Of a DNA stretch of 64,000 bases, positions 1-64,000 are shown piece by piece. Position numbers and translations under genes: made by a program. Each line of letters begins with the position of its first letter. The stretch's first letter is position 1. The DNA is from Lama glama. Lineage: Eukaryota. Where the stretch lies: positions 9,672,001-9,736,000 of the forward strand of contig CM052848.1 in assembly GCA_028534125.1 (NCBI GenBank), read 5' to 3'. A model generated the notes under the pieces. The model was not told where the DNA came from. It saw only the letters and a program-made list of their open reading frames with translations, and did no database searches.

Positions 1-37
1 ATTAGGAAGTCAGGGCAACAACCTTCCCTCTGTTGGC

Positions 38-112
38 TGAGGACAGAGGCTCAAAGAGGTGCAATGACTTGCCTGCAGTCACACAGGCTTAGCTAGAAAT
101 CAGGTCTCCTTG
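38..112 (-). mobile_element. MIR SINE fragment
   Basis: GAGGCTCAAAGAGG...TGACTTGCC...GTCACACAG resembles the reverse complement of the MIR core; boundaries approximate. Confidence 0.6.
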
Positions 113-294
113 GGCTCCCATCCCCTCCCCTTTCTCCCACAGCTCACTGCCCACTCACCCCTCCCGCCTCCTCCCCACCCTCATGTACCTCTCCCTCTGT
201 GGGCACCAGGGCTCAGCACTTTTCAGCCTGGGAACAGATGGCCGCCTGAGAGCAGGCGGTGGACGTGGGGCTGGGGCCTGCGGATCTGGGGCCA

Positions 295-338
295 AGCAGC
301 AGCCAGGCAGGTGGTGGGACCCCTCTCCCCTGGGCAGC
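295..338 (+). repeat. 44-bp dispersed direct repeat, copy 1
   Basis: 41/44 identical to 1059-1102. Confidence 0.9.
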
Positions 339-1058
339 AGCCTATGGCTGTCTCCCAGTGGTGCTTAGAATCAGAGCTGCCCTGTGAAGGGGCCCAGGAA
401 CGCCTTCTGTGCAAACTCCCCCAGCGACCCGGAGTCTGAGCCTCCCCACCGCTCTGGCAAGAGCTCTCACCTCTTCAGCATCTCTGATGTTTGCTGGGCC
501 CCTCTGCATCCCCGCACCCCAGATCCACTCAGACTATGTCCTTCTTTCCTGGTTTATTGCCATTTCCCAAATTGCTTTCCTGCGTCCACTTTTGTCCCCT
601 TGCTGTGGACTCCCCACAGGCCACAGAGTGAGTCCTAAAATACACCAAAATACACTCCAGCCCTTCACACCTTTCACATGGGGCCCCAGGGACTTCTCCC
701 TGGAAACTGGTCCTACCTCTGTCTCCCGCTCACCTGGTGAAGGCATCACTCACCCTCACCGTGTTTTGCTGCTTTGTCGTTGCCTGTTTACTTTTCCTTC
801 CCTCCCTGTGGGGAGGACCTGGAGGGCAGGGGTGGGTCTGTCCAATCCTGTGCCTGGTGCGGGGTACTTATTCAACAGTATCACCCAGAGGTGTGATGGA
901 GCCAGTGTAGATGCAGGAGCGAGTCCAGCTGTCGGGGGTCCAGGCCTGGTCCTGAGGGTGGGGGCAGTGCATGAAGCTAGGGGGCTTCCGTGGGGTCCCC
1001 CAGGCCTCCCTGGTACTTGGTGTGGCTCAGTGTCTCTCCCTCAGCATCCTCCCGACAG

Positions 1059-1102
1059 AGCAGCAGCCAGGAGGGTGGTGGGACCCCTATCCCCTGGGCA
1101 GC
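1059..1102 (+). repeat. 44-bp dispersed direct repeat, copy 2
   Basis: 41/44 identical to 295-338. Confidence 0.9.
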
Positions 1103-3986
1103 TGTTTCAGATGCAGTAATTCTGGTAGGGCCTCCTGAGCTGGGCATCGGACTTGTAACAGGGCTTCATAGAGAAATAATTTCCTTTGGAAATGAATGTT
1201 TTGGATGAAAGGAGAGAGGACGTAAACTCCATGTACCCTAGAGCTGTACACATAATCACACAGTGTTTGGATTTTTCTCTCCAGAAAGGGAACACCCCTG
1301 TCATCATCCATCCACTCAATCTACTGAGCACACGTAGAAGGGGGTGCAGAGAAGTGGGGAGCGCTGTGTCCCTGGTGTATCTGGACAGCCCGGAAGTTAG
1401 AATACCAGTGAGTTCCAGTCGGCAGTGAAGCTCTGTGACTCTGGCACCCTCATCCCCCATTTCCAATTCAGAGGTGACTAACATTACTACAACCCCCCCC
1501 AAAAAAAAACAGAAAACACTACTGGAGTGATAATGGAAGAAAAAAAATTCCTGGGCAAATCCCCAGTTGCGTCATCTTTTGGTTTCAGTGAATAAGTGTG
1601 TCTCAAACTGGCAACCTTTTTACCTAAAAGCCAGGTTTGGCAAATCCAAAGAACTGGGGCTGGGTGCCTGGCTCGGCACCCGGGGGTGGCCGACCTGAGT
1701 GAGTTCTCTAGACGATCACACGTGAGGATACCCCCTCGTGGTCTCTGATCAGCATCTTCCAGGCCGCAGAACCAGCAGAGCCCACGTCTGTTGGGAGGGA
1801 ATTGAACTGAGCTGTCTGCACTGCCCCAGCCAAAAGCTTAAGATCTGCCAGAAACGAAGAGATTCGCAGGTGAGGACATCACAGACTTTCCGAGAACCTC
1901 ATTCCGAACTCAGCAAGTTGACCAAGCTGTGGGCGAGGCTGCTCTTCTTTGTTTTTCATTAATTGATGTGTTTGAAGAATGAGATTTCAAGATGCGTTAT
2001 ACATCCACCCTGGTTCCTGCAGAGACTTTGAAACACACCTCATTAGCTTTGCTGGGTCCAGCCGTCAGGTCAAGGGGTGTTCCTTCCTGTTGAATTTTTA
2101 TGCACATGAGATGGAATCGAATTTGTTCCCACTTACTGATCTGCGTAAATGTGCTGTGATGTCTGAGGATGAGGTAACTGGATCCACTGCCATAATCATC
2201 TGCTAACATTTTCAAGGAGAGAGGCCGAGGCCAAGGCCATCGAAGGCAGTTTATTATGAATAATGCCATCTGGACTTACTTGGATAAAATTATTTTCTAA
2301 CATAGGAGCTCTCTGCCTCCAGAAATTTAAATCAACGATGAGTCATTCACTTGAGTTGCTGATTTTCCAGGTTGGATCACATGCCCACCAGAGCCTGCGG
2401 TAGTCAGGTCGACCCAAATCGGATTAACTGAATCCAGAATGGGAAAGAGATGGAGCGTCCCTGAAAAATCAGGTTGCCGATGACTAAGAAAGGTAGGGGG
2501 GACACTGGTCAGGCAGGACCAGCTGGTGCCCACTGAAGTCGGCAAGAGGCAGAGGAGGGTGCCTTACCCCCAACCCTGTCCTCCAGCACCTCCTGGGCAG
2601 ATGCTTTTAGGCCAGACGCTAAGGACACAAGCTGCATGCCCTTGCTCGTTCATTTAGCTGTCCAGTCATGGACCAGGACCTGATACTGCCGAGGACGCCA
2701 AGTGAGCAAGCTGTGGTCCTGGTTCTCAAAGATCTGAGTGTTTTGCATGGTTCATACTCGTAGACCTGTCGTGAGCCAGGAGCCAGGGGTGAAGTGATAC
2801 TTTTCCTCTTGCTGGAATCACCTTATTTCCTCTTTCTAGCAAAGACGGGTGAAGAAACCTGTCCGTTGTAGAGAAGGCATCTGATGCTCACCGAGGTCAT
2901 GAGTTGTCCTCATTACGCATGGGGAAAGGCGGTTTCAATGACAGTGCACACTGTGGTCCTTGTAAGTGGGGCCAGGCAGAGGCACTGAGAACACACTGGT
3001 TCAACTCATGTCATGATCTCTGTATCCAGGACGGTCCCTCGCCCCGACCCAAGCAGAGGACCAGCCCTGGGCGAGTGTTTGCTGGGCCACAGCAGCGTTT
3101 GCCCCGACTCCTTCAGTTTTTAGTTCCCTGCGTACTGAGCATGTTTGATTTTTTAAAAATCGTCGTTTTTTTCCTTCCAATGAACTTACTCATGCTCTTT
3201 GAACTTCAAGATGGAAAAATCAAAGTCAGAATCCAGAAGTTTCCCGGGAGCTCCTGACCTACTTCTGGGGAAACCAGTTCTTGTGGGAAGTACACACAGG
3301 GAACTGTTGCCAAAGGTTTCACACAGATGCTGGCGCAAGCGTCCCTGAGGCTGGGCACCTGGGGGCCCCTCCGGGAGTCAGCGCACGAGCAGTCACGTCC
3401 AGCGCCATGCTTGGCTGGGTTCTGCCTCAGTGTCCAGACCAACACTGAGGGCACGGGTGGGACCTGCCAGGCCACTCTCCTCCCTGCCCTGCCCCCCCAC
3501 CTCTCCATGACCTCCGGCACAGCCCTGGGCTCTCCCCGGCCGGAGCCAGGTGACCTGAATGGAAAGCAGGACTCAGTGTCCCACTCATCTTGGAACTCAG
3601 TCCCAGCAACTGGTTACCTTGCTGCCAACCAGGTAGCTGTGCCTTTGTGCGCAAACCCTGGTCTAGACAATCTCTCTATTCCCGTGGACTCCCCTGGCCC
3701 TGCGCTGGCCCCAGCAACTGGAGGTGACTTCTGCGCCTTTGCATCTGGGGCCTCACCCTGAACCCTGGTGACACACGGAAGCTCTGACGTGGCCTGTTCC
3801 TGGATGCCTGTCGGGGCACATCCTTACTCTCCACTCCCTCCTACATTCCAAGGCCACAGCCAGTGACCTGACCGCCATCTTGCATATGATACCATGAATG
3901 GACTTTGTAATCCTGATGCTTCTTTCCTGGAGAGGAAAATTAATTTCCATATTTGGTGATTTCCTTTGATAGATTTGACTGTTCAT

Positions 3987-3988
<2 letters not shown>

Positions 3989-4050
<62 letters not shown>
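3989..4050. repeat. Compound microsatellite (CA)14(CT)13
   Basis: Read directly from the sequence. Confidence 0.98.
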
Positions 4051-5509
4051 ACAGTTTGAGACGGAGCCCGGAAACAAACTGCACAGAAAGGCTCATGCTG
4101 GCTCAGGACTTGCAGCTCTGAAAGCCGCCCTGCCCACCCCCCGTGGCCCAGTGACCTGTGGGTGGGCGTTTGCCCCACTTCGTGCTCAGAGGGGGTTAGA
4201 TTGCCGCTCTGAGTTAGAGCACGTTCTGCCTTCCCCAGACTTCTGGGCACCGGGTTTCTGCGTATGAGATGGAGCCGGCCAGGACTGTGGTGTGGAAGGT
4301 GGACATGCTTGCAGGTGCCCTTGCTTCGTGGGGTTCCCGTGAGGATTAGAAGAAAACTGGAGTGAGGGCCGAGCCTAGAGCCCGGCTCCCAGCGTGTGCT
4401 CAGGGATGCCAGGTGTGCCTGTTACTGCCCCCAAGGGGGCGCCCGCTGGCGGGACTCTCACTGAGACTTCCACAAAAGCCTCCTCCGCCCGGGTCCCGCG
4501 TCTCTCTGTGAACTGCATTCTGCCACCTGGCTGCCCTGGGTGGGGCTTTCTTGGTCTTTTCCTACCTGACTCTCTGGCTCATTCCAGGAAGTGGGGACCT
4601 TCCATTCGGACAGGACTCTCCCCAGGTCTGGAGAGCTGCCTTGGAGTTGGAGACCCAGTTCAAACTCCAGCCCCACCCGGGCCAGCTGAGAGGCCCTGGG
4701 AACACCTTTGTCTTCCAAGGCCCGTTTCCCCATCTTTGAAATGATGAGAACAGCACCAGCCTTATGGGTTCGCCGAGGAAAGGAACCATCCGGATATGGG
4801 CAGCACTTAATTCCAGCTCAGCCAAGGACAGCTGCTGCTTCTGGGTTACTCAGTGACTGCCCTACACATGCCTGTCATCGTTGTCACCTGTGACATCTCT
4901 GTGACACTCCTTGCTGAGGAGGAAACCACGGGAGGTTCTTGAGAGGAACCCGTATCAAGAAGAGAGTCGTGGAGTTATCTTCAGAGGGTTTCCAGTGGCT
5001 CAGCTGCACCTGTCCCTTGCACGAGCCTTCCTGGGTGTGTAGGAGCAAGCACACCGGCTTCCGCACCACGGGGCTGTGCTGTTCGCTGTCCTGCTCACAC
5101 CTTCTCTCAGCTGCCTTGTTTATTCCCTCCTGTCCTCATCCTGCAGGACTGGAGGCTCCTTGGGGACAGAATCCCCTTCAAACAGAACATCCCGTAGTCT
5201 CCATGATTTTATCTGCTCTGCGTGTGATGATCGCATCACTTCTCCACTGTGTGTGGGGTGGCTGAGTGAAGCTGAGAGCGTAGGTGCCTTGATTACTGAT
5301 TCAAAGCCGTGTGTTCGGACTTGCACACAGGGACCCCTCCAGGTCCCCGACCAGCCCCCGGCCCCTGTTAGTCGTCATGACCATCCTCCTCAACTGTCAG
5401 TAGGGCAGCCGTATCATTGGTCACTCAGACGGGCACAGTTCTGAATGTGAAAGCAGGGCTGGTGATAATTCCTCCAGGACAGCAGGTGGGACCAACTACG
5501 ACTGTCACC

Positions 5510-5715
5510 CCATTTATTGAACAAACACCGTGGAAGACTCCATGCTGAGCATTTTGCTTACCTTATCCCTAATCTGTGAAAAGCTCTGTTAGGTGTAACT
5601 GTCTCTTCTCACTGCATAGATCAGAGTTCTGAGGCCCAAGAGAGGAAAGGACCCAGACCAAGGCTATCTCACCTGTGAGGGGCAGAACCAGGCTGCCTGT
5701 ACCCGGAGCTGGGCC
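5510..5715 (-). mobile_element. MIR SINE (degenerate)
   Basis: CATTTATTGA...TGAGGCCCAAGAGAGG...CCAAGG layout of antisense MIR. Confidence 0.5.
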
Positions 5716-7034
5716 TGTGACCACCTGCTGACCTGCCCTCTGCTCACTCACTGGACACAGCAAATGCCCGTGGAGTAGCCCCGTTACACAGACAGTTGGC
5801 GAGGCACAGAGACCAGGAGGGTAACGTGGAATTCTGGGACCTCTGGCCAGGCTGGGAGTCCGACAGCTCTCAGGGCCCTTTGTTTATCCTGCTCTGCCCA
5901 GACCTGTCGGGGTAACTCCCAGATCCCGGGGTGATGTGAGGAGCACTGTGGATTTGGGCTTCTGCAAGTGCTGGTGGCCCCCTCGGGTTAGTCCAGGAGC
6001 CGTCGTCTCCGGCTCAGTTCCACGGCTGGGGAGCGGGATGCCCTGTTCCCACCGAGGGAGCTGGAAATAGTTCAGGCATTTCTCATTCTTGTTCAAAACA
6101 GGGATTAGCCCAGGTGACCCCAATGGCCCCACGTGGGCTCCGCGTGTCCGCTGACAATAATTGACAGTGGGACAGCTATCTCCACATGGGCCATCACGCT
6201 GCAGCATCTCCACGCGCTCACCAGGACAGAAGGCCCCTGGGAGTCCGTGGTTGCGTAGCCCACCTGCTGCTCCTCCGGCCGCCTCTTCCCGGCTCCCCTC
6301 GAGTCTCAGCAACCCTGCTCTCCTCCAGGAACCAGGCAGCCAGAGAGCCCGCACTCCAGGGCCATGGCCACAGCGTGCTGTACGGTGGTCATGAGCACCC
6401 AGGGTTGTCTTGAAATGCACTTACCCAAAGTGCCAGTGTCAGAATGGACAACCAGGAAAGAAGACACAGAGAAATACCACAGTCAAATTTAGAAAAAGGG
6501 AAGGTGCATCGATCTTCTTTCTTTACATTTCTACTTCTAAGCAATTGAAAGGCCACCCTGCGTGGTGATTCTCTCTCCATCCCTGTGCTCCTGGCGCATG
6601 TTTCTAATCCCTCTTCTTGGGAATTTCCTGAGGAGAACACACTATTTTACTCCTCATAAAGAGCTTCTGTGACCAAAGACACAATCCAAAATACCACATG
6701 CTTTTCTACTCTGTGTTACTGGACGATTGTAGGTTGTCCGGGCAGTGGTGCTACGGACTGGACAATAGGACTTCCACCCCATGCAAGCCTCATGCATGCA
6801 CAGCGTCCAAATCTACCACGTGATTTTTATAGACGCTTCTCCTTCTTAATTACATGACAGTGTGATACTATTATTTTCATCACCAGTCTCTTTGCTAACA
6901 CATATCCAGCCCTGAATGTCCCAGGTTCTGTCCTGATTCCTCTGTATTTATGATCATATTGAATGCTGCCAACAGCTTTGCGGTGGAGTTTTAGTGAGGA
7001 TAACAAGAGCTACTTTAAGAAAGAGATGCAAAGA

Positions 7035-7242
7035 GGGGAGGGCATAGCTCAGTGGTGGAGTGTGTGCTTAACATGCACAAGGTCCTAGGTTCAATCCCCA
7101 GCACCTCCATTTAAAAAAATTAAAAATAAACTGAATTACCTCCTCACAAGGTCCTGGGTCCACTCCTCAGTCCCTCCATTAAAACAATTTTTTTAAAATA
7201 AACCTAATTACCTCCTCCCCCCAAAAAAATATTTTAAAAGAG
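7035..7242 (+). mobile_element. Camelid tRNA-Ala-derived SINE (Vic-1 type) with duplicated 3' half
   Basis: GGGGAGGGCATAGCTCAGTGG A-box head, GGTTCAATCCC B-box, A-rich tail; 15-bp TSD AGAAAGAGATGCAAA at 7018-7032 and 7243-7257. Confidence 0.9.
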
Positions 7243-8544
7243 AGAAAGAGATGCAAAAATGCGACGGCTCTAACCAGATTGAAGATGACTTCTCCCTCAC
7301 GTGACAGTCTGTGTTCCAAGTTGGAAGGCAGCATCGTGGGGGTGGACGGCGGCTCTGGTCTTGTCTACATGTGCCTTCCAGAGTGGCTCGGTCCCTGCTG
7401 CTCAGCCATCAGAAACAGAGAACAAGAGGGCGGAGGAAGACACCTAGAAATAGCACGTGGCAGCTCCACTCCTCCCAAGGGAGAGGGTGGAGTCACAGGA
7501 CCATGAGGTGAGGGAGGCGGGGAACGTGGTCCAGCACCAGCCCTGCCCTGCAGCAGTTGGAGGGTGTGGAGAAGGGAAAGAGCCAGGGACTTCCAGCACT
7601 GGGAGCAGCCTTTTCCTGATGAGGAGACTGAGGCACAGGTGGAGTGAGGAGCCCCTCCAAGAGCCCAGACAGTGAATGTGGAGCTGGGTTGGTGCTCAGG
7701 TTGTCCAGCCTCAGATCCATGCTTTCAGTCATCATCCTTTATTGGATTCATAATTAAATATTAATTGTGACAGATGACACCGATCTTCACACCTACTGTG
7801 TCCTTCTGCCCCAAAGTGTCAAAGCCACTCATTCGTCCTGAAAGTACCCTGAGACATCTGACACCAGACTCTTGAGTCTAAAGCGAGAGCTGAGACTCTG
7901 CAGAGCCCTGAGGAGCCGGCAGGGACTGCTCGGACAAGAGACTGGCCGGTGGGCAGGACCAGTTTCCCAAGGGCCAGGAGGACATGACTTTGTCCTCCGT
8001 CAACTCTGGGCTGTGGGGATGCTTCAGCCAGAACTGTGAATCGGGAGAACTCCGGGGCCAGCGGCAGCCCACAGCTGCAGTTAACACTTCCTTCAGCCAG
8101 GCACCCTCTCCTCGGAGGAATTTTCACACTCGTTGCATCTTAAAGAGCTCATTGCTACTCTCAGCAGCTCCTTCTTGTCGTGGACCATTTCATAGATCTC
8201 TTCTCTCCCCTTGGACAGCATCGTTAGTGCGGGGCTAGGAGGTGGAGAAGTTGGGAAGTCAGAAGAACAAAGCTGCAGGTGCCATTTGGTGGCAATTTCC
8301 AGTTATGGGGTGTCTATTTCCAGTTGTGGGGCATCTCCCACGTGCAGCCGGCAGGCGGGCAGGTCTCCAAGGTCCTGGCCAGGAGGCGGCAAGAGCCTGG
8401 CAGAGGCTTGGAAACCCATCCCTGGGTTCCCTATGCAAGGACTAAAGCATGTCTCCTGAATTTCTCCTCTTCGTTTCTTTGTTAATCCCACCTATGAAAG
8501 TGGATCCATTCAATTTTTTTTTTATCCATAAGAGGGTATTAGGA

Positions 8545-9330
8545 CCAATCCCTGGGATGAAATATTCTGCAGCAATTCCAAAGTACGAGATAGATACTCT
8601 ATACAGCAATATATAGGGCTGGGAAGGACCAGACAGCGAGCAGTGAGGTAAGAGGAGAGCCTGGAGAGGAAGAGCCCCGGAGACCAGGGCAGAGGAGCTT
8701 CAAGAGGGAGGGAGAGGCCAGCTGTCACAGATGCTCCAGGTACAACCCATGCAGGGTTAGAGAGAGAGAGAGATGTAGACGTGGATATACAGGCCCACCT
8801 TGGAGATACTGTGAGTTCAGTCCAGGCCCCAGAATAAAGCGAACATTGCAATAAAGCAGGTCACACAAATGTTTTGGTTTCCCAGTGCATATAAATGTTA
8901 CGTTTATGCTGCATGGTAGTCTGTTCAGGGTACAATCTCATTGTGTCTAAAAAACAATGAAAAAGACTTTTTTGCTAAAAAATGCTAGCCATCCTCTGAG
9001 CCTTCTCCCAGTCGTAATCTTTTGCAATAGCAATCACAGATCACCATACACACGTAGTAATAATAGTGAAAAAATTTGAAATACGGTGTGAATTATCAAA
9101 ATCTGACCCCGAGACACGAAGCGAGCAAACACTGTTGGAAAAATGGCACTGAAAGACTTGCTTGGCACAGGGTTGCCACAAAGCTCCGGTTTGTGAAAAA
9201 CACAGCATCTGTGAAGCACAATAAATTGAAGTATGCCTGCGTGTGTATATATATTATATACACACTCGACACCAGACATGTAAATGCATGGAGCATTCTG
9301 GAAGCATACAAACCAAACTGTTAGGGATTG
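8545..9330 (+). mobile_element. Old L1 (L1ME-like) 3' UTR remnant interrupted by Tigger
   Basis: ATGAAATATTCTGCAGC...GAGATAGAT on the left and ATGCATGGAGCATTCTGGAAGCATAC...AAACTGTTA on the right resemble L1ME 3' ends. Confidence 0.45.
8790..9239 (-). mobile_element. Internally deleted Tigger1 (Tigger1a_Art-like) non-autonomous DNA transposon
   Basis: TIR-like ends CAGGCCCACCT.../...GTATGCCTG, TA at the left end, both Tigger1 subterminal regions present in ~450 bp, no transposase. Confidence 0.85.
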
Positions 9331-11542
9331 AGTTTGCACGAGGAGGAAAGGGAACTTCCTCTTGTCCTCCTGTGTCAGGCGTCTGTGTGGTCCTCATGTA
9401 ATTAAAAAACAGGAAAAATAAGTGTAAAAGGTAGGGAGATCTCCAGTGGAGAGGGCCTCTCCCTGCAGGACCTTCCTGCAAGGGGGCTCAGGGTGCCCCA
9501 GCCCAGACTTCTCCCTTCCGTCATCACAGGCACCCACCCTTCCTTCTCCATGACCTGGGGCTGACTCCATACTCCAGACCTGTCAGCACAGCCCCATTCT
9601 GACCCCTGTCTGCCTCCCTGCCCCGGCAGCTGTCTCCTTCCAAACCAGTTAACACAGGCAGGAAAAAGTAATTCCACGATTGGTTGCAGTTCTCTGTGAA
9701 GGTATAAATTATATGTGACACTGTGACATTTGCAACAGACTGCCACGTTGATTTGGTTTTTGTCTGTGGCAGTTCTTTTATCAATAAGCTTTTTTCCCTG
9801 AGCTGTTTCAGACTCTTTTTTGTGCAGATGATTGAAGACATTCTGGAAATTTCTTTCTTTTTGAACGATGCATTTCATCCAGATACCCTAAACCTCTGAG
9901 GCAAAACAAATACAGCTCATGCACATGCGCACATACAAACACACACACGCTTTTTCAGTCTCTTGTCAGGCTGAGAGTCTCAGGGTAAATGAGCCAATTT
10001 GTTTTAATTTAAATATGAAAGTGGGAGAAGTAAACCTAATGGACATGCATGAGAGAACACAGAGCTCTAAGCTAGGGAAAAAAAGAAACAAAGATGTATT
10101 TGTCACATCTCTCGTGATAAATGATGTTTGTGCAATTAAACAGAACCAGCCCGGCGGCTGTGAACACCTCAATGCATTATATTTTTATCTGCAGGGCCGT
10201 TAGCCTCATGTTTCCTGTCATAGACTCTAAACATCACAGGTCCGTGGAGGAGGGGTGCTTTGACTGCAAGGATGCTGAGTTATGCCAAGCCATACAGAAA
10301 AGTAGGTCAGTGGGTCACCCATACAAACCTGAACAGAAATGACGTTTGACCCCTGTGAGCACAGTGCTCCCAGAGCCCAAAGAGTGGCTGATGGAGACCC
10401 TGGATGGAGGAGGCCGGATGTGAGGCAGCTGCATCCCAGGGAACAAGAAAACTTGGGGGAAACCCAGGGTTTACGTGGAGATGCAGGAAGAGTGAGAGAT
10501 GGGCCTAGAAGCATTCCTCTGGAGCTCAAAGCTGTGGACATCTGTGGCCCAGAAGAGAGGAGTGCACACGTGGGTGGAGCCCAGAAATCTGGAGGACTCG
10601 CCCCTTACAGCTGTGGACATCATGGACGTTGCTTGGAGCTGAATCCAAGAGCAAGTAGATGAACGAAGGTCTAATATGAACTTTCAGCGCTGTGAGGGAG
10701 CTTAGGTGCTATTAGGCTCAACCTCCCACACTGAGCAAGAATTCCCTCTCCAGGACCCTGGACAGCGGGCCCGAATGTCCAGCTCCTCCCAAACTCAAGG
10801 AGTGGTGGGCGTTCAGGGGTACGTGGGTTCCTTCATGATGAAGGTTCCTGGTCCAGAGTGGGTGGGCTAATCCACTGGATCGAGCGGTCCCCCTTCCTCT
10901 CTCATGTCCTGTGCGTGAGCCTTCCCCGCCTGCAGCTCCATGCATGACCTCCCCCTACAGACACCCTCCTTGGGACAAGTATGTGCAAGTGACTGCACTC
11001 CCCTGGGGAAACCCAGGACAGGTGACACCGACATTGGTTTCCCAATCCCCAAGTGGCCACCTTTTGGTCCTGCTTCTGTCCTTGGAGCCGCAGAGGCCAC
11101 ATCCTTTCCCTTCCTCTCGAACCCTGAGTCCACAGACAGCATGCCCTCAGTCCTCCTGTTACTCAGCTGCACATTGTGCGGTGGGTTCTCCTGTAACGTA
11201 GTTTCTGGCACCTTCAATGTCCTGGTCACCTTCAGATCTGGCTGTGCCTCCTTTCAATTCCGAGTTGTGACCTGTGCATGAATGGAGGGAGAGAGCCAGG
11301 AAGCCTTTATCCAATCAGTACTGTGTCTGACTCCAGAAGCGTGAATTGGACTGAAACAATGTAAGCAGTTTTCGGAGATTTTCCAGAACAGGTTGAGAAA
11401 GATTGGCAGAATCCCAGGAGCTGGAGAGTTGTGACTCAGAGGAGGAGGACCGCCTCCCGGGTGAGGACACCAAGAGAGGAACAGGCGGCTAGAACCGCCC
11501 TGGGCCACGGAGGCTGCTTAGGGGCAGGGAGGCCTGCCTTAC

Positions 11543-11662
11543 CTTGTCCGGGCCGTAGCCCTTGACCTCTACCGTGATGCTTCTCAGGGCTACTTTGTGA
11601 TCAGCTGCAGAGTCTTCTACGCCTGGGAGCTGCTCTCTCTAACCAGGAATCTTCCTTCACAC
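11543..11662 (-). other. Candidate 120-nt exon (non-coding or small-ORF)
   Basis: Acceptor TATTTTCTCCAG|G and donor AAG|GTAAGG on the minus strand; stops in all three frames. Confidence 0.3.
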
Positions 11663-12032
11663 CTGGAGAAAATACGCCAGGTCTCAAGTCCTGGGCCTCA
11701 GGACAATGTGCCTCCCATGTGGACTGTGGGGCAGGATGGGACCCCAGGTTCGTTCCCTGTGTGTCCCTCACCGGGAGAAAAGGGCCCCAGTGTTCCTGCT
11801 CTGAGCCCGCCTGTCCCCACCATCACGCGGCCCCTACTCCGCCCACAGGCCGCCGGGCTCTGGGCAGTTACTCCTCATGTCTGACCTGCCTTCACGTGCT
11901 TCACTGGGAGGTGATCTCAAACCTTCCCCTGGAGAATCCTCCTCTTTTCTTGTGCTCACTTCCACAGCTTCTGCCCTTTTCTGGACTTCAGGTGGCAAAA
12001 CTTAAGCTGCAATTTTATCACAACTGCCTTAC

Positions 12033-12120
12033 CTGCAGTTACTGCTTCCATTCCCCGGGGAGAGGTGGCTTTGTGGAGGCCTCAGACCCTTCCCCAGGCT
12101 TCCTGCACACTGATATCAGT
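12033..12120 (-). other. Candidate 88-nt exon
   Basis: Acceptor TTTACTTGCTCTCCAG|A and donor CAG|GTAAGG on the minus strand. Confidence 0.3.
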
Positions 12121-13091
12121 CTGGAGAGCAAGTAAATGGCACACCTTTCCACTGTTAATATTCCTTCTGAAAAAACATCTCTTTATTACTATGTTTAGAC
12201 AACTTACTAGGACTTCAAACTGACGATGCTTAAAGTTTTCATCTCAGATTCTAAGCGATGGCTGGTTCTCTGCACAGAGGACGACTTAGTATTGGATGGA
12301 CATCAGAACTGAACCCACTGGCTTTGCTGAGTTCCAAGGTCCGAGGTGGGGCTACTGGACACAGAGACAATTCATACTTTGATGTGGTCTGGGCCACAGG
12401 ACAGTGAGTCCACGGAAGGCCCGCTCTGTGTCCCAGCATCCCCACAAAGCTGGCTCAAAACAAGGAGGAAAAAGATGCTTTTAGCCTCAAGATGCAATTT
12501 CTCTGCCTCCCTGACTCCCCGTCCCCCAGGAAACGAGGCCCCTTCCTGGAGATCAGAGACAGTAACTGCACTGACACTGTTCCCATAGCACAAGTGGTGA
12601 GCTGGGAGCGAGCAGGACACGTCTGTGCCTGAAGGGGGTTGTGGTATGACGGGCCCTTGCCGGTCTCTCTCTGGGTCCACATTTGTTGTGGGAACTGGCA
12701 GAGAGTCTGCATAAAACACTCCTCCTTCTGCAGCCTTGCAAACAGCCAACGGCAGCGATGAACCAGTGACAAGGAGATGAATGTGGTGATGGGGGCAGAG
12801 GCCACCAGCAGGCTCAGCCCATGTGGCTTTTGTCGTTGGGAAAGGGCTGGTCCAAAGGCTGGTGGGTCTGTGCATAAAGCCTGCTTTAGGCAGCTGTGCA
12901 AGGACCGTGATGACCACAAGGCATCCGTACGGCCTCCGGGGTGAGACCCACCCTGGTCTCTTCCAGCTGTAGGAACGCAGTGTGATCTATCTGCACACGT
13001 GTCTATCACCCCTAGTGGACAGAGAGCAGCTCAAGCAGAGCACGTATGTTTTATTCATCTTTTTTTCCAACCAGCTAAATAAAAAGAGCCG

Positions 13092-13290
13092 TCATTAATG
13101 AAGCACTTACTGTATGCCTGGCTCTGTGCTAAGGGGGTCATGTGCATTACCTTTTGTTCCCCACACGAACCCTGAGTGGTTGGTAGAATTTTCCTGATTT
13201 TAAAGATGGGCAACTGACCCAAGATTACCTGCTGGTAAGTGGTGAAGTCAGGGCTGGGATTAGATAGGCTGATCTGGTGATCAGGCTCTT
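13092..13290 (-). mobile_element. MIR SINE
   Basis: GCACTTACTGTATGCC...AAAGATGGGCAACTGA...GTAAGTGGTGAAGTCAGG antisense MIR pattern. Confidence 0.7.
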
Positions 13291-13779
13291 AGCTAATGTA
13301 GACCACGGCTCTTTTAGTAAACCTGTGCTTCTCCCCACCCCACCTGCCCAGCAGGAAGTCATGTCTCCCAGGGCCCCCAGACGTCATATCTGTCCTCACG
13401 CACAGCTCATCCAAAGCCAGTGTTTTATTTCATCATTGCCACAGAGCCCCTCTGTGTGATGATGCGAGCTGCCTGAGAGCAGGAACCACTCTTTATTCAC
13501 CTTTGTTGCCTTAGAGACCCCCAGTTAGTGCCTTGTACTTAGAAAATGCCGACACATTAATTGAATTAAATGTAATCGTTTCTCGTCTAGGATTATAGAT
13601 GGGCTCAACGTAGAGTCCTTTGAAACCAAATAACATTGATTGTTTATCGAACTGTAAGCATGATATGCTGGATAATACGCTAAAAGATGAACACAAGAAA
13701 GAAACATACTCCTGGCAGAAGATGGATTGTACATACGAGTTGTGTCCTGTGATTTTACAAACCCACATGGGAAGTGGCT

Positions 13780-13828
13780 CTTTGATGGTTGCCATGAGAA
13801 CAGCACTTGGGAACCTGTGGTACCACAG
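13780..13828. promoter_or_regulatory. TCF/LEF + RFX X-box + palindromic RUNX motif cluster
   Basis: CTTTGAT 13780-13786, GTTGCCATGAGAAC 13788-13801, CTGTGGTACCACAG 13815-13828. Confidence 0.35.
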
Positions 13829-13918
13829 CAGCAATGCCGTCTTTGCATCATGCACAGGTCGTGGACGTGTGGCAGATGCAGAACTCGTACGAGAGCATGT
13901 GTCAGTGGTTGTCCATAG

Positions 13919-16900
13919 ATAATTTTCAGCACAGAGACACTGTGCATGTTTGGTTAAGTGTACACCTAAGTATTTCATTTTCTTTGGAGTGATTTTAGGT
14001 GGTCTTGTATTTTTTATTTCTGTTTCCACTTGTTCATGGTCAGTCTATAGAAACGCAATCATTTTTGTTTGTTGATTTTGTGCCTTGTGACCTTACTGAA
14101 TTCACTTATAAGTTCTAGAAGGTTTTTCATGGAATCCTGGGGAAATTTTATAGAGGCAATCATATCATCTATAAATGCAGTTTTATTTCTTCCTTTCCAA
14201 AATGTTTGCTGTTTATTTCTTGTTTTTGCCTTATCTCAAAACGTGCAGAACTTCCAGTACATGTTGAGAAAGAGTGGTAAGAATAGGTATCATCGTCTTG
14301 TTTCTGATTTTAGAGGGAAAGCATTTCCTTATTAAGTATGATATTAGTCATAATTTTTTGGTAGAAACTTTATCAAGTTGAGGTGATTCCCCTCGATCCC
14401 TGACTTACTGAGATTTTTATTATGAATGGTGGTGGATTTTGTCAAATGCTTTTTCGTATGTCAAGTGGGATGATTATATGCTATTTCTATGTTAGCTTAT
14501 TGAAGTGGAGCCCAACATGGAAGGATTTTTTTGAATGTTGAACCATCCTTGCATACCTGGAAGACATCCTACTGTTTTACCCATTACTGGATGAGGTTTA
14601 TTGAGGACTTTGACACCTAAGTTCATGAGAGATTTTAGTCTGTAGTTTTCTTTGTTTGTAGTATTCTTTTTCTGGTTTTAGTATTAAAGTAATACTGGCC
14701 CTCATAAAATGACTTGAGAAATGTTCCCACCTGTTCTGTTCACTAGTGGACTTACTAGTGGAGACTGAGTAAAACTGATGTTAATTCTTATTTGAATGTT
14801 TGGTAGAATTTTCCAGTGAAAACTTGTGCACCTGGAGATTTCTTTTCGGGGAGCTTTTCAATTACTAATATGATTTCTTTAATGTCTATAGGGTTATTCT
14901 AATTATAAACTTCACCTTGGTTGATGTGGTAGTTTGTGTTTTCAAAGAATTAGTCTATTTCTTCTAGCTTCAAATAATGTGAGTTTAATGTTATTCATAA
15001 TATTCTTTGGTTATCTTTTTAATGGTTGGAGGATCCACAGTGATAAACCCCATTTCATTCCTGATATGGATGATTGGTGTCTACTTTCATTTTATTTTCG
15101 TCACTCTTGCTAGAGGTTATCAATTTTTTTTTTTACTGTTTTTGAAAAACCAGCTTTCATTTTTTAAATCAATTTTTTCTATTCCTTTCCTAGTTTCAGT
15201 TTTATTAATTTACACTTCTTTCCTTTTGCTTGCTTTAGGCTTATTTTGCTCTTCTCTTTCTAGTTTCTTGAAGTAGGAACATGGATTATTGATTGGAGAA
15301 CTTCTCTAATTTAAGCCTTTAGTGCCATAAATTTTCTCACAGTATTCCATTAGCTGCATCCAACAAATGTTTCTTTGTTGTAATTTTCTTTTCATTCAGT
15401 ACTGTGAAATTTTTAAAACTTTGTCTTTAGTCTTACTCCCTGACCCATGGATTGTTTATAAATGTGGTGTTAAATTTCCACGTGTTTAGTTATTTTTATA
15501 TTGTTTTTCTGTTACTGATTTCTCATTTGATTCTATTATGGCTGGAGATCACAGTCTATGCTTTTAGTTCTTTAAAACTTGTTGAGATTTATTTTTATGT
15601 CCCATGGTATGATTTCTTGTGGTGAGTGTCCCATGGACACTGGAAAAGTATGTATTCTGCTGCTATTTGGTGGAGTGCACTGTACATGTAGATCCTACTG
15701 TTTGGTTGTGCTGTCCAGATCTTCTGTATCCTTGCTCATTTTCCATCCAGGGTTCTGTCAGTTGCCGAGAGGGGACTAATGTAAACCTCAGGTATAATTG
15801 TGGATTTCTGTTTCTTCTGTCAGTTCTATCAGTTTTTGCTTCATGTTTTTTGAGACTCGATTGTTCGGTGTATTCACCTTTAGGGTTAGGGTTGTTACAT
15901 CATCTTGATGGAGCCATTCTTTTGGCATCATGTAATATCCATCTTCATCTCTAGTAGTTTTCTTTGCTCTGAAATCTACTTTATCAGATATTAATATAGC
16001 CAGTCCTGATTTTTTTTAAATTAATGTTTGCATGGCGTATCTTTTCCCAATCTTTTACTTCCAGCTTACCTGTATCATTGGATTTGAGATGAGTTTTCTG
16101 TAAAAGGCATAAAACTGCATCTTATTTTAAAATCAAGTCTGTCAATTGGAGCATTTATACTGTTTACATTTAAGGTAACTATTGATATTTTAGTGTTTAA
16201 GTCTGACGTATTATTACTAGGTTTCTGTTTGTTTCTTTTTCTTTTCATTCCTCTGTTTCACATTTCTTGACTTCCTGCAGGCTGCTTGAGCAATTTTAGG
16301 ATTCCATTGTGATTGATTTATAGTGTTTTTGAGTCTATTTCTTAGTATAGTTTTTGCAGTGTTTACTCTGGATATCATAATACACATCTGTGACTTGTCA
16401 CAGTCTACTTATATCGATATTTTATCTTCAGCTGAGGTGTGGAAAAGAAATCTCAGTTTCATTTAAGTCCCTTTACCTTCCCCATTTTTAAATATCATAT
16501 ATCATTGTCTTGAGTATCAGGGGGTGCCACAATTTTTGTTTCAGTTTTCAAATATGATTTCCAAAGCTCGTGAAGAAAAGGAGAGGCTATGGTGTGTATT
16601 CATATTTCTTTTCCTTTCATTGTTCCTTTTTCCTCCCTGATACTCTAGGATTCCTTTTTTCATTTCCCTTCTGTTTGAAGAACTTCCTTTAGCCAGTTTT
16701 TTTGGTGTAGGTCTGGTGGCAGTAAATCCTTTCAGTTTTTCTTTGTTTAAGAATATTTTTATTTCCTCTTCATTCCTGAAGGATAATTTTGCCAGATACA
16801 GAATTCACGGTTGGCAGTTCTTCTTTCCCAGAACATGAAAAATGTGCCGCTTCCTTCTGGCTTCCGTGATTTCATGCTAGAGATCCAGTGCCATTAAAAT

Positions 16901-17313
16901 TACCATCCCCTGTAGGGCATGTGTTGTTTCTCTTTGACTGATTTCAAGATTTGTTTTCTTTTACTTCAGTTTTAGAAGTTCGGTTACCATGTGTTTTGGT
17001 GTGGACGCTTTGGATTTATACTGTTTGGGGTTCATGCTGCTTCCTGCATCTGCAGGTTTGCGTCTTCTGCCAATTCAACACGTCTTCAGCCATTGTTTCT
17101 TCAGATACTCTCCGAGCCGTGCCCTCTTTCTTCTCTCCTTCTGAGACTCCAATGATGTGAAGGTTGTGTCTTTTCTCACCATTGCACCATTCTCTGTGTC
17201 TCCGGTTTTTTGTTTTTTGTTTTTTGTTTTGTCTGTTTTCTCTGTTTTTCAGATTGGGTGCATTCTATAATATGTCCACAAATTCACTAATTGTTATCCT
17301 CTGTCATCTCCAC
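13919..17313 (-). mobile_element. Old L1 (L1M4/L1MC-type), ORF1 to mid-ORF2 remnant
   Basis: Minus-strand KMKYLGVHLTKHAQCLCAENY matches the L1 ORF2 KYLGxxLTK motif; ~3.4 kb T-rich antisense L1 texture; truncated at both ends. Confidence 0.88.
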
Positions 17314-17327
17314 TCTCCCTTTCTCCC

Positions 17328-17391
17328 TATATGTGTATGCATGGAGAGAGACAGCCTATTGTTCTGACTTCCTGGAGAATCCTGGCTAATA
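17328..17391 (+). mobile_element. MLT2 LTR terminal piece (inverted relative to the rest of the LTR)
   Basis: CCTATTGTTCTGACTTCCTGGAGAATCCTGGCTAATA resembles the MLT2 3' terminus. Confidence 0.7.
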
Positions 17392-17469
17392 GCTGGAGAA
17401 GGACGGCCTTGAACTAGGGTCTGATGGAAGGAGGGATGCGGTATTGAATGTGACACAACACGGAGTCTG

Positions 17470-17685
17470 GAAAGGGAGATTATTTATATCTGTTATGTCA
17501 TCTAAATGATGATAGAGGCTGGCAAGTCCAAAATCTGCAGGATGGGCCTGCAGGCTGGCGCCCAGGGCAGCTGTGGTTCAGGTCCAAAGGCCATCTGTCT
17601 GCGGAATTCCCTCTTCCTCAGGGGAGATTGGGTTTTTGTTCTATTCAGATCCGCCACCGATTGGATGAGGCCCCTTTGCATGGTC
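17470..17685 (-). mobile_element. MLT2 (ERVL) LTR body
   Basis: GAGGCTGGCAAGTCCAAAATCTGCAGG...GATTGGATGAGGCCC; similar to the MLT2 at 53409-53898. Confidence 0.8.
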
Positions 17686-18349
17686 GGCCCGGCGGCCACC
17701 CTCCCACCCTGGGTGACATGTGTCAGTTTTTTGCTCTCATTCTTTCTGTCCACGTACGAGGCATTCTCAGGATTCCCTTGTTCCTATTCAGCTGGGGGTC
17801 CTCAAGGTGGCCTGTATCGTACAGGACCTGGATTTAGAGGCTGCTCGTCCCACTGGGCCGAGTTATCTTTTAAAAACAGAATTCTGAGATCATATGTTTA
17901 ATGTATGGAAGGCTCAGAGATCGACATTCGTCCCTAAGTCAGCTGTGACAGTAGCCATCCCTACACAAAACATTTCCCCTTTTAAACATCTCAGGCAAGT
18001 TCAAAATAGCTTTACACAATGCTAGTGCTTCTCCCGGAGATTAATTTTTTCTTCTTTTTTCCCCTAATCCTTGACCTACTTCTTCCCTCTGCTCAATATA
18101 CCTGATGCGTAATAATGACTTCAGAGGGGGAAGCACCGGAGGAGGCCAGGGTGAAGGGATGCCTTCAGAGCGTGGCTCCGGGGCCCTGGAGCCCAGCCAG
18201 TGTCGCTGTCGGGGCAGAATCGGGGTGCCCATCTGAGTCCGGGTTTGCCCACATCCCTACGGCTGCGCTGTGCCCCTGTCAATATTTGGCGTGTTGCCTA
18301 GCAGGGGCTCATGTGCGGCAGGCGGAGAGGCTGACCCACACGTGCAGAC

Positions 18350-18392
18350 TCACACACACATACTCACATGCACACACTTACACACACACACA
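18350..18392. repeat. Degenerate (CA)n
   Basis: Read directly from the sequence. Confidence 0.8.
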
Positions 18393-19746
18393 TTCAGAAA
18401 CCCACCCAAGCTGTCTGGTGCTGTAAGAAGCAGGCTTGAGGGTCTGGAACAGCAGCTCCCGTCTAAAGATGTTCTTCTAAAACAGATTCCATTTATAATA
18501 TGATCTGTGCTGGGGGGCACAGGGCCGCTTCTGTCTCCGGAGCGGTAAGCCCGAACCCTGGAAGGTGCGGGCAGGCGGGGAGCAGTCGGACAGGTCACTC
18601 GGCTCACACAGCGCTCTCCGGCCCGTGTCCTGCGGAAACCGCTGCTGCCTCGGCCCCAGCACGTGCTGGCCTCTGTGAACTGGAGAGGAAGGAGGTGCCA
18701 ACGCACAGGCTTCTGTCTTTTCTGAGCTCCTTCTCAGAGAAGGGGTGTGGGGAAAGAGATAGAGGACAGAGAGGAAAAGACATGATAGAGAAGTGACGGG
18801 GAAAGAGAGAGAGGTAGCTCCCAGCTCTGGGAAGCAGCAGAGCTCAAGACTCTCATAAGTGGTGGCCCGCTCCCTGGAAACGCTCTGGCAAGCGGGCAGG
18901 ACCTCCATGGAGAAAGACAGTGGTTCCCCTCAGGGGCTTGACCACAGACCCCGCAGCTCCCGGCACGGGCTCATCCTGTGTGGCTTGGAAGCAGCAGAGC
19001 CCCCTTCAGTGTACCCGAGCTTGTGACAGCGAGCAGGACGGGGCAGTCCTGGGCCTGAAGGGATGTGGGCTCCCCCCTACTTCCTGGCCCTCCACAGGCT
19101 TCCTGGTTCCTGGGGACTCCTGGGGGTGGGGCTGAGGGGCTTGGATAGCGGCTGAAGGTAAATTTGAGGCTTAGCAGAATGGGGCCCCAGACTCAGATTT
19201 CGCAGCATGAGGTAGGCTTCCTCGCATCTCTGCACCTGTCCTGTGGGCCTGGGCCTCTGGGACTCTCTTCCTGACCCAAGACTCCTGACTCCTCCACAGT
19301 AGGGAGGGTTATGTGGCCCTCAGCTGTCACAGCCAGTTCAAGAAGAATGACCCCTAGCTAGCCTTTAACTGTCTGAAAACCCAAGGAATTTGGTGCCTCT
19401 TTTCTGGTTCACTGGGCACAGCAGGTCTCATCCAAACAGAGCAAGATATCACCTGCCGTGGTCCCCATCCCGCGGGTGCTCTGTGCAGCGGGTACAGGAC
19501 AGCACAGACTAGAACTGTGTCCCTCCCCACAGCTGTGCCTGTGCCTGACCTCCTGGCCTGACTTCAGGTCCCTGGGGTCGGGAGACCAAGAGCACATCTC
19601 TGCTGGTCCTTTGGGGGTTTTATTTGTGTCACTGAGGAGCTAGTACACAGGAGGGATTGACTGGCAGAGAACAGCAAAGCACACGCTGAAAAAGATCGAC
19701 AGGCATGTCCCCAGAGCCAGTGGTCTCCTTGCCAAGAAATGGGAAC

Positions 19747-20110
19747 TGTTTAGTTTGCTCGGGCTGCCAAAACAAGGCACTATAGACTGGGGGCTTCAAT
19801 AACAAATCAGTGTTCTTACAGTACTGGAGGCTGGAGGTCCAAGATCAAGGTGGCAGCAGGGTTAGTTTCTTTCGAGGCCTCTCTCTTTGGCTTGTAGATG
19901 GCCATCTACCTGCTCACATGACGCTCTCCCTTCTGTGTGTTTGTGTCCAAATTTCCAGTCTTACTGGATAGGCCCCACCCCCATGACCCCACTTTAACTT
20001 GATTATCTCTGTAAAGGCCAAGTAAGGTCACATCTGAGGTGCTGGTCGGAGGCGGGGATTGGGGCTTGAACATGTGCATTTGGGTGGGAGGCGCAATTCA
20101 TCCAGTTACA
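19747..20110 (-). mobile_element. MLT1A/B-type MaLR solo LTR
   Basis: TG...CA ends; GGAGGCTGGAGGTCCAAGATCAAGGTG; GGCTTGTAGATGGCC. Confidence 0.85.
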
Positions 20111-21142
20111 GCAGCACCGATTTAAACCCCCAGGGGCTCCACAGTTTCATTTGCTTCACAGAGAAAGAATCCATGCCTTCTAGAAAGCTCTGCCTTTTTC
20201 ATTCCTTCTGAGTTTGGTCTGTTGTATTATTAGGACAAACGCTAGAAAAAGAGGGAGTGAATCCCATATGTACATGTATTTAGTGGACTTAGAAGACACC
20301 AAATAGCCCCAACCATGCTGTTTTCCAGCCACAGATGAGGATGGTTCCTGCTATCTGACTCTCCTGGAGGGATTTCTTTGGTCCACAGATCAATGTCTCA
20401 ACCCCTTATCCCCTCAAGACCACTCTTAGCATTAAATCACCCCTGTTCCCCTACCATCTCCACCCCTTTGGGACATCCCTTTCCAAAAGGGAGACCCCAT
20501 CCCACCATGGGAGCTAGCCCACGTAAGGACACATGCCCTTCATGCCCAACTGGCTTATACTTTTTCTTTGCAGCCTTTTATCTCAGCATCAGAGCAGCGC
20601 TCTACTTTGAAAACACTTTCAGACCCATTTGATCTTCGCGTCTAGGGCAGGGGGAAGGAAGCACATTTATTGATCTTGCTGCACGTTTCAGGCTTATTGT
20701 TAGTGGTTTTACATCTGTGGTTTCTTTAATCATCACATCAACCTATGGCATGGTTGTGCATCAGGAAAAAAGATGTTATTATGACATGGAAACCCGCCAA
20801 CCCTGGCCTTGCCCCACTGATGCGCTGCACCAAGAGAGGGTGGGGTGGAGACCAGAGAGGCCTGAATATCAGGTTGCACTGAGCTACAGAGCAAAGGGCG
20901 CAGAGATCTCAGGAGGAGGAAAATAGTCCTGAAGGCGGGGAGAGGGGACCTAGCGTGGGGAAGTGGGGAGGGGCGAGAGCGGGTACAACTCTGGGGCGTT
21001 TTAGAAAGTTGTGCTGTGTACTGCTGGCGGCCTTCCCTCCTTGCTGTGCCATAAAAGGCTTTCATGATGTCTCAGGAGGTGTCAGAGAGCTGGGCCTCGG
21101 CTTGTCACGTTTAGGGATAGTTCTTGTGAGCATCATTTCATA

Positions 21143-21225
21143 AAAGAGGAAACTGGGGCTCAGAGTGATTGAGCCACAGCTCATCAGAGACAGACCCACA
21201 GATTAAATTCAGGTTTGTCTGATGC
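21143..21225 (-). mobile_element. MIR fragment
   Basis: GAGGAAACTGGGGCTCAGAG core. Confidence 0.6.
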
Positions 21226-22209
21226 AATCTGGTATATAGTTGACACCCCATTGATGCTTGTGTGGGTCTGTTTATTTTTCCCTATTTTGGCCAAATAGAA
21301 AAGAGAGGCACTGCTTAGAATTTGACTTTCCCCTGTCCCACCAGCTTTCTAAAGTCATCAGAGGTGAGCAGGACCATTGCCCTGCTCTGCATGTGCCACC
21401 GGCTCTTGCCCCTGGCTGTGCCATGCTTTGCACACAAAACTCATTACTTCCTGGTGTCTCTGCCACGCCACCCTCGCCCCCACCTCAGTGGGCAAAGAGG
21501 ACCTTCTTCAATCTCAAGAAGGATGTAACCCATTGACTTCATGCTGTAGAATTCCCATACTGTTACTTTCTACCTGTTCACATTTCTGAGTGTTTCCCAC
21601 ATTTTTTTTAAATCAACAACATATAATAAAACTCATTTTACCAGGTTCTGTCTCCAGGGAGAAGACTGGAAGCTTTGATTTCCTCTCACAACTTGGTCAG
21701 GAAAAACAAGTCCCAGAGCCAGCATTCTTGAACTTCAGTGGTTATGATTCCCACTCCTTATTGGGTTTTCAAACCAGATGGTCAGGTTAAAAAACAAAAC
21801 AAAATGGCTTTTTATCCCTGAATCCAAAGAGGGTGAATTTCATATTCAGAGCCCTGTGGGAACAGAGCCTTCCTGGATAGCTGACGAGGCCTCCCACACA
21901 AACGGATTAGGCTGGAGTCCATGCTGTTACATGCTGCCTCCAGACCCTCCGCCCCTCCTTCCTCTCTCAGGTATCATGGGGAGAAAGAAAACTGCCACCA
22001 TGGAGCAGGTTCTGTCCCCTCCCAGCAGAGCCAGACTCAGGAAACAGCAAATTATAAGCTATCATTTCTAGGAGGCTTGGGCGATGCCCTCCCCAAGCTA
22101 AAGCAGTTCCAGAATTTCCACCATCCAAGTTTATTTCCCGGTTTGATGGATTATCTCCCATCAAAGTGCAAATGTACTTTAGAATCGTATTGCTTGTGCA
22201 CAGAGAGAA

Positions 22210-22415
22210 CTAGCGGCTAGGCGGCCAGGTTTTAGAATGAGACTTGGTCTCGTCCTGGCTCTTCCATCTCCTGCTGTGTGACCTGGCACATAATACCTAA
22301 CCTCTCTGAGTGTGGGTGTGCTCCTGTGCACACTGGGGATAATTAGAAGCTGCATCTTAAAGATAATGGACTTAAAGCCATGAGGACATAATACATGCTG
22401 GTTAAGTACTAATTG
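22210..22415 (+). mobile_element. MIR SINE
   Basis: GCTGTGTGACCTGG...AACCTCTCTGAG core. Confidence 0.65.
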
Positions 22416-22494
22416 CATCCCATGTATTTTGATATATTATGTTATTTTTATTCAATTTTATGTATTTTTATATTTCCTTTGAAATCATTGAGAT

Positions 22495-22652
22495 TCAGAG
22501 CCTAGCCTCTGAAGCTAGACTGTCAGGATTTGAATCCCAGCTCTGCCACTTGTTAGCTGTGTGACTCTGGGTAATTGAATTGACCACTCTGTGCCTTAGT
22601 CTCCTCATCTGTAAAGTGGGATCAGAGTTGTACTTCGCTCATAGGGTCACTG
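22495..22652 (+). mobile_element. MIR SINE
   Basis: TTTGAATCCCAGCTCTGCCACTTGTTAGCTGTGTGAC...CTCATCTGTAAAGTGGG. Confidence 0.85.
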
Positions 22653-24134
22653 ACTCCTTAATGTGGAGCACATTTTCCCTCTTTGTAGTTAAGTTTTAAA
22701 GTGAACGTTTCTTTAATGTAAATTTTAGATGGAAGAATATTCCCTTATCTCTTTCAGATTTTGATGTCTTAGGTATCTATTTGGTATATAGTCTCCCCTC
22801 TCTCCCCCCTAAAATATCCAGTGCTGTTTACCTGCTGAAATGACTCAGCCTGTTAAGTCATAAAACCTAGTGACCTTTCCCAGAACAAGATCACAGTATT
22901 TCTGAGATTGGACAGCCTTCCAGCTGCATGCTGGAGTCACATGGCACTTCCTGTAAATTTTAATTTAATGCCTAGAGGGATAGAGCAGCACATATTGCCC
23001 TTACCCACCACCAGACCCTGCAGCAATGCCTGGGTGCCACTGTGATCATTTCCATGTGCTCTTCCCCACTCATTGCCTGTCCCAAAGACATGCATCCGAC
23101 TGTGAAAAAACGACAAAAGCCGCCAAGATCAGAGTTTAGTGGGACAGATTTGGTCCAGTGCTATTTTTTCTTCAAACTGTGCCCCTTGGATCTATGGAAT
23201 TCATGTGATGAACTTTAGGGGTTCTTGAAAATGAAGCCTGATTGTGACGGGCAGGGCTCGGGTGTCTCATTTTATCACCACCAAACTCTCCTCCGGAGCC
23301 CAATCTGTAAAGTAGAGAAAGTTTGTCCTTGGTGCATTCATGTCCACACACCCCCCTGACCTGGGCAGGACGAGCTTTAGGGTGTCTGCCCCATCTATAG
23401 TCCTCTTCTGCAGGTTCCTCCCATGGGAGCCGCCATGTTGGAACCATGATCACATGACCTCGAGGCCACAACCAATTGGACAAAGGCATAGCTGTAGCTG
23501 ATAGCTGATACCTGATTGGTGGGCAGCCACAGGGGCACCAGAGGAGAGACCTGCTGGGAGCTGAATGACTGTAATGGCGAAAGGCTTCTCAGGAACCCTT
23601 CTATGAGACAGTGACCACCTTAAAAGGCCCTCCAGTTCCTGCACTGCTTTCCTGTCTCTGGGAGGCACAGTTCTAAAAATATTTCTGGGGTCCCATTGAA
23701 GCTTGTGTATGCAATCTGCATTCTGGCTTCCTTTATTCCAGAATGATCCTTGTAATAAACACCTGGGCTTACTGAGAGACCTGAGTGTAACTCAGTTTCT
23801 TGACACCCACCTAAGACCAACACACCTGTTGTCTCTCCTTGTGGGCACTTCTGCCCTTAGCCTGTGGTCTTTACCTAAGTGCCATGCACAGGCCAGCTGT
23901 CAACCACTCCCAGTCTGTGGTCACTTGAGATTCAACAAGGGACCCCATCTTTCAAGCCCAGTAACCTTCCATCACTGCATTAGAAACTGTCTCTTCTGCC
24001 CCCTCCAGGTCTAGCCCTGACCCTGTAGAGGGGTGATCGAGCAGTCCTGTTTGATGATTTTAGCCTTTTCTTTCCCCAAAGTTCAAAGTTGTGTTGTTCC
24101 ATAAATCACTTCCTCCCATTTTGTGCTTCAGCTT

Positions 24135-24250
24135 CCCCATGTAGAGATGAGGGACCTTGAGGCACAGAAAGGTGAAGTAACTTTCCCCAGAGTGCACAGC
24201 TGGGAGGCCACAGAGCTGAGACTTGAACGTGAAGAGCCTGACTTTCATCT
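24135..24250 (-). mobile_element. MIR SINE
   Basis: GATGAGG...TGAGGCACAGAAAGGTGAAGTAACTT...CACAGCT. Confidence 0.75.
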
Positions 24251-24692
24251 GCAGGGGCAGAGCCCTCTGCATCCATCCGTGTGGTCCCCAGGCACGTTGG
24301 AAATCAGCACCAGAGAGTTCAGGTCTCCTCAGAGAGAAGAGAGAGGGTGAGCCCTTAGCTCAAAGTCGAAAAAATCTGTTCCCAAACATTATCTAATGGC
24401 TGGTATTCCATCACTTTAAAACCATTTTCCTAAGGTGAAACCTTTATGTTGTTTCCAAATTTTCCACATTTCAGACAGGATCACCTTTGTGCTTCCATCC
24501 TGGTCTGCCGATCCCTCTCACTCCTTCGAGGTGGGTGACCCCGGGTCCATCCCATGAGGGGGGTGACTTTCCCTCCAGACTTCCTGCAGCCTCTCTGCGT
24601 CACCCGTGGGCGTGGCCCACCGCCTCCCTGTGACCGCTACCTGCTAGCAGGATGCCCTGTGGAGATTCAGCAGCAGGCTTTACCTCTAGGTG

Positions 24693-24880
24693 ATGGTTAC
24701 CAGCCAGAGTACAGGCCGCCTGGTTAAATGTGATTTTCTGATAAACAAGCAGTGATTTTTAGTATAAGTATATCCCGAATATTACACAGGATATACTTAC
24801 ACTCAAAATTTCCCTCATGTATGTGAAATTCACATTTAACTGGGCACCCTGTGTTTTTATTTGCTCAATCCAACAATTCT
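24693..24880 (-). mobile_element. MER53 palindromic non-autonomous DNA transposon
   Basis: Arms GTTAAATGTGA...AGTATAAGTATATCC / GGATATACTTACACT...TCACATTTAAC form a ~190-bp palindrome. Confidence 0.85.
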
Positions 24881-25519
24881 CTTTCAGAGGACTTTCTTCC
24901 TCCTGCAGTTTTAACCAGCTGAGCACTTGATTTCATTCTTGTGGCAGGCAGGATATGACTGGCTTTCCCTCCATTTCAAGTGGAGCAGTGGGGAGCTGGG
25001 GCATCTCAAGAATTAAAAGGATTCATTGCTCACACCTTTTCCACTCTGATCTTCCTTGGCCTCAGATTTGCTGCTGTTTCCTCACCTCACCCCTGGTCCT
25101 GGCTCTGGGCCCAGATGGGTGGCTTTCTATCCCTCGGAGTTGGGAGCCTGTGTTTGCTTCCATCAGGGGTTGTTCATTGACTTCTTCCAGGCCCACCTGC
25201 CTCCCGGGTCAGAGCGAGGTGGGTGAGGAGAAATGCATTAACCCTCTGCCCCTGAGGCTCCGACTGGTGGCACCTCAACTTGAGAGTCACAGCCCGTGCT
25301 GGTGAAGGTCAGAGCCAGGCTAGGGCAGTTATTCTGGAATCAGTGGAACAGCTGGCCTTGAAGAATGGAGGTGTCAGCATAAATGGGGGAGGGCGGAGAG
25401 AGGACAGCGAGGCCCATTTGGTAGCCTATCACGGTTCCCCGGAAGTACAGAAGGGCCCAGAGCCCTCCCTAAGCCACCTGGCATCGTGCACGAGCTGTGT
25501 CACCTGAATACCCACTACA

Positions 25520-25635
25520 TCCATTAAGTTCAGCACATCTTTATTGACCACCTACTATGTGCCGAGTACCCTACCAGGCTCATGTTATAAAGATGAGAAA
25601 GATGCAGTCCCTGCCTTCAAAGAGAGACATACGAA
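25520..25635 (-). mobile_element. L2 LINE 3' end
   Basis: TTTATTGACCACCTACTATGTGCC...GTCCCTGCCTTCAA. Confidence 0.75.
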
Positions 25636-26864
25636 GGGGACATTTCAGCCCCATGAGGTGGATGCTTCAAGAGTGACATGCCCGGAGCATCCCAGGAGCC
25701 TCGGACACATACCTGGGCTGTCCTGCCTGCCTCGGGGAGTGACATCTCCCCACCACCGACCCCAGGAAGGAGTCAATACCTGTCATTTCAAACCATGATA
25801 TGGAGGGGAAATACTTTTTTTGAAAGCCTGAATTTTCAGGAAATAACTTAGGCCAGTCTCCCCAGGGGCACCTTTTGCCTGTGGAAACCTGCTTGTTCAA
25901 GTGCTCATTACACCCAAGCACCCACCCTGTCCCCGGCTGCCTTCCTGTGCGTGTCCCTCCCTCTCTTCACCAGCAGACTCGTCTGCCTGGGCTGGTGAGG
26001 GCTAACGGCTGGGCAGTGAAGGGTCTGATTTTGACATACTGGTTCTGCTCACAGCCGCCAAGAACATTCAGAGTGGGGCCAGGTGGGAGAGGAAAACATG
26101 TTTTTTCATTATTTTACCTATAAGATTCATTTGAAGTGAGGGAAATAGGTCTGTTGCCCTAACTAGCTAGTTAGATGAGAACAAATTCCTCATTAATTCT
26201 AAGTACGTCAAATGGAGAAGATGGTTAAAGTGAGAAAGGCTGATGACAGCCGTTTCTGGAAACAGAGCAAGGCACACACAGGAAACGGGATGGGTCTCCT
26301 GTAGGCTCTCAGCATAAACAGAGCTGCCCTCACCAGCTCTGCAAGGAAGGTGGGCTCTGGAGGGCCACGGGGCAGGGGTACCAGGGGTTCTCCCTCACTC
26401 GGCAGGGTCCAGTGCTGCCTGGTCAGCGGGTGATTACTACACGGTGATTAGGACTTGGCTCCGGTGAAACAGGAACGAGAGACGACATACTGCAGGATCT
26501 TGGCATCCGCCTAAGCGGCCTTGGGAGGCGTAGGTGTCAATAAGGGAGCCTGAGCCACTTAGTGATCACATCCGGCCATCCCCGGGCCGGTTGCAGAGCT
26601 GCTGGCCTGTGTTAACTCATTTGTCTTCTCGCTACTCTGTAAAGCAGGCAGGTCTGTGGTGTGTTCAGGAAGTGGATGCTGCTTGGTTCCTCAGGGCAGC
26701 TTAGAAGTCCAGCCCCTGGTGGCATCCTCAGAGTGCTGTGTGGCTTAGAGGGTGGCCCTCAGTCCCTGCGAAAGGGGCAAGAAAGGTGCGAGGAGGGCAT
26801 ATCAGCAGGAGAGGGGCCAGGGTCAGAGGAAAGCTGGGACTGTAGATTCCAGCCTCTTTTCCAG

Positions 26865-27292
26865 CCCCTTCGGAGGAAGACCTCCAGTCTTCCCCACTCT
26901 CAGTCCAGACGATTCAGTCAGGAGTGGGCATGTGACCCAGACCAGACCAATCAGAACAGTCCATGCTCCTGGCCATGTGACCCAAGCTGAACCAATCAGA
27001 ACCCATCTAGGACTTCTCTGGAGATCTTGGAAAAGAGATGCTTTTTATGGGGTTGCTAAGCTGTTGGAATATAAGTTACTTCACCATCATTTGGGAAGAG
27101 TCTGGGAATAAAACCAATGCAAAAGAAGGCAGGGCTGAAATGAAGAGAGATGAACTCCTGACAACATGGTTTTAGTTCCTGGGTCAAGCTATGCCTGAAA
27201 CCCTTGGGTTTCAGTTACCTGAGCCAATGCTACATTTTTCCTTAATAAGCTTGGGTTCGATTTCTATAATTTACAACCAAAAAACTTCTTTT
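26865..27292 (+). mobile_element. MLT1K/L-type MaLR LTR
   Basis: GGGCATGTGACCC...CCAATCAGA twice; AAGCTATGCCTGAA; TCAGTTACCTGAGCCAAT. Confidence 0.75.
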
Positions 27293-27584
27293 CAATAATC
27301 TACATATATAATCATGGACACCTTGTATTTTGGAGATTTAATTTCCTCACAGGTAAAACGGAAATAATAATGCCCCACCTGTAGTTAATGAAGAGACCCA
27401 GATATATGACCAAAGGTATAATATTTCCTTGGCCACATTAACCATTTTTGCCCTAGTTTCCTCTTGTGAAGCCAACAAGACTGTTCAACCTCCTGGGAAT
27501 GGGAGCAATTTAGATAATGGATATGCAAAGGAATCTGTACACTTCTATGGAAATATTTTTCCCCAAGGGTAATGACTGCACTTT

Positions 27585-29471
27585 TAAGAAACTTTAAAAT
27601 CTGAGATGATGTTAGATTCACGTGCACTGATAAGAAGCTATACAGAGAGACTCCACATCCTTCTCCCAGGTTCTCCCAGTGGTAACATCTTACATAACTA
27701 TAGCATAATGATATTACAGTGAGAAAATTGGCATTGATGCAATACAATGAACTTGCTCAAATTTCACTGCTTTGACGTGCACAGTTGTGTGTGTTTGTGT
27801 GTACTTAGTGCTATGCAGTGTGTAGATTTGCATGACTACCACCACAGTCAGACTACAGAACAGTGCATCATAAGGACGTTTTTGACCCATCACCTCTCCT
27901 CCCGCCAGACTCCTAGCAGCCACTGATCTGTTCCATCTCTCTAATTTGATAATTTCAAGAATATTCTATAAATAGAATAATTATAACATGTAACCTTTTG
28001 AGATCAGCTCCTTTTACCCAATGTAACTCTGCTAAGATCCATCCAACTTGTTTATCAGTATTTCTTCCTTTTTATTGCTGAGTAGTACTCCATGGTATGG
28101 GTGTGCCACGGTTTACTTAATCATTCACATATTGAAGGACATCTGAATTTTTCCCAGTTTTGTGCCCTTAACAAATAAAGCTGCTATGAATATTTTGTGT
28201 GCAAGTTTTTTGTGACCATAGGCTTTCATTTCTCGGGGATAAATGCCCAAGATTATGACTGCTGGATAGTATGTTAAGTCCATTTTCAGTTTTAAAAGAA
28301 ATTGCCAAATTATTTTCCAAAATGGCTGAATCACTTTACATTCTGCTAGCAGGGTATAAGAGATCCAATTTCTCTGCATTCTTACCAGCATTTGATGTTA
28401 CTACTACTATATTTTATTTTAGCCATTCTGGCAGGTGTGTGATGATACCTCATTGTATTTTTTTAAATAGAGGTCCTGGGAATGAAAACCAGGACTTCAT
28501 GCATGCTAAGTGTCTACACTGAGCTATACCCACCCCCATTGTAGCTTTAATTGACATTTTTTTCTAGTGGCTAATGATGCTGAATATTTTTTCATGTGCT
28601 TATTTGCCATCTGTATATTCTCTTCAGTGAAATATCTGTGCATGTCTTTTACCATTTTTGTCCGTCTTCTAATTAGATTCTTGAGTTTTAAGAGTTGTTA
28701 TATAGTCAGATATTCATCCTTAGTCAAGTTTGTGATTTGCAAATCTTTTCTCCCAGTCTGTAGCTTGTTTTTTCATCCCTTAAACACGAGCTGTCACAGA
28801 GCAAAGGTTTTTCATTTTGATGAGGTCCAATTTGTCAGTTTTCCCTTTCGTGCATCGTGCTTTTGGTGTCAAGTTAAGACCTCTTTGCATAGTTCTAGTT
28901 CCTGAAGATTTTCTTCTGTTTTCTAAAAGTTCAGAGTTTTGCATATTGCTTCAAAAATCCATGATCCATTTTGAGTTAATTTTGTATAAAGTGTGAGGTT
29001 TGGGTCACTTTTCATTTTTTTGACCTACAAATGTCCAGTTGCTCCAGCATGATTTGTCGAAAAGTCTGTCTTCTATTGAATTGCCTTTGCATCTTGTCAA
29101 AAATTCGTTAGCATATTTGTGGGTCTGTTTCTGAGTTCACTGTTGTTCTGTGTCTCTCCCTCTGCCACTGCCACACTTTCTTGATCACTGTACTTACATA
29201 CAAGCCTTAATAACGGGTAGAAGGATTCCTTCCACTTTATTCTTTGTCAGGATGATTTTAGCTATTCTGGGGCCTGTGCTTTACCATATGAAACTTAGAA
29301 TAAGATTGTCTTAGTGGTCTCATCTACCTTTCTGGGGAAACCTTGCTTTGATTTTGAGAGCAATTGCCTTAAACCTATAAATCAAGTTAGAGAGAATTGA
29401 CATCTTTACTATATTGACTGTTCCAATCCATGACCACAGTATGGCTTCCCATAAATTTAGGTCTCCTGTGA
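27585..29471 (-). mobile_element. Old L1 (L1MC-like) 3' UTR and ORF2 C-terminal remnant
   Basis: Minus-strand peptides MQRNWISYTLLAECKVIQPFWK...ILGIYPREMK and GDLNLWEAILWSWIGTVNIVKMSIL match L1 ORF2. Confidence 0.9.
28458..28536 (-). mobile_element. Vic-1-type SINE nested in L1
   Basis: Antisense ...CATGCTAAG...CACTGAGCTATACCC; TSD CATTGTA at 28451-28457 and 28537-28543. Confidence 0.85.
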
Positions 29472-29748
29472 ACTTATTTACAAAACAGAAACAGATTCAC
29501 AGACAGATTCACAGACAGGTTGGTTACCAGGGAGGAAAGGGATAAACTGGGAGTTCGAGATTTGCAGATACACACTACTATATGTAAAATAGATAAACAT
29601 ATAGCACAGGGAACTATATTCAATATCTTATAGTAACCTATAATGAAAAGGAATATATGTATGTATATGGATGACTGAAACATCATGCTGTACACCAGAA
29701 ATTGACACAACATTACAAACTGACTATATATCAATTAAAAAGAAAAAA
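29469..29748 (+). mobile_element. Young artiodactyl/camelid L1 3' end
   Basis: GAACTTATTTACAAAACAGAAAC...ATAGCACAGGGAACTATATTC...A-tail; 12-bp internal tandem ACAGATTCACAG; no TSD found. Confidence 0.88.
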
Positions 29749-30390
29749 CTCTGGAAACTTCTTTCTCTAAGTTTAGAACAGCAGAAAGAGCAAAGAGCGT
29801 AGGAAACACTTCAGGAGAACGTGCTGCTTCAATGCCACAGAGTGAGGGGGAGTTTACTTGCAGTGAGAAGTGGGCCTTGATGTCTCTGGGCTCAACGTGG
29901 TGGCGGGGGTCAGCATGGGGGGCCAAGGCCCAGGCTGCCTGTGCTGAGCACGGACCCCTCTTAACAGGCGCTCTGGATGGCCATGTGAATTAAGTGTAAT
30001 GAGAGCGTGTCTGCAGAAATGTGCCCCTGGGAAATCCCTGTGAACCCTCACATACAACACTTCCAGAGAAACTAGACTTAGGTTTAAGCTGAGAACACTT
30101 ACCCTGGGTTAAGACCCTGGGCTTCCATAATTATTCTATTTTAGGCATAGACTGATCACCATCATGCTAGGAAGTGAAATCCATCTTCTCTAGCTCAGTT
30201 TTCTGAGCATGAGCTACCTTTTTGGTTTCCTGAAAAAAAAAATCTTAGGACCAGCTCAAAACCACTAAAAAAATGACACATTTATGGGGGCGAGGTGGGG
30301 ATGTTTCTTCCTGTCTTAAGGGAATTTCTTAGAGTCATAGAATCTCAGATTTGGAAGTTGCTTTAAAGACCGTCTAGTCTAGATGAGATG

Positions 30391-30546
30391 AGGATCATCC
30401 GGGGGAATGTGTGAAAAACATTAGTGCCTGCTCCCCAACACTTCCGAAGATTCTGATTTTAAACGACCGCAGTTGGAGCCTGGGCGTCTGTGTGTCTGAG
30501 AAGCTCCCCCGGCGAATCCATGGGCAGCGGAGGTCGAGGAGAACTG
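30391..30546. mobile_element. MER5-type hAT element
   Basis: AGATTCTGATT...GGAGCCTGGGC...AAGCTCCCC...GAGAACTG. Confidence 0.65.
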
Positions 30547-31948
30547 ATGGAGCCCAGCCTCTCCCCCAGGCTTCAGTCTTAAAAGGTTCAGTCACAGGAT
30601 TTCTGAGCTTATTGTCCTGCATGGTGGGGCCTCCTGTCCCAGAATCTCACTTCCCCGCAAGGTAGCCCCGATCTAGTTTTGGTCACCTGTTAGGAACACC
30701 TCTGCATGTCAAGATGTACTTCTGTTCTCCTCTGCTCCCCACCTGGTCCTTCTTCCTCAGGCCAGCTCCTCAGATACTAAAACCCTGTGCTTCCAGAGCC
30801 TCCTTCACTCCACAGCAGTCCTCAGATGACTCATGGACTCAAGGCCCTGGTGGACTTCAGTTTGTCAGTCTAGCCTTCTTGTAGGTCTGCTCTTGGGAAT
30901 GATAAATTGGAAGCTGATCTAGTAGGTGAGGCCGGAGCTCTGGGCAGACATGTCCCATTGAGCTCTGGGCCTCTTGCCTTGCAGGGTGCGGAGTAGGGAC
31001 CCCGGAGCACAGGGCTGAGGGTGGGAGCACCCCTTGCCCGGGCCTCAGGCTGGCACTGAAGCTGCCGGCCAGGCAGGGGCAGTCATGCTGATTTGCTCAG
31101 GTTACTGAGGGGAGTTGGTTTCAGAGCTGTTGTTCTGCCAGCAAGTTGGTGACGTGGGCCAGGCCTCCTTGGTAGCATCCCAGGAGCTGTCACACCATCA
31201 CTCACCCCCTCCTTCCCTCTCTGACCCACTACTTCCAATATCCCAGGCCTCCTCAGGATGTGAAATGTTGAGGGGGAGGTCTCACTCTCTCTGATGAACA
31301 GAGCTGCTCGTCATAAACTCCCCGATTTCTCAAAAACACGTTCTTAGGCCCACAGTGGAATCGGACTCTCACCCCACCCCCTTGCCCTCCCCAGGGACAT
31401 CTCTGACACCATGCAGAACCAGCACTGCAGCCAGACCTGGCCTTGATGGCATGGGTGCCTTCCTGTGTTCCCTTATTCCTGCTCGGGTGACTCCATGGAC
31501 GGCCCATCAGAGGACAAAACGTTACTTTTCATGTCAGTTCAGCAGCTGGATTTGGGCTGGTATCTCAAATGCTGTTGCTGTAGTTGCTGGATAATCCGTT
31601 TGCTCACTTACCAGCGATTTCTAAGGCTCTTGTGGAAATCATTGTTAGTCACCCTGTATTTAGCCTTGAGCTGAACCAATTTGATGGCTTCAAAGCAGGG
31701 AGAGGAGGGAGGGAAGGAGGGAGAGAGAAGAGAGAGGGCTATTTGGATAAGGATGCACTTTTCCAAAATTTTCCCTTGAAAAAATACTAGTGCAAATTCC
31801 AGAGATGGATGTGATTTTTGATAACAGATGCAGTCAAAGAAAATTATTTCAAATCACATTTTATGGCTAACTGACCATACAGTGACAAGCTCCTCCCCAC
31901 GCCATTTGATTCAAATTACCATGGGAACAGGCAGCATCTTCAGAGAGG

Positions 31949-31996
31949 TGCGTCAGGAAAAGCACTTCCGGCAGCCCGTAGCTTCTGCCCCCGCCC
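31949..31996 (-). promoter_or_regulatory. CRE-like + ETS/GABP + GC-box cluster
   Basis: TGCGTCA 31949-31955, CACTTCCGG 31963-31971, CCCCGCCC 31989-31996. Confidence 0.3.
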
Positions 31997-32357
31997 TGCC
32001 CTCCCCCAGGACTCAGCCTTTCGCTGAGTTATTCATCCAGGGTCTCCAGATGAGGCCCCTGTGTCTAAGGGTAAGGGCACTTTGGGGTCCTTGGGTAGGA
32101 CTGGCAGATCAGCGACCCTAGCTCAGGCTGAGCTCAGATTGGGACAACACCATCTGATTGTAGTCTTTCTCTGGCTTTTACACCTAAGAGCTCAAGGGAG
32201 TCCCACCTGGCAAATATACTCAAAGCAGACCTTCCTTCCTCCTGCCCCCTCCCAGCCCCCAGCTTAATAACTATAAAGTGTATTTTTTTCCTCTTATGTA
32301 TTCAGTTAATTTGTATTACTTTAATTAGTTTCAACCCCTGTGTAATGTGCAGATCTT

Positions 32358-32857
32358 NNNNNNNNNNNNNNNNNNNNNNNNNNNNNNNNNNNNNNNNNNN
32401 NNNNNNNNNNNNNNNNNNNNNNNNNNNNNNNNNNNNNNNNNNNNNNNNNNNNNNNNNNNNNNNNNNNNNNNNNNNNNNNNNNNNNNNNNNNNNNNNNNNN
32501 NNNNNNNNNNNNNNNNNNNNNNNNNNNNNNNNNNNNNNNNNNNNNNNNNNNNNNNNNNNNNNNNNNNNNNNNNNNNNNNNNNNNNNNNNNNNNNNNNNNN
32601 NNNNNNNNNNNNNNNNNNNNNNNNNNNNNNNNNNNNNNNNNNNNNNNNNNNNNNNNNNNNNNNNNNNNNNNNNNNNNNNNNNNNNNNNNNNNNNNNNNNN
32701 NNNNNNNNNNNNNNNNNNNNNNNNNNNNNNNNNNNNNNNNNNNNNNNNNNNNNNNNNNNNNNNNNNNNNNNNNNNNNNNNNNNNNNNNNNNNNNNNNNNN
32801 NNNNNNNNNNNNNNNNNNNNNNNNNNNNNNNNNNNNNNNNNNNNNNNNNNNNNNNNN
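32358..32857. other. Assembly gap (500 N)
   Basis: N run. Confidence 1.
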
Positions 32858-34086
32858 GCGAGTCCCAAGTGTTATTAATATCTTTGAATCACTCTGTAGT
32901 TCTATAAATACCTTTCCTAGCTGTTATTTTTTCCCCTTATCTCGCTGAAATGTAAGTCAGCAAGGAAGTTATGAATGACCAGCTCCCTTATTCTCTGCTC
33001 CGTAATTAAGGAAGTGCCAGGTCAGAGCCCTGCTGAGGAAGGAGGGGTGGGTTAGCGCAGCAGGCAGTGCGAAGGCAGGAGCCTGCCCGCCACCCAGGTG
33101 CCTCCTGGAGAGAGTCATGGAAGCAACTGGACCCAGAGGAGCAGAGCTGGGTACCCAAAGGCTGACGGTATAGCCAATCTCAGTCCGTGAGGATTCTCCT
33201 CGTTGGTTGTTAGTCTTGCCAGTTTCCCAGCCTGGCAAGCACTTTGTTTTAGGTCTTAGCGTTTCATCAGCATCTCTTTTCGCTTACCCAGGCCTACCAG
33301 AATCCGCCAGCCAGCATTTCAGTTGTACCCCAGTTTCTTTATTTTAAGTTGGAGAAGGAATAGCTTCAGCACAATTTGATCCTTTACAGAAATCCAATGT
33401 CTTAAGACCAAGGACAGGAAATCTTGTAAAACTACTCCGTCTCTAATCCCATGGATTTTGAAAGACCTTACAACGTGAAAAGTGCTGTTAGGAAAAAATG
33501 TAATTTCTGGAAAAAAAAGAAACCTAGTGCATTTGTTTTCTTTGACCAACAAGATGACTTCTCCCTTAATTACTCCCAGTTCTTAGAAAGAGAACTGTAG
33601 TCAGTCACCAAAACAAAGTATTGAAAGAAGCTGTGAAGGACCCTTCTCTGAGGGAGGTCTGTGAACACCAGGGGTTTTGGGATTAACCAGACACGAGTTC
33701 AGATTCAACTCTGCCCTCTTCACATCCTTCTCACATGTTTCTAGCAGAGACATGGGGGCCCAGAGATCCTTTGGTAGAGCCAAGGTTGGACCCTGTCACA
33801 GCTCCTGACCACGTGACTACACTGAGCATTTAGAAGCCAGTAAGAAACCTGTCTGTAAAATCTGAGCCACATGGGCCCTTCTCTTGCCTCATCAGCAAGT
33901 TAAGTCCAAGGAGACAGGACAGCAGAGGTGCCAGCTCTAGAATGCCACTAAACATGGCCCTTGTAGAGGAGTTACTTGGTTTCTCTCATCCTTGACATTA
34001 GCAAGGACCCCTTACATGGGAACAGGGTTATGTTCCAACTGGCAAGAAACTGCCTGAATAGGAAAATAATGCAAAAGGCGTGACCT

Positions 34087-34250
34087 GGGAACTTCCAGAA
34101 TGGCAGAGTGAGGAGCTCAGTGGGCCTTCTTCCCAACAAAACTGCATTTAACTGGAGAAAACTGGCAAACAACAATTATCCAAAACCCTCTGAAAACTGC
34201 CATAAAGGCATATAGAAAATGAAAGATATTAATTCAAGAAACCCATGAAT
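34087..34250 (+). mobile_element. Old L1 5' end fragment
   Basis: GGGAACTTCC...AATGGCAGAGTGAGGAGCTC resembles L1M 5' termini. Confidence 0.45.
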
Positions 34251-36720
34251 ATCCACACCAGTGGTTCCTCCACCACCCAGCCTTATGCCTTGGGACCTTC
34301 AATCCCCAGGGTCAGATCCTGCATCTCCACTCCCACAAGTATGGTCACCTAGACCTTCTCCCCTCAGGGAGCCACTGCTCTTGTTGCATTCCCTCTCTTG
34401 CTTAGCCTTCTTCCTTCCAGCCCCACCAAACCTGCCCATCTCACCACCTTCATCCCTCTTCAACACTGGTAAACCACCATCTTAGGAGAGGAAGCTCTGA
34501 GAGGCTGAGATCTACTGTACATATCTGGGTCCTCCTTCCCTGACCAGACATTACTTCTCATCCACCGCTCTATCCTAATGCCCACTTGGCCCCTGACCTC
34601 AGTCTTGGCCACTGCTCACTTTGAATAAGACCGCAGATCCTACCTTTTTGGCATGGCCGTTGTGGTTCTCTCTGTAGAGTTTTTGCATATACCCTCAGGC
34701 TCCGTCCTTCCCTGCATCCCACGCATTAACCAGCCCTCCTGCTGGGCCCCAGTCCAGCCCTGTCAGTCTGCACAGCTGGCCTCTCTGCAGGGTGGGATCA
34801 GGCAAAATCTACTCTTCTGTGTCCCACAGATCCCAATCCCTCACCCCCCCATCTAATCAGCTCCCTCAGTGGGTTCTCGTCACCCCCCACGTCATCTTTC
34901 CTTGTCTTGTTTTCCCATTCCTTCCAGCTGCTGTTCCAGTGCCTGACATTTCCCTTCCTCATGGGAGTAGCCTCCCTTCTTACTTAACTCGGGGGAAGCA
35001 TGTAGCGACCTCATAATACACATTCGTGAAAGTGGGACTGCGTGTGTGTCCGGGTGGCAGAGACCTCTGAGCAGGTGGAAGCACTGATGTGGAAGGAAGA
35101 AGCAGCCCTGCGATGCTCACTTCCGGCAGGAGCCTCCATTCCCAGGCCGGCTTCCCCAGTCCTGCTGCAGGAGCAGGAACACAGGAGCCTGGTGCTCAAA
35201 CTCAGCCTGAGACCTTGAAACCCTCATGAGAAGAATAGAGACGCTGGAACCTGGTGAGCAGGTGAGAGGTGGGCTCAGCGGCCAGCAACGTGGCATCTCA
35301 CGGACCACGATTTCTCAGGGTGTGACAGATGGGCTCCTGCTTTTGGCTCCTTGGGGAAAATGTGCGTGGGTTCCTCTGTTAGCCCTGCTCACTACAGGCT
35401 TCAACATTGTTTTCAGGTCAAGTGAGGTACGGGTCTGGGGAGAGGGCCATTCTCTTTCCTTGTGTGGAGACCCCAAGTCCTCCTGGAGCCCGGGGACAGG
35501 AAGCTCTGGGAGCATCTGGGAGCATTATTGTCATCCCTGGTGCTGCTGTTCCCACGCAGGGCACCGGAAGCCTGGCAGTGGCAGGTGCATTTCGTGACAG
35601 TGTCACCGATACTGCTTTCTAACCACAGATGAGCCACAACACAGATCAGCCAACGTGAGACCAAAATTCTGACTGTAACTTTAATGGGAAAAAACTTTAC
35701 CTTAGTTAAAGGCTTTCAAACTCATCTGTTCTCTAGGTAATTACCTGTTATATTACTACTAACTATTGTCCCGATCAAAAAATCGATGCACTGATGGGTG
35801 ATATGTTGTCTCTGTTTCCTGCCAGCCCCGTCACACCGCCCTCTTCCCTTCCTCCACATGCATCAGCAGGTTGGCCATCCGAACCCTTCTGGCATTGTTG
35901 CTTCTCTGTCTGATTCTGTTTCTGACCAACACCCCGGGGGTCACCCACTTATTCCATTTTGAGTTTACCATCCAGGGTGTCAGTTACAGACAGGTTACAG
36001 GTGAGCCTTCAGCATGGGTGACATTTTTGTTCTGTATCCTCATGACAAAAGGCATAATGTGAATTTTGCTGTGGTTTTCCTGCTGATGCCAGGGCGGGAA
36101 AGAGGGTAGAAGTATATCCGTGTTACCAGTCACAGTGCCTCCAGCAAGAACCACTGTAACACCAAAGGCAATTCATTTTCTCACCCTACTTGTGGGCGCA
36201 GGATTTGTTTATTCGTGGAGAGACAAGCACACGGTAGAATATAAAAAGTGAATGCCTGTGAGTCTGCAAAAGGATTTTAAAATGGTGATTACATTCCTAT
36301 TAAAGTTCAGTCTGGATGTCACAGCAGGAAGGCAGAACCACAGAAGTAAATGATGTAGTTTAGAAATAATAGAGCTGCCGTGGGATGAAAGGAGGATGGA
36401 CCCGGAGGGAGCGAAGGGAGGGGAGAGAAAGATGCTGGGGTGTGTGTTGGGGCGACAGGTTAGTGGAGAGACGGCGAGACCTACGGTCACCAAGGCAAGC
36501 CTAACCCCTCTGTGAGAGCCAGTTCCTGAAAGCCTTACCTTTTCTTTCAGAGAAAGAAAATTCTCTTTCAGAAAATTGTAAACCTAATGACTCTGAGGAG
36601 AGAACTGAGAATTGGGGCAGAGAGGGATTCTCTAAATTTGCAGCTGCCTCGAGGTTCTCACTGAATTTCCTAGTGACTCTCTTTCCTTTTCTGTGAAATA
36701 CAGTTTGTAATGAAGAAAAA

Positions 36721-37355
36721 TTTTTAATTGAAGTTAATTAGTCAGTTTACAATGTTGTGTTAACTTCTGGTGTACAGCATAGTGATTCAGTTATGTTTGT
36801 ATATATATTCTTTTTCTTCATAGGTTATTACAGGATGCTGAATATAGTTTCCTGTGCTGTACAGTAGGACCTTGTTGTTTGTCTACTTTATATACAGTAG
36901 TCAGTATCTGCAAATCTCAAACTCCCAATTTATTCCTCCCTAACCACTTTCCCCTCTGGTAACCATAAGTTTATTTCCTGTGTCTGCCTGTTTTGTAAAT
37001 AGTTCATTTGTGTCTTTTTTTTTTTTTAGATTCCACATATAAGTGATATCATATGGTATTTGTCTTTCTCTATCTGACTTACTTCACTTAGTATGTTGAT
37101 CTCCAGGACCACCCATGTTACNNNNNNNNNNNNNNNNNNNNNNNNNNNNNNNNNNNNNNNNNNNNNNNNNNNNNNNNNNNNNNNNNNNNNNNNNNNNNNN
37201 NNNNNNNNNNNNNNNNNNNNNNNNNNNNNNNNNNNNNNNNNNNNNNNNNNNNNNNNNNNNNNNNNNNNNNNNNTGTATCTTTTCAAATTAGAATTTTCTC
37301 CAGATACAAGCCCAGGAGTGGGATTGCCGTGTCATAGGGTAAGTCTATTTTCAGT
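36721..37355 (-). mobile_element. Young artiodactyl/camelid L1 3' end (contains a gap)
   Basis: Minus-strand LEINILSEVSQIEKDKYHMISLICGI is the L1 ORF2 C-terminus; 3' UTR homologous to 29469-29748. Confidence 0.92.
37122..37273. other. Assembly gap (152 N)
   Basis: N run. Confidence 1.
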
Positions 37356-38069
37356 TGAGAAAAAAATTTTGAAATCCTCTGTACCACCTTCGCATAGGTG
37401 GTTCATCTGAGTGGATGCAGAGGTGCCTCCACCACCTTCACTCAAAGGGGAGGGGAGGCTCATGCTGTCAGGATGAAATCAGAATAAGAGGGGTCACTCA
37501 GTCCTGTGGAGAAGTCAGAGGAGGGCCATCCTACTATTGCCTGTGTTTTACTAGGTACGACGCAGGCTCTTTTGATACTAATTGTGACCTTCCATTTGAT
37601 GTAAACTGAGATCCAAGTATAGCATCTTAAGAAACCGTTTCCACCAACCCTTAATTCAGGTGTGTGCTGAGCCTTGACAGTAGGTACTTTCCCCCACTGG
37701 TGTCACCACACACAAATAGCCTTTATAAGTTGCAGGCAGTTCGTGTCCCCCAGCACCCCTCCCCTAGCCCCTGGAAGAGACTGGCCAACCTTCGCTGAAC
37801 CAGCGTGTCTTACCTTTCTCCATACACCCCGTCCTCTCCAAAGGGTGTTCCCAAGAGCATCTTTGTTTAGCCCAAACCCTTGCCATGTCTGAAGGAGAGA
37901 AAAAAGAGAAGTCCTCTTTGCTGTGATCCAGCATAAGATGAGGAAGGGGAAAGGATTCTGTTTCAGTCCAGGTCTGTTTGGATTAGCTGCTGCTCTGAAC
38001 ACGGTCACAGCCATCCAGCTAACAGCATGTGGGACTCAGCTTTCAAGCTGAACTCTGGGGTCCACGATT

Positions 38070-38845
38070 ATAATTTGGCACCCAATTCCAACATGTGTGG
38101 TTTTTCCACTTTACACCAAGTAATTCTCTGACACCAGCTGGGTGTCCTACAGTTCCACTCAGTTCTGACACTTACCTAGAAACAGTGTCAGATCCTACTG
38201 GTTGAGAGCTCAATCCTACAAGACCACCTCCCACCCCTTCAGAGGCCAGCTGCAAATCCAGGTTATCACCTGGGCTTCCGACTATAGATTGGAGGTTCCG
38301 ACAACCCTGTCCTCGGGTTTGGTTAATTTGCTAGACTGCTCCCAGAACTCAGAGAAGCAATTTACTTATGAGGTTACTGGTGTGTTACAAAGGATGTGAC
38401 CTCCGTCTGGAAGAGCCAGAGGGAAGAGTGCATGCAGAGCACAGGGGAAAGGGAAGAGGCTGGAGATTCCGTGCCCCTCTCCCAAGTCTCCATGTGTTCA
38501 CCAACCCAGAAGCTCTCTGCACCCCATCCTTTTGGGTTTTTATGGAGGCTTCCTTATGTAGGCTTGATTGATTAAATCATTGGCCAGTGGTGGCCAGACT
38601 TCAGCCCTCTCTCCCCTCTCCAGGGGCAGGGGCGTTGGGACTGAAAGCGCCAACCCTCTGAGCACGTGGTTGGTTCCACTGGCAACCACCTTCTCTCCCT
38701 CTGTGCTTCCCAAAGTCGCCTTATTAACATTACCGAAGACGCTTTTCTCACCCTCAGCACTTGGGAAATTCCCAGGGTTTTAGGGGCTCTGTACCAGGAA
38801 GGGGACAGAGACCAAATCTGCATTTACTGTAAGTGACAGGTCACA
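38070..38845 (-). mobile_element. MER21-type LTR
   Basis: GACACCAGCTGGGTGTCC...TAATTTGCTAGA...GGAAATTCCCAGGGTTTTAGGGGCTCTGTACCAGGAA; antisense homologue of 49020-49808. Confidence 0.8.
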
Positions 38846-39189
38846 GTGGTCTTGTTCCCGCCCCTCAGCCTTATCCAGTCCTACACTCAGCGCCTTCCCC
38901 CTCCCAGCAGCCCAGACCCTCCACCTTCATGAACCCCCAAATCACATTTCTAGGGCACTGGCTTCAAGGGGAGCTTTCTCAAAATGGGGTCCCAGGACTA
39001 CCCACACCCAATCCCTGGAGATACTTGGTTTGATAAAAACGAAAGACAAAGACAGACCCTCGGTGGAGCTGGGGCCCAGAATCCTCATTCCAAGCAGCCC
39101 CCAGGCATTCAGAGTTTCAAAATCTCCACTCTGAGTGGACCCCTGATGCTTCTCTCTCTCCCCTCCCTTGTTAAGTAGCAGAAATCAGA

Positions 39190-40400
39190 CAGCTGGGCCC
39201 GAGCCGGACACCAGGAGGAGAACAGAAATGCTTCCTTGTCTCCCCGGCGAGCATCGGGTGTTGGGAGGCCTGGGCTGAAAGGCCGGAAGGAGGAATGGTT
39301 TTTCTCCGAGGCGTGGCATTGTAGAAAACCCTGCCTCAGCACCCTGAATTTTGAGGCCTGAAAACAGTTATTATTTTCGCCCTTGTTACCTTCCTTCCCT
39401 ATTTAAAATGTAATCATTGTCAGAAGAAAGCTGCAGCTCCGCACACCCCTGCCACAGCCTCACACAATAGACGCTAAAAATAGGGCCCTGCCTCGCAGCT
39501 CCGCGGAATTCTCCCAATGAAATATATACGCACACACACTACTGGAGGTCTGTCCTGTGTCCCTCTCCTGACATCCGTCTTGCCTTTTATTCCCCCCAAA
39601 TAGCCACTGCTTCTTTTCCGAACGATCTCCTTTTCCTGACGTGCGCTGGTCACTGGGCAGCACGGGCCTGGCCTGGGGCCCTCGGCCACGCTTCCTGGGT
39701 TTTCTCTCGTGATTCCAGTTAGCTGGGGACAGAGCCGGTCCATCTGGAACCTTCTTGGCAAATGTCAGCCTTGCCGGCAGCTGCGCCAACACCATCCCGT
39801 CCGTCCACCCTCACACCAGACAGCGAGGTGAAGGCACTTGGAGACCAACTTGAACGTGGGCCTGGCTGGCGGCTGCGGGGGTCGGAGAGCTGGCCAGGCG
39901 CTGAGAGGGGGATATTAGGGAGGAGGCCACACGGGGACCCCGGGGGACTCCAGGAGAGGCGGATTACTAACTGGGAGCCTCCAGATGAGCTCCGAGTCTG
40001 GAGAGCTGGAGTTTTGCTCAGGCAGACACATTGCGGTCTTGGAGTTCTGGGAAATTCTAACACCCGAAATAGCACCACTTCTTTTAAATTCCTCCTGGCA
40101 TCTGCCCACAGCCCCCACACCCAGGAAATGGGGGGGGCTGCTTGGACCCCCTGCAGTGAGCTAGCCCCACTTCACTCCCTCGGGGAGAGCGTATACGCGG
40201 GACACGAAGGCAGTGCCGCCGGAGGCGGGGCTTTCACAGTCCCGGTTCGTTCTCTTCCCCTTTCCCGTCTGTGCTGGGGCCCTGCCTTCGGTCACAGGCC
40301 CACGGGGGGCTCTCCGGCCTCCACCGATGCGAAGCCCTGACCCCACCAGCATCCAGCTCCCCCACCTGGCCTCTAGAAGCCGACTTGTCCCATCCCACTC
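39190..40400. promoter_or_regulatory. CpG-enriched, GC-rich unique stretch (weak CpG-island-like)
   Basis: CpG density visibly higher than the flanks (by eye, not computed); includes TGACGTG. Confidence 0.3.
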
Positions 40401-40814
40401 CAGGGCCAGGGGCCCCAGCACTTCTGGGGCCTTCCCTGGGTCTGCAGCACTGCCCCTAGTGCCTCCCTCTGTGAAATGGGCTGAGCAGGCCGGGCCAACT
40501 CCACTGTGGTGTCTTAGCCTCCCGAGGAGCCCAGGTCAGTCTTGTTAGCCCAGGTTAGTGCCCATCATCCTCATCACTTCCCTGGGCACCCCTGGGTGTG
40601 CTGTCTCCTGGGCAACAGGGCTCGGTTCCAGAAAAGAGGTGGGAGATGAATCTTCTAAAGCTGACCTGGTGCTCAAAGCAGATAATTGACTCAGTAGGTG
40701 AAGTTTTGACTTCATCTCTTCACCTGTTGTTCAGCTGGGACTCCGCAGTGACTTCCCCGAGACATGCACAGTCACTCAGTCCCAGATTCTGTCGGTCCCC
40801 TGCTACTGTGTGAG

Positions 40815-41400
40815 AAACCACTCAGGTCTGTGGGCGGAAAATAACCATTTTATTGTTTCTCATGATCCAGTGAGTTGACTGGGCCTCTGCTGCAAGTTTC
40901 TTTTGCTCGTTCTGCACAGGGTCTCCGGTGGGCCTGCAGTCAGATGGCAGAGCTCCAGCGTGGCTCTGCTCTGGTGCTTTGCTGGGGCTGACCGGAAGGC
41001 TGGGCCTGCTCATTGAATGGTCACAGAGTCTTTCCATTTGGCTGGCTTAAGCGTTTTACGGCATGGCGGCCGGTTCCGAGAGGAAGCCTCCCCCGGGGGA
41101 GGGTATAGCTCAGTGGTAGAGCGTGTGCTTAGCATGCACAAGGTCCTGGGTTCAAGCCCCAGTACCTCCATTAACAAATAAATACATAAACCTAATTACC
41201 CACCCCCCGAATAATAAAAATAAAAAAGCCAAAAGAAAAAAAAGAGCAAGACTTCCAAGAGAATAAGCCCTACTTTGCAAACCTCTGCTTTCATCCCTCT
41301 TGCTGCTGGCCCTTCACTCAAAGCAAGTCACATGGCCAAGCCCAGAGACACCATGGACAGTTCTGGGGGGCAAGCATCCTTTGGAGCCACAAATGTAACC
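40815..41400 (-). mobile_element. MLT1 (H/I/J-type) LTR interrupted by a SINE
   Basis: CATTTTATTGTTTCTCATGA...CATGGCGGC...AAAGCAAGTCACATGGCCAAGCCCAGA. Confidence 0.7.
41095..41243 (+). mobile_element. Vic-1-type SINE (tRNA-Ala AGC-derived)
   Basis: GGGGGAGGGTATAGCTCAGTGGTAGAGCGTGTGCTTAGCATGCACAAGGTCCTGGGTTCAAGCCCCAGTACCTCCA plus AAACCTAATTACC tail; degenerate TSD (11/14). Confidence 0.92.
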
Positions 41401-41569
41401 GTCCATCTCTCCATCTCTCCAGTCATTCCGCTGATGCCACCCACTCAGGGTTGACAGCGTCCGACACGTTAAACACCATCAGCAAATCTTGGGGCACCTT
41501 CAACTCCACCTGCTGCCCTCCACACCCCACCACACCCCAGGCAGCACGTCACTGCTTCTGTAAATACGT

Positions 41570-41900
41570 CAGTGAATCTGAAAATAATTATGCCAAGTGA
41601 AACGAGCCAGACAAAAAGAATATATACTTTATGAGTCTGTTTACTTAAGATTCTAAAATGCACAAGCAAATCTATGCTGATAGAAATTAGATCTGTGACT
41701 GGGGACAGGGGTAGGGGGGTGGAGACGGGGTGATTATACAAGAACATCAGAAACTTCGGGGGTGATGGATACACTCACTACCTTGACTGCGGCGATGGTT
41801 TCACAGCTGGCTACTTACGTCACGCCTCGTCATGTTGCACATTTTAAATACATGCTGTTTATTGTGCATCGATTATATTGTCACAAATCTATCTTAACAC
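41570..41900 (+). mobile_element. Old L1 (L1MD-like) 3' end
   Basis: AATTATGCCAAGTGAAACGAGCCAGACAAAAAG...GGGGTGATGGATA...GATGGTTTCAC. Confidence 0.8.
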
Positions 41901-41989
41901 ATTAAGGTTGAAGACTGGGTTTAAAAATAATCAGAGTTTTAAAATCTGAGTTAGATGTTTAGAGCCCTTTGTTTTTTTCTTTCTACTTT

Positions 41990-44900
41990 TACTGATGTAG
42001 ATATTTAAGGATCTGCATTTTCCTTTGACCTCTGCTTCAGCTGTAACTCACAGGTTCTGTTGTGTAGTCTTTTCGACTGTTGTTTTCTAAAATTTCTGTG
42101 ATTTTGGTATGCGTTTCTTTTTTGATCTAATAGATGTTTAGGAGAGAGTTAAAAAGTTTCCCACTACACGTGTGTTTATCTTTTTAAAGCATGAATATAG
42201 AAGAATATTTTCTGTTGCTCTGTTTTGTGATCAATGTCTGGGTTGACAATAGGATCAGAGGATCTTGCCCAGTAATATTTCTACTTTGGGGAATTTGTTG
42301 AGATTTTCACTATGATCTATTCTGTAATCAGTTTTTTTGGGTGTTTCATTGACCCTTGAAAAGAAGGTAAATTCTCCATTTGTAGGAGCTAGATTTTGAC
42401 ACATATCAATGAGATCAATTTTCTTAATTTTTACTGATTTTTGCTATTTGATATTAATTCTGACGTGAATTAACAGGGTTGAAAAGTTTCCTACTACCAG
42501 TGTGTTTTTTTCCCATCTCTTCTGTAATTTCTGCCTCATGAGAATTGCTGCTATGTGATTTTACACTTAGGTATTCATGAACGTTTCTGTCTTTATTGTG
42601 TGATGTACCATTTAGCATCATAATATCCCCGTCTCTGCACCACACAATGGTGTTTATCCTGAGCCTCCCCTTCTTTGAAGGCAAACTGACACTTGCTTTC
42701 CTTTGGTTTGTGCTTGCTTGGTACATCTTGTCCGTCCTCTTCATTTTCCACCTTCATGGTTCACTGTTTCAGATATGTTGCTTTTAAACAGTGAAAAATT
42801 GGGTGATGCTTTATGATACAGTGTGAACATCAATTGATCCCATTTATGAGTTAATCCCATTTATATTTGTTGATGTGATAGACGAGTTTGATTTTATATC
42901 TGTCATATTATTTTGTTCTTTGAATATATTTTTATTTTAAAATCTTTCTGTATAAGGTCTGTTTGTTTCCTGGAGGGGTGGGGGTCAGGGGTGAGGAAAA
43001 AGAGAGAAGGAGGGCGGACGGGAGGGGAGGAGAAAAAGCCTCAAGAGAAGTTCTCATATTTAGGAGGATTTGTAATATTGTTGTAATGATTATCTTTATT
43101 GTGATATCATCATATAACCCCCTTGGCTGTCTGCTTTTTCAACAGTTTTGAGAAATAATAACTGAGTATGTGCTTCCCTTTCTCCCACCTCTCTTCCACC
43201 CCCTGACCTTGCTCAATAACATTATTTTGTTAGTTTTTACTTTGGAATCTTAAAAATGTTTCTGTGTGTACTATTTGATTGATCCTTAGCTTTAAATTTT
43301 TTCCTTTGTCTCCCTGGTTTCATAGCTGTGGCAGTGATGAACTTCCTGCCATCGCATTTTTTGTTAGCTGTACCATTTCCACGTCGTCAGAACACATACA
43401 TTTGCCGTCTATTTTGTTACTCTCATTGAGACAGGAGGGAAGCGGGCAGGGCACAGCCATTAAAATAATGGCACAGCATCGAGCACCAAGATGGTGGAAG
43501 ATTCGACTCCCAGGCGACCTTGAACTTCAAGATACTCCCATTGAAATACAATAGGATGCTAAATGGTTGTCCCACAGGGCCATGACCGTTTCAAGTCTGA
43601 CCGTAAAAGGCTCAAAAGCGGTGGATGGCCTGGTTCCTGGGACTCCCAGCCCCTTCCCCAAAGTAGTTGGGATAATTCTCCCACTTGTCAGCATATGAAA
43701 TTACTGAGCCCATAAAACCAACAACCCCACACCTCGTGGCCAGTCTCCTTTTTCCTAGCCGACCCCATGCTCTGAGTCTGCCGTTCTCCCTTCCATGTCA
43801 GATGGCCCCCGTTCTGTTTATGGAATGTGTGTCTCCTAAGCCTTTCCCTTGCCTTCTGAGACGGCCTGCACTCTGTCTATGGAGTGTGCGCCTCTCCAAG
43901 TATATCTACATTTGCTCAACTGTGGCTCACTCTTGAATTCTTTTCCTGCGCAAAGTCAAGGGCCCTCACTTGGTGGGTTGTGTCCCAGGAACTCGACCGA
44001 GACCTGGGACACAGCCATCCTCTCATGCCCCACAGTTTTTCCTGTATCATAATCCCCACATTTCATTTACTCTTAGATCTAAACTAAATGTAGTCAATAC
44101 TTACGGTAAGACATTTGGCTAAAGTTTCCATAGCTGACTCTCAGTTGGCCAAAGTCCATTTTCTGGTCTTTTCCTCAAGAAAGTTCATGGGAACAATACT
44201 TTCTGAGTCCTCACATGTTCAAACAGTTTGCTAGAGCCTTTATAATCATTGAACAGCTTGGATGATATATAAATTTTGGTTTACGCTTTTCCTTAAATAT
44301 CTTCTAGATGGCTATTCTCTTCTAAGGTGAAATGCTGTTTTGGCAAAGTCTGAGTTCAACCTGACTTCTTTGTTCTTTGTAAGCGTCTTACTTTTTTATG
44401 CTTTATTCCCTAAGGATACTTTCTGCAAGTCCAGTAACTTGAGTAGACTCTCTCTCATCTGGAGACTGTCCTGAATCAGGTTTCCCTGGTAAATGGTGTG
44501 AACATTCAATAAATAGAGTCAAGTTTTGTTTGATTTTAGGCAATGCTTTTGAATTATACTTTAAAATATTTGCTACATTGGATTGTTTTGGTCTCTTAGG
44601 GACTCCAATTTTGAGTGTGTTGGCTTTCCTTTGACTTCTTGCCATCAGTGTCATTTTCTCTCTGATTCTTTTAAATTCCTTATCTCTAGTTCATTTACTT
44701 TGCATTTTGTATTTCTGTGGTTTGCTTCCCTGACAGTATTTTCCACATTGACTTTGCCCCCTTTTACTCCTTCCAGTTTTGTCTTCATTCATGCCTGGCT
44801 TTGTTTTTTTCTATTTCTTTCCTGGATCTTCTGGCCCTGTCTTATCACCTCTCACTGCCTTGTCATCTTTTATTTGAGTTCCTGCTTTTGTGCTTTGTGG

Positions 44901-45150
44901 CTTTCCTTTAGAGAAAAAGTTGTTTTGTTAAGATTTTTTGGTTCTGTTTCGCTTTTAATTCATGGTAAAGTATTTGATCGTGATTTTATGCCTTCCAGGC
45001 TGCATTCTTCTGATGCATGTCCTTCTGTTGACATGATTTGCTGCTCTTTGTGTCTTATGTTTGTATCAAAGGTGTTCTGTTTCCTTTTAGATTGCTTACA
45101 GAGCATATCAGTCTAACTTTCATAGATAAAGCTTTTTTTTGCAAAAGATT
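41990..45150 (-). mobile_element. Very old L1 ORF1/ORF2 remnant, interrupted by an LTR
   Basis: Minus-strand KMYQASTNQRKASV (ORF2 endonuclease N-terminus) and FIECSHHLPGK (ORF1 IERAHR-like). Confidence 0.7.
43427..44049 (+). mobile_element. MER41-like ERV1 solo LTR (copy 1)
   Basis: TG...CA ends, 4-bp TSD TCAT/TAAT, CTGTCTATGGAGT, TTGAATTCTTT...CCCTCACTTGG layout. Confidence 0.8.
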
Positions 45151-45856
45151 CTGACTAGGAGTGGGGCAAGAATAGCCTTCTAGAAGTCTTAATCCCAAAG
45201 GATCTTTCTTTTTCTGGTTCTCAGAGATGGACTGCTCCCTGAAAATATTGTGTGACTCTTTGTAGGGTTCTGCCTTCTCAGCTCCTCCAAGTAAACTTGG
45301 TCTCTGAAGGCTTCTGCTGCCCATCCTAGGACCTCCAGTTCCTTCACCAGCCAGTGCAGACAAGGTGCAGGTGAGCACCTCACCTTCAGGGAGTATAGTC
45401 TTGCTTGCACTTTCTAAGCCCTGCTGCCACTGGACCCCAGACACTCCTGCACCTCTTCCTGTGGGGTTTCTGCTCTCAGCAGCCCTTACACATGTTTTGG
45501 AGTCTACAGATGATATCTGTCTCTAAGTTGCAGTGCAAATGAGGCCATGTGTGCTTTCCACAAGGAGAGGGAACACAGCACCCTGCTCATTTCCAAATCT
45601 GATCATGTGGGGGACTTGACGCTGACCTTCCATGCTCTTTCCCCAAGGCATTTAGCAAGGTGCAACTGGAGGCGTGATGGAGGTTCTTTCGTCCTTCTGC
45701 ACTTTCCTTCCCCTTCTCTCTGGCTCCAGCACCACTGTTACGGCAGGTGACATACATTAGTGAAGGGGGTGGTCAGGGAGGACACCCAGGAGTAGCAGGA
45801 GTTGTAGCAAAGAACACATGTGTCATCTAAAAGCCTTCGATATCAACTAAGGGGAA

Positions 45857-45881
45857 ACACACACACACACACACGCACACA
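45857..45881. repeat. (AC)n microsatellite
   Basis: Read directly from the sequence. Confidence 0.9.
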
Positions 45882-46601
45882 CGTGGACTGAATAGGACAC
45901 ATCGGCAGACCTTTGGTGTACCATCTGGTCTAAACGGTTTCTAGGGTCCTTCTCTGTTCTCTTGCATCAGGAGCCCACCAGGACTGTATACTGTCTTGGT
46001 GGTTTCTCTACCTTCCTCTCACCCCAAGGCCATCCTTGATGCTGACTTCATCTGGTCACAATGAGTTTGTGGAGAGACCTTGTTTTTTGCACCTACCCTA
46101 CCACCCCCGCCCCCTCATTTTGGCCCTGTTCCAGTCCCATCTCTTTGCCTTTAACAGGTACTTTTCTATTGTGGACATCCTTAACCCAGGCAGCTCTGTG
46201 CAGGCTGGAGTTGTCCTGGGCACACACATCACCTCGGAGGCTCTAGTTGATTCCAAAGTTAGACTGTGCCCGCCCCTACCTCCCAGTCTCCATGCTTCCA
46301 CGCAGAGTGGAGACAGCAGCGTGGGCCAGCCCTGTGTGGAGAGAGAAGACTGAGTGATGGACAGAAGGAGACGGGGGATGCTAACTTAACAGAGCAGCCT
46401 GGGTGGGCCCAGAGGGGAACTGAGGACAGGCCCAGGAGGGGCGGCCTGTGCCCCTGCATGCCACCTGGGGCTCTGCACGGGGGTTTCCGGGCTGCTGTGT
46501 GGCTCCAACAGCCCTGGAACAAAGTTGGAATGTTGTTGGACAGCAGCCTCGGCAGGACAAAGGGCCAAGTGTTCTGGACATGTACCAGCAATAAACAGAC
46601 T

Positions 46602-46794
46602 NNNNNNNNNNNNNNNNNNNNNNNNNNNNNNNNNNNNNNNNNNNNNNNNNNNNNNNNNNNNNNNNNNNNNNNNNNNNNNNNNNNNNNNNNNNNNNNNNNN
46701 NNNNNNNNNNNNNNNNNNNNNNNNNNNNNNNNNNNNNNNNNNNNNNNNNNNNNNNNNNNNNNNNNNNNNNNNNNNNNNNNNNNNNNNNNNNNNN
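46602..46794. other. Assembly gap (193 N)
   Basis: N run. Confidence 1.
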
Positions 46795-47649
46795 TGCCTT
46801 TCGGTAAAGAGCTTGAGTTAAAATTAAACAGATACATATGCATCGCTTGCAATAGGTTGATCCTGCAGGCAACGCCTTAAAAAGAAATCTGAACATTTTC
46901 CTGAGTAGGGCAAGCAAAGAGAATCAAACAGTCCCTCCTCCAGAAATCCAGAAACAGTGCTCTCCTTCCACAGCAGAGGAAGTTTCTCAGCGCGGCCCAC
47001 CACATGTCCTCCTGATCTGAAAGCAGACGGCACAGGCCTTTCTCCAGGTGCTTCCGAGCAAAGGCACTTAGCGTGCTCCTGGCGACAAAATCAAGAGGAC
47101 CTAGAGGACTGCCACGCCCACCCCACGTCCGACCCCTCCCCGGAATCTTCCAAGTCTGCAAAACATCTTCAGTCTTTTTATCAATTTTCTTCGTTGGCCC
47201 ATTTTGATGTAAATTTGAATCCAGTTTCAAATTCCAATCTAGACTCTGTTTTCTCAAGACTGAGAGCAGTGCTGGCTCATGGTTGATGCTCAGCAGACAT
47301 CTGGTGCGCGGATGAATCGCACGCCTTGCCACTGCGTCCTGACTTCTAGCTTCCTTCCCGCTCCTGTTTCCAACCATAACTGAGTCATTGAAAACCTGAT
47401 TCCAGGGAGGTCAGTTTTCTTCAGTATGGTCACAGGCACCGCCCAGCGGAAGGCCATCAGGGACTGTAGGGAGGGCCGATGCGAAGGCTTGCCTGACACC
47501 CCAGCTTTTCACCCCACAGAAGCAAGCGCCATGTCAGGCTAACACTGGAGACACTGGCAGATGTTACAAACAGCCTGACCAACGAAGGCTTAGGAAGACA
47601 AGTCACTTTTAGTACGAACTCATCACCAAGGGCAAGCTGTCTAGAAGTA

Positions 47650-48181
47650 TGGTGGTGGGGCTGGGGAGGGGCAGGACTCAGCCATTAAAGGAACAACACA
47701 GCAGTTAGCACCAAGGTGGCGGAAATGCCAGCTCCCAGTAGACCTGGAGGCCCAAGATGGCGGGAGCTTGAGCTTCATTATACACATCGTTAACGTACTA
47801 GCCTGGTGAATGACATACCCACAGGCACCGTGACAGTTCCAAGGCTGACGTGAGAGGTCAGGGAGAGGGTGGTGGCCCAGTTCCTAGGAATCCCGGCCCC
47901 TTCCCCAAAGTAGCTGGAATAACCCATCCACCTGTTAGCATATAAAAACTCGCAACACAGCGCCTCACGGGCCGCTCCCTCTCCGGCCTTCTGAGACTCA
48001 CACTCTGTCTGTGGAGTGTGTATCTCTCTAAACAAATCTACTTTTACTCAACTATGTCTCACTCCTGAATTCTTTACTGCGTGAGGCCAGGGACCCTCAC
48101 TTGGCGGGGCATGTCCCAGGGACTCAACCGAGACCTAGGACACGGCCGTCCTCTTGCGCCCCCCCACATTGTCCTGTATCA
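47650..48181 (+). mobile_element. MER41-like ERV1 solo LTR (copy 2)
   Basis: Collinear with 43427-44049 (CAGCCATTAAA, CCCCTTCCCCAAAGTAG, CCTGTATCA end). Confidence 0.8.
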
Positions 48182-49019
48182 GAGGGAGGCTGTCTGCACT
48201 CGATCCCAGGACAAGTCACGGAGGGGTGACAACCACTTGTGTTTTTTCTTTCACACGTACACCTGTTTCATGATCCCTGCATTCTTATTCATTGCTTCTC
48301 TAAGTAGACAGACCACTTGAACTTCACTGTAGGGTCTGGACTTACTGGGCCCAGGGAAGGGAGGTGCCTGGCACCGTCACACACAGGGGGGAGGAAGAAG
48401 CCAAGGGCCCCAGGGCCACTGGTGCAGAGCACAGCTTATTTGTCCCTCAGCATTGCCACGGCGCTGGATTTTCCCCCAGAACAGCAACACAGTCAGGCCC
48501 CCAAAGAAGCCTGCTGCTCTAAGGCCATCTGCTCGACACACGGACCCCCAGTTCCATTATGTGTGCCTTCTGTCCTTCGGCAGCCCCGAGCCTGTCCCCA
48601 CCCTTGCCCCCAGGCTGGCAGCTCCGCCCTTTGGGCACCTGGCCTTTTTGCCAGCGGGAAGGCCCACCGGGACTCCCGGGCACTGGATATCTGCCCTCCC
48701 TGCTCCCGCCTCCCAGAAGCACCGTTTGGCTCATTTACACTTTGCCTTGTGTGCGCCTGGCAAGTACTCCGCCCTCCCCGACACCAACCTTATCACCTCC
48801 TTGCCGCCTGTGCGGAAGTCGCCCATGGGATGTGTTTCAACTAAAACCTTTGGTGAGTAACGTGGAAGTCTGCAGGCACCCGGAGTCGCTTCCCCTTAGT
48901 TGTGGGAAAACCGGAGGCCCTTTTTCCCTGCCCAGGCCTTTCCAATCATCAGTGCAGCTCCTCGGGAAGCAGTGTTAGCTCTTGTTCCTGGAGTGCTGCG
49001 TGGGAGCTGGGCGAGATGC

Positions 49020-49808
49020 TGGGAGGTAATAGAAAATATATATTTGTCTCTGCCCCTGGTTCTTGGCACTAGCTCCTAAAGCCCTTGTAATTCCCTATGT
49101 GATAAGAACACTAGGAACATCTCTTTTCCTAAGGGGGCGACTCTCCATGGGTTCTTGGAAGGGGGCTGGTCACTGGCAAGATTAAACCGTGATTAGAAGC
49201 TTGGAGTTTTCAGCCCCACCCCATCCTCCAGAAGAGGGAGGGGGCTGGAAATGGAGTTAATAACTGATCATGCCTCCGTGAAAAAGCCATCATAAAACTC
49301 CAATAGTAGGTGGTTCAGAGAGCTTCCAGGGTGACTGATACGTCCACGCTGGGAGGGTGATGCACCCCTACTGCCCCCGAAGCCTCGCCCTGCGCATCTC
49401 TTCCTCTGGCTCTCATCTGTATCCTCTGTCATTTCTTTGAGTAGACTCGTAAACATAAGTAGGCGTTTCCTTGAGTTCTGTGAGCCGCTCCAGCAAATTA
49501 GGCAGGGGTCTCAGGAATTTCTGATTTGCAGCCAAATTGGACCAAAGTCGTGGGGAATCTGAGACCTCCCACCTGCGACTGGCGTCTGAAGTGGGTGGGA
49601 GCAGTCTCGTGGGACAGGAGCCCCCACCTGGAGGATCTGATTCTCTCCCCAGGCAGTGTCAGAACTTCTCAGTAACAGTTCTAGGACCCCCCCCTGGTGT
49701 CACAGAGAATTGTTTGGTGTGGGGCCCTCCCCCCCGGGTGGGTGTTCTGTGTGAGCAGGAAAGGAGACACAGGAAGAGAAAGATGGAGAAAACTGGGCTT
49801 TTCCCTAC
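49020..49808 (+). mobile_element. MER21-type LTR
   Basis: AATATATATTTGTCTCTGCCCCTGGTTCTTGGCAC.AGCTCCTAAA...GATTAGAAGCTTGGA; ends CTACA. Confidence 0.85.
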
Positions 49809-50334
49809 AAAGGAGACTGACTTTTTCCTTTATAGATGCATCAGTGTTTGCCCGATGCGTCCATTTCAGAGAGGTCTGCCAGGAATGTTCAGGGGACGTG
49901 ATTCATTTTGGCCACATTTGGTATTTGGCTTTAAGTTCCATGAAGTTTACCACCTTGCAATATAATTTTCTTAAAAATCCGAGGGGATTTTTAATGGATT
50001 CTAGTGTTTCAAGGATGTCATTAAGGCAAGAGCTATGACTCACAGAAACCACAAGCTATTTATGACGCAGTTTTTATTTCCATTGTTAAAACTCCACTCA
50101 GTGCCCTCAAACCTCGCTATAAAGGGGATACAGAGTACCATCTAGCTTCTAAACTTTCCTAATCCAGGCCTCTCCTTGAGAATGTCCAGATCTCTCCCTG
50201 TTCCCACCCCGACCTCCGATCCTGAAAGATTCCCAGCTGAAAACCACTATCCATTTATTTGCACATTTCCTCCCCAAAAACTTCTGTTTAACTTTACTTT
50301 GGGTAGTTTACACTGCAAGCACTAAAAGCTTTTT

Positions 50335-50481
50335 TAAAATTTTTTAATTTTTTTATTGAAGTGTAGTTGATGTACAATGTTAGTTTGAGGTACAGCAAAG
50401 TGGTTTAGATATATATCCATATATATATATATATATAAAAATCTTTTCCATTGTGTGTTATTATAAGAAACTGAGCAAGGG
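50335..50481 (-). mobile_element. Short 5'-truncated L1 3' tail with (TA)n
   Basis: TTTTTATTGAAGTGTAGTTGATGTACAATGTT; TSD CTAA(A/C)AGCTTTTT on both flanks. Confidence 0.8.
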
Positions 50482-50984
50482 CTAACAGCTTTTTAATCTA
50501 CTTTCTAGTACTAAATGTTTCTACATACTGATGTGCTTTTTTTTGCATCACTCATGCTTCTTTCTGTGACTCTGACTGGGGCTGAAATCGGACCCTCACC
50601 TCCTAGACAATCCTTGTTCTAAGAAACAACTTCCCGAGAGCAAAACGAAGAGTCGGGGTTTTGAGTGTTGCTTTTGCAGGTGTTTTACCTGGACCGTCTC
50701 CACTTCCTGCAGGGAGAGAAGAGGGTGAGGGGTTGGTGGGGAAGCAGCCATGACAGCACCATCCAGAATTTCCTGGAACAAATGAGTTGGGAAAATCATC
50801 AGCAAATTTGGATCGTTTAGAAAAGGTTCAAGTTACCCACGGCCACTGGACCACTCCCGCCTGCCTGCTCCGCTTCTCCCTGCCGCCCGGGTTTTAATTT
50901 CAGAAAAAAAATGAGAAGCATGCTTAGATATTACCATGTCATCAGCAGCCTTTTCCTGGTCAGTGTTCTCACGGACGTTTGTAG

Positions 50985-52045
50985 GAATCAGTTGTGGCTG
51001 CACCACTCACTACCGCACCACTCAGTGGCTTAAAGCAATATCGACTTACTGTTACAGATGAATTACCCCTGCCTTTGGTTTTCTGACTCTTTGATGTCCG
51101 GGAGGGCTATCCCTCCCAGGTTGGCTAACTCCTAGAAACAGCAAGTGACTCACCTGCATGGGGGCCTTTCAGATGCAGACCAACCAACCCAGAGCCCACG
51201 TCCTCACTGCCTCCTTTATGGGAAGGCTCCCACCCTCTGGACCACTGTCCTCTGTCCTAATCATTCCAGGGCCAGGTGCCAGACAACTGGGGACAGCCCT
51301 CATGCCCCAGAGCCCACCGAAATCATCCAGACTAGCAAATCCTAAGCCCGTTACCCTGCCTCGCCCATTCTTCCCATGGAAACCATGGGAAGGGCTCTTG
51401 CCCACGTTCCCCCCAACCCCCTGCACCCTGACTGACCCTGGTGCTTCCTCATGCGGCCCCACCATGGACTGGCATGCCCTTTCCCTTGGGATCTGTGCGA
51501 ATAACACACTCTTTTCAGTGGCAGCCATCCCCCAATCTGTTGGCCTCACCATACCTGAATCATAGTAAAACCTGTATTTTAAAACTACAGTTTGCAGGTC
51601 AGCGAGGCAGCTCTGCAGGACTCAGTGGGGTGTCTGCAGGCAGCCGTGGGTCCAGCAGGCAGCTCCGCTAATCTTCACTGCGCTGCCTTGTTTGTGTGGG
51701 GATTCGCTGCTTTGTGGCTGTAAACTTCTGGAATGTTCATGGCTGGGCCAGCTGGGCTCCCCGTCCTGTGGTCTCTCCCCTTCCAGCAGGCCAGCCTGGG
51801 CGTGGTCACAGGGCAGTGGCAGGGAGCCAAGGGAGTAGGAGTGGGCGGGACCTCTTCAGGCCTCAGCTTAGAATGGGCACACACCACTTTCCCTGCATCC
51901 TGTTGGCCGAAGCAAGTCACAAAGCAGCCTAGATTCAGCAGGGAGGGGAAGAAACAGACTCGGCCTTTTGACAAAGGGGCTGCAGAGTCATATGGAAAAT
52001 GGTGTGGATGCAGGGAACGGTGGAGAAATGGAGACATTCGCTCTG
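50985..52045 (-). mobile_element. MLT1 (G/H-type) LTR split by a MER74-like LTR
   Basis: CTCAGTGGCTTAAAGCAA on the left; TTGGCCGAAGCAAGTCACAAAG...GCAGAGTCATATGG on the right. Confidence 0.7.
51050..51585 (+). mobile_element. MER74-like ERVL LTR
   Basis: CCAGGGCCAGGTGCCAGACAACTGGGGACAGCCC...TGTTGGCCTCACCATACCTGAAT. Confidence 0.75.
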
Positions 52046-52274
52046 CTGCTTTGCTCAAAATGTTTTGCTCAAAAGAGAAAATTACCTAAAACACAGTTTC
52101 CCCCATTGACTCAAATAAGGGCATTTACATTTTAAATTACAAAAGGAAAAAAGGAAAAGGTGGCTTGTGTGTGAAAAATTCTTCACCGTTCCAACAGAAC
52201 TAGAATGAGATGGCATTTCATTTCATCACTTCAGTGGGAGGAATCCCATCAACATAAATGATGGGGACAAAATA

Positions 52275-52428
52275 TGGCCCTCAGACTGGGAATCCCTTGG
52301 GATCATCATTAAAATGCAGATTCCTGGCCCCAGAACATCTAATTCAGTAAGGTCCAGGAGTCTTCATGTGAATGAGCACCTCAGGGGACTCAATGCAGGT
52401 GATCCTAAAAACCTTTGAAAAATGCTGG
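52275..52428. mobile_element. MER5-type hAT element
   Basis: TTAAAATGCAGATTCCTGGCCCC...TTTGAAAAATGCTG. Confidence 0.65.
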
Positions 52429-53408
52429 TGTCAAAAATTGTGTGTGTGTGTGTGATAGCATCTCCCTTTTACAAAAAGGAAACTAACGGTCTAAGGCTTA
52501 GACCAGTTTGGTGACCTGTTCAAGTTCACTTGGACGATTAACTTCAGAGCTAGGATTAGCACCCAAGTCTCTTAGCTTCTGACCTGTGAGGTGTGGTTTG
52601 AGGGGTGCAGAGAGCCCCCATTCCCCTTAAAAACATTTCCATCGAGGTCTTGCCACAATTTCCGAGAGTCTCCCATCAGCCATCCTTGGTCTCCTCTTCT
52701 ATGTGAGCAAGATTATCACCCCCTTCCAAACCTTGCAAGAGGTCTAGACCTACAGGCACTGGCAAGGTAGGGGCACAGGGAAGGCGAACATGTAAAACCT
52801 GCTGGCCTGAAAGTCTCACACCTCAGCTTGGTCCTGGAGGAGCAAGTGGTGAAAAGAGAGCAGGAAGGAGAGAGGAGGAGGAGGAAGGGGAACACCTCTG
52901 CAGTCCGTCCTCTCTCTGCACGGGTGGATCCTCGTACCCCCACGACCGTGGGGCTGTCACCAGTCCATTTTACACATGGAGAAACAGGACGCACAGAGGC
53001 TCAGGCACATTTCCCAGTGGGGACTGGATCCTGCCTCTTCTGCCCTCCTCCTGGAAAATGATGCTTGACAAATAGAAATAACAGGCATGGATGGTTTCCT
53101 CTGGAAGAGAAGTGAGGAATCAGCTCACTTTTAAGATAAATTAAGTCTTTCAGCTTGCTGTGGCAAATGACACCCAGGACACACACCCAGATGGGAATTT
53201 GTGATCACACAGTTCCACCCTGACTGCCCTTAGACACGCACAGTGTTGTCAGGACAACAAAAATGTGCTTCTGTGCCCAGTCTGCTCAGAGTTGTACAGT
53301 GTCTAACTGCTCCTCACAGCGAGTAAGAAAATAATCCTCGTCAGCTTGCCATTGGCTCTCATCATTGGCCGGGTTGTCCCCTTGGAGCTCTGTCACTGCC
53401 TCCGATGG

Positions 53409-53898
53409 TGTGTTAGGTTCTCAAAGAGGATGTGTGAGTATGCTACATTATTATCTCTCAATAGATAAAGAGATAAATAGGTTATTTCCACCTATCTGTC
53501 TAGTGATCTGTTGATCTATCATCTAATCTACCATCTATAGAGAGATTTATCTTAAGAAATTGGCTCATGCCATTGTGGGACTGGCTAGTCCAAAATCTGC
53601 GGGGCAGGCTGGCTGGAGCCGGAGGGAAGAGCTGGTGTTGCAGTTTAAGTCTGAAGGCTATCAGCTGGCAGAGTTCTTTCTTCACCCTGGGAAGACCTTA
53701 GTCTTTTTTCTATTAAGACCCTCAGCTGACTGGACGAGGTCCATGTCCATTCTGGAGGGTAATCTGCTTTACTCAGAGTCTCCTGATGTGAATGTTAATC
53801 TCATCTAAAAATACCTTCACAGCAACATCTAGACTGGGGTTTGTCCGGAACTGGGCACCACAGCCTAGGGAGGTTGACAGATGAAATTAACTCTCACA
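53409..53898 (-). mobile_element. MLT2 (ERVL) solo LTR
   Basis: GAGATTTATCTTAAGAAATTGGCTCATG...GGAGGGTAATCTGCTTTACTCA...AAATTAACTCTCACA. Confidence 0.88.
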
Positions 53899-55239
53899 GC
53901 TGAACAGGGAGTATCCAGCGATGAGGGTGGGGATCTGTGTTTAGAAACAGGCTTATTGCTGAGCTGGACTTGATGGGAGGAAAACAGGACACAGGGGCCA
54001 CCCCAGCAACTCCTGCCTCTGAAACTCAGCAGAGTCGAGGCCGGGAGCTGGTGTGGCCTCCCGGAGAGCAAGCCGAGTCCTTCCACCTGTGCTTGAGCAC
54101 CTGGCTCTCGCTGCAGGTAGGAGACGGCGTGGCTCTGCTGACAGCTGCGTTATTCCCCCACCCAGCCGCCTCCTTGTGTGGGCCGCACACCCTGTCCTCC
54201 CAAAGACACACCTGGCCACACACCCCAGAGAGACCCCCAGGGGCCTCAGAGTGGCCAGGGCCCTGGATTGTTCTGGATTGTTCCCCTTGGGCAGTGTGCA
54301 CTCAGCCGACTGGACCTGCTGGAGCCCTGGTGCTAGTAGTGTGACGGAAGAGCCAGGGCAAGTCCAACAGGGGTGCTTTCAAGCAGCGTGAACCCCAGGG
54401 AAATGTTGGAGCACCAAGGAAAATAGGGAAGCGGCCTCTTTTGGAGGGGGTGGGGAAACCGTGGAGGAGGTGGGGGTGGGTGGTGCTGCTGGCCAGTCAG
54501 GGGAGGTGGGGAAGGGGGAGGGAGGACGAGCTGGAGAGGAGGAGGGCAGAGAAGGGTGGGGACCCTCCGCAACAGTGGACTCCGGCTCTGGTCTCCGGAC
54601 AAACAGGACAGAATGAGCTGGAGACGCATCATCTGCAGCCCCGGGGGTCCGGGCTTAACTGGGGCTGACAGCAATGCTGGACGTCATTATCTGGCTATTG
54701 CTGGTGAAAGTCGGATATTTTTAGCCTCGCTTATCTGAGTAAGTTACTTGAACAGCTTTAACCTGAGGTCAGGTTTGATTGGAAAAAGAGAGAAATGTAA
54801 AGACCTGGGGAGGGAGCTCTGGGAGCAGGGCTGGCCTGAGGCGCAAGCGGAAGCTGGCACCTCATCTCTGTGGCTGTGGAAGGAGGTGAAAGTTAGGAGT
54901 GAAGGGAAAACAGTCTGGTCCTTCTCAGGTCATACCACGTGGGCAGTCAGCGCTTCTGCTTACTTAGGCTGCACGATAATTTACCCGCCATCGACCTTAG
55001 GGGCTTGCTGCAATGACTGACCAGCTCTCACAGGTTTGGACGCGGCAGGGAGCTCAGAGATCGTCTCGCCATGGGACGGCGAATGTGGCGCTCTTCCACG
55101 CATGTCCCTCTCCGCCCGTGGACGGTGTCCCCCCCAGATCATCTGTTCCTCTTCCACTCCCATCACTGCAGATGAGGGGCAGGTTCTGAATCCTTTCACC
55201 CAAGAGCTCTTCTAATTAATGGCAGTGGTTTAAGGCCCT

Positions 55240-55398
55240 GTCATCAAACTGGAATCTGAAGACCAGCACCCAGGGCGTCACCCTGGAGCTGGTTGGCAAG
55301 GCAGAACCTCGACCGTGTGCCAGACCTACCAGATCAGAATCTGCCTTTTGACAAGCTTCTAGGCGACCCACACACACCACGAGTCTTGAGAAGCACTG
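55240..55398. mobile_element. MER5A1-type hAT element
   Basis: CAGACCTACCAGATCAGAATCTGC...TTGAGAAGCACTG. Confidence 0.65.
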
Positions 55399-55660
55399 GG
55401 TTAACTTTCCTCCCCAGCTGAAACACAGAGAATATTCTCAGAGTGATGGCACAAATATACTTTAGAAGTGGCAGAGCAGGGAGTAGAAAGGTCTGGAGAC
55501 TGAAGCCAACCCCTCTGGCTTCACCTTTGTCACTAATTAGCTGTGTGACCTGGAGTAAGTCACATAAACTGAGCCTTTAGATTGAACACTGTCCAAATTC
55601 TGTGTCTAATTCACCTCTGCACCCCTGGTACCTAGAATGTGTAGGAGGCTATAAAGGAAA

Positions 55661-55744
55661 GGGGGTGTATAGCTCAATGGCAGAGTGGGTGCTTAGCATG
55701 CACAAGGTCCTGGCTTCAATCCTCAGTACCGCCATTTAAAAAAT
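55661..55744 (+). mobile_element. Short Vic-1-type SINE
   Basis: GTATAGCTCAATGGCAGAG...CTTAGCATGCACAAGGTCCTGGCTTCAATCC plus A-tail. Confidence 0.85.
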
Positions 55745-56687
55745 GCAAAGGGGAAGACTGATCTGTGGGCCTGCTTCCCCAGCCCCAGTTGAAGGTATAC
55801 CAAAGAGTGACTCCCAGCCCCCACACCTGTGAGTTTGTAACACGCTGACTTGTGTCTCGGTTGAGCTAACGTGAGGTGAGCGGGTTGGCGGGGAGCCAGC
55901 AGGAAGCAGAAGTGTCCCCCCTCGTGGCCCCCTTGAGCTCTGCTTGGAAGGGCAGACTCTGGGCCAGGAAGCTGTGGGTCGGGGTCACCGGCCTTTCTAC
56001 TGCTCAGCCCCAGAGACCTTGGTCAGGCCCGCCCCGGCCTCCTGTGACCCTCTCCTCCTTGCTCCAGACTCCACACCTTCCCTCGGTGTCTGCCCGACCC
56101 CCTGGGCACCCTGGCTGCTTCCTTCCTCTGCCGCAGCCCAGATGTGGAGTGAGAGGCTGTCTCCCCGGCGCCCATTCCCTCAGGCGTACGAGCACCCTGG
56201 GGTTATTTGGGTTTATCGCCCGTCGCTGCCAGTGAACCGAGGCTGGCGGTACCACAGGAGTTCCCACAATGCCCCTGGAGGCCTGTCGTCTCCGACTCAC
56301 CCTCCACACCCCTCACCTCCCACCCCTTTCCAGATTGACGAGGCCATCTTCCCCAGCAGTCCTCTTGTGCCTCAGGTGACTTGCAATACTCGGCTCTCTG
56401 ACCCTCACCTGGAGCCCCAGTAAGCTGAGCCGTCCTGGGTCTTAGCTGCTTTTAAAGAGGGACCAGGAGGAGGAGAAGAAGAAGGGGAGGGGAGGAGAAA
56501 AATAGAGCCAGAAAAGAGACAAAGACACCCTTAGCTGTCTGAGGAAATCTCCTTCAGTCTGATCCTGTACCTGACGTCTCCCCACACCTCCTACCCCTTC
56601 GACAGATTGTCACTGGGTCTCCTCCTGGGGCTGGAAACCAGCATCACTCGTCCCACCAGGATAACTTCCCTCTAATGCTGGCCTCTT

Positions 56688-56726
56688 GGGTTTCCCATGC
56701 AAATGAGTCACAGATTAATTTGACAG
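56688..56726. promoter_or_regulatory. Octamer/AP-1 composite motif cluster
   Basis: GGGTTTCCC-ATGCAAAT overlapping TGAGTCA, then TAATT and TGACAG. Confidence 0.35.
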
Positions 56727-57602
56727 AAGGATACTTTACCTTACACACAAGTTAGGTTCTTAAACCAATATTTGAAAAGTGTTCTTGTACTCTTGTTGAA
56801 TTAATAGCATAATTTATTGGAAAGTCACAGGACAAAAAATGAGACATTGAAGAATGGGCACCCCAAACGCATGCTTGCAAAGTTATCTCCCAAGGAACCT
56901 GCTAAATTCAAAACATTTAACAAAAAAACCAACCAATCAGAATGGCCATAATCTTGGGGTACAGTGAAGGCCACCCCAGAGGCTGGGTTCCTGTCAGCCC
57001 TGCTTAGGGCCCTTAGGTGTGATGTACATGCTGGTTATCTTGACCGCTGGTTCTGCCCTCCCCTGCAAGCCTGTTGACTGAAAGTGGAAAAAATGGGATT
57101 TCCAGGGCCCCACGAATTTTGAGGTGACAGAAGACACGTGTGGTTATCAGGGTGAGAAAAGGACCTGTCTGCAAAACAGTATCCTCTCACTGACAGTGCA
57201 GGGAATGGGCTGTTCCCCTTGTAGCTGGATCGTTTATTGAGATGTTAATTCAGCCTTGTTCCTATTACAATTAGTGCCAATAGAGTTAATTTTTTCCTTT
57301 GCCAGGAGTCCTGGAGATCTGTGATGCCCTTGGCAAAGAAGAGAAGGATCCAGCCTTTGGTTTCTAAGTCTGAAGCTCAGAGGGCTGTGGGGCTCTTTAT
57401 CTGAAAAGAGAAAATTTCCAGCGAATAAGTGACACAGGGCAGAAGGTATGGCCCCACCTTGAGGGGTGGGATTAGGTATGCAGTTTGGTGAGGGGGGCAG
57501 CCCACATGTACTGGAGACCTGAGCCCCAGTTTTCAAGTGTCCATAAGGAAGAATGGCTTCTCAGAGGGCTGGGGGAGGCGGGACTCTAGGGGACTCTTGG
57601 GT

Positions 57603-57757
57603 CTTTTTATCAAAGTGTGGTCCATGAGCAACAATGACCATCACCTGTGAACATATCTGAAATGCAGAATCTGGGGCTCCTCTCGGAAACATTGAATAAA
57701 ATCTGTATTTAACAAAACAGCAAGTGCCTTGTGTTCACATTCGAGTATGAGAACTTC
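57603..57757. mobile_element. MER5A1-type hAT element
   Basis: TCAAAGTGTGGTCC...CATCACCTG...GAAATGCAGAATCT. Confidence 0.7.
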
Positions 57758-58157
57758 CCTAGGTTACACTCTTGGGGCCTCGGCAGTGGTGCCTGGACAA
57801 ACTCAGCACAAAGGAGGAAATTGGGGCCACATGATGGGAAGGCTCCCCAGTGGCCTCAGACAAGATACTTCACAGCAGCAGTCATGAGCCACTAGTACCT
57901 CCTTACCACCCAAGGAGGGCAGGGACCTCAAAAACATGCCTGAGATGGAATTTCCCACCAACTCAAAAAGTGGGTTAGTGAATTTACAAAATATAAAGAC
58001 ACCTGATGTGTCTTCTACCTGAGTGCTGTGGAGTCAGTTTATACCCTTTACTTGGTTAAATGGATTTCCTGATAAGGTGTCTGTGAAATACCTAGTCCCT
58101 CCTATCAACACACACAATAGATTTTAATTCTTTTTGTTGAAAAGTCACCAAAATACG

Positions 58158-58572
58158 TGTAATTAGTGTTTTTGCTGCATAACAATCTCAAGAGCTTAGT
58201 AACTTATAATGAATGTTCCTTTCCTTGCTCAGGGGTCTCAGGCCCCATGGCTCTGCGGGGATCAGCTGGGCTTGAATCTGAGCCACAGTGGAGTTCATGT
58301 CCACTCCACATGTCTTCACTTGGCAGAACCAACAGCCACCCAAAGCATATTCTTCTCATTGCAGATGGCAGGTGACAGAAGCAAAGCATCCAAGCCAAAC
58401 CATAAGGCATCTGCTAGCATCACTTGCTCACATTTCATTGGCTGAATCAAGTTAGATGGCCACACCCAGGTGAGTGAGGACATCTGCCTCACCTACCCTA
58501 TTGAGAAGCAATGTGAGGTCACATGACAAAAGAAGAGAGGAGAGAAATGGGAACCAAAATCCTATCTTGCAC
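58158..58572 (-). mobile_element. MLT1I/J-type MaLR LTR
   Basis: TTGCTGCATAACAA...CACATTTCATTGGC...GTCACATGACAAA. Confidence 0.7.
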
Positions 58573-58982
58573 AATACATCAGCCCATTTCCTGCCTTGGT
58601 AAACCTAATGCACCCAGGCAAGGCTGTCTGGGATGCTGAAGGCTCTGACCAGCCAGGTTCGGCTTAGGACCAAGAATGTGGGCAGGAAGAGAGAAGTCTA
58701 CTTTCTCTGTAGAATGCTGAGGCTGTCATTTTAAATATGCCCTGCTCATTTCTTATTAACCTGATCTGAAGGCACCAAAAAAAAAAAATCAGTTAACTTC
58801 GGGATTAATCTGTGCAGTTCTGGTTAGTCAAGATTTTCCTGATTGATAGCAAATGGCTTTATTTTTTCGTATTCAATAATTGTGAATTTTAAAAATTATT
58901 TAGTACAAATTCAGAACATGCTTTCTTATAAACAAGTTTCAAATAAATAATATATGGTATAAGTATAACAGCAAGTATGATG

Positions 58983-59135
58983 GCAACATTTATTGAACGC
59001 TTACTGTGTGCCAGACATATTTAATTCTTAAACACCCTGTAAGTTATATTAGTATCTTTATTTTACAAGTGAAGGAACTGAGACTTAGTTACTCATTAAG
59101 TCATTTTCTCAGGGTCAGACAGCCAACCAGAAGCA
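58983..59135 (-). mobile_element. MIR SINE
   Basis: CATTTATTGAACGCTTACTGTGTGCCAG...ATTTTACAAGTGAAGGAACTGAGACTTAG. Confidence 0.8.
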
Positions 59136-60018
59136 TGAAAAACTCTTGAACTGAACATCTCTTAGCCTCATTGTTCTTGTCCATGAAATGAAAATAAGAA
59201 TCCCCACCCTGATATTATTAGCAATAAAGATAAAATCTATAACAACCAGCTGTATTGCAGGCTTTCTATAAATGACACCTACTTTAAAGGAACAGAGCTT
59301 CTTGATCTGTGACAGGAAGGCAATCCCTGTGCCCCTTCCTCACTGTAGGAAACAGGTTTAGCTATTCTGAGAAGTGATTCCCAAGAAGAAATGATAACAG
59401 ATAACCAAATTATTAATTTCTTCCAAACTTCTCTCCAAAATACTAAATAAGGACTTGGAAACAATGTTAAGGCAGGGTTGAAGGTTTTCTAAGAGAGAAG
59501 TACTGTGCTTTCATCTCTTGCCTCTGATAGGAGGGGGAGGTTCAAGACATGGGAGGAAGAACTGAAAACAAGTGGCTAAGCTTGTATTAGTCTTTTCCTG
59601 GGAGCTAGCTGGCGGGAGCTCTCCCAGGCTGGGGAATGGGGTCCTGACAGCAGCAGAAGACCCACATACCAGAGAAATCAACCATCACCCTATATTTGGT
59701 ATCTAAAGATGCCACTCCTGTTGCAAATCCATTTATAATCTTTAAAGACATGTAAAATCCAAAGACCATAAGAGAATGTTATTAGCAAGTGGAGAAGTCA
59801 CAAGAATCAACTTAATGTGCCTCTTTGTGGGATGTGTTTAAAAGAGAATCAACCACAGACCCCACAGCATTGAAAGGATGGTAAATAAATACTATGAACA
59901 ACTCCACATATATAAATTCAGCAACTTGGGTGAAATGGACCAATTTCTTGAAAACCACAAACTATTTAAATTCAACCAAGATGATGGGATTAGACCTTCA
60001 ACATATGAATTTTGAAGG

Positions 60019-60518
60019 NNNNNNNNNNNNNNNNNNNNNNNNNNNNNNNNNNNNNNNNNNNNNNNNNNNNNNNNNNNNNNNNNNNNNNNNNNNNNNNNNN
60101 NNNNNNNNNNNNNNNNNNNNNNNNNNNNNNNNNNNNNNNNNNNNNNNNNNNNNNNNNNNNNNNNNNNNNNNNNNNNNNNNNNNNNNNNNNNNNNNNNNNN
60201 NNNNNNNNNNNNNNNNNNNNNNNNNNNNNNNNNNNNNNNNNNNNNNNNNNNNNNNNNNNNNNNNNNNNNNNNNNNNNNNNNNNNNNNNNNNNNNNNNNNN
60301 NNNNNNNNNNNNNNNNNNNNNNNNNNNNNNNNNNNNNNNNNNNNNNNNNNNNNNNNNNNNNNNNNNNNNNNNNNNNNNNNNNNNNNNNNNNNNNNNNNNN
60401 NNNNNNNNNNNNNNNNNNNNNNNNNNNNNNNNNNNNNNNNNNNNNNNNNNNNNNNNNNNNNNNNNNNNNNNNNNNNNNNNNNNNNNNNNNNNNNNNNNNN
60501 NNNNNNNNNNNNNNNNNN
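60019..60518. other. Assembly gap (500 N)
   Basis: N run. Confidence 1.
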
Positions 60519-60716
60519 TTGTAGAATAGATAAACAAGATTACACTGTATAGCACAGGGAAATATACACAAAATGTTATGATAACTCACAGAGAAAAAAA
60601 TGTGACAATGAGTGTGTATATGTCCATGAATGACTGAAAAATTGTGCTGAACACTGGAATTTGACACAACATTGTAAAATGATTATAAATCAATAAAAAA
60701 TGTTAAAAAAAAAAAA
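60519..60716 (+). mobile_element. Young camelid L1 3' end with poly(A)
   Basis: CTGTATAGCACAGGGAAATATACAC...TTGACACAACATTGTAAAATGA...AATAAA...A12. Confidence 0.9.
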
Positions 60717-62722
60717 GTACTGTATATGAGAGCTCACCCTAAAAGGAAATAAGTAAGTATGATTATAACAAAATATATGTGGAATCTCTGTGCTGAAAAC
60801 TCTAAAATGCTGATGAAGGAAATCAAAGAAGATCTAAATATATGGAGAGACATACCATGTTCATGGATTGGCAGATTCAACATAGGAAAGATATCAATTC
60901 TCAAACTGATGTGTGGATTAGATGAAATTTCAATTAAAATTCTAGCAGAATTTTTTTATATTTGAGAAGCTGACTCTAAATCCACATAAAAGGCACAGAA
61001 ACTAGGATAGCCAAAAGAATATTGACCTTGGAAGAATCCACTTTCCAAATGTAAGACTTACTTTAAAATGACAATAATTAAGATAGTGTGGTATTGGCAG
61101 AGGGAGAGGCTCATAGATTAACAGAACAGAGAGTACAGACATTAACACAAATATGCACAATTGATTTTTGCCAAATGTGCAAAGGCAGTTCAATAGAGAA
61201 GGGATAGTATTTTCAACAAATGGTGTTGGCATTCATACCCACAGAAAAGTAAACCTCAGTCTAAACCTTCCACCTTACACAAAAATTGAATCAAGAGGGA
61301 TCATAGATCCTAATGTGAAGCATAAAACTCTAAAACTTTTCAAGGAAAACATACGAGAAGAGTTTTGCTACTTGGGGTTAGGTAAAGTGTTCTTAGACAT
61401 CACTGCAAAGGCATGATTTGTAAAAGAAAAAAGTGATAATTTGGACTTTATCAAAACTGAGAGCTTCATTCTGTGAAATACACTGTTAAAGAATAAAAAT
61501 ACAGGCTATAGACTGAGAGGAAACACTTGCAAATCACATATCTGACAAAGAACATGCATCCAAAATTGTAAAAACTGTCTTACTCAACAAACAATCCAGT
61601 GGAAAGAAAGTGGCAAAAGACTTGAACAGGAGACAGCGTATGGATGGCAAATAAATGTGTGAAAAGAGGTCCAACATCATTAGCCAGGAGAGGAATGCTA
61701 ATTAAAACTACAACAAAATACCACTATATACCTATTGGAATGTCTAAAATTAAAAACGCTAAAAACGCCAGGTCCTGGTGAGGATTTAGCAATATGGAAC
61801 TCTTACACATTGCTAATTGAAGTGTAAATTTGTGCAGCCACTCCAGAGTGACTTGGCAGTTTCTTATAAAAATAAATACACAGATATCGTCTAGCCCAGA
61901 AATCCCACTTCTAGGTATTTACCCTGGAGAAATGAAAACTTATGTTCACTCAAAAATTTGTACACAAATGTTCAGCGCTGTTCTATTTATAGTTACCCAA
62001 AACTGGAAACAATCTAACCATCCTCCAATGGGTGAAGACACAAAACAGCACATAATTCATTAAAAAGGAAGAAACTATTGGATACACATACATATATCCT
62101 GGGGGATGAATCTCAGAGGCAAGAGGAGCCAGTCTGGAAGGATTCCATACATATGATTCCATTTATATGAGATTCTTGAAAAGATAAAATTATCGTGATG
62201 GAGAACAAACAGGTGTTTGCCAGGGGCTGAGTCAGGAGGAGGGTGTGACTAGGGTGAGGCAGCACAGGGGTTTTTTGGATGGGATTGTTCTATGTCCTGA
62301 TTGTGGAGGAGGTTATACAAATCCAAAGGTATGTTTAAATTCATGGAACTGTTCATACCGAAAAAGTCTATTGTCATGTATCTTAATTTTAAAACATATT
62401 TTTAAAATCATATTTCTTTTTTTTCACGTAAGATCAGTATTTTTACTCTACTGCTTGGCATTTTATATTTGAGTATTTTACGGTAATTTTAAATGGTCTA
62501 CTAAAAAGTGCTAAGACATTTCAGTATATGACAAACCAATAGCACACCTAGAAAGATACAGAGGGTATATTTAATGGAAAAATGTTCCAAAGGTCAGTCT
62601 TTTTGATCACCTCTTCCCTTTCCCAGAATCAGCCAGTTTTGCATGATAGAGCATGTACTCATACATAGCTAAAGGTCGTATTTCTTGATGGGGTAGTTTT
62701 TTTAATCAAGAAAAAATACACA

Positions 62723-63165
62723 TTATGGCAGAAATTGTTATTGTCCCCTAGTCTCTTCTTTAGAATAACGAGTTTTCTCTGTGCGAGTGTTGAAAGGGCG
62801 CACGGCTGCCCAGCTGGAGCCTGGTTTCAGCCTCCCTTGCAGCTAGAGGAGGCCCTGTTAACTAGGTTTTGGCTCGTGTGATATGAGTCCCCCCCTTGAA
62901 AAAGAAGCTGAGTCCCCTGTCCTTCCTTATCTCCTCCTGGAGGTGGTGCTCATGAGCTGCTCTCAGCCACAAGCCTCAAGCCAGAGGACAGCCACCTGTT
63001 ACTGAAGCAGAGCAGGGCCAGCTGGGAACCTGGATGACCTCACGGAGTGGAGCCCGACCTTCTGCGCTGGACTGTTGAGGTGAGATAAAAAGACACTTTG
63101 AACTTGAGTAGGCAAAGGCATTTTCATGATTTCTTTGTCCGATCAGCTTCATGCCTGACTCCTTT
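62723..63165 (+). mobile_element. MLT1J-type MaLR LTR
   Basis: CAGCCTCCCTTGCAGCTAGA...GAACCTGGATGACCTCACGGAG. Confidence 0.65.
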
Positions 63166-63309
63166 TCGGCCCTTAGATTGCAATAACCCGCGCAGGAAAC
63201 ACCGCTATCTGGAGACTGCGCCACAGACGCACTATTCAGAGCCAGAGTAAACCCAGATTTGCAGCCATTGCCTGCTGAGGATACGGTTGTGTACCATCCC
63301 TGGTGAAAG

Positions 63310-63924
63310 TGTTACCCAACCAAGCTCGGGTCCGCTCGCCCGTGCACGGACACTGAGCTGTGGCGAAGGAAGTGCAGTGTTTATTGCGGGGCATCAAGCA
63401 AGGGGTCCAGGCAGCTAGTGCTTAAAAGACCCGAACTCCCTGAAGGCTTTCAGGGAAAGGTTTTTAAAGACAGGGTGGGGCAGGGGGTGGTGGGGTTCAT
63501 GATCAGCTCGTGGACATTCTTCTTTCTGGTCGGTGGTGAGGTCATCGGGCATCAACACCATCAACCTCCTGGTTCCAGCTGGTCTGCGGGCTCCGTGCTT
63601 GTGGGCAGCACACAGTTAACTTCTCCCACCTGGCGGGGGTTTCAGTGTCTGCAAAACGGCTCAAAGACATGGCTCAGAATATTATCTACGGCCTTTGAGG
63701 AGGAACTAAAGGTCCTTGACTTTGTTTAATGGCTAAATTATTATTATTTTGTCCTGCTTGACTGTTTTCCTTTCTTTCTGCATTTTCTCATTTCTCTGAT
63801 TAAATATAGTCTTTGGAACTCAGGGAAGCCTAGGAGACTAAAGTTTTTCTACAGACAAGAGGCAGATGGAGGACTTGGGGAAGGGTCTGTTCTAGGAAGT
63901 CCCCATACGTCCTACTCGGTTACA
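63310..63924 (-). mobile_element. ERV1-type solo LTR (615 bp)
   Basis: TGTTACC...GGTTACA termini, perfect 4-bp TSD AAAG (63306-63309 and 63925-63928), AATAAA on the minus strand near 63380. Confidence 0.88.
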
Positions 63925-63937
63925 AAAGGAATGAGTA

Positions 63938-64000
63938 CGATATAATAGTTAAGGGCTCGGTCTTTGGAGCTGGGAAGCAATGGGTTCAAGTCCTAGCTCC
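63938..64000 (+). mobile_element. MIR 5' part (runs off the window)
   Basis: GTTAAGGGCTCGGTCTTTGGAG...TGGGTTCAAGTCCTAGCTCC. Confidence 0.7.

What the first reader, a model, noticed from the sequence alone, without database searches (positions are those of the whole stretch)
13919..29471. ~15.5-kb block appears circularly permuted: two halves of one L1 at opposite ends in swapped order
Seen: the minus-strand L1 starting at 13919 stops in ORF2 at ...KYLGVHLTKHAQCLCAENY. The minus-strand L1 ending at ~29471 starts at (T)GDLNLWEAILWSWIG. An independent L1 at ~60760-60870 reads [29 protein letters not shown], so the two ends are only ~20 nt apart in L1 coordinates. For an intact antisense L1 the 3' half should lie left of the 5' half, but here it lies on the right. 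The 5' half ends at a complex template-switch junction (17314-17479). The right boundary is filled by a young L1 3' fragment with no TSD. Inference: an ancestral C-B segment was circularised, reopened inside the L1 and reintegrated as B-C. Translocation via circular intermediates is established for the cattle KIT colour-sidedness alleles. Alternatives are a block transposition, a misassembly, or two independent L1s truncated at nearly the same point.
Basis: partly seen in the sequence, partly recalled or inferred. Interest (0 to 1): 0.78.

Follow-up and report, generated by a model that had tools for sequence, protein, structure and literature searches.

The report
Fossil L1-driven inversion, not a circle
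Two pieces of an old LINE-1 jumping gene whose broken ends meet within about 19 bases sit 10 kb apart in swapped order, likely because a later LINE-1 insertion cut the chromosome and flipped a 12-kb block with no gene found in it, which would make this a fossil of a known kind of accident and not a move through circular DNA.

Summary
The left antisense L1 piece ends at ORF2p residue 785 and the right one starts at about 792-794, a gap of about 19 nt. The circular reading is not favoured. Four junction ends can be paired three ways: order kept, circle from elsewhere, or inversion. Only the inversion pairing gives exact 8-bp overlaps at both joins (8/8 against 4/6 and 4/5; 26 of 100,000 random sets). 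The flipped 160-bp piece at 17314-17473 and the flank beyond the young L1 also match adjoining parts of one repeat copy at 34.6 kb on the same strand (p 0.003-0.008). So the young L1's missing duplication likely lies 12 kb away, and the middle block is likely inverted. The fold-back junction fits L1-induced end remodelling described in cell lines and tumours. Against: a looser test favours a decayed direct repeat that would keep the order (p=0.010). No reads or outgroup DNA could be obtained and L1 subfamilies were not assigned. Inversion of some kind about 0.70; order-keeping move or circle about 0.18. New member of a known kind.

The parts
13912..13919 (+). Last 8 bases of the left flank (A); exact reverse complement of 27544-27551; candidate remnant of the old L1's target-site duplication, or chance
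   Evidence: one-end-anchored chance 0.003 for 8 bases, 0.013 for 7 if base 13919 is given to the L1
13919..17313 (-). Old L1, 5' piece (L5): C-terminal half of ORF1, spacer, ORF2 residues 1-785; no 3' end
17314..17323 (+). Left arm of the perfect 10-bp inverted repeat; starts where the L1 piece stops
17314..17473 (+). Segment S: the start of an LTR-type repeat (about 17314-17393; MLT2-like, label recalled) lying on the strand opposite to its continuation, plus 76 bases of flank (U, 17394-17469); read as a fold-back inversion
   Evidence: sequence; inverted repeat; LTR-start identity is recalled, the in-window copy is too decayed there to confirm it
17466..17473 (+). 8 bases TCTGGAAA identical to 29750-29757; ends exactly where the 4-base overlap with the inverted-repeat arm ends; inferred far copy of the young L1's target-site duplication
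   Evidence: (both ends anchored, chance 0.0004)
17470..27581 (.). Middle block C: LTR body (17519-17681 matches 53581-53750), then unique DNA and old repeats; no gene found; inferred to be inverted relative to both flanks
27544..27581 (+). End of C: first 8 bases pair with the end of A (inverted); the whole 38 bases also match 29750-29784 at 24 of 35 aligned positions (direct), the main result against the inversion reading
27582..29471 (-). Old L1, 3' piece (L3): ORF2 from about residue 792 plus 3' UTR (L1MC-like, label recalled); carries a nested partial tRNA-type SINE at 28448-28540
29469..29748 (+). Young L1 3' end (Y), 280 bases with a 12-base A-rich tail, back to back with L3; about 3 bases at 29469-29471 can be read as either element (inferred)
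29750..29899 (+). Start of right flank D: begins with the 8 bases shared with S; matches the part of the 34.6-kb repeat copy that adjoins U's match
34583..34772 (-). Independent old repeat copy (L2-like, label recalled) to which U and D align in order on one strand; used as a witness, not part of the event
60740..62323 (+). Third, independent old L1 used as ruler across the break

Best explanation
The two old L1 pieces are likely halves of one element, and their swapped order likely comes from an inversion set off by the later insertion of the young L1 at 29469-29748, not from a circle. Inferred ancestral order: left flank A, old L1, block C reversed, S, right flank D. Inferred steps: (1) the young L1 opened a staggered break between S and D and was copied onto D's end, leaving 8 bases on both sides (17466-17473 and 29750-29757; the match is shown, its origin inferred); (2) a second break lay inside the old L1 at ORF2 residues 785-792, and the young L1's free end was joined to the 3' half, which turned the 12-kb piece [L3 + C + S] round; (3) S's free end folded back on a 4-base match and was extended 6 bases, giving the 10-bp inverted repeat and turning S back (geometry shown, process inferred from published cases); (4) the 5' half was flipped too. 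I commit to its being flipped in the same event by a larger fold-back with some loss of DNA (about three quarters of this explanation's weight); the alternative is that it already lay flipped from twin priming when the old L1 inserted, with 13912-13919 as its old duplication. No function is proposed: it is likely a neutral scar.
For: Pairing test: order kept 4 and 6 exact bases, circle 4 and 5, inversion 8 and 8; both joins at 8 or more in 26 of 100,000 random sets. S-D overlap anchored at both ends, chance 0.0004, p=0.015 by a mismatch-tolerant score. U's best window hit is 34772-34696; D matches the adjoining part of that locus on the same strand, p=0.0026 against 5,000 random 150-mers and 0.0077 against 3,000 shuffles, while the A-end control gives p=0.60. 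It explains at once why the young L1 sits on the junction and lacks a local duplication. The 8- and 10-base duplications are still perfect, which suits the younger element: 9 of 158 private changes in Y against 33 of 87 conserved residues changed in L5 plus L3. L5 and L3 are equally decayed (46.0% and 46.3% identity to 43 spanning ORF2 pieces; 20/51 and 13/36). Published match: inversion of the reciprocal end with a TSD-like overlap of 4-15 bp, inverted stretches of 917 and 3,275 bp (10.1101/2024.12.14.628481, section 9).
Against: With long gaps allowed the best pair is C-D in direct orientation (p=0.010), above A-C (0.083) and S-D (0.145); it looks like a decayed 36-38 bp duplication around L3. 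All four ends carry a similar short motif, so the matches are not independent. Junction positions were partly chosen after seeing the matches, so 26/100,000 overstates the case; one pair of 8 or more arises in 4,697 of 100,000 sets. If the 5' half was flipped with loss of DNA, the A-C match is chance and the case rests on S-D alone. U's hit alone is not significant (16 of 100 shuffles) and U joined to D does not beat shuffles window-wide (151.5 against 152 +/- 9). No L1 endonuclease-type site (recalled motif) is visible at the young L1's inferred target. No subfamily signal links L5 and L3 (rho 0.13, p=0.42). No read or outgroup evidence.
Confidence: 0.55

Rival explanations
1. Same inversion, but made at the time the old L1 inserted: one RNA was primed twice (twin priming), its two cDNAs were joined to the ends of a second break 10 kb away. 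Either the young L1 made that second break at the same moment (two synchronous insertions), or it landed on the old junction much later.
For: The layout equals the reciprocal inversion of 10.1101/2024.08.27.596794 section 9: one bridge of two 5'-truncated L1s back to back, one bridge of an inner L1 piece whose 3' break matches the 5' break of one of them, duplications split between bridges. The 19-nt gap is close to the 14.5-bp median twin-priming deletion. It uses both 8-bp overlaps.
Against: Y looks two to three times younger than L5 and L3 (rough, and the reference proteins belong to other L1 lineages). If Y came later, its landing on the junction without a duplication is a separate rare coincidence, and perfect 8- and 10-base repeats would hardly survive from the older date.
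Confidence: 0.14
2. Order-keeping move, the first reader's family of models: the 5' half (or a circle made of C plus the L1) was cut out and re-joined so that C keeps its orientation; includes a circle from another locus, a local block move, and a split insertion of one L1 RNA at two nearby breaks.
For: Ends meet within 19 nt. Decayed direct match 27544-27581 / 29750-29784, 24 of 35, p=0.010, would be the old L1's duplication. Circular intermediates with this block flip are described for human duplications of 22-3,918 kb (PMC7450558, Results).
Against: No exact overlap at the joins these models predict (A-S 4, C-D 6, A-D 4, S-C 5). The S-D overlap and the U/D split-repeat match must both be chance. 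A duplication of 36-38 bp is long for L1 (7-20 bp in PMC2603318). No donor copy of C in the window.
Confidence: 0.18
3. Two independent old L1 insertions; the left one lost its 3' half by deletion, the right one was cut by a deletion at the young L1's insertion, and the ends meet by chance.
For: Subfamily identity untested; no correlation signal. 5' truncation and target-site deletions are common (established L1 biology).
Against: Needs a 1-in-100 fit of ends, a separate fold-back at 17314 and the S-D match all by chance; equal decay of both pieces.
Confidence: 0.08
4. Assembly artefact.
For: The scaffold has four gaps in this window; no reads could be laid.
Against: All junctions lie in gap-free sequence; joins rest on 1-10 shared bases with fold-back geometry, which assemblers do not normally create (general knowledge).
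Confidence: 0.05

Closest known systems
L1 insertion with inversion of the reciprocal end and L1-induced paracentric inversions (Mendez-Dorantes et al., bioRxiv 10.1101/2024.12.14.628481; abstract, sections 8, 9, 11 and passages read; supplements not seen)
   Same: Poly(A)-ended insertion on one end, TSD-like overlap with a distant inverted end, microhomology at the fold-back, exchange with a second break.
   Different: Somatic or cell-line events with a known reference; here an apparently fixed germline fossil without a seen ancestral allele, a likely second fold-back of 3.4 kb, and no visible endonuclease site.
Reciprocal inversion by two synchronous L1s, one twin-primed (Zumalave et al., bioRxiv 10.1101/2024.08.27.596794; abstract, section 4 part 1, sections 8 and 9 read; supplements not seen)
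   Same: Back-to-back 5'-truncated L1s at one junction, inner L1 piece with a matching break at the other, duplications split between junctions.
   Different: There both L1s are new and of one age; here the two elements appear to differ two- to three-fold in decay, and the inversion is 12 kb, not megabases.
Germline TE-insertion-mediated inversions (Chu et al. 2021, PMC8219666; passages read)
   Same: Inversion formed at the break made by a new insertion; 6 cases (5 Alu, 1 L1) in 20 long-read genomes.
   Different: Polymorphic human cases described as simple; this one is older and has three or four junctions.
Inversions with an old L1 at one breakpoint between human and chimpanzee (Lee et al. 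2008, PMC2603318; passages read)
   Same: An old L1 broken by one inversion breakpoint (41 of 252 loci there).
   Different: A simple inversion leaves the two halves on opposite strands; here both are on one strand, which needs a second flip. Not recombination between two inverted L1s.
Circular-intermediate moves (Chicote et al. 2020, PMC7450558, abstract and Results read; cattle KIT alleles: search listing only, Durkin et al. recalled)
   Same: Apparent swap of two blocks with ends that were once joined.
   Different: Defined by a donor copy elsewhere and unchanged orientation; no donor is seen and the junction overlaps point to reversal.

Membership tests
Circular-intermediate translocation or duplication | Outer ends of the block were once adjacent | tested here: met
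   ORF2p 785 and about 792-794, gap about 19 nt
Circular-intermediate translocation or duplication | Blocks keep their orientation; flanks A and D are two sides of one acceptor site | tested here: not met
   A-D share 4 bases, S-C 5; exact overlaps pair A-C inverted and S-D. Indirect test; one search gives one contrary signal
Circular-intermediate translocation or duplication | Donor locus with the original order | not testable with these tools
   No genome held; no second copy in the window
L1-insertion-mediated inversion with end fold-back | New 5'-truncated L1 with A-tail at one breakpoint | tested here: met
   29469-29748
L1-insertion-mediated inversion with end fold-back | Target-site duplication split between distant junctions | tested here: met
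   8 bases 17466-17473 = 29750-29757; p=0.145 in the loosest test
L1-insertion-mediated inversion with end fold-back | Endonuclease-type site at the primed end | tested here: not met
   No T-rich cut motif (recalled) by eye at the start of the shared 8 bases; may be decayed or a pre-existing break
L1-insertion-mediated inversion with end fold-back | Microhomology at the fold-back of the reciprocal end | tested here: met
   4 bases 17470-17473 shared by S, D and the inverted-repeat arm
L1-insertion-mediated inversion with end fold-back | Block reversed against the ancestral allele | not testable with these tools
   No runs listed, no outgroup DNA found; indirect support
Twin-primed (5'-inverted) L1 | Short deletion or duplication where the two cDNAs meet | tested here: met
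   About 19 nt missing; median 14.5 bp. A plain break would give the same
Twin-primed (5'-inverted) L1 | Target-site duplication next to the internally primed end and behind the A-tail | tested here: inconclusive
   8 exact bases but 30 bases beyond the apparent L1 end; tolerant scores p=0.058 and 0.083
Two synchronous L1 insertions | Both L1s of the same age | tested here: not met
   Y 9/158 private changes; L5+L3 33/87 conserved residues changed, 9/29 at the strictest columns; rough measure
One L1 element (L5 + L3) | Same subfamily | not testable with these tools
   No repeat library; protein proxy uninformative

The most novel reading that the evidence does not exclude
A germline-fixed product of two L1s of different lineages inserting at the same moment, one by twin priming, whose cDNA ends were cross-joined to invert 10 kb: the tumour mechanism of Zumalave et al. 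preserved in a mammalian lineage, and proof that an L1MC-like lineage (label recalled) was still active beside the younger lineage. Outgroups would then show an empty site with no old L1 at all.
Probability: 0.07. Interest if true: 0.6.

Novelty: new member of a known kind. Interest (0 to 1): 0.32.

Why it matters
If right, it is a base-level fossil of L1-induced break exchange and end fold-back, processes so far dissected in tumours and cell lines, fixed in a mammalian germline. It also gives a practical warning and a search rule: same-strand L1 halves in swapped order need not mean circular DNA, and a young L1 'without TSD' can have its duplication kilobases away. No gene was found in the block, so no effect on the animal is claimed.

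Tried and rejected
Whole genome: none held. Sequencing runs: one search with 9640-10270 and the library word PACBIO listed none (none listed, not none existing), so no reads were laid. Outgroup or L1-relative DNA: viral contigs gave no relative and one weak locus (L001, no DNA match to the window); the metagenome motif scan gave 3 loci, all chance; plasmids no match. Protein searches: 2 of 3 found nothing; the third gave 77 ORF2 pieces, of which 60 were aligned and 43 spanned the break. Pfam: 2 of 11 frames gave L1-related hits, 2 gave unrelated weak hits. Rfam: three tRNA-type SINE heads and one mir-1302-type palindrome, nothing at the junctions. Earlier findings: no look-alike or neighbour. 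Strand skew across the block is too noisy to show orientation. Window-wide search with U and D together did not beat shuffles. Simple two-break inversion rejected: it would leave the halves on opposite strands. Recombination between inverted L1s rejected: Y and L3 join at non-homologous positions. Literature: 'target site inversion' + retrotransposition gave 0 papers; four phrasings of L1- or insertion-mediated inversion gave 4 papers, 3 listed; camelid + LINE-1 + inversion + structural variant gave 1 paper, whose passages do not treat such loci; one search listed 10 of 12 papers, none on this layout by title or abstract start, one read in passages (PMC12350158).
Full report
Observation. The minus-strand L1 piece at 13919-17313 (L5) reads in L1 order from mid-ORF1 to the RT region and stops at residue 785 of human ORF2p. 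The piece at 27582-29471 (L3) aligns from residue 795 and reads L1-like a few bases further, leaving about 19 nt unaccounted for. L3 is 63.6% identical to the third L1 at 60823-61713. A 280-base young L1 3' end (Y) sits back to back with L3 and has no local flanking repeat. All junctions are in gap-free sequence. Earlier notes on this genome call it a camelid (not checked beyond the SINE and L1 types seen here).

The middle junction. A perfect 10-bp inverted repeat (17314-17323, 17470-17479) encloses 146 bases. The first 80 or so look like the start of the LTR-type repeat whose body follows at 17470 (body matches 53581-53750), but on the other strand; the name MLT2 and the identity of the start are recalled, and the second copy in the window is too decayed there to confirm it. 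I call 17314-17473 S and its non-LTR part U.

Three hypotheses, three pairings. Leaving out the L1 DNA, four ends remain: the end of the left flank A, the right end of S, the right end of block C and the start of the right flank D. Order kept (local move, split insertion, independent L1s) pairs A-S and C-D. A circle from elsewhere pairs A-D and S-C. An inversion pairs A-C (inverted) and S-D. Longest exact matches anchored at a junction were 4 and 6, 4 and 5, and 8 and 8; some pairing reached 8 at both joins in 26 of 100,000 random sets, and a single pair did in 4,697. The S-D match is anchored at both ends (chance 0.0004) and ends on the same base as the 4-base overlap with the inverted-repeat arm, which is what a 3' end folding back and being extended by 6 bases would leave. 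The A-C match is weaker: 8 bases (7 if 13919 belongs to the L1; chance 0.003 or 0.013) lying about 30 bases beyond the apparent L1 end. The end positions were partly set after seeing the matches, so these p-values are optimistic.

Independent witness. Scanning the window with U alone gave 34772-34696 as best hit (not significant alone, 16 of 100 shuffles). D's first 150 bases match the adjoining part of that locus on the same strand (p=0.0026 against 5,000 random pieces, 0.0077 against 3,000 shuffles); the reverse of A's end does not (p=0.60). U and D thus look like consecutive parts of one old repeat (L2-like, recalled). The two alignments overlap on the witness by about 45 bases of query, and the joined query did not beat shuffles window-wide, so this is support of moderate weight.

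Result against. With long gaps allowed, C-D in direct orientation scores best (p=0.010 of 19,917 random pairs; A-C 0.083; S-D 0.145): 24 of 35 positions, as a very old 36-38 bp duplication around L3 might look. In the shorter tolerant test it was not notable (p=0.63; S-D 0.015; A-C 0.058; 1,494 pairs). All four ends carry a similar short motif; the exact pairs are A-C and S-D, the pairs A-S and C-D each need a 2-base gap. This signal keeps the order-preserving models at about 0.18.

Ages. At ORF2 columns conserved in 80% of the 60 aligned pieces (15 or more residues per column), L5 changed 20 of 51, L3 13 of 36 and the third L1 12 of 43; at 90%, 3 of 13, 6 of 16 and 3 of 23. Y has 9 private changes in 158 columns shared with two other young 3' ends. 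The reference pieces are from other L1 lineages and were picked by likeness to the third L1, so decay of L5 and L3 is overestimated, but Y still looks younger by about two to three times. L5 and L3 are alike in decay (also 46.0% and 46.3% over 43 of 77 proteins). The perfect 8- and 10-base repeats suit Y's date better than the old L1's.

Mechanism. Shown: the pieces, the overlaps, the inverted repeat, the relative decay. Inferred: ancestral order A, old L1, C reversed, S, D; Y opened a staggered break between S and D; its end joined the 3' half at a second break inside the old L1, inverting about 12 kb; S folded back; the 5' half was flipped as well. Why both halves end on one strand has two answers. 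Same-event fold-back of the 3.4-kb end needs no coincidence but makes the A-C match chance. Earlier twin priming uses the A-C match and fits the 19-nt gap (median 14.5 bp) but needs the later break to hit the old inner junction. My rough weighting is three to one for the first. Total weight of all inversion models about 0.70.

Comparison. Fold-back inversion of the reciprocal end with a TSD-like overlap is described in 10.1101/2024.12.14.628481 (section 9), exchanges with L1-independent breaks in section 8. The overall layout equals the two-L1 reciprocal inversion in 10.1101/2024.08.27.596794 (section 9), whose same-age condition is not met here. Germline insertion-mediated inversions are on record (PMC8219666, passages), as are inversions breaking an old L1 (PMC2603318, passages). 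Circular-intermediate cases need a donor and unchanged orientation (PMC7450558). So it works like an L1-insertion-mediated inversion with end remodelling; formal membership stays open because the ancestral allele was not seen and no endonuclease site is visible. Supplements of the two preprints were not seen and may hold closer cases. Searches showed no report of this locus or of a fixed fossil with this layout; the library lacks most subscription journals.

Verdict. Real feature, likely mis-read as a circle; new member of a known kind; interest 0.32. One outgroup dot-plot would settle it.

Noticed in passing
window 60519-62323: The third L1 begins right behind a young L1 A-tail next to an assembly gap, by chance only about 20 codons before the same ORF2 position; an upstream ORF2-like piece lies before the gap (about 59850-60018).
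   Followed up: partly
window 7038-7257: tRNA-head SINE whose 69-base tail is duplicated in tandem; further copies at 41099 and 55663, and a partial antisense copy nested in L3 at 28448-28540.
   Followed up: no
window 24711-24852: Palindromic element with a mir-1302 Rfam hit, likely a miniature DNA transposon (recalled link); lies inside the inferred inversion.
   Followed up: no
window 38113-38828 / 49031-49720 and 43437-44049 / 47663-48181: Two pairs of related LTR-like copies, one pair inverted and one direct.
   Followed up: no
window 9640-10270, 31760-31990, 39330-39560: Stretches that look like conserved non-coding elements by eye; the last has two A/T-rich motifs like MEF2 sites (recalled). 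Conservation not shown; no look-alike for the first.
   Followed up: partly
window 27544-27581 and 29750-29784: Decayed direct similarity, 24 of 35, unexplained under the inversion model other than as chance or as likeness between the two break sites.
   Followed up: yes
window 41950-45500: T-rich, likely older antisense L1 interrupted by an LTR-like insert at about 43437-44049.
   Followed up: no
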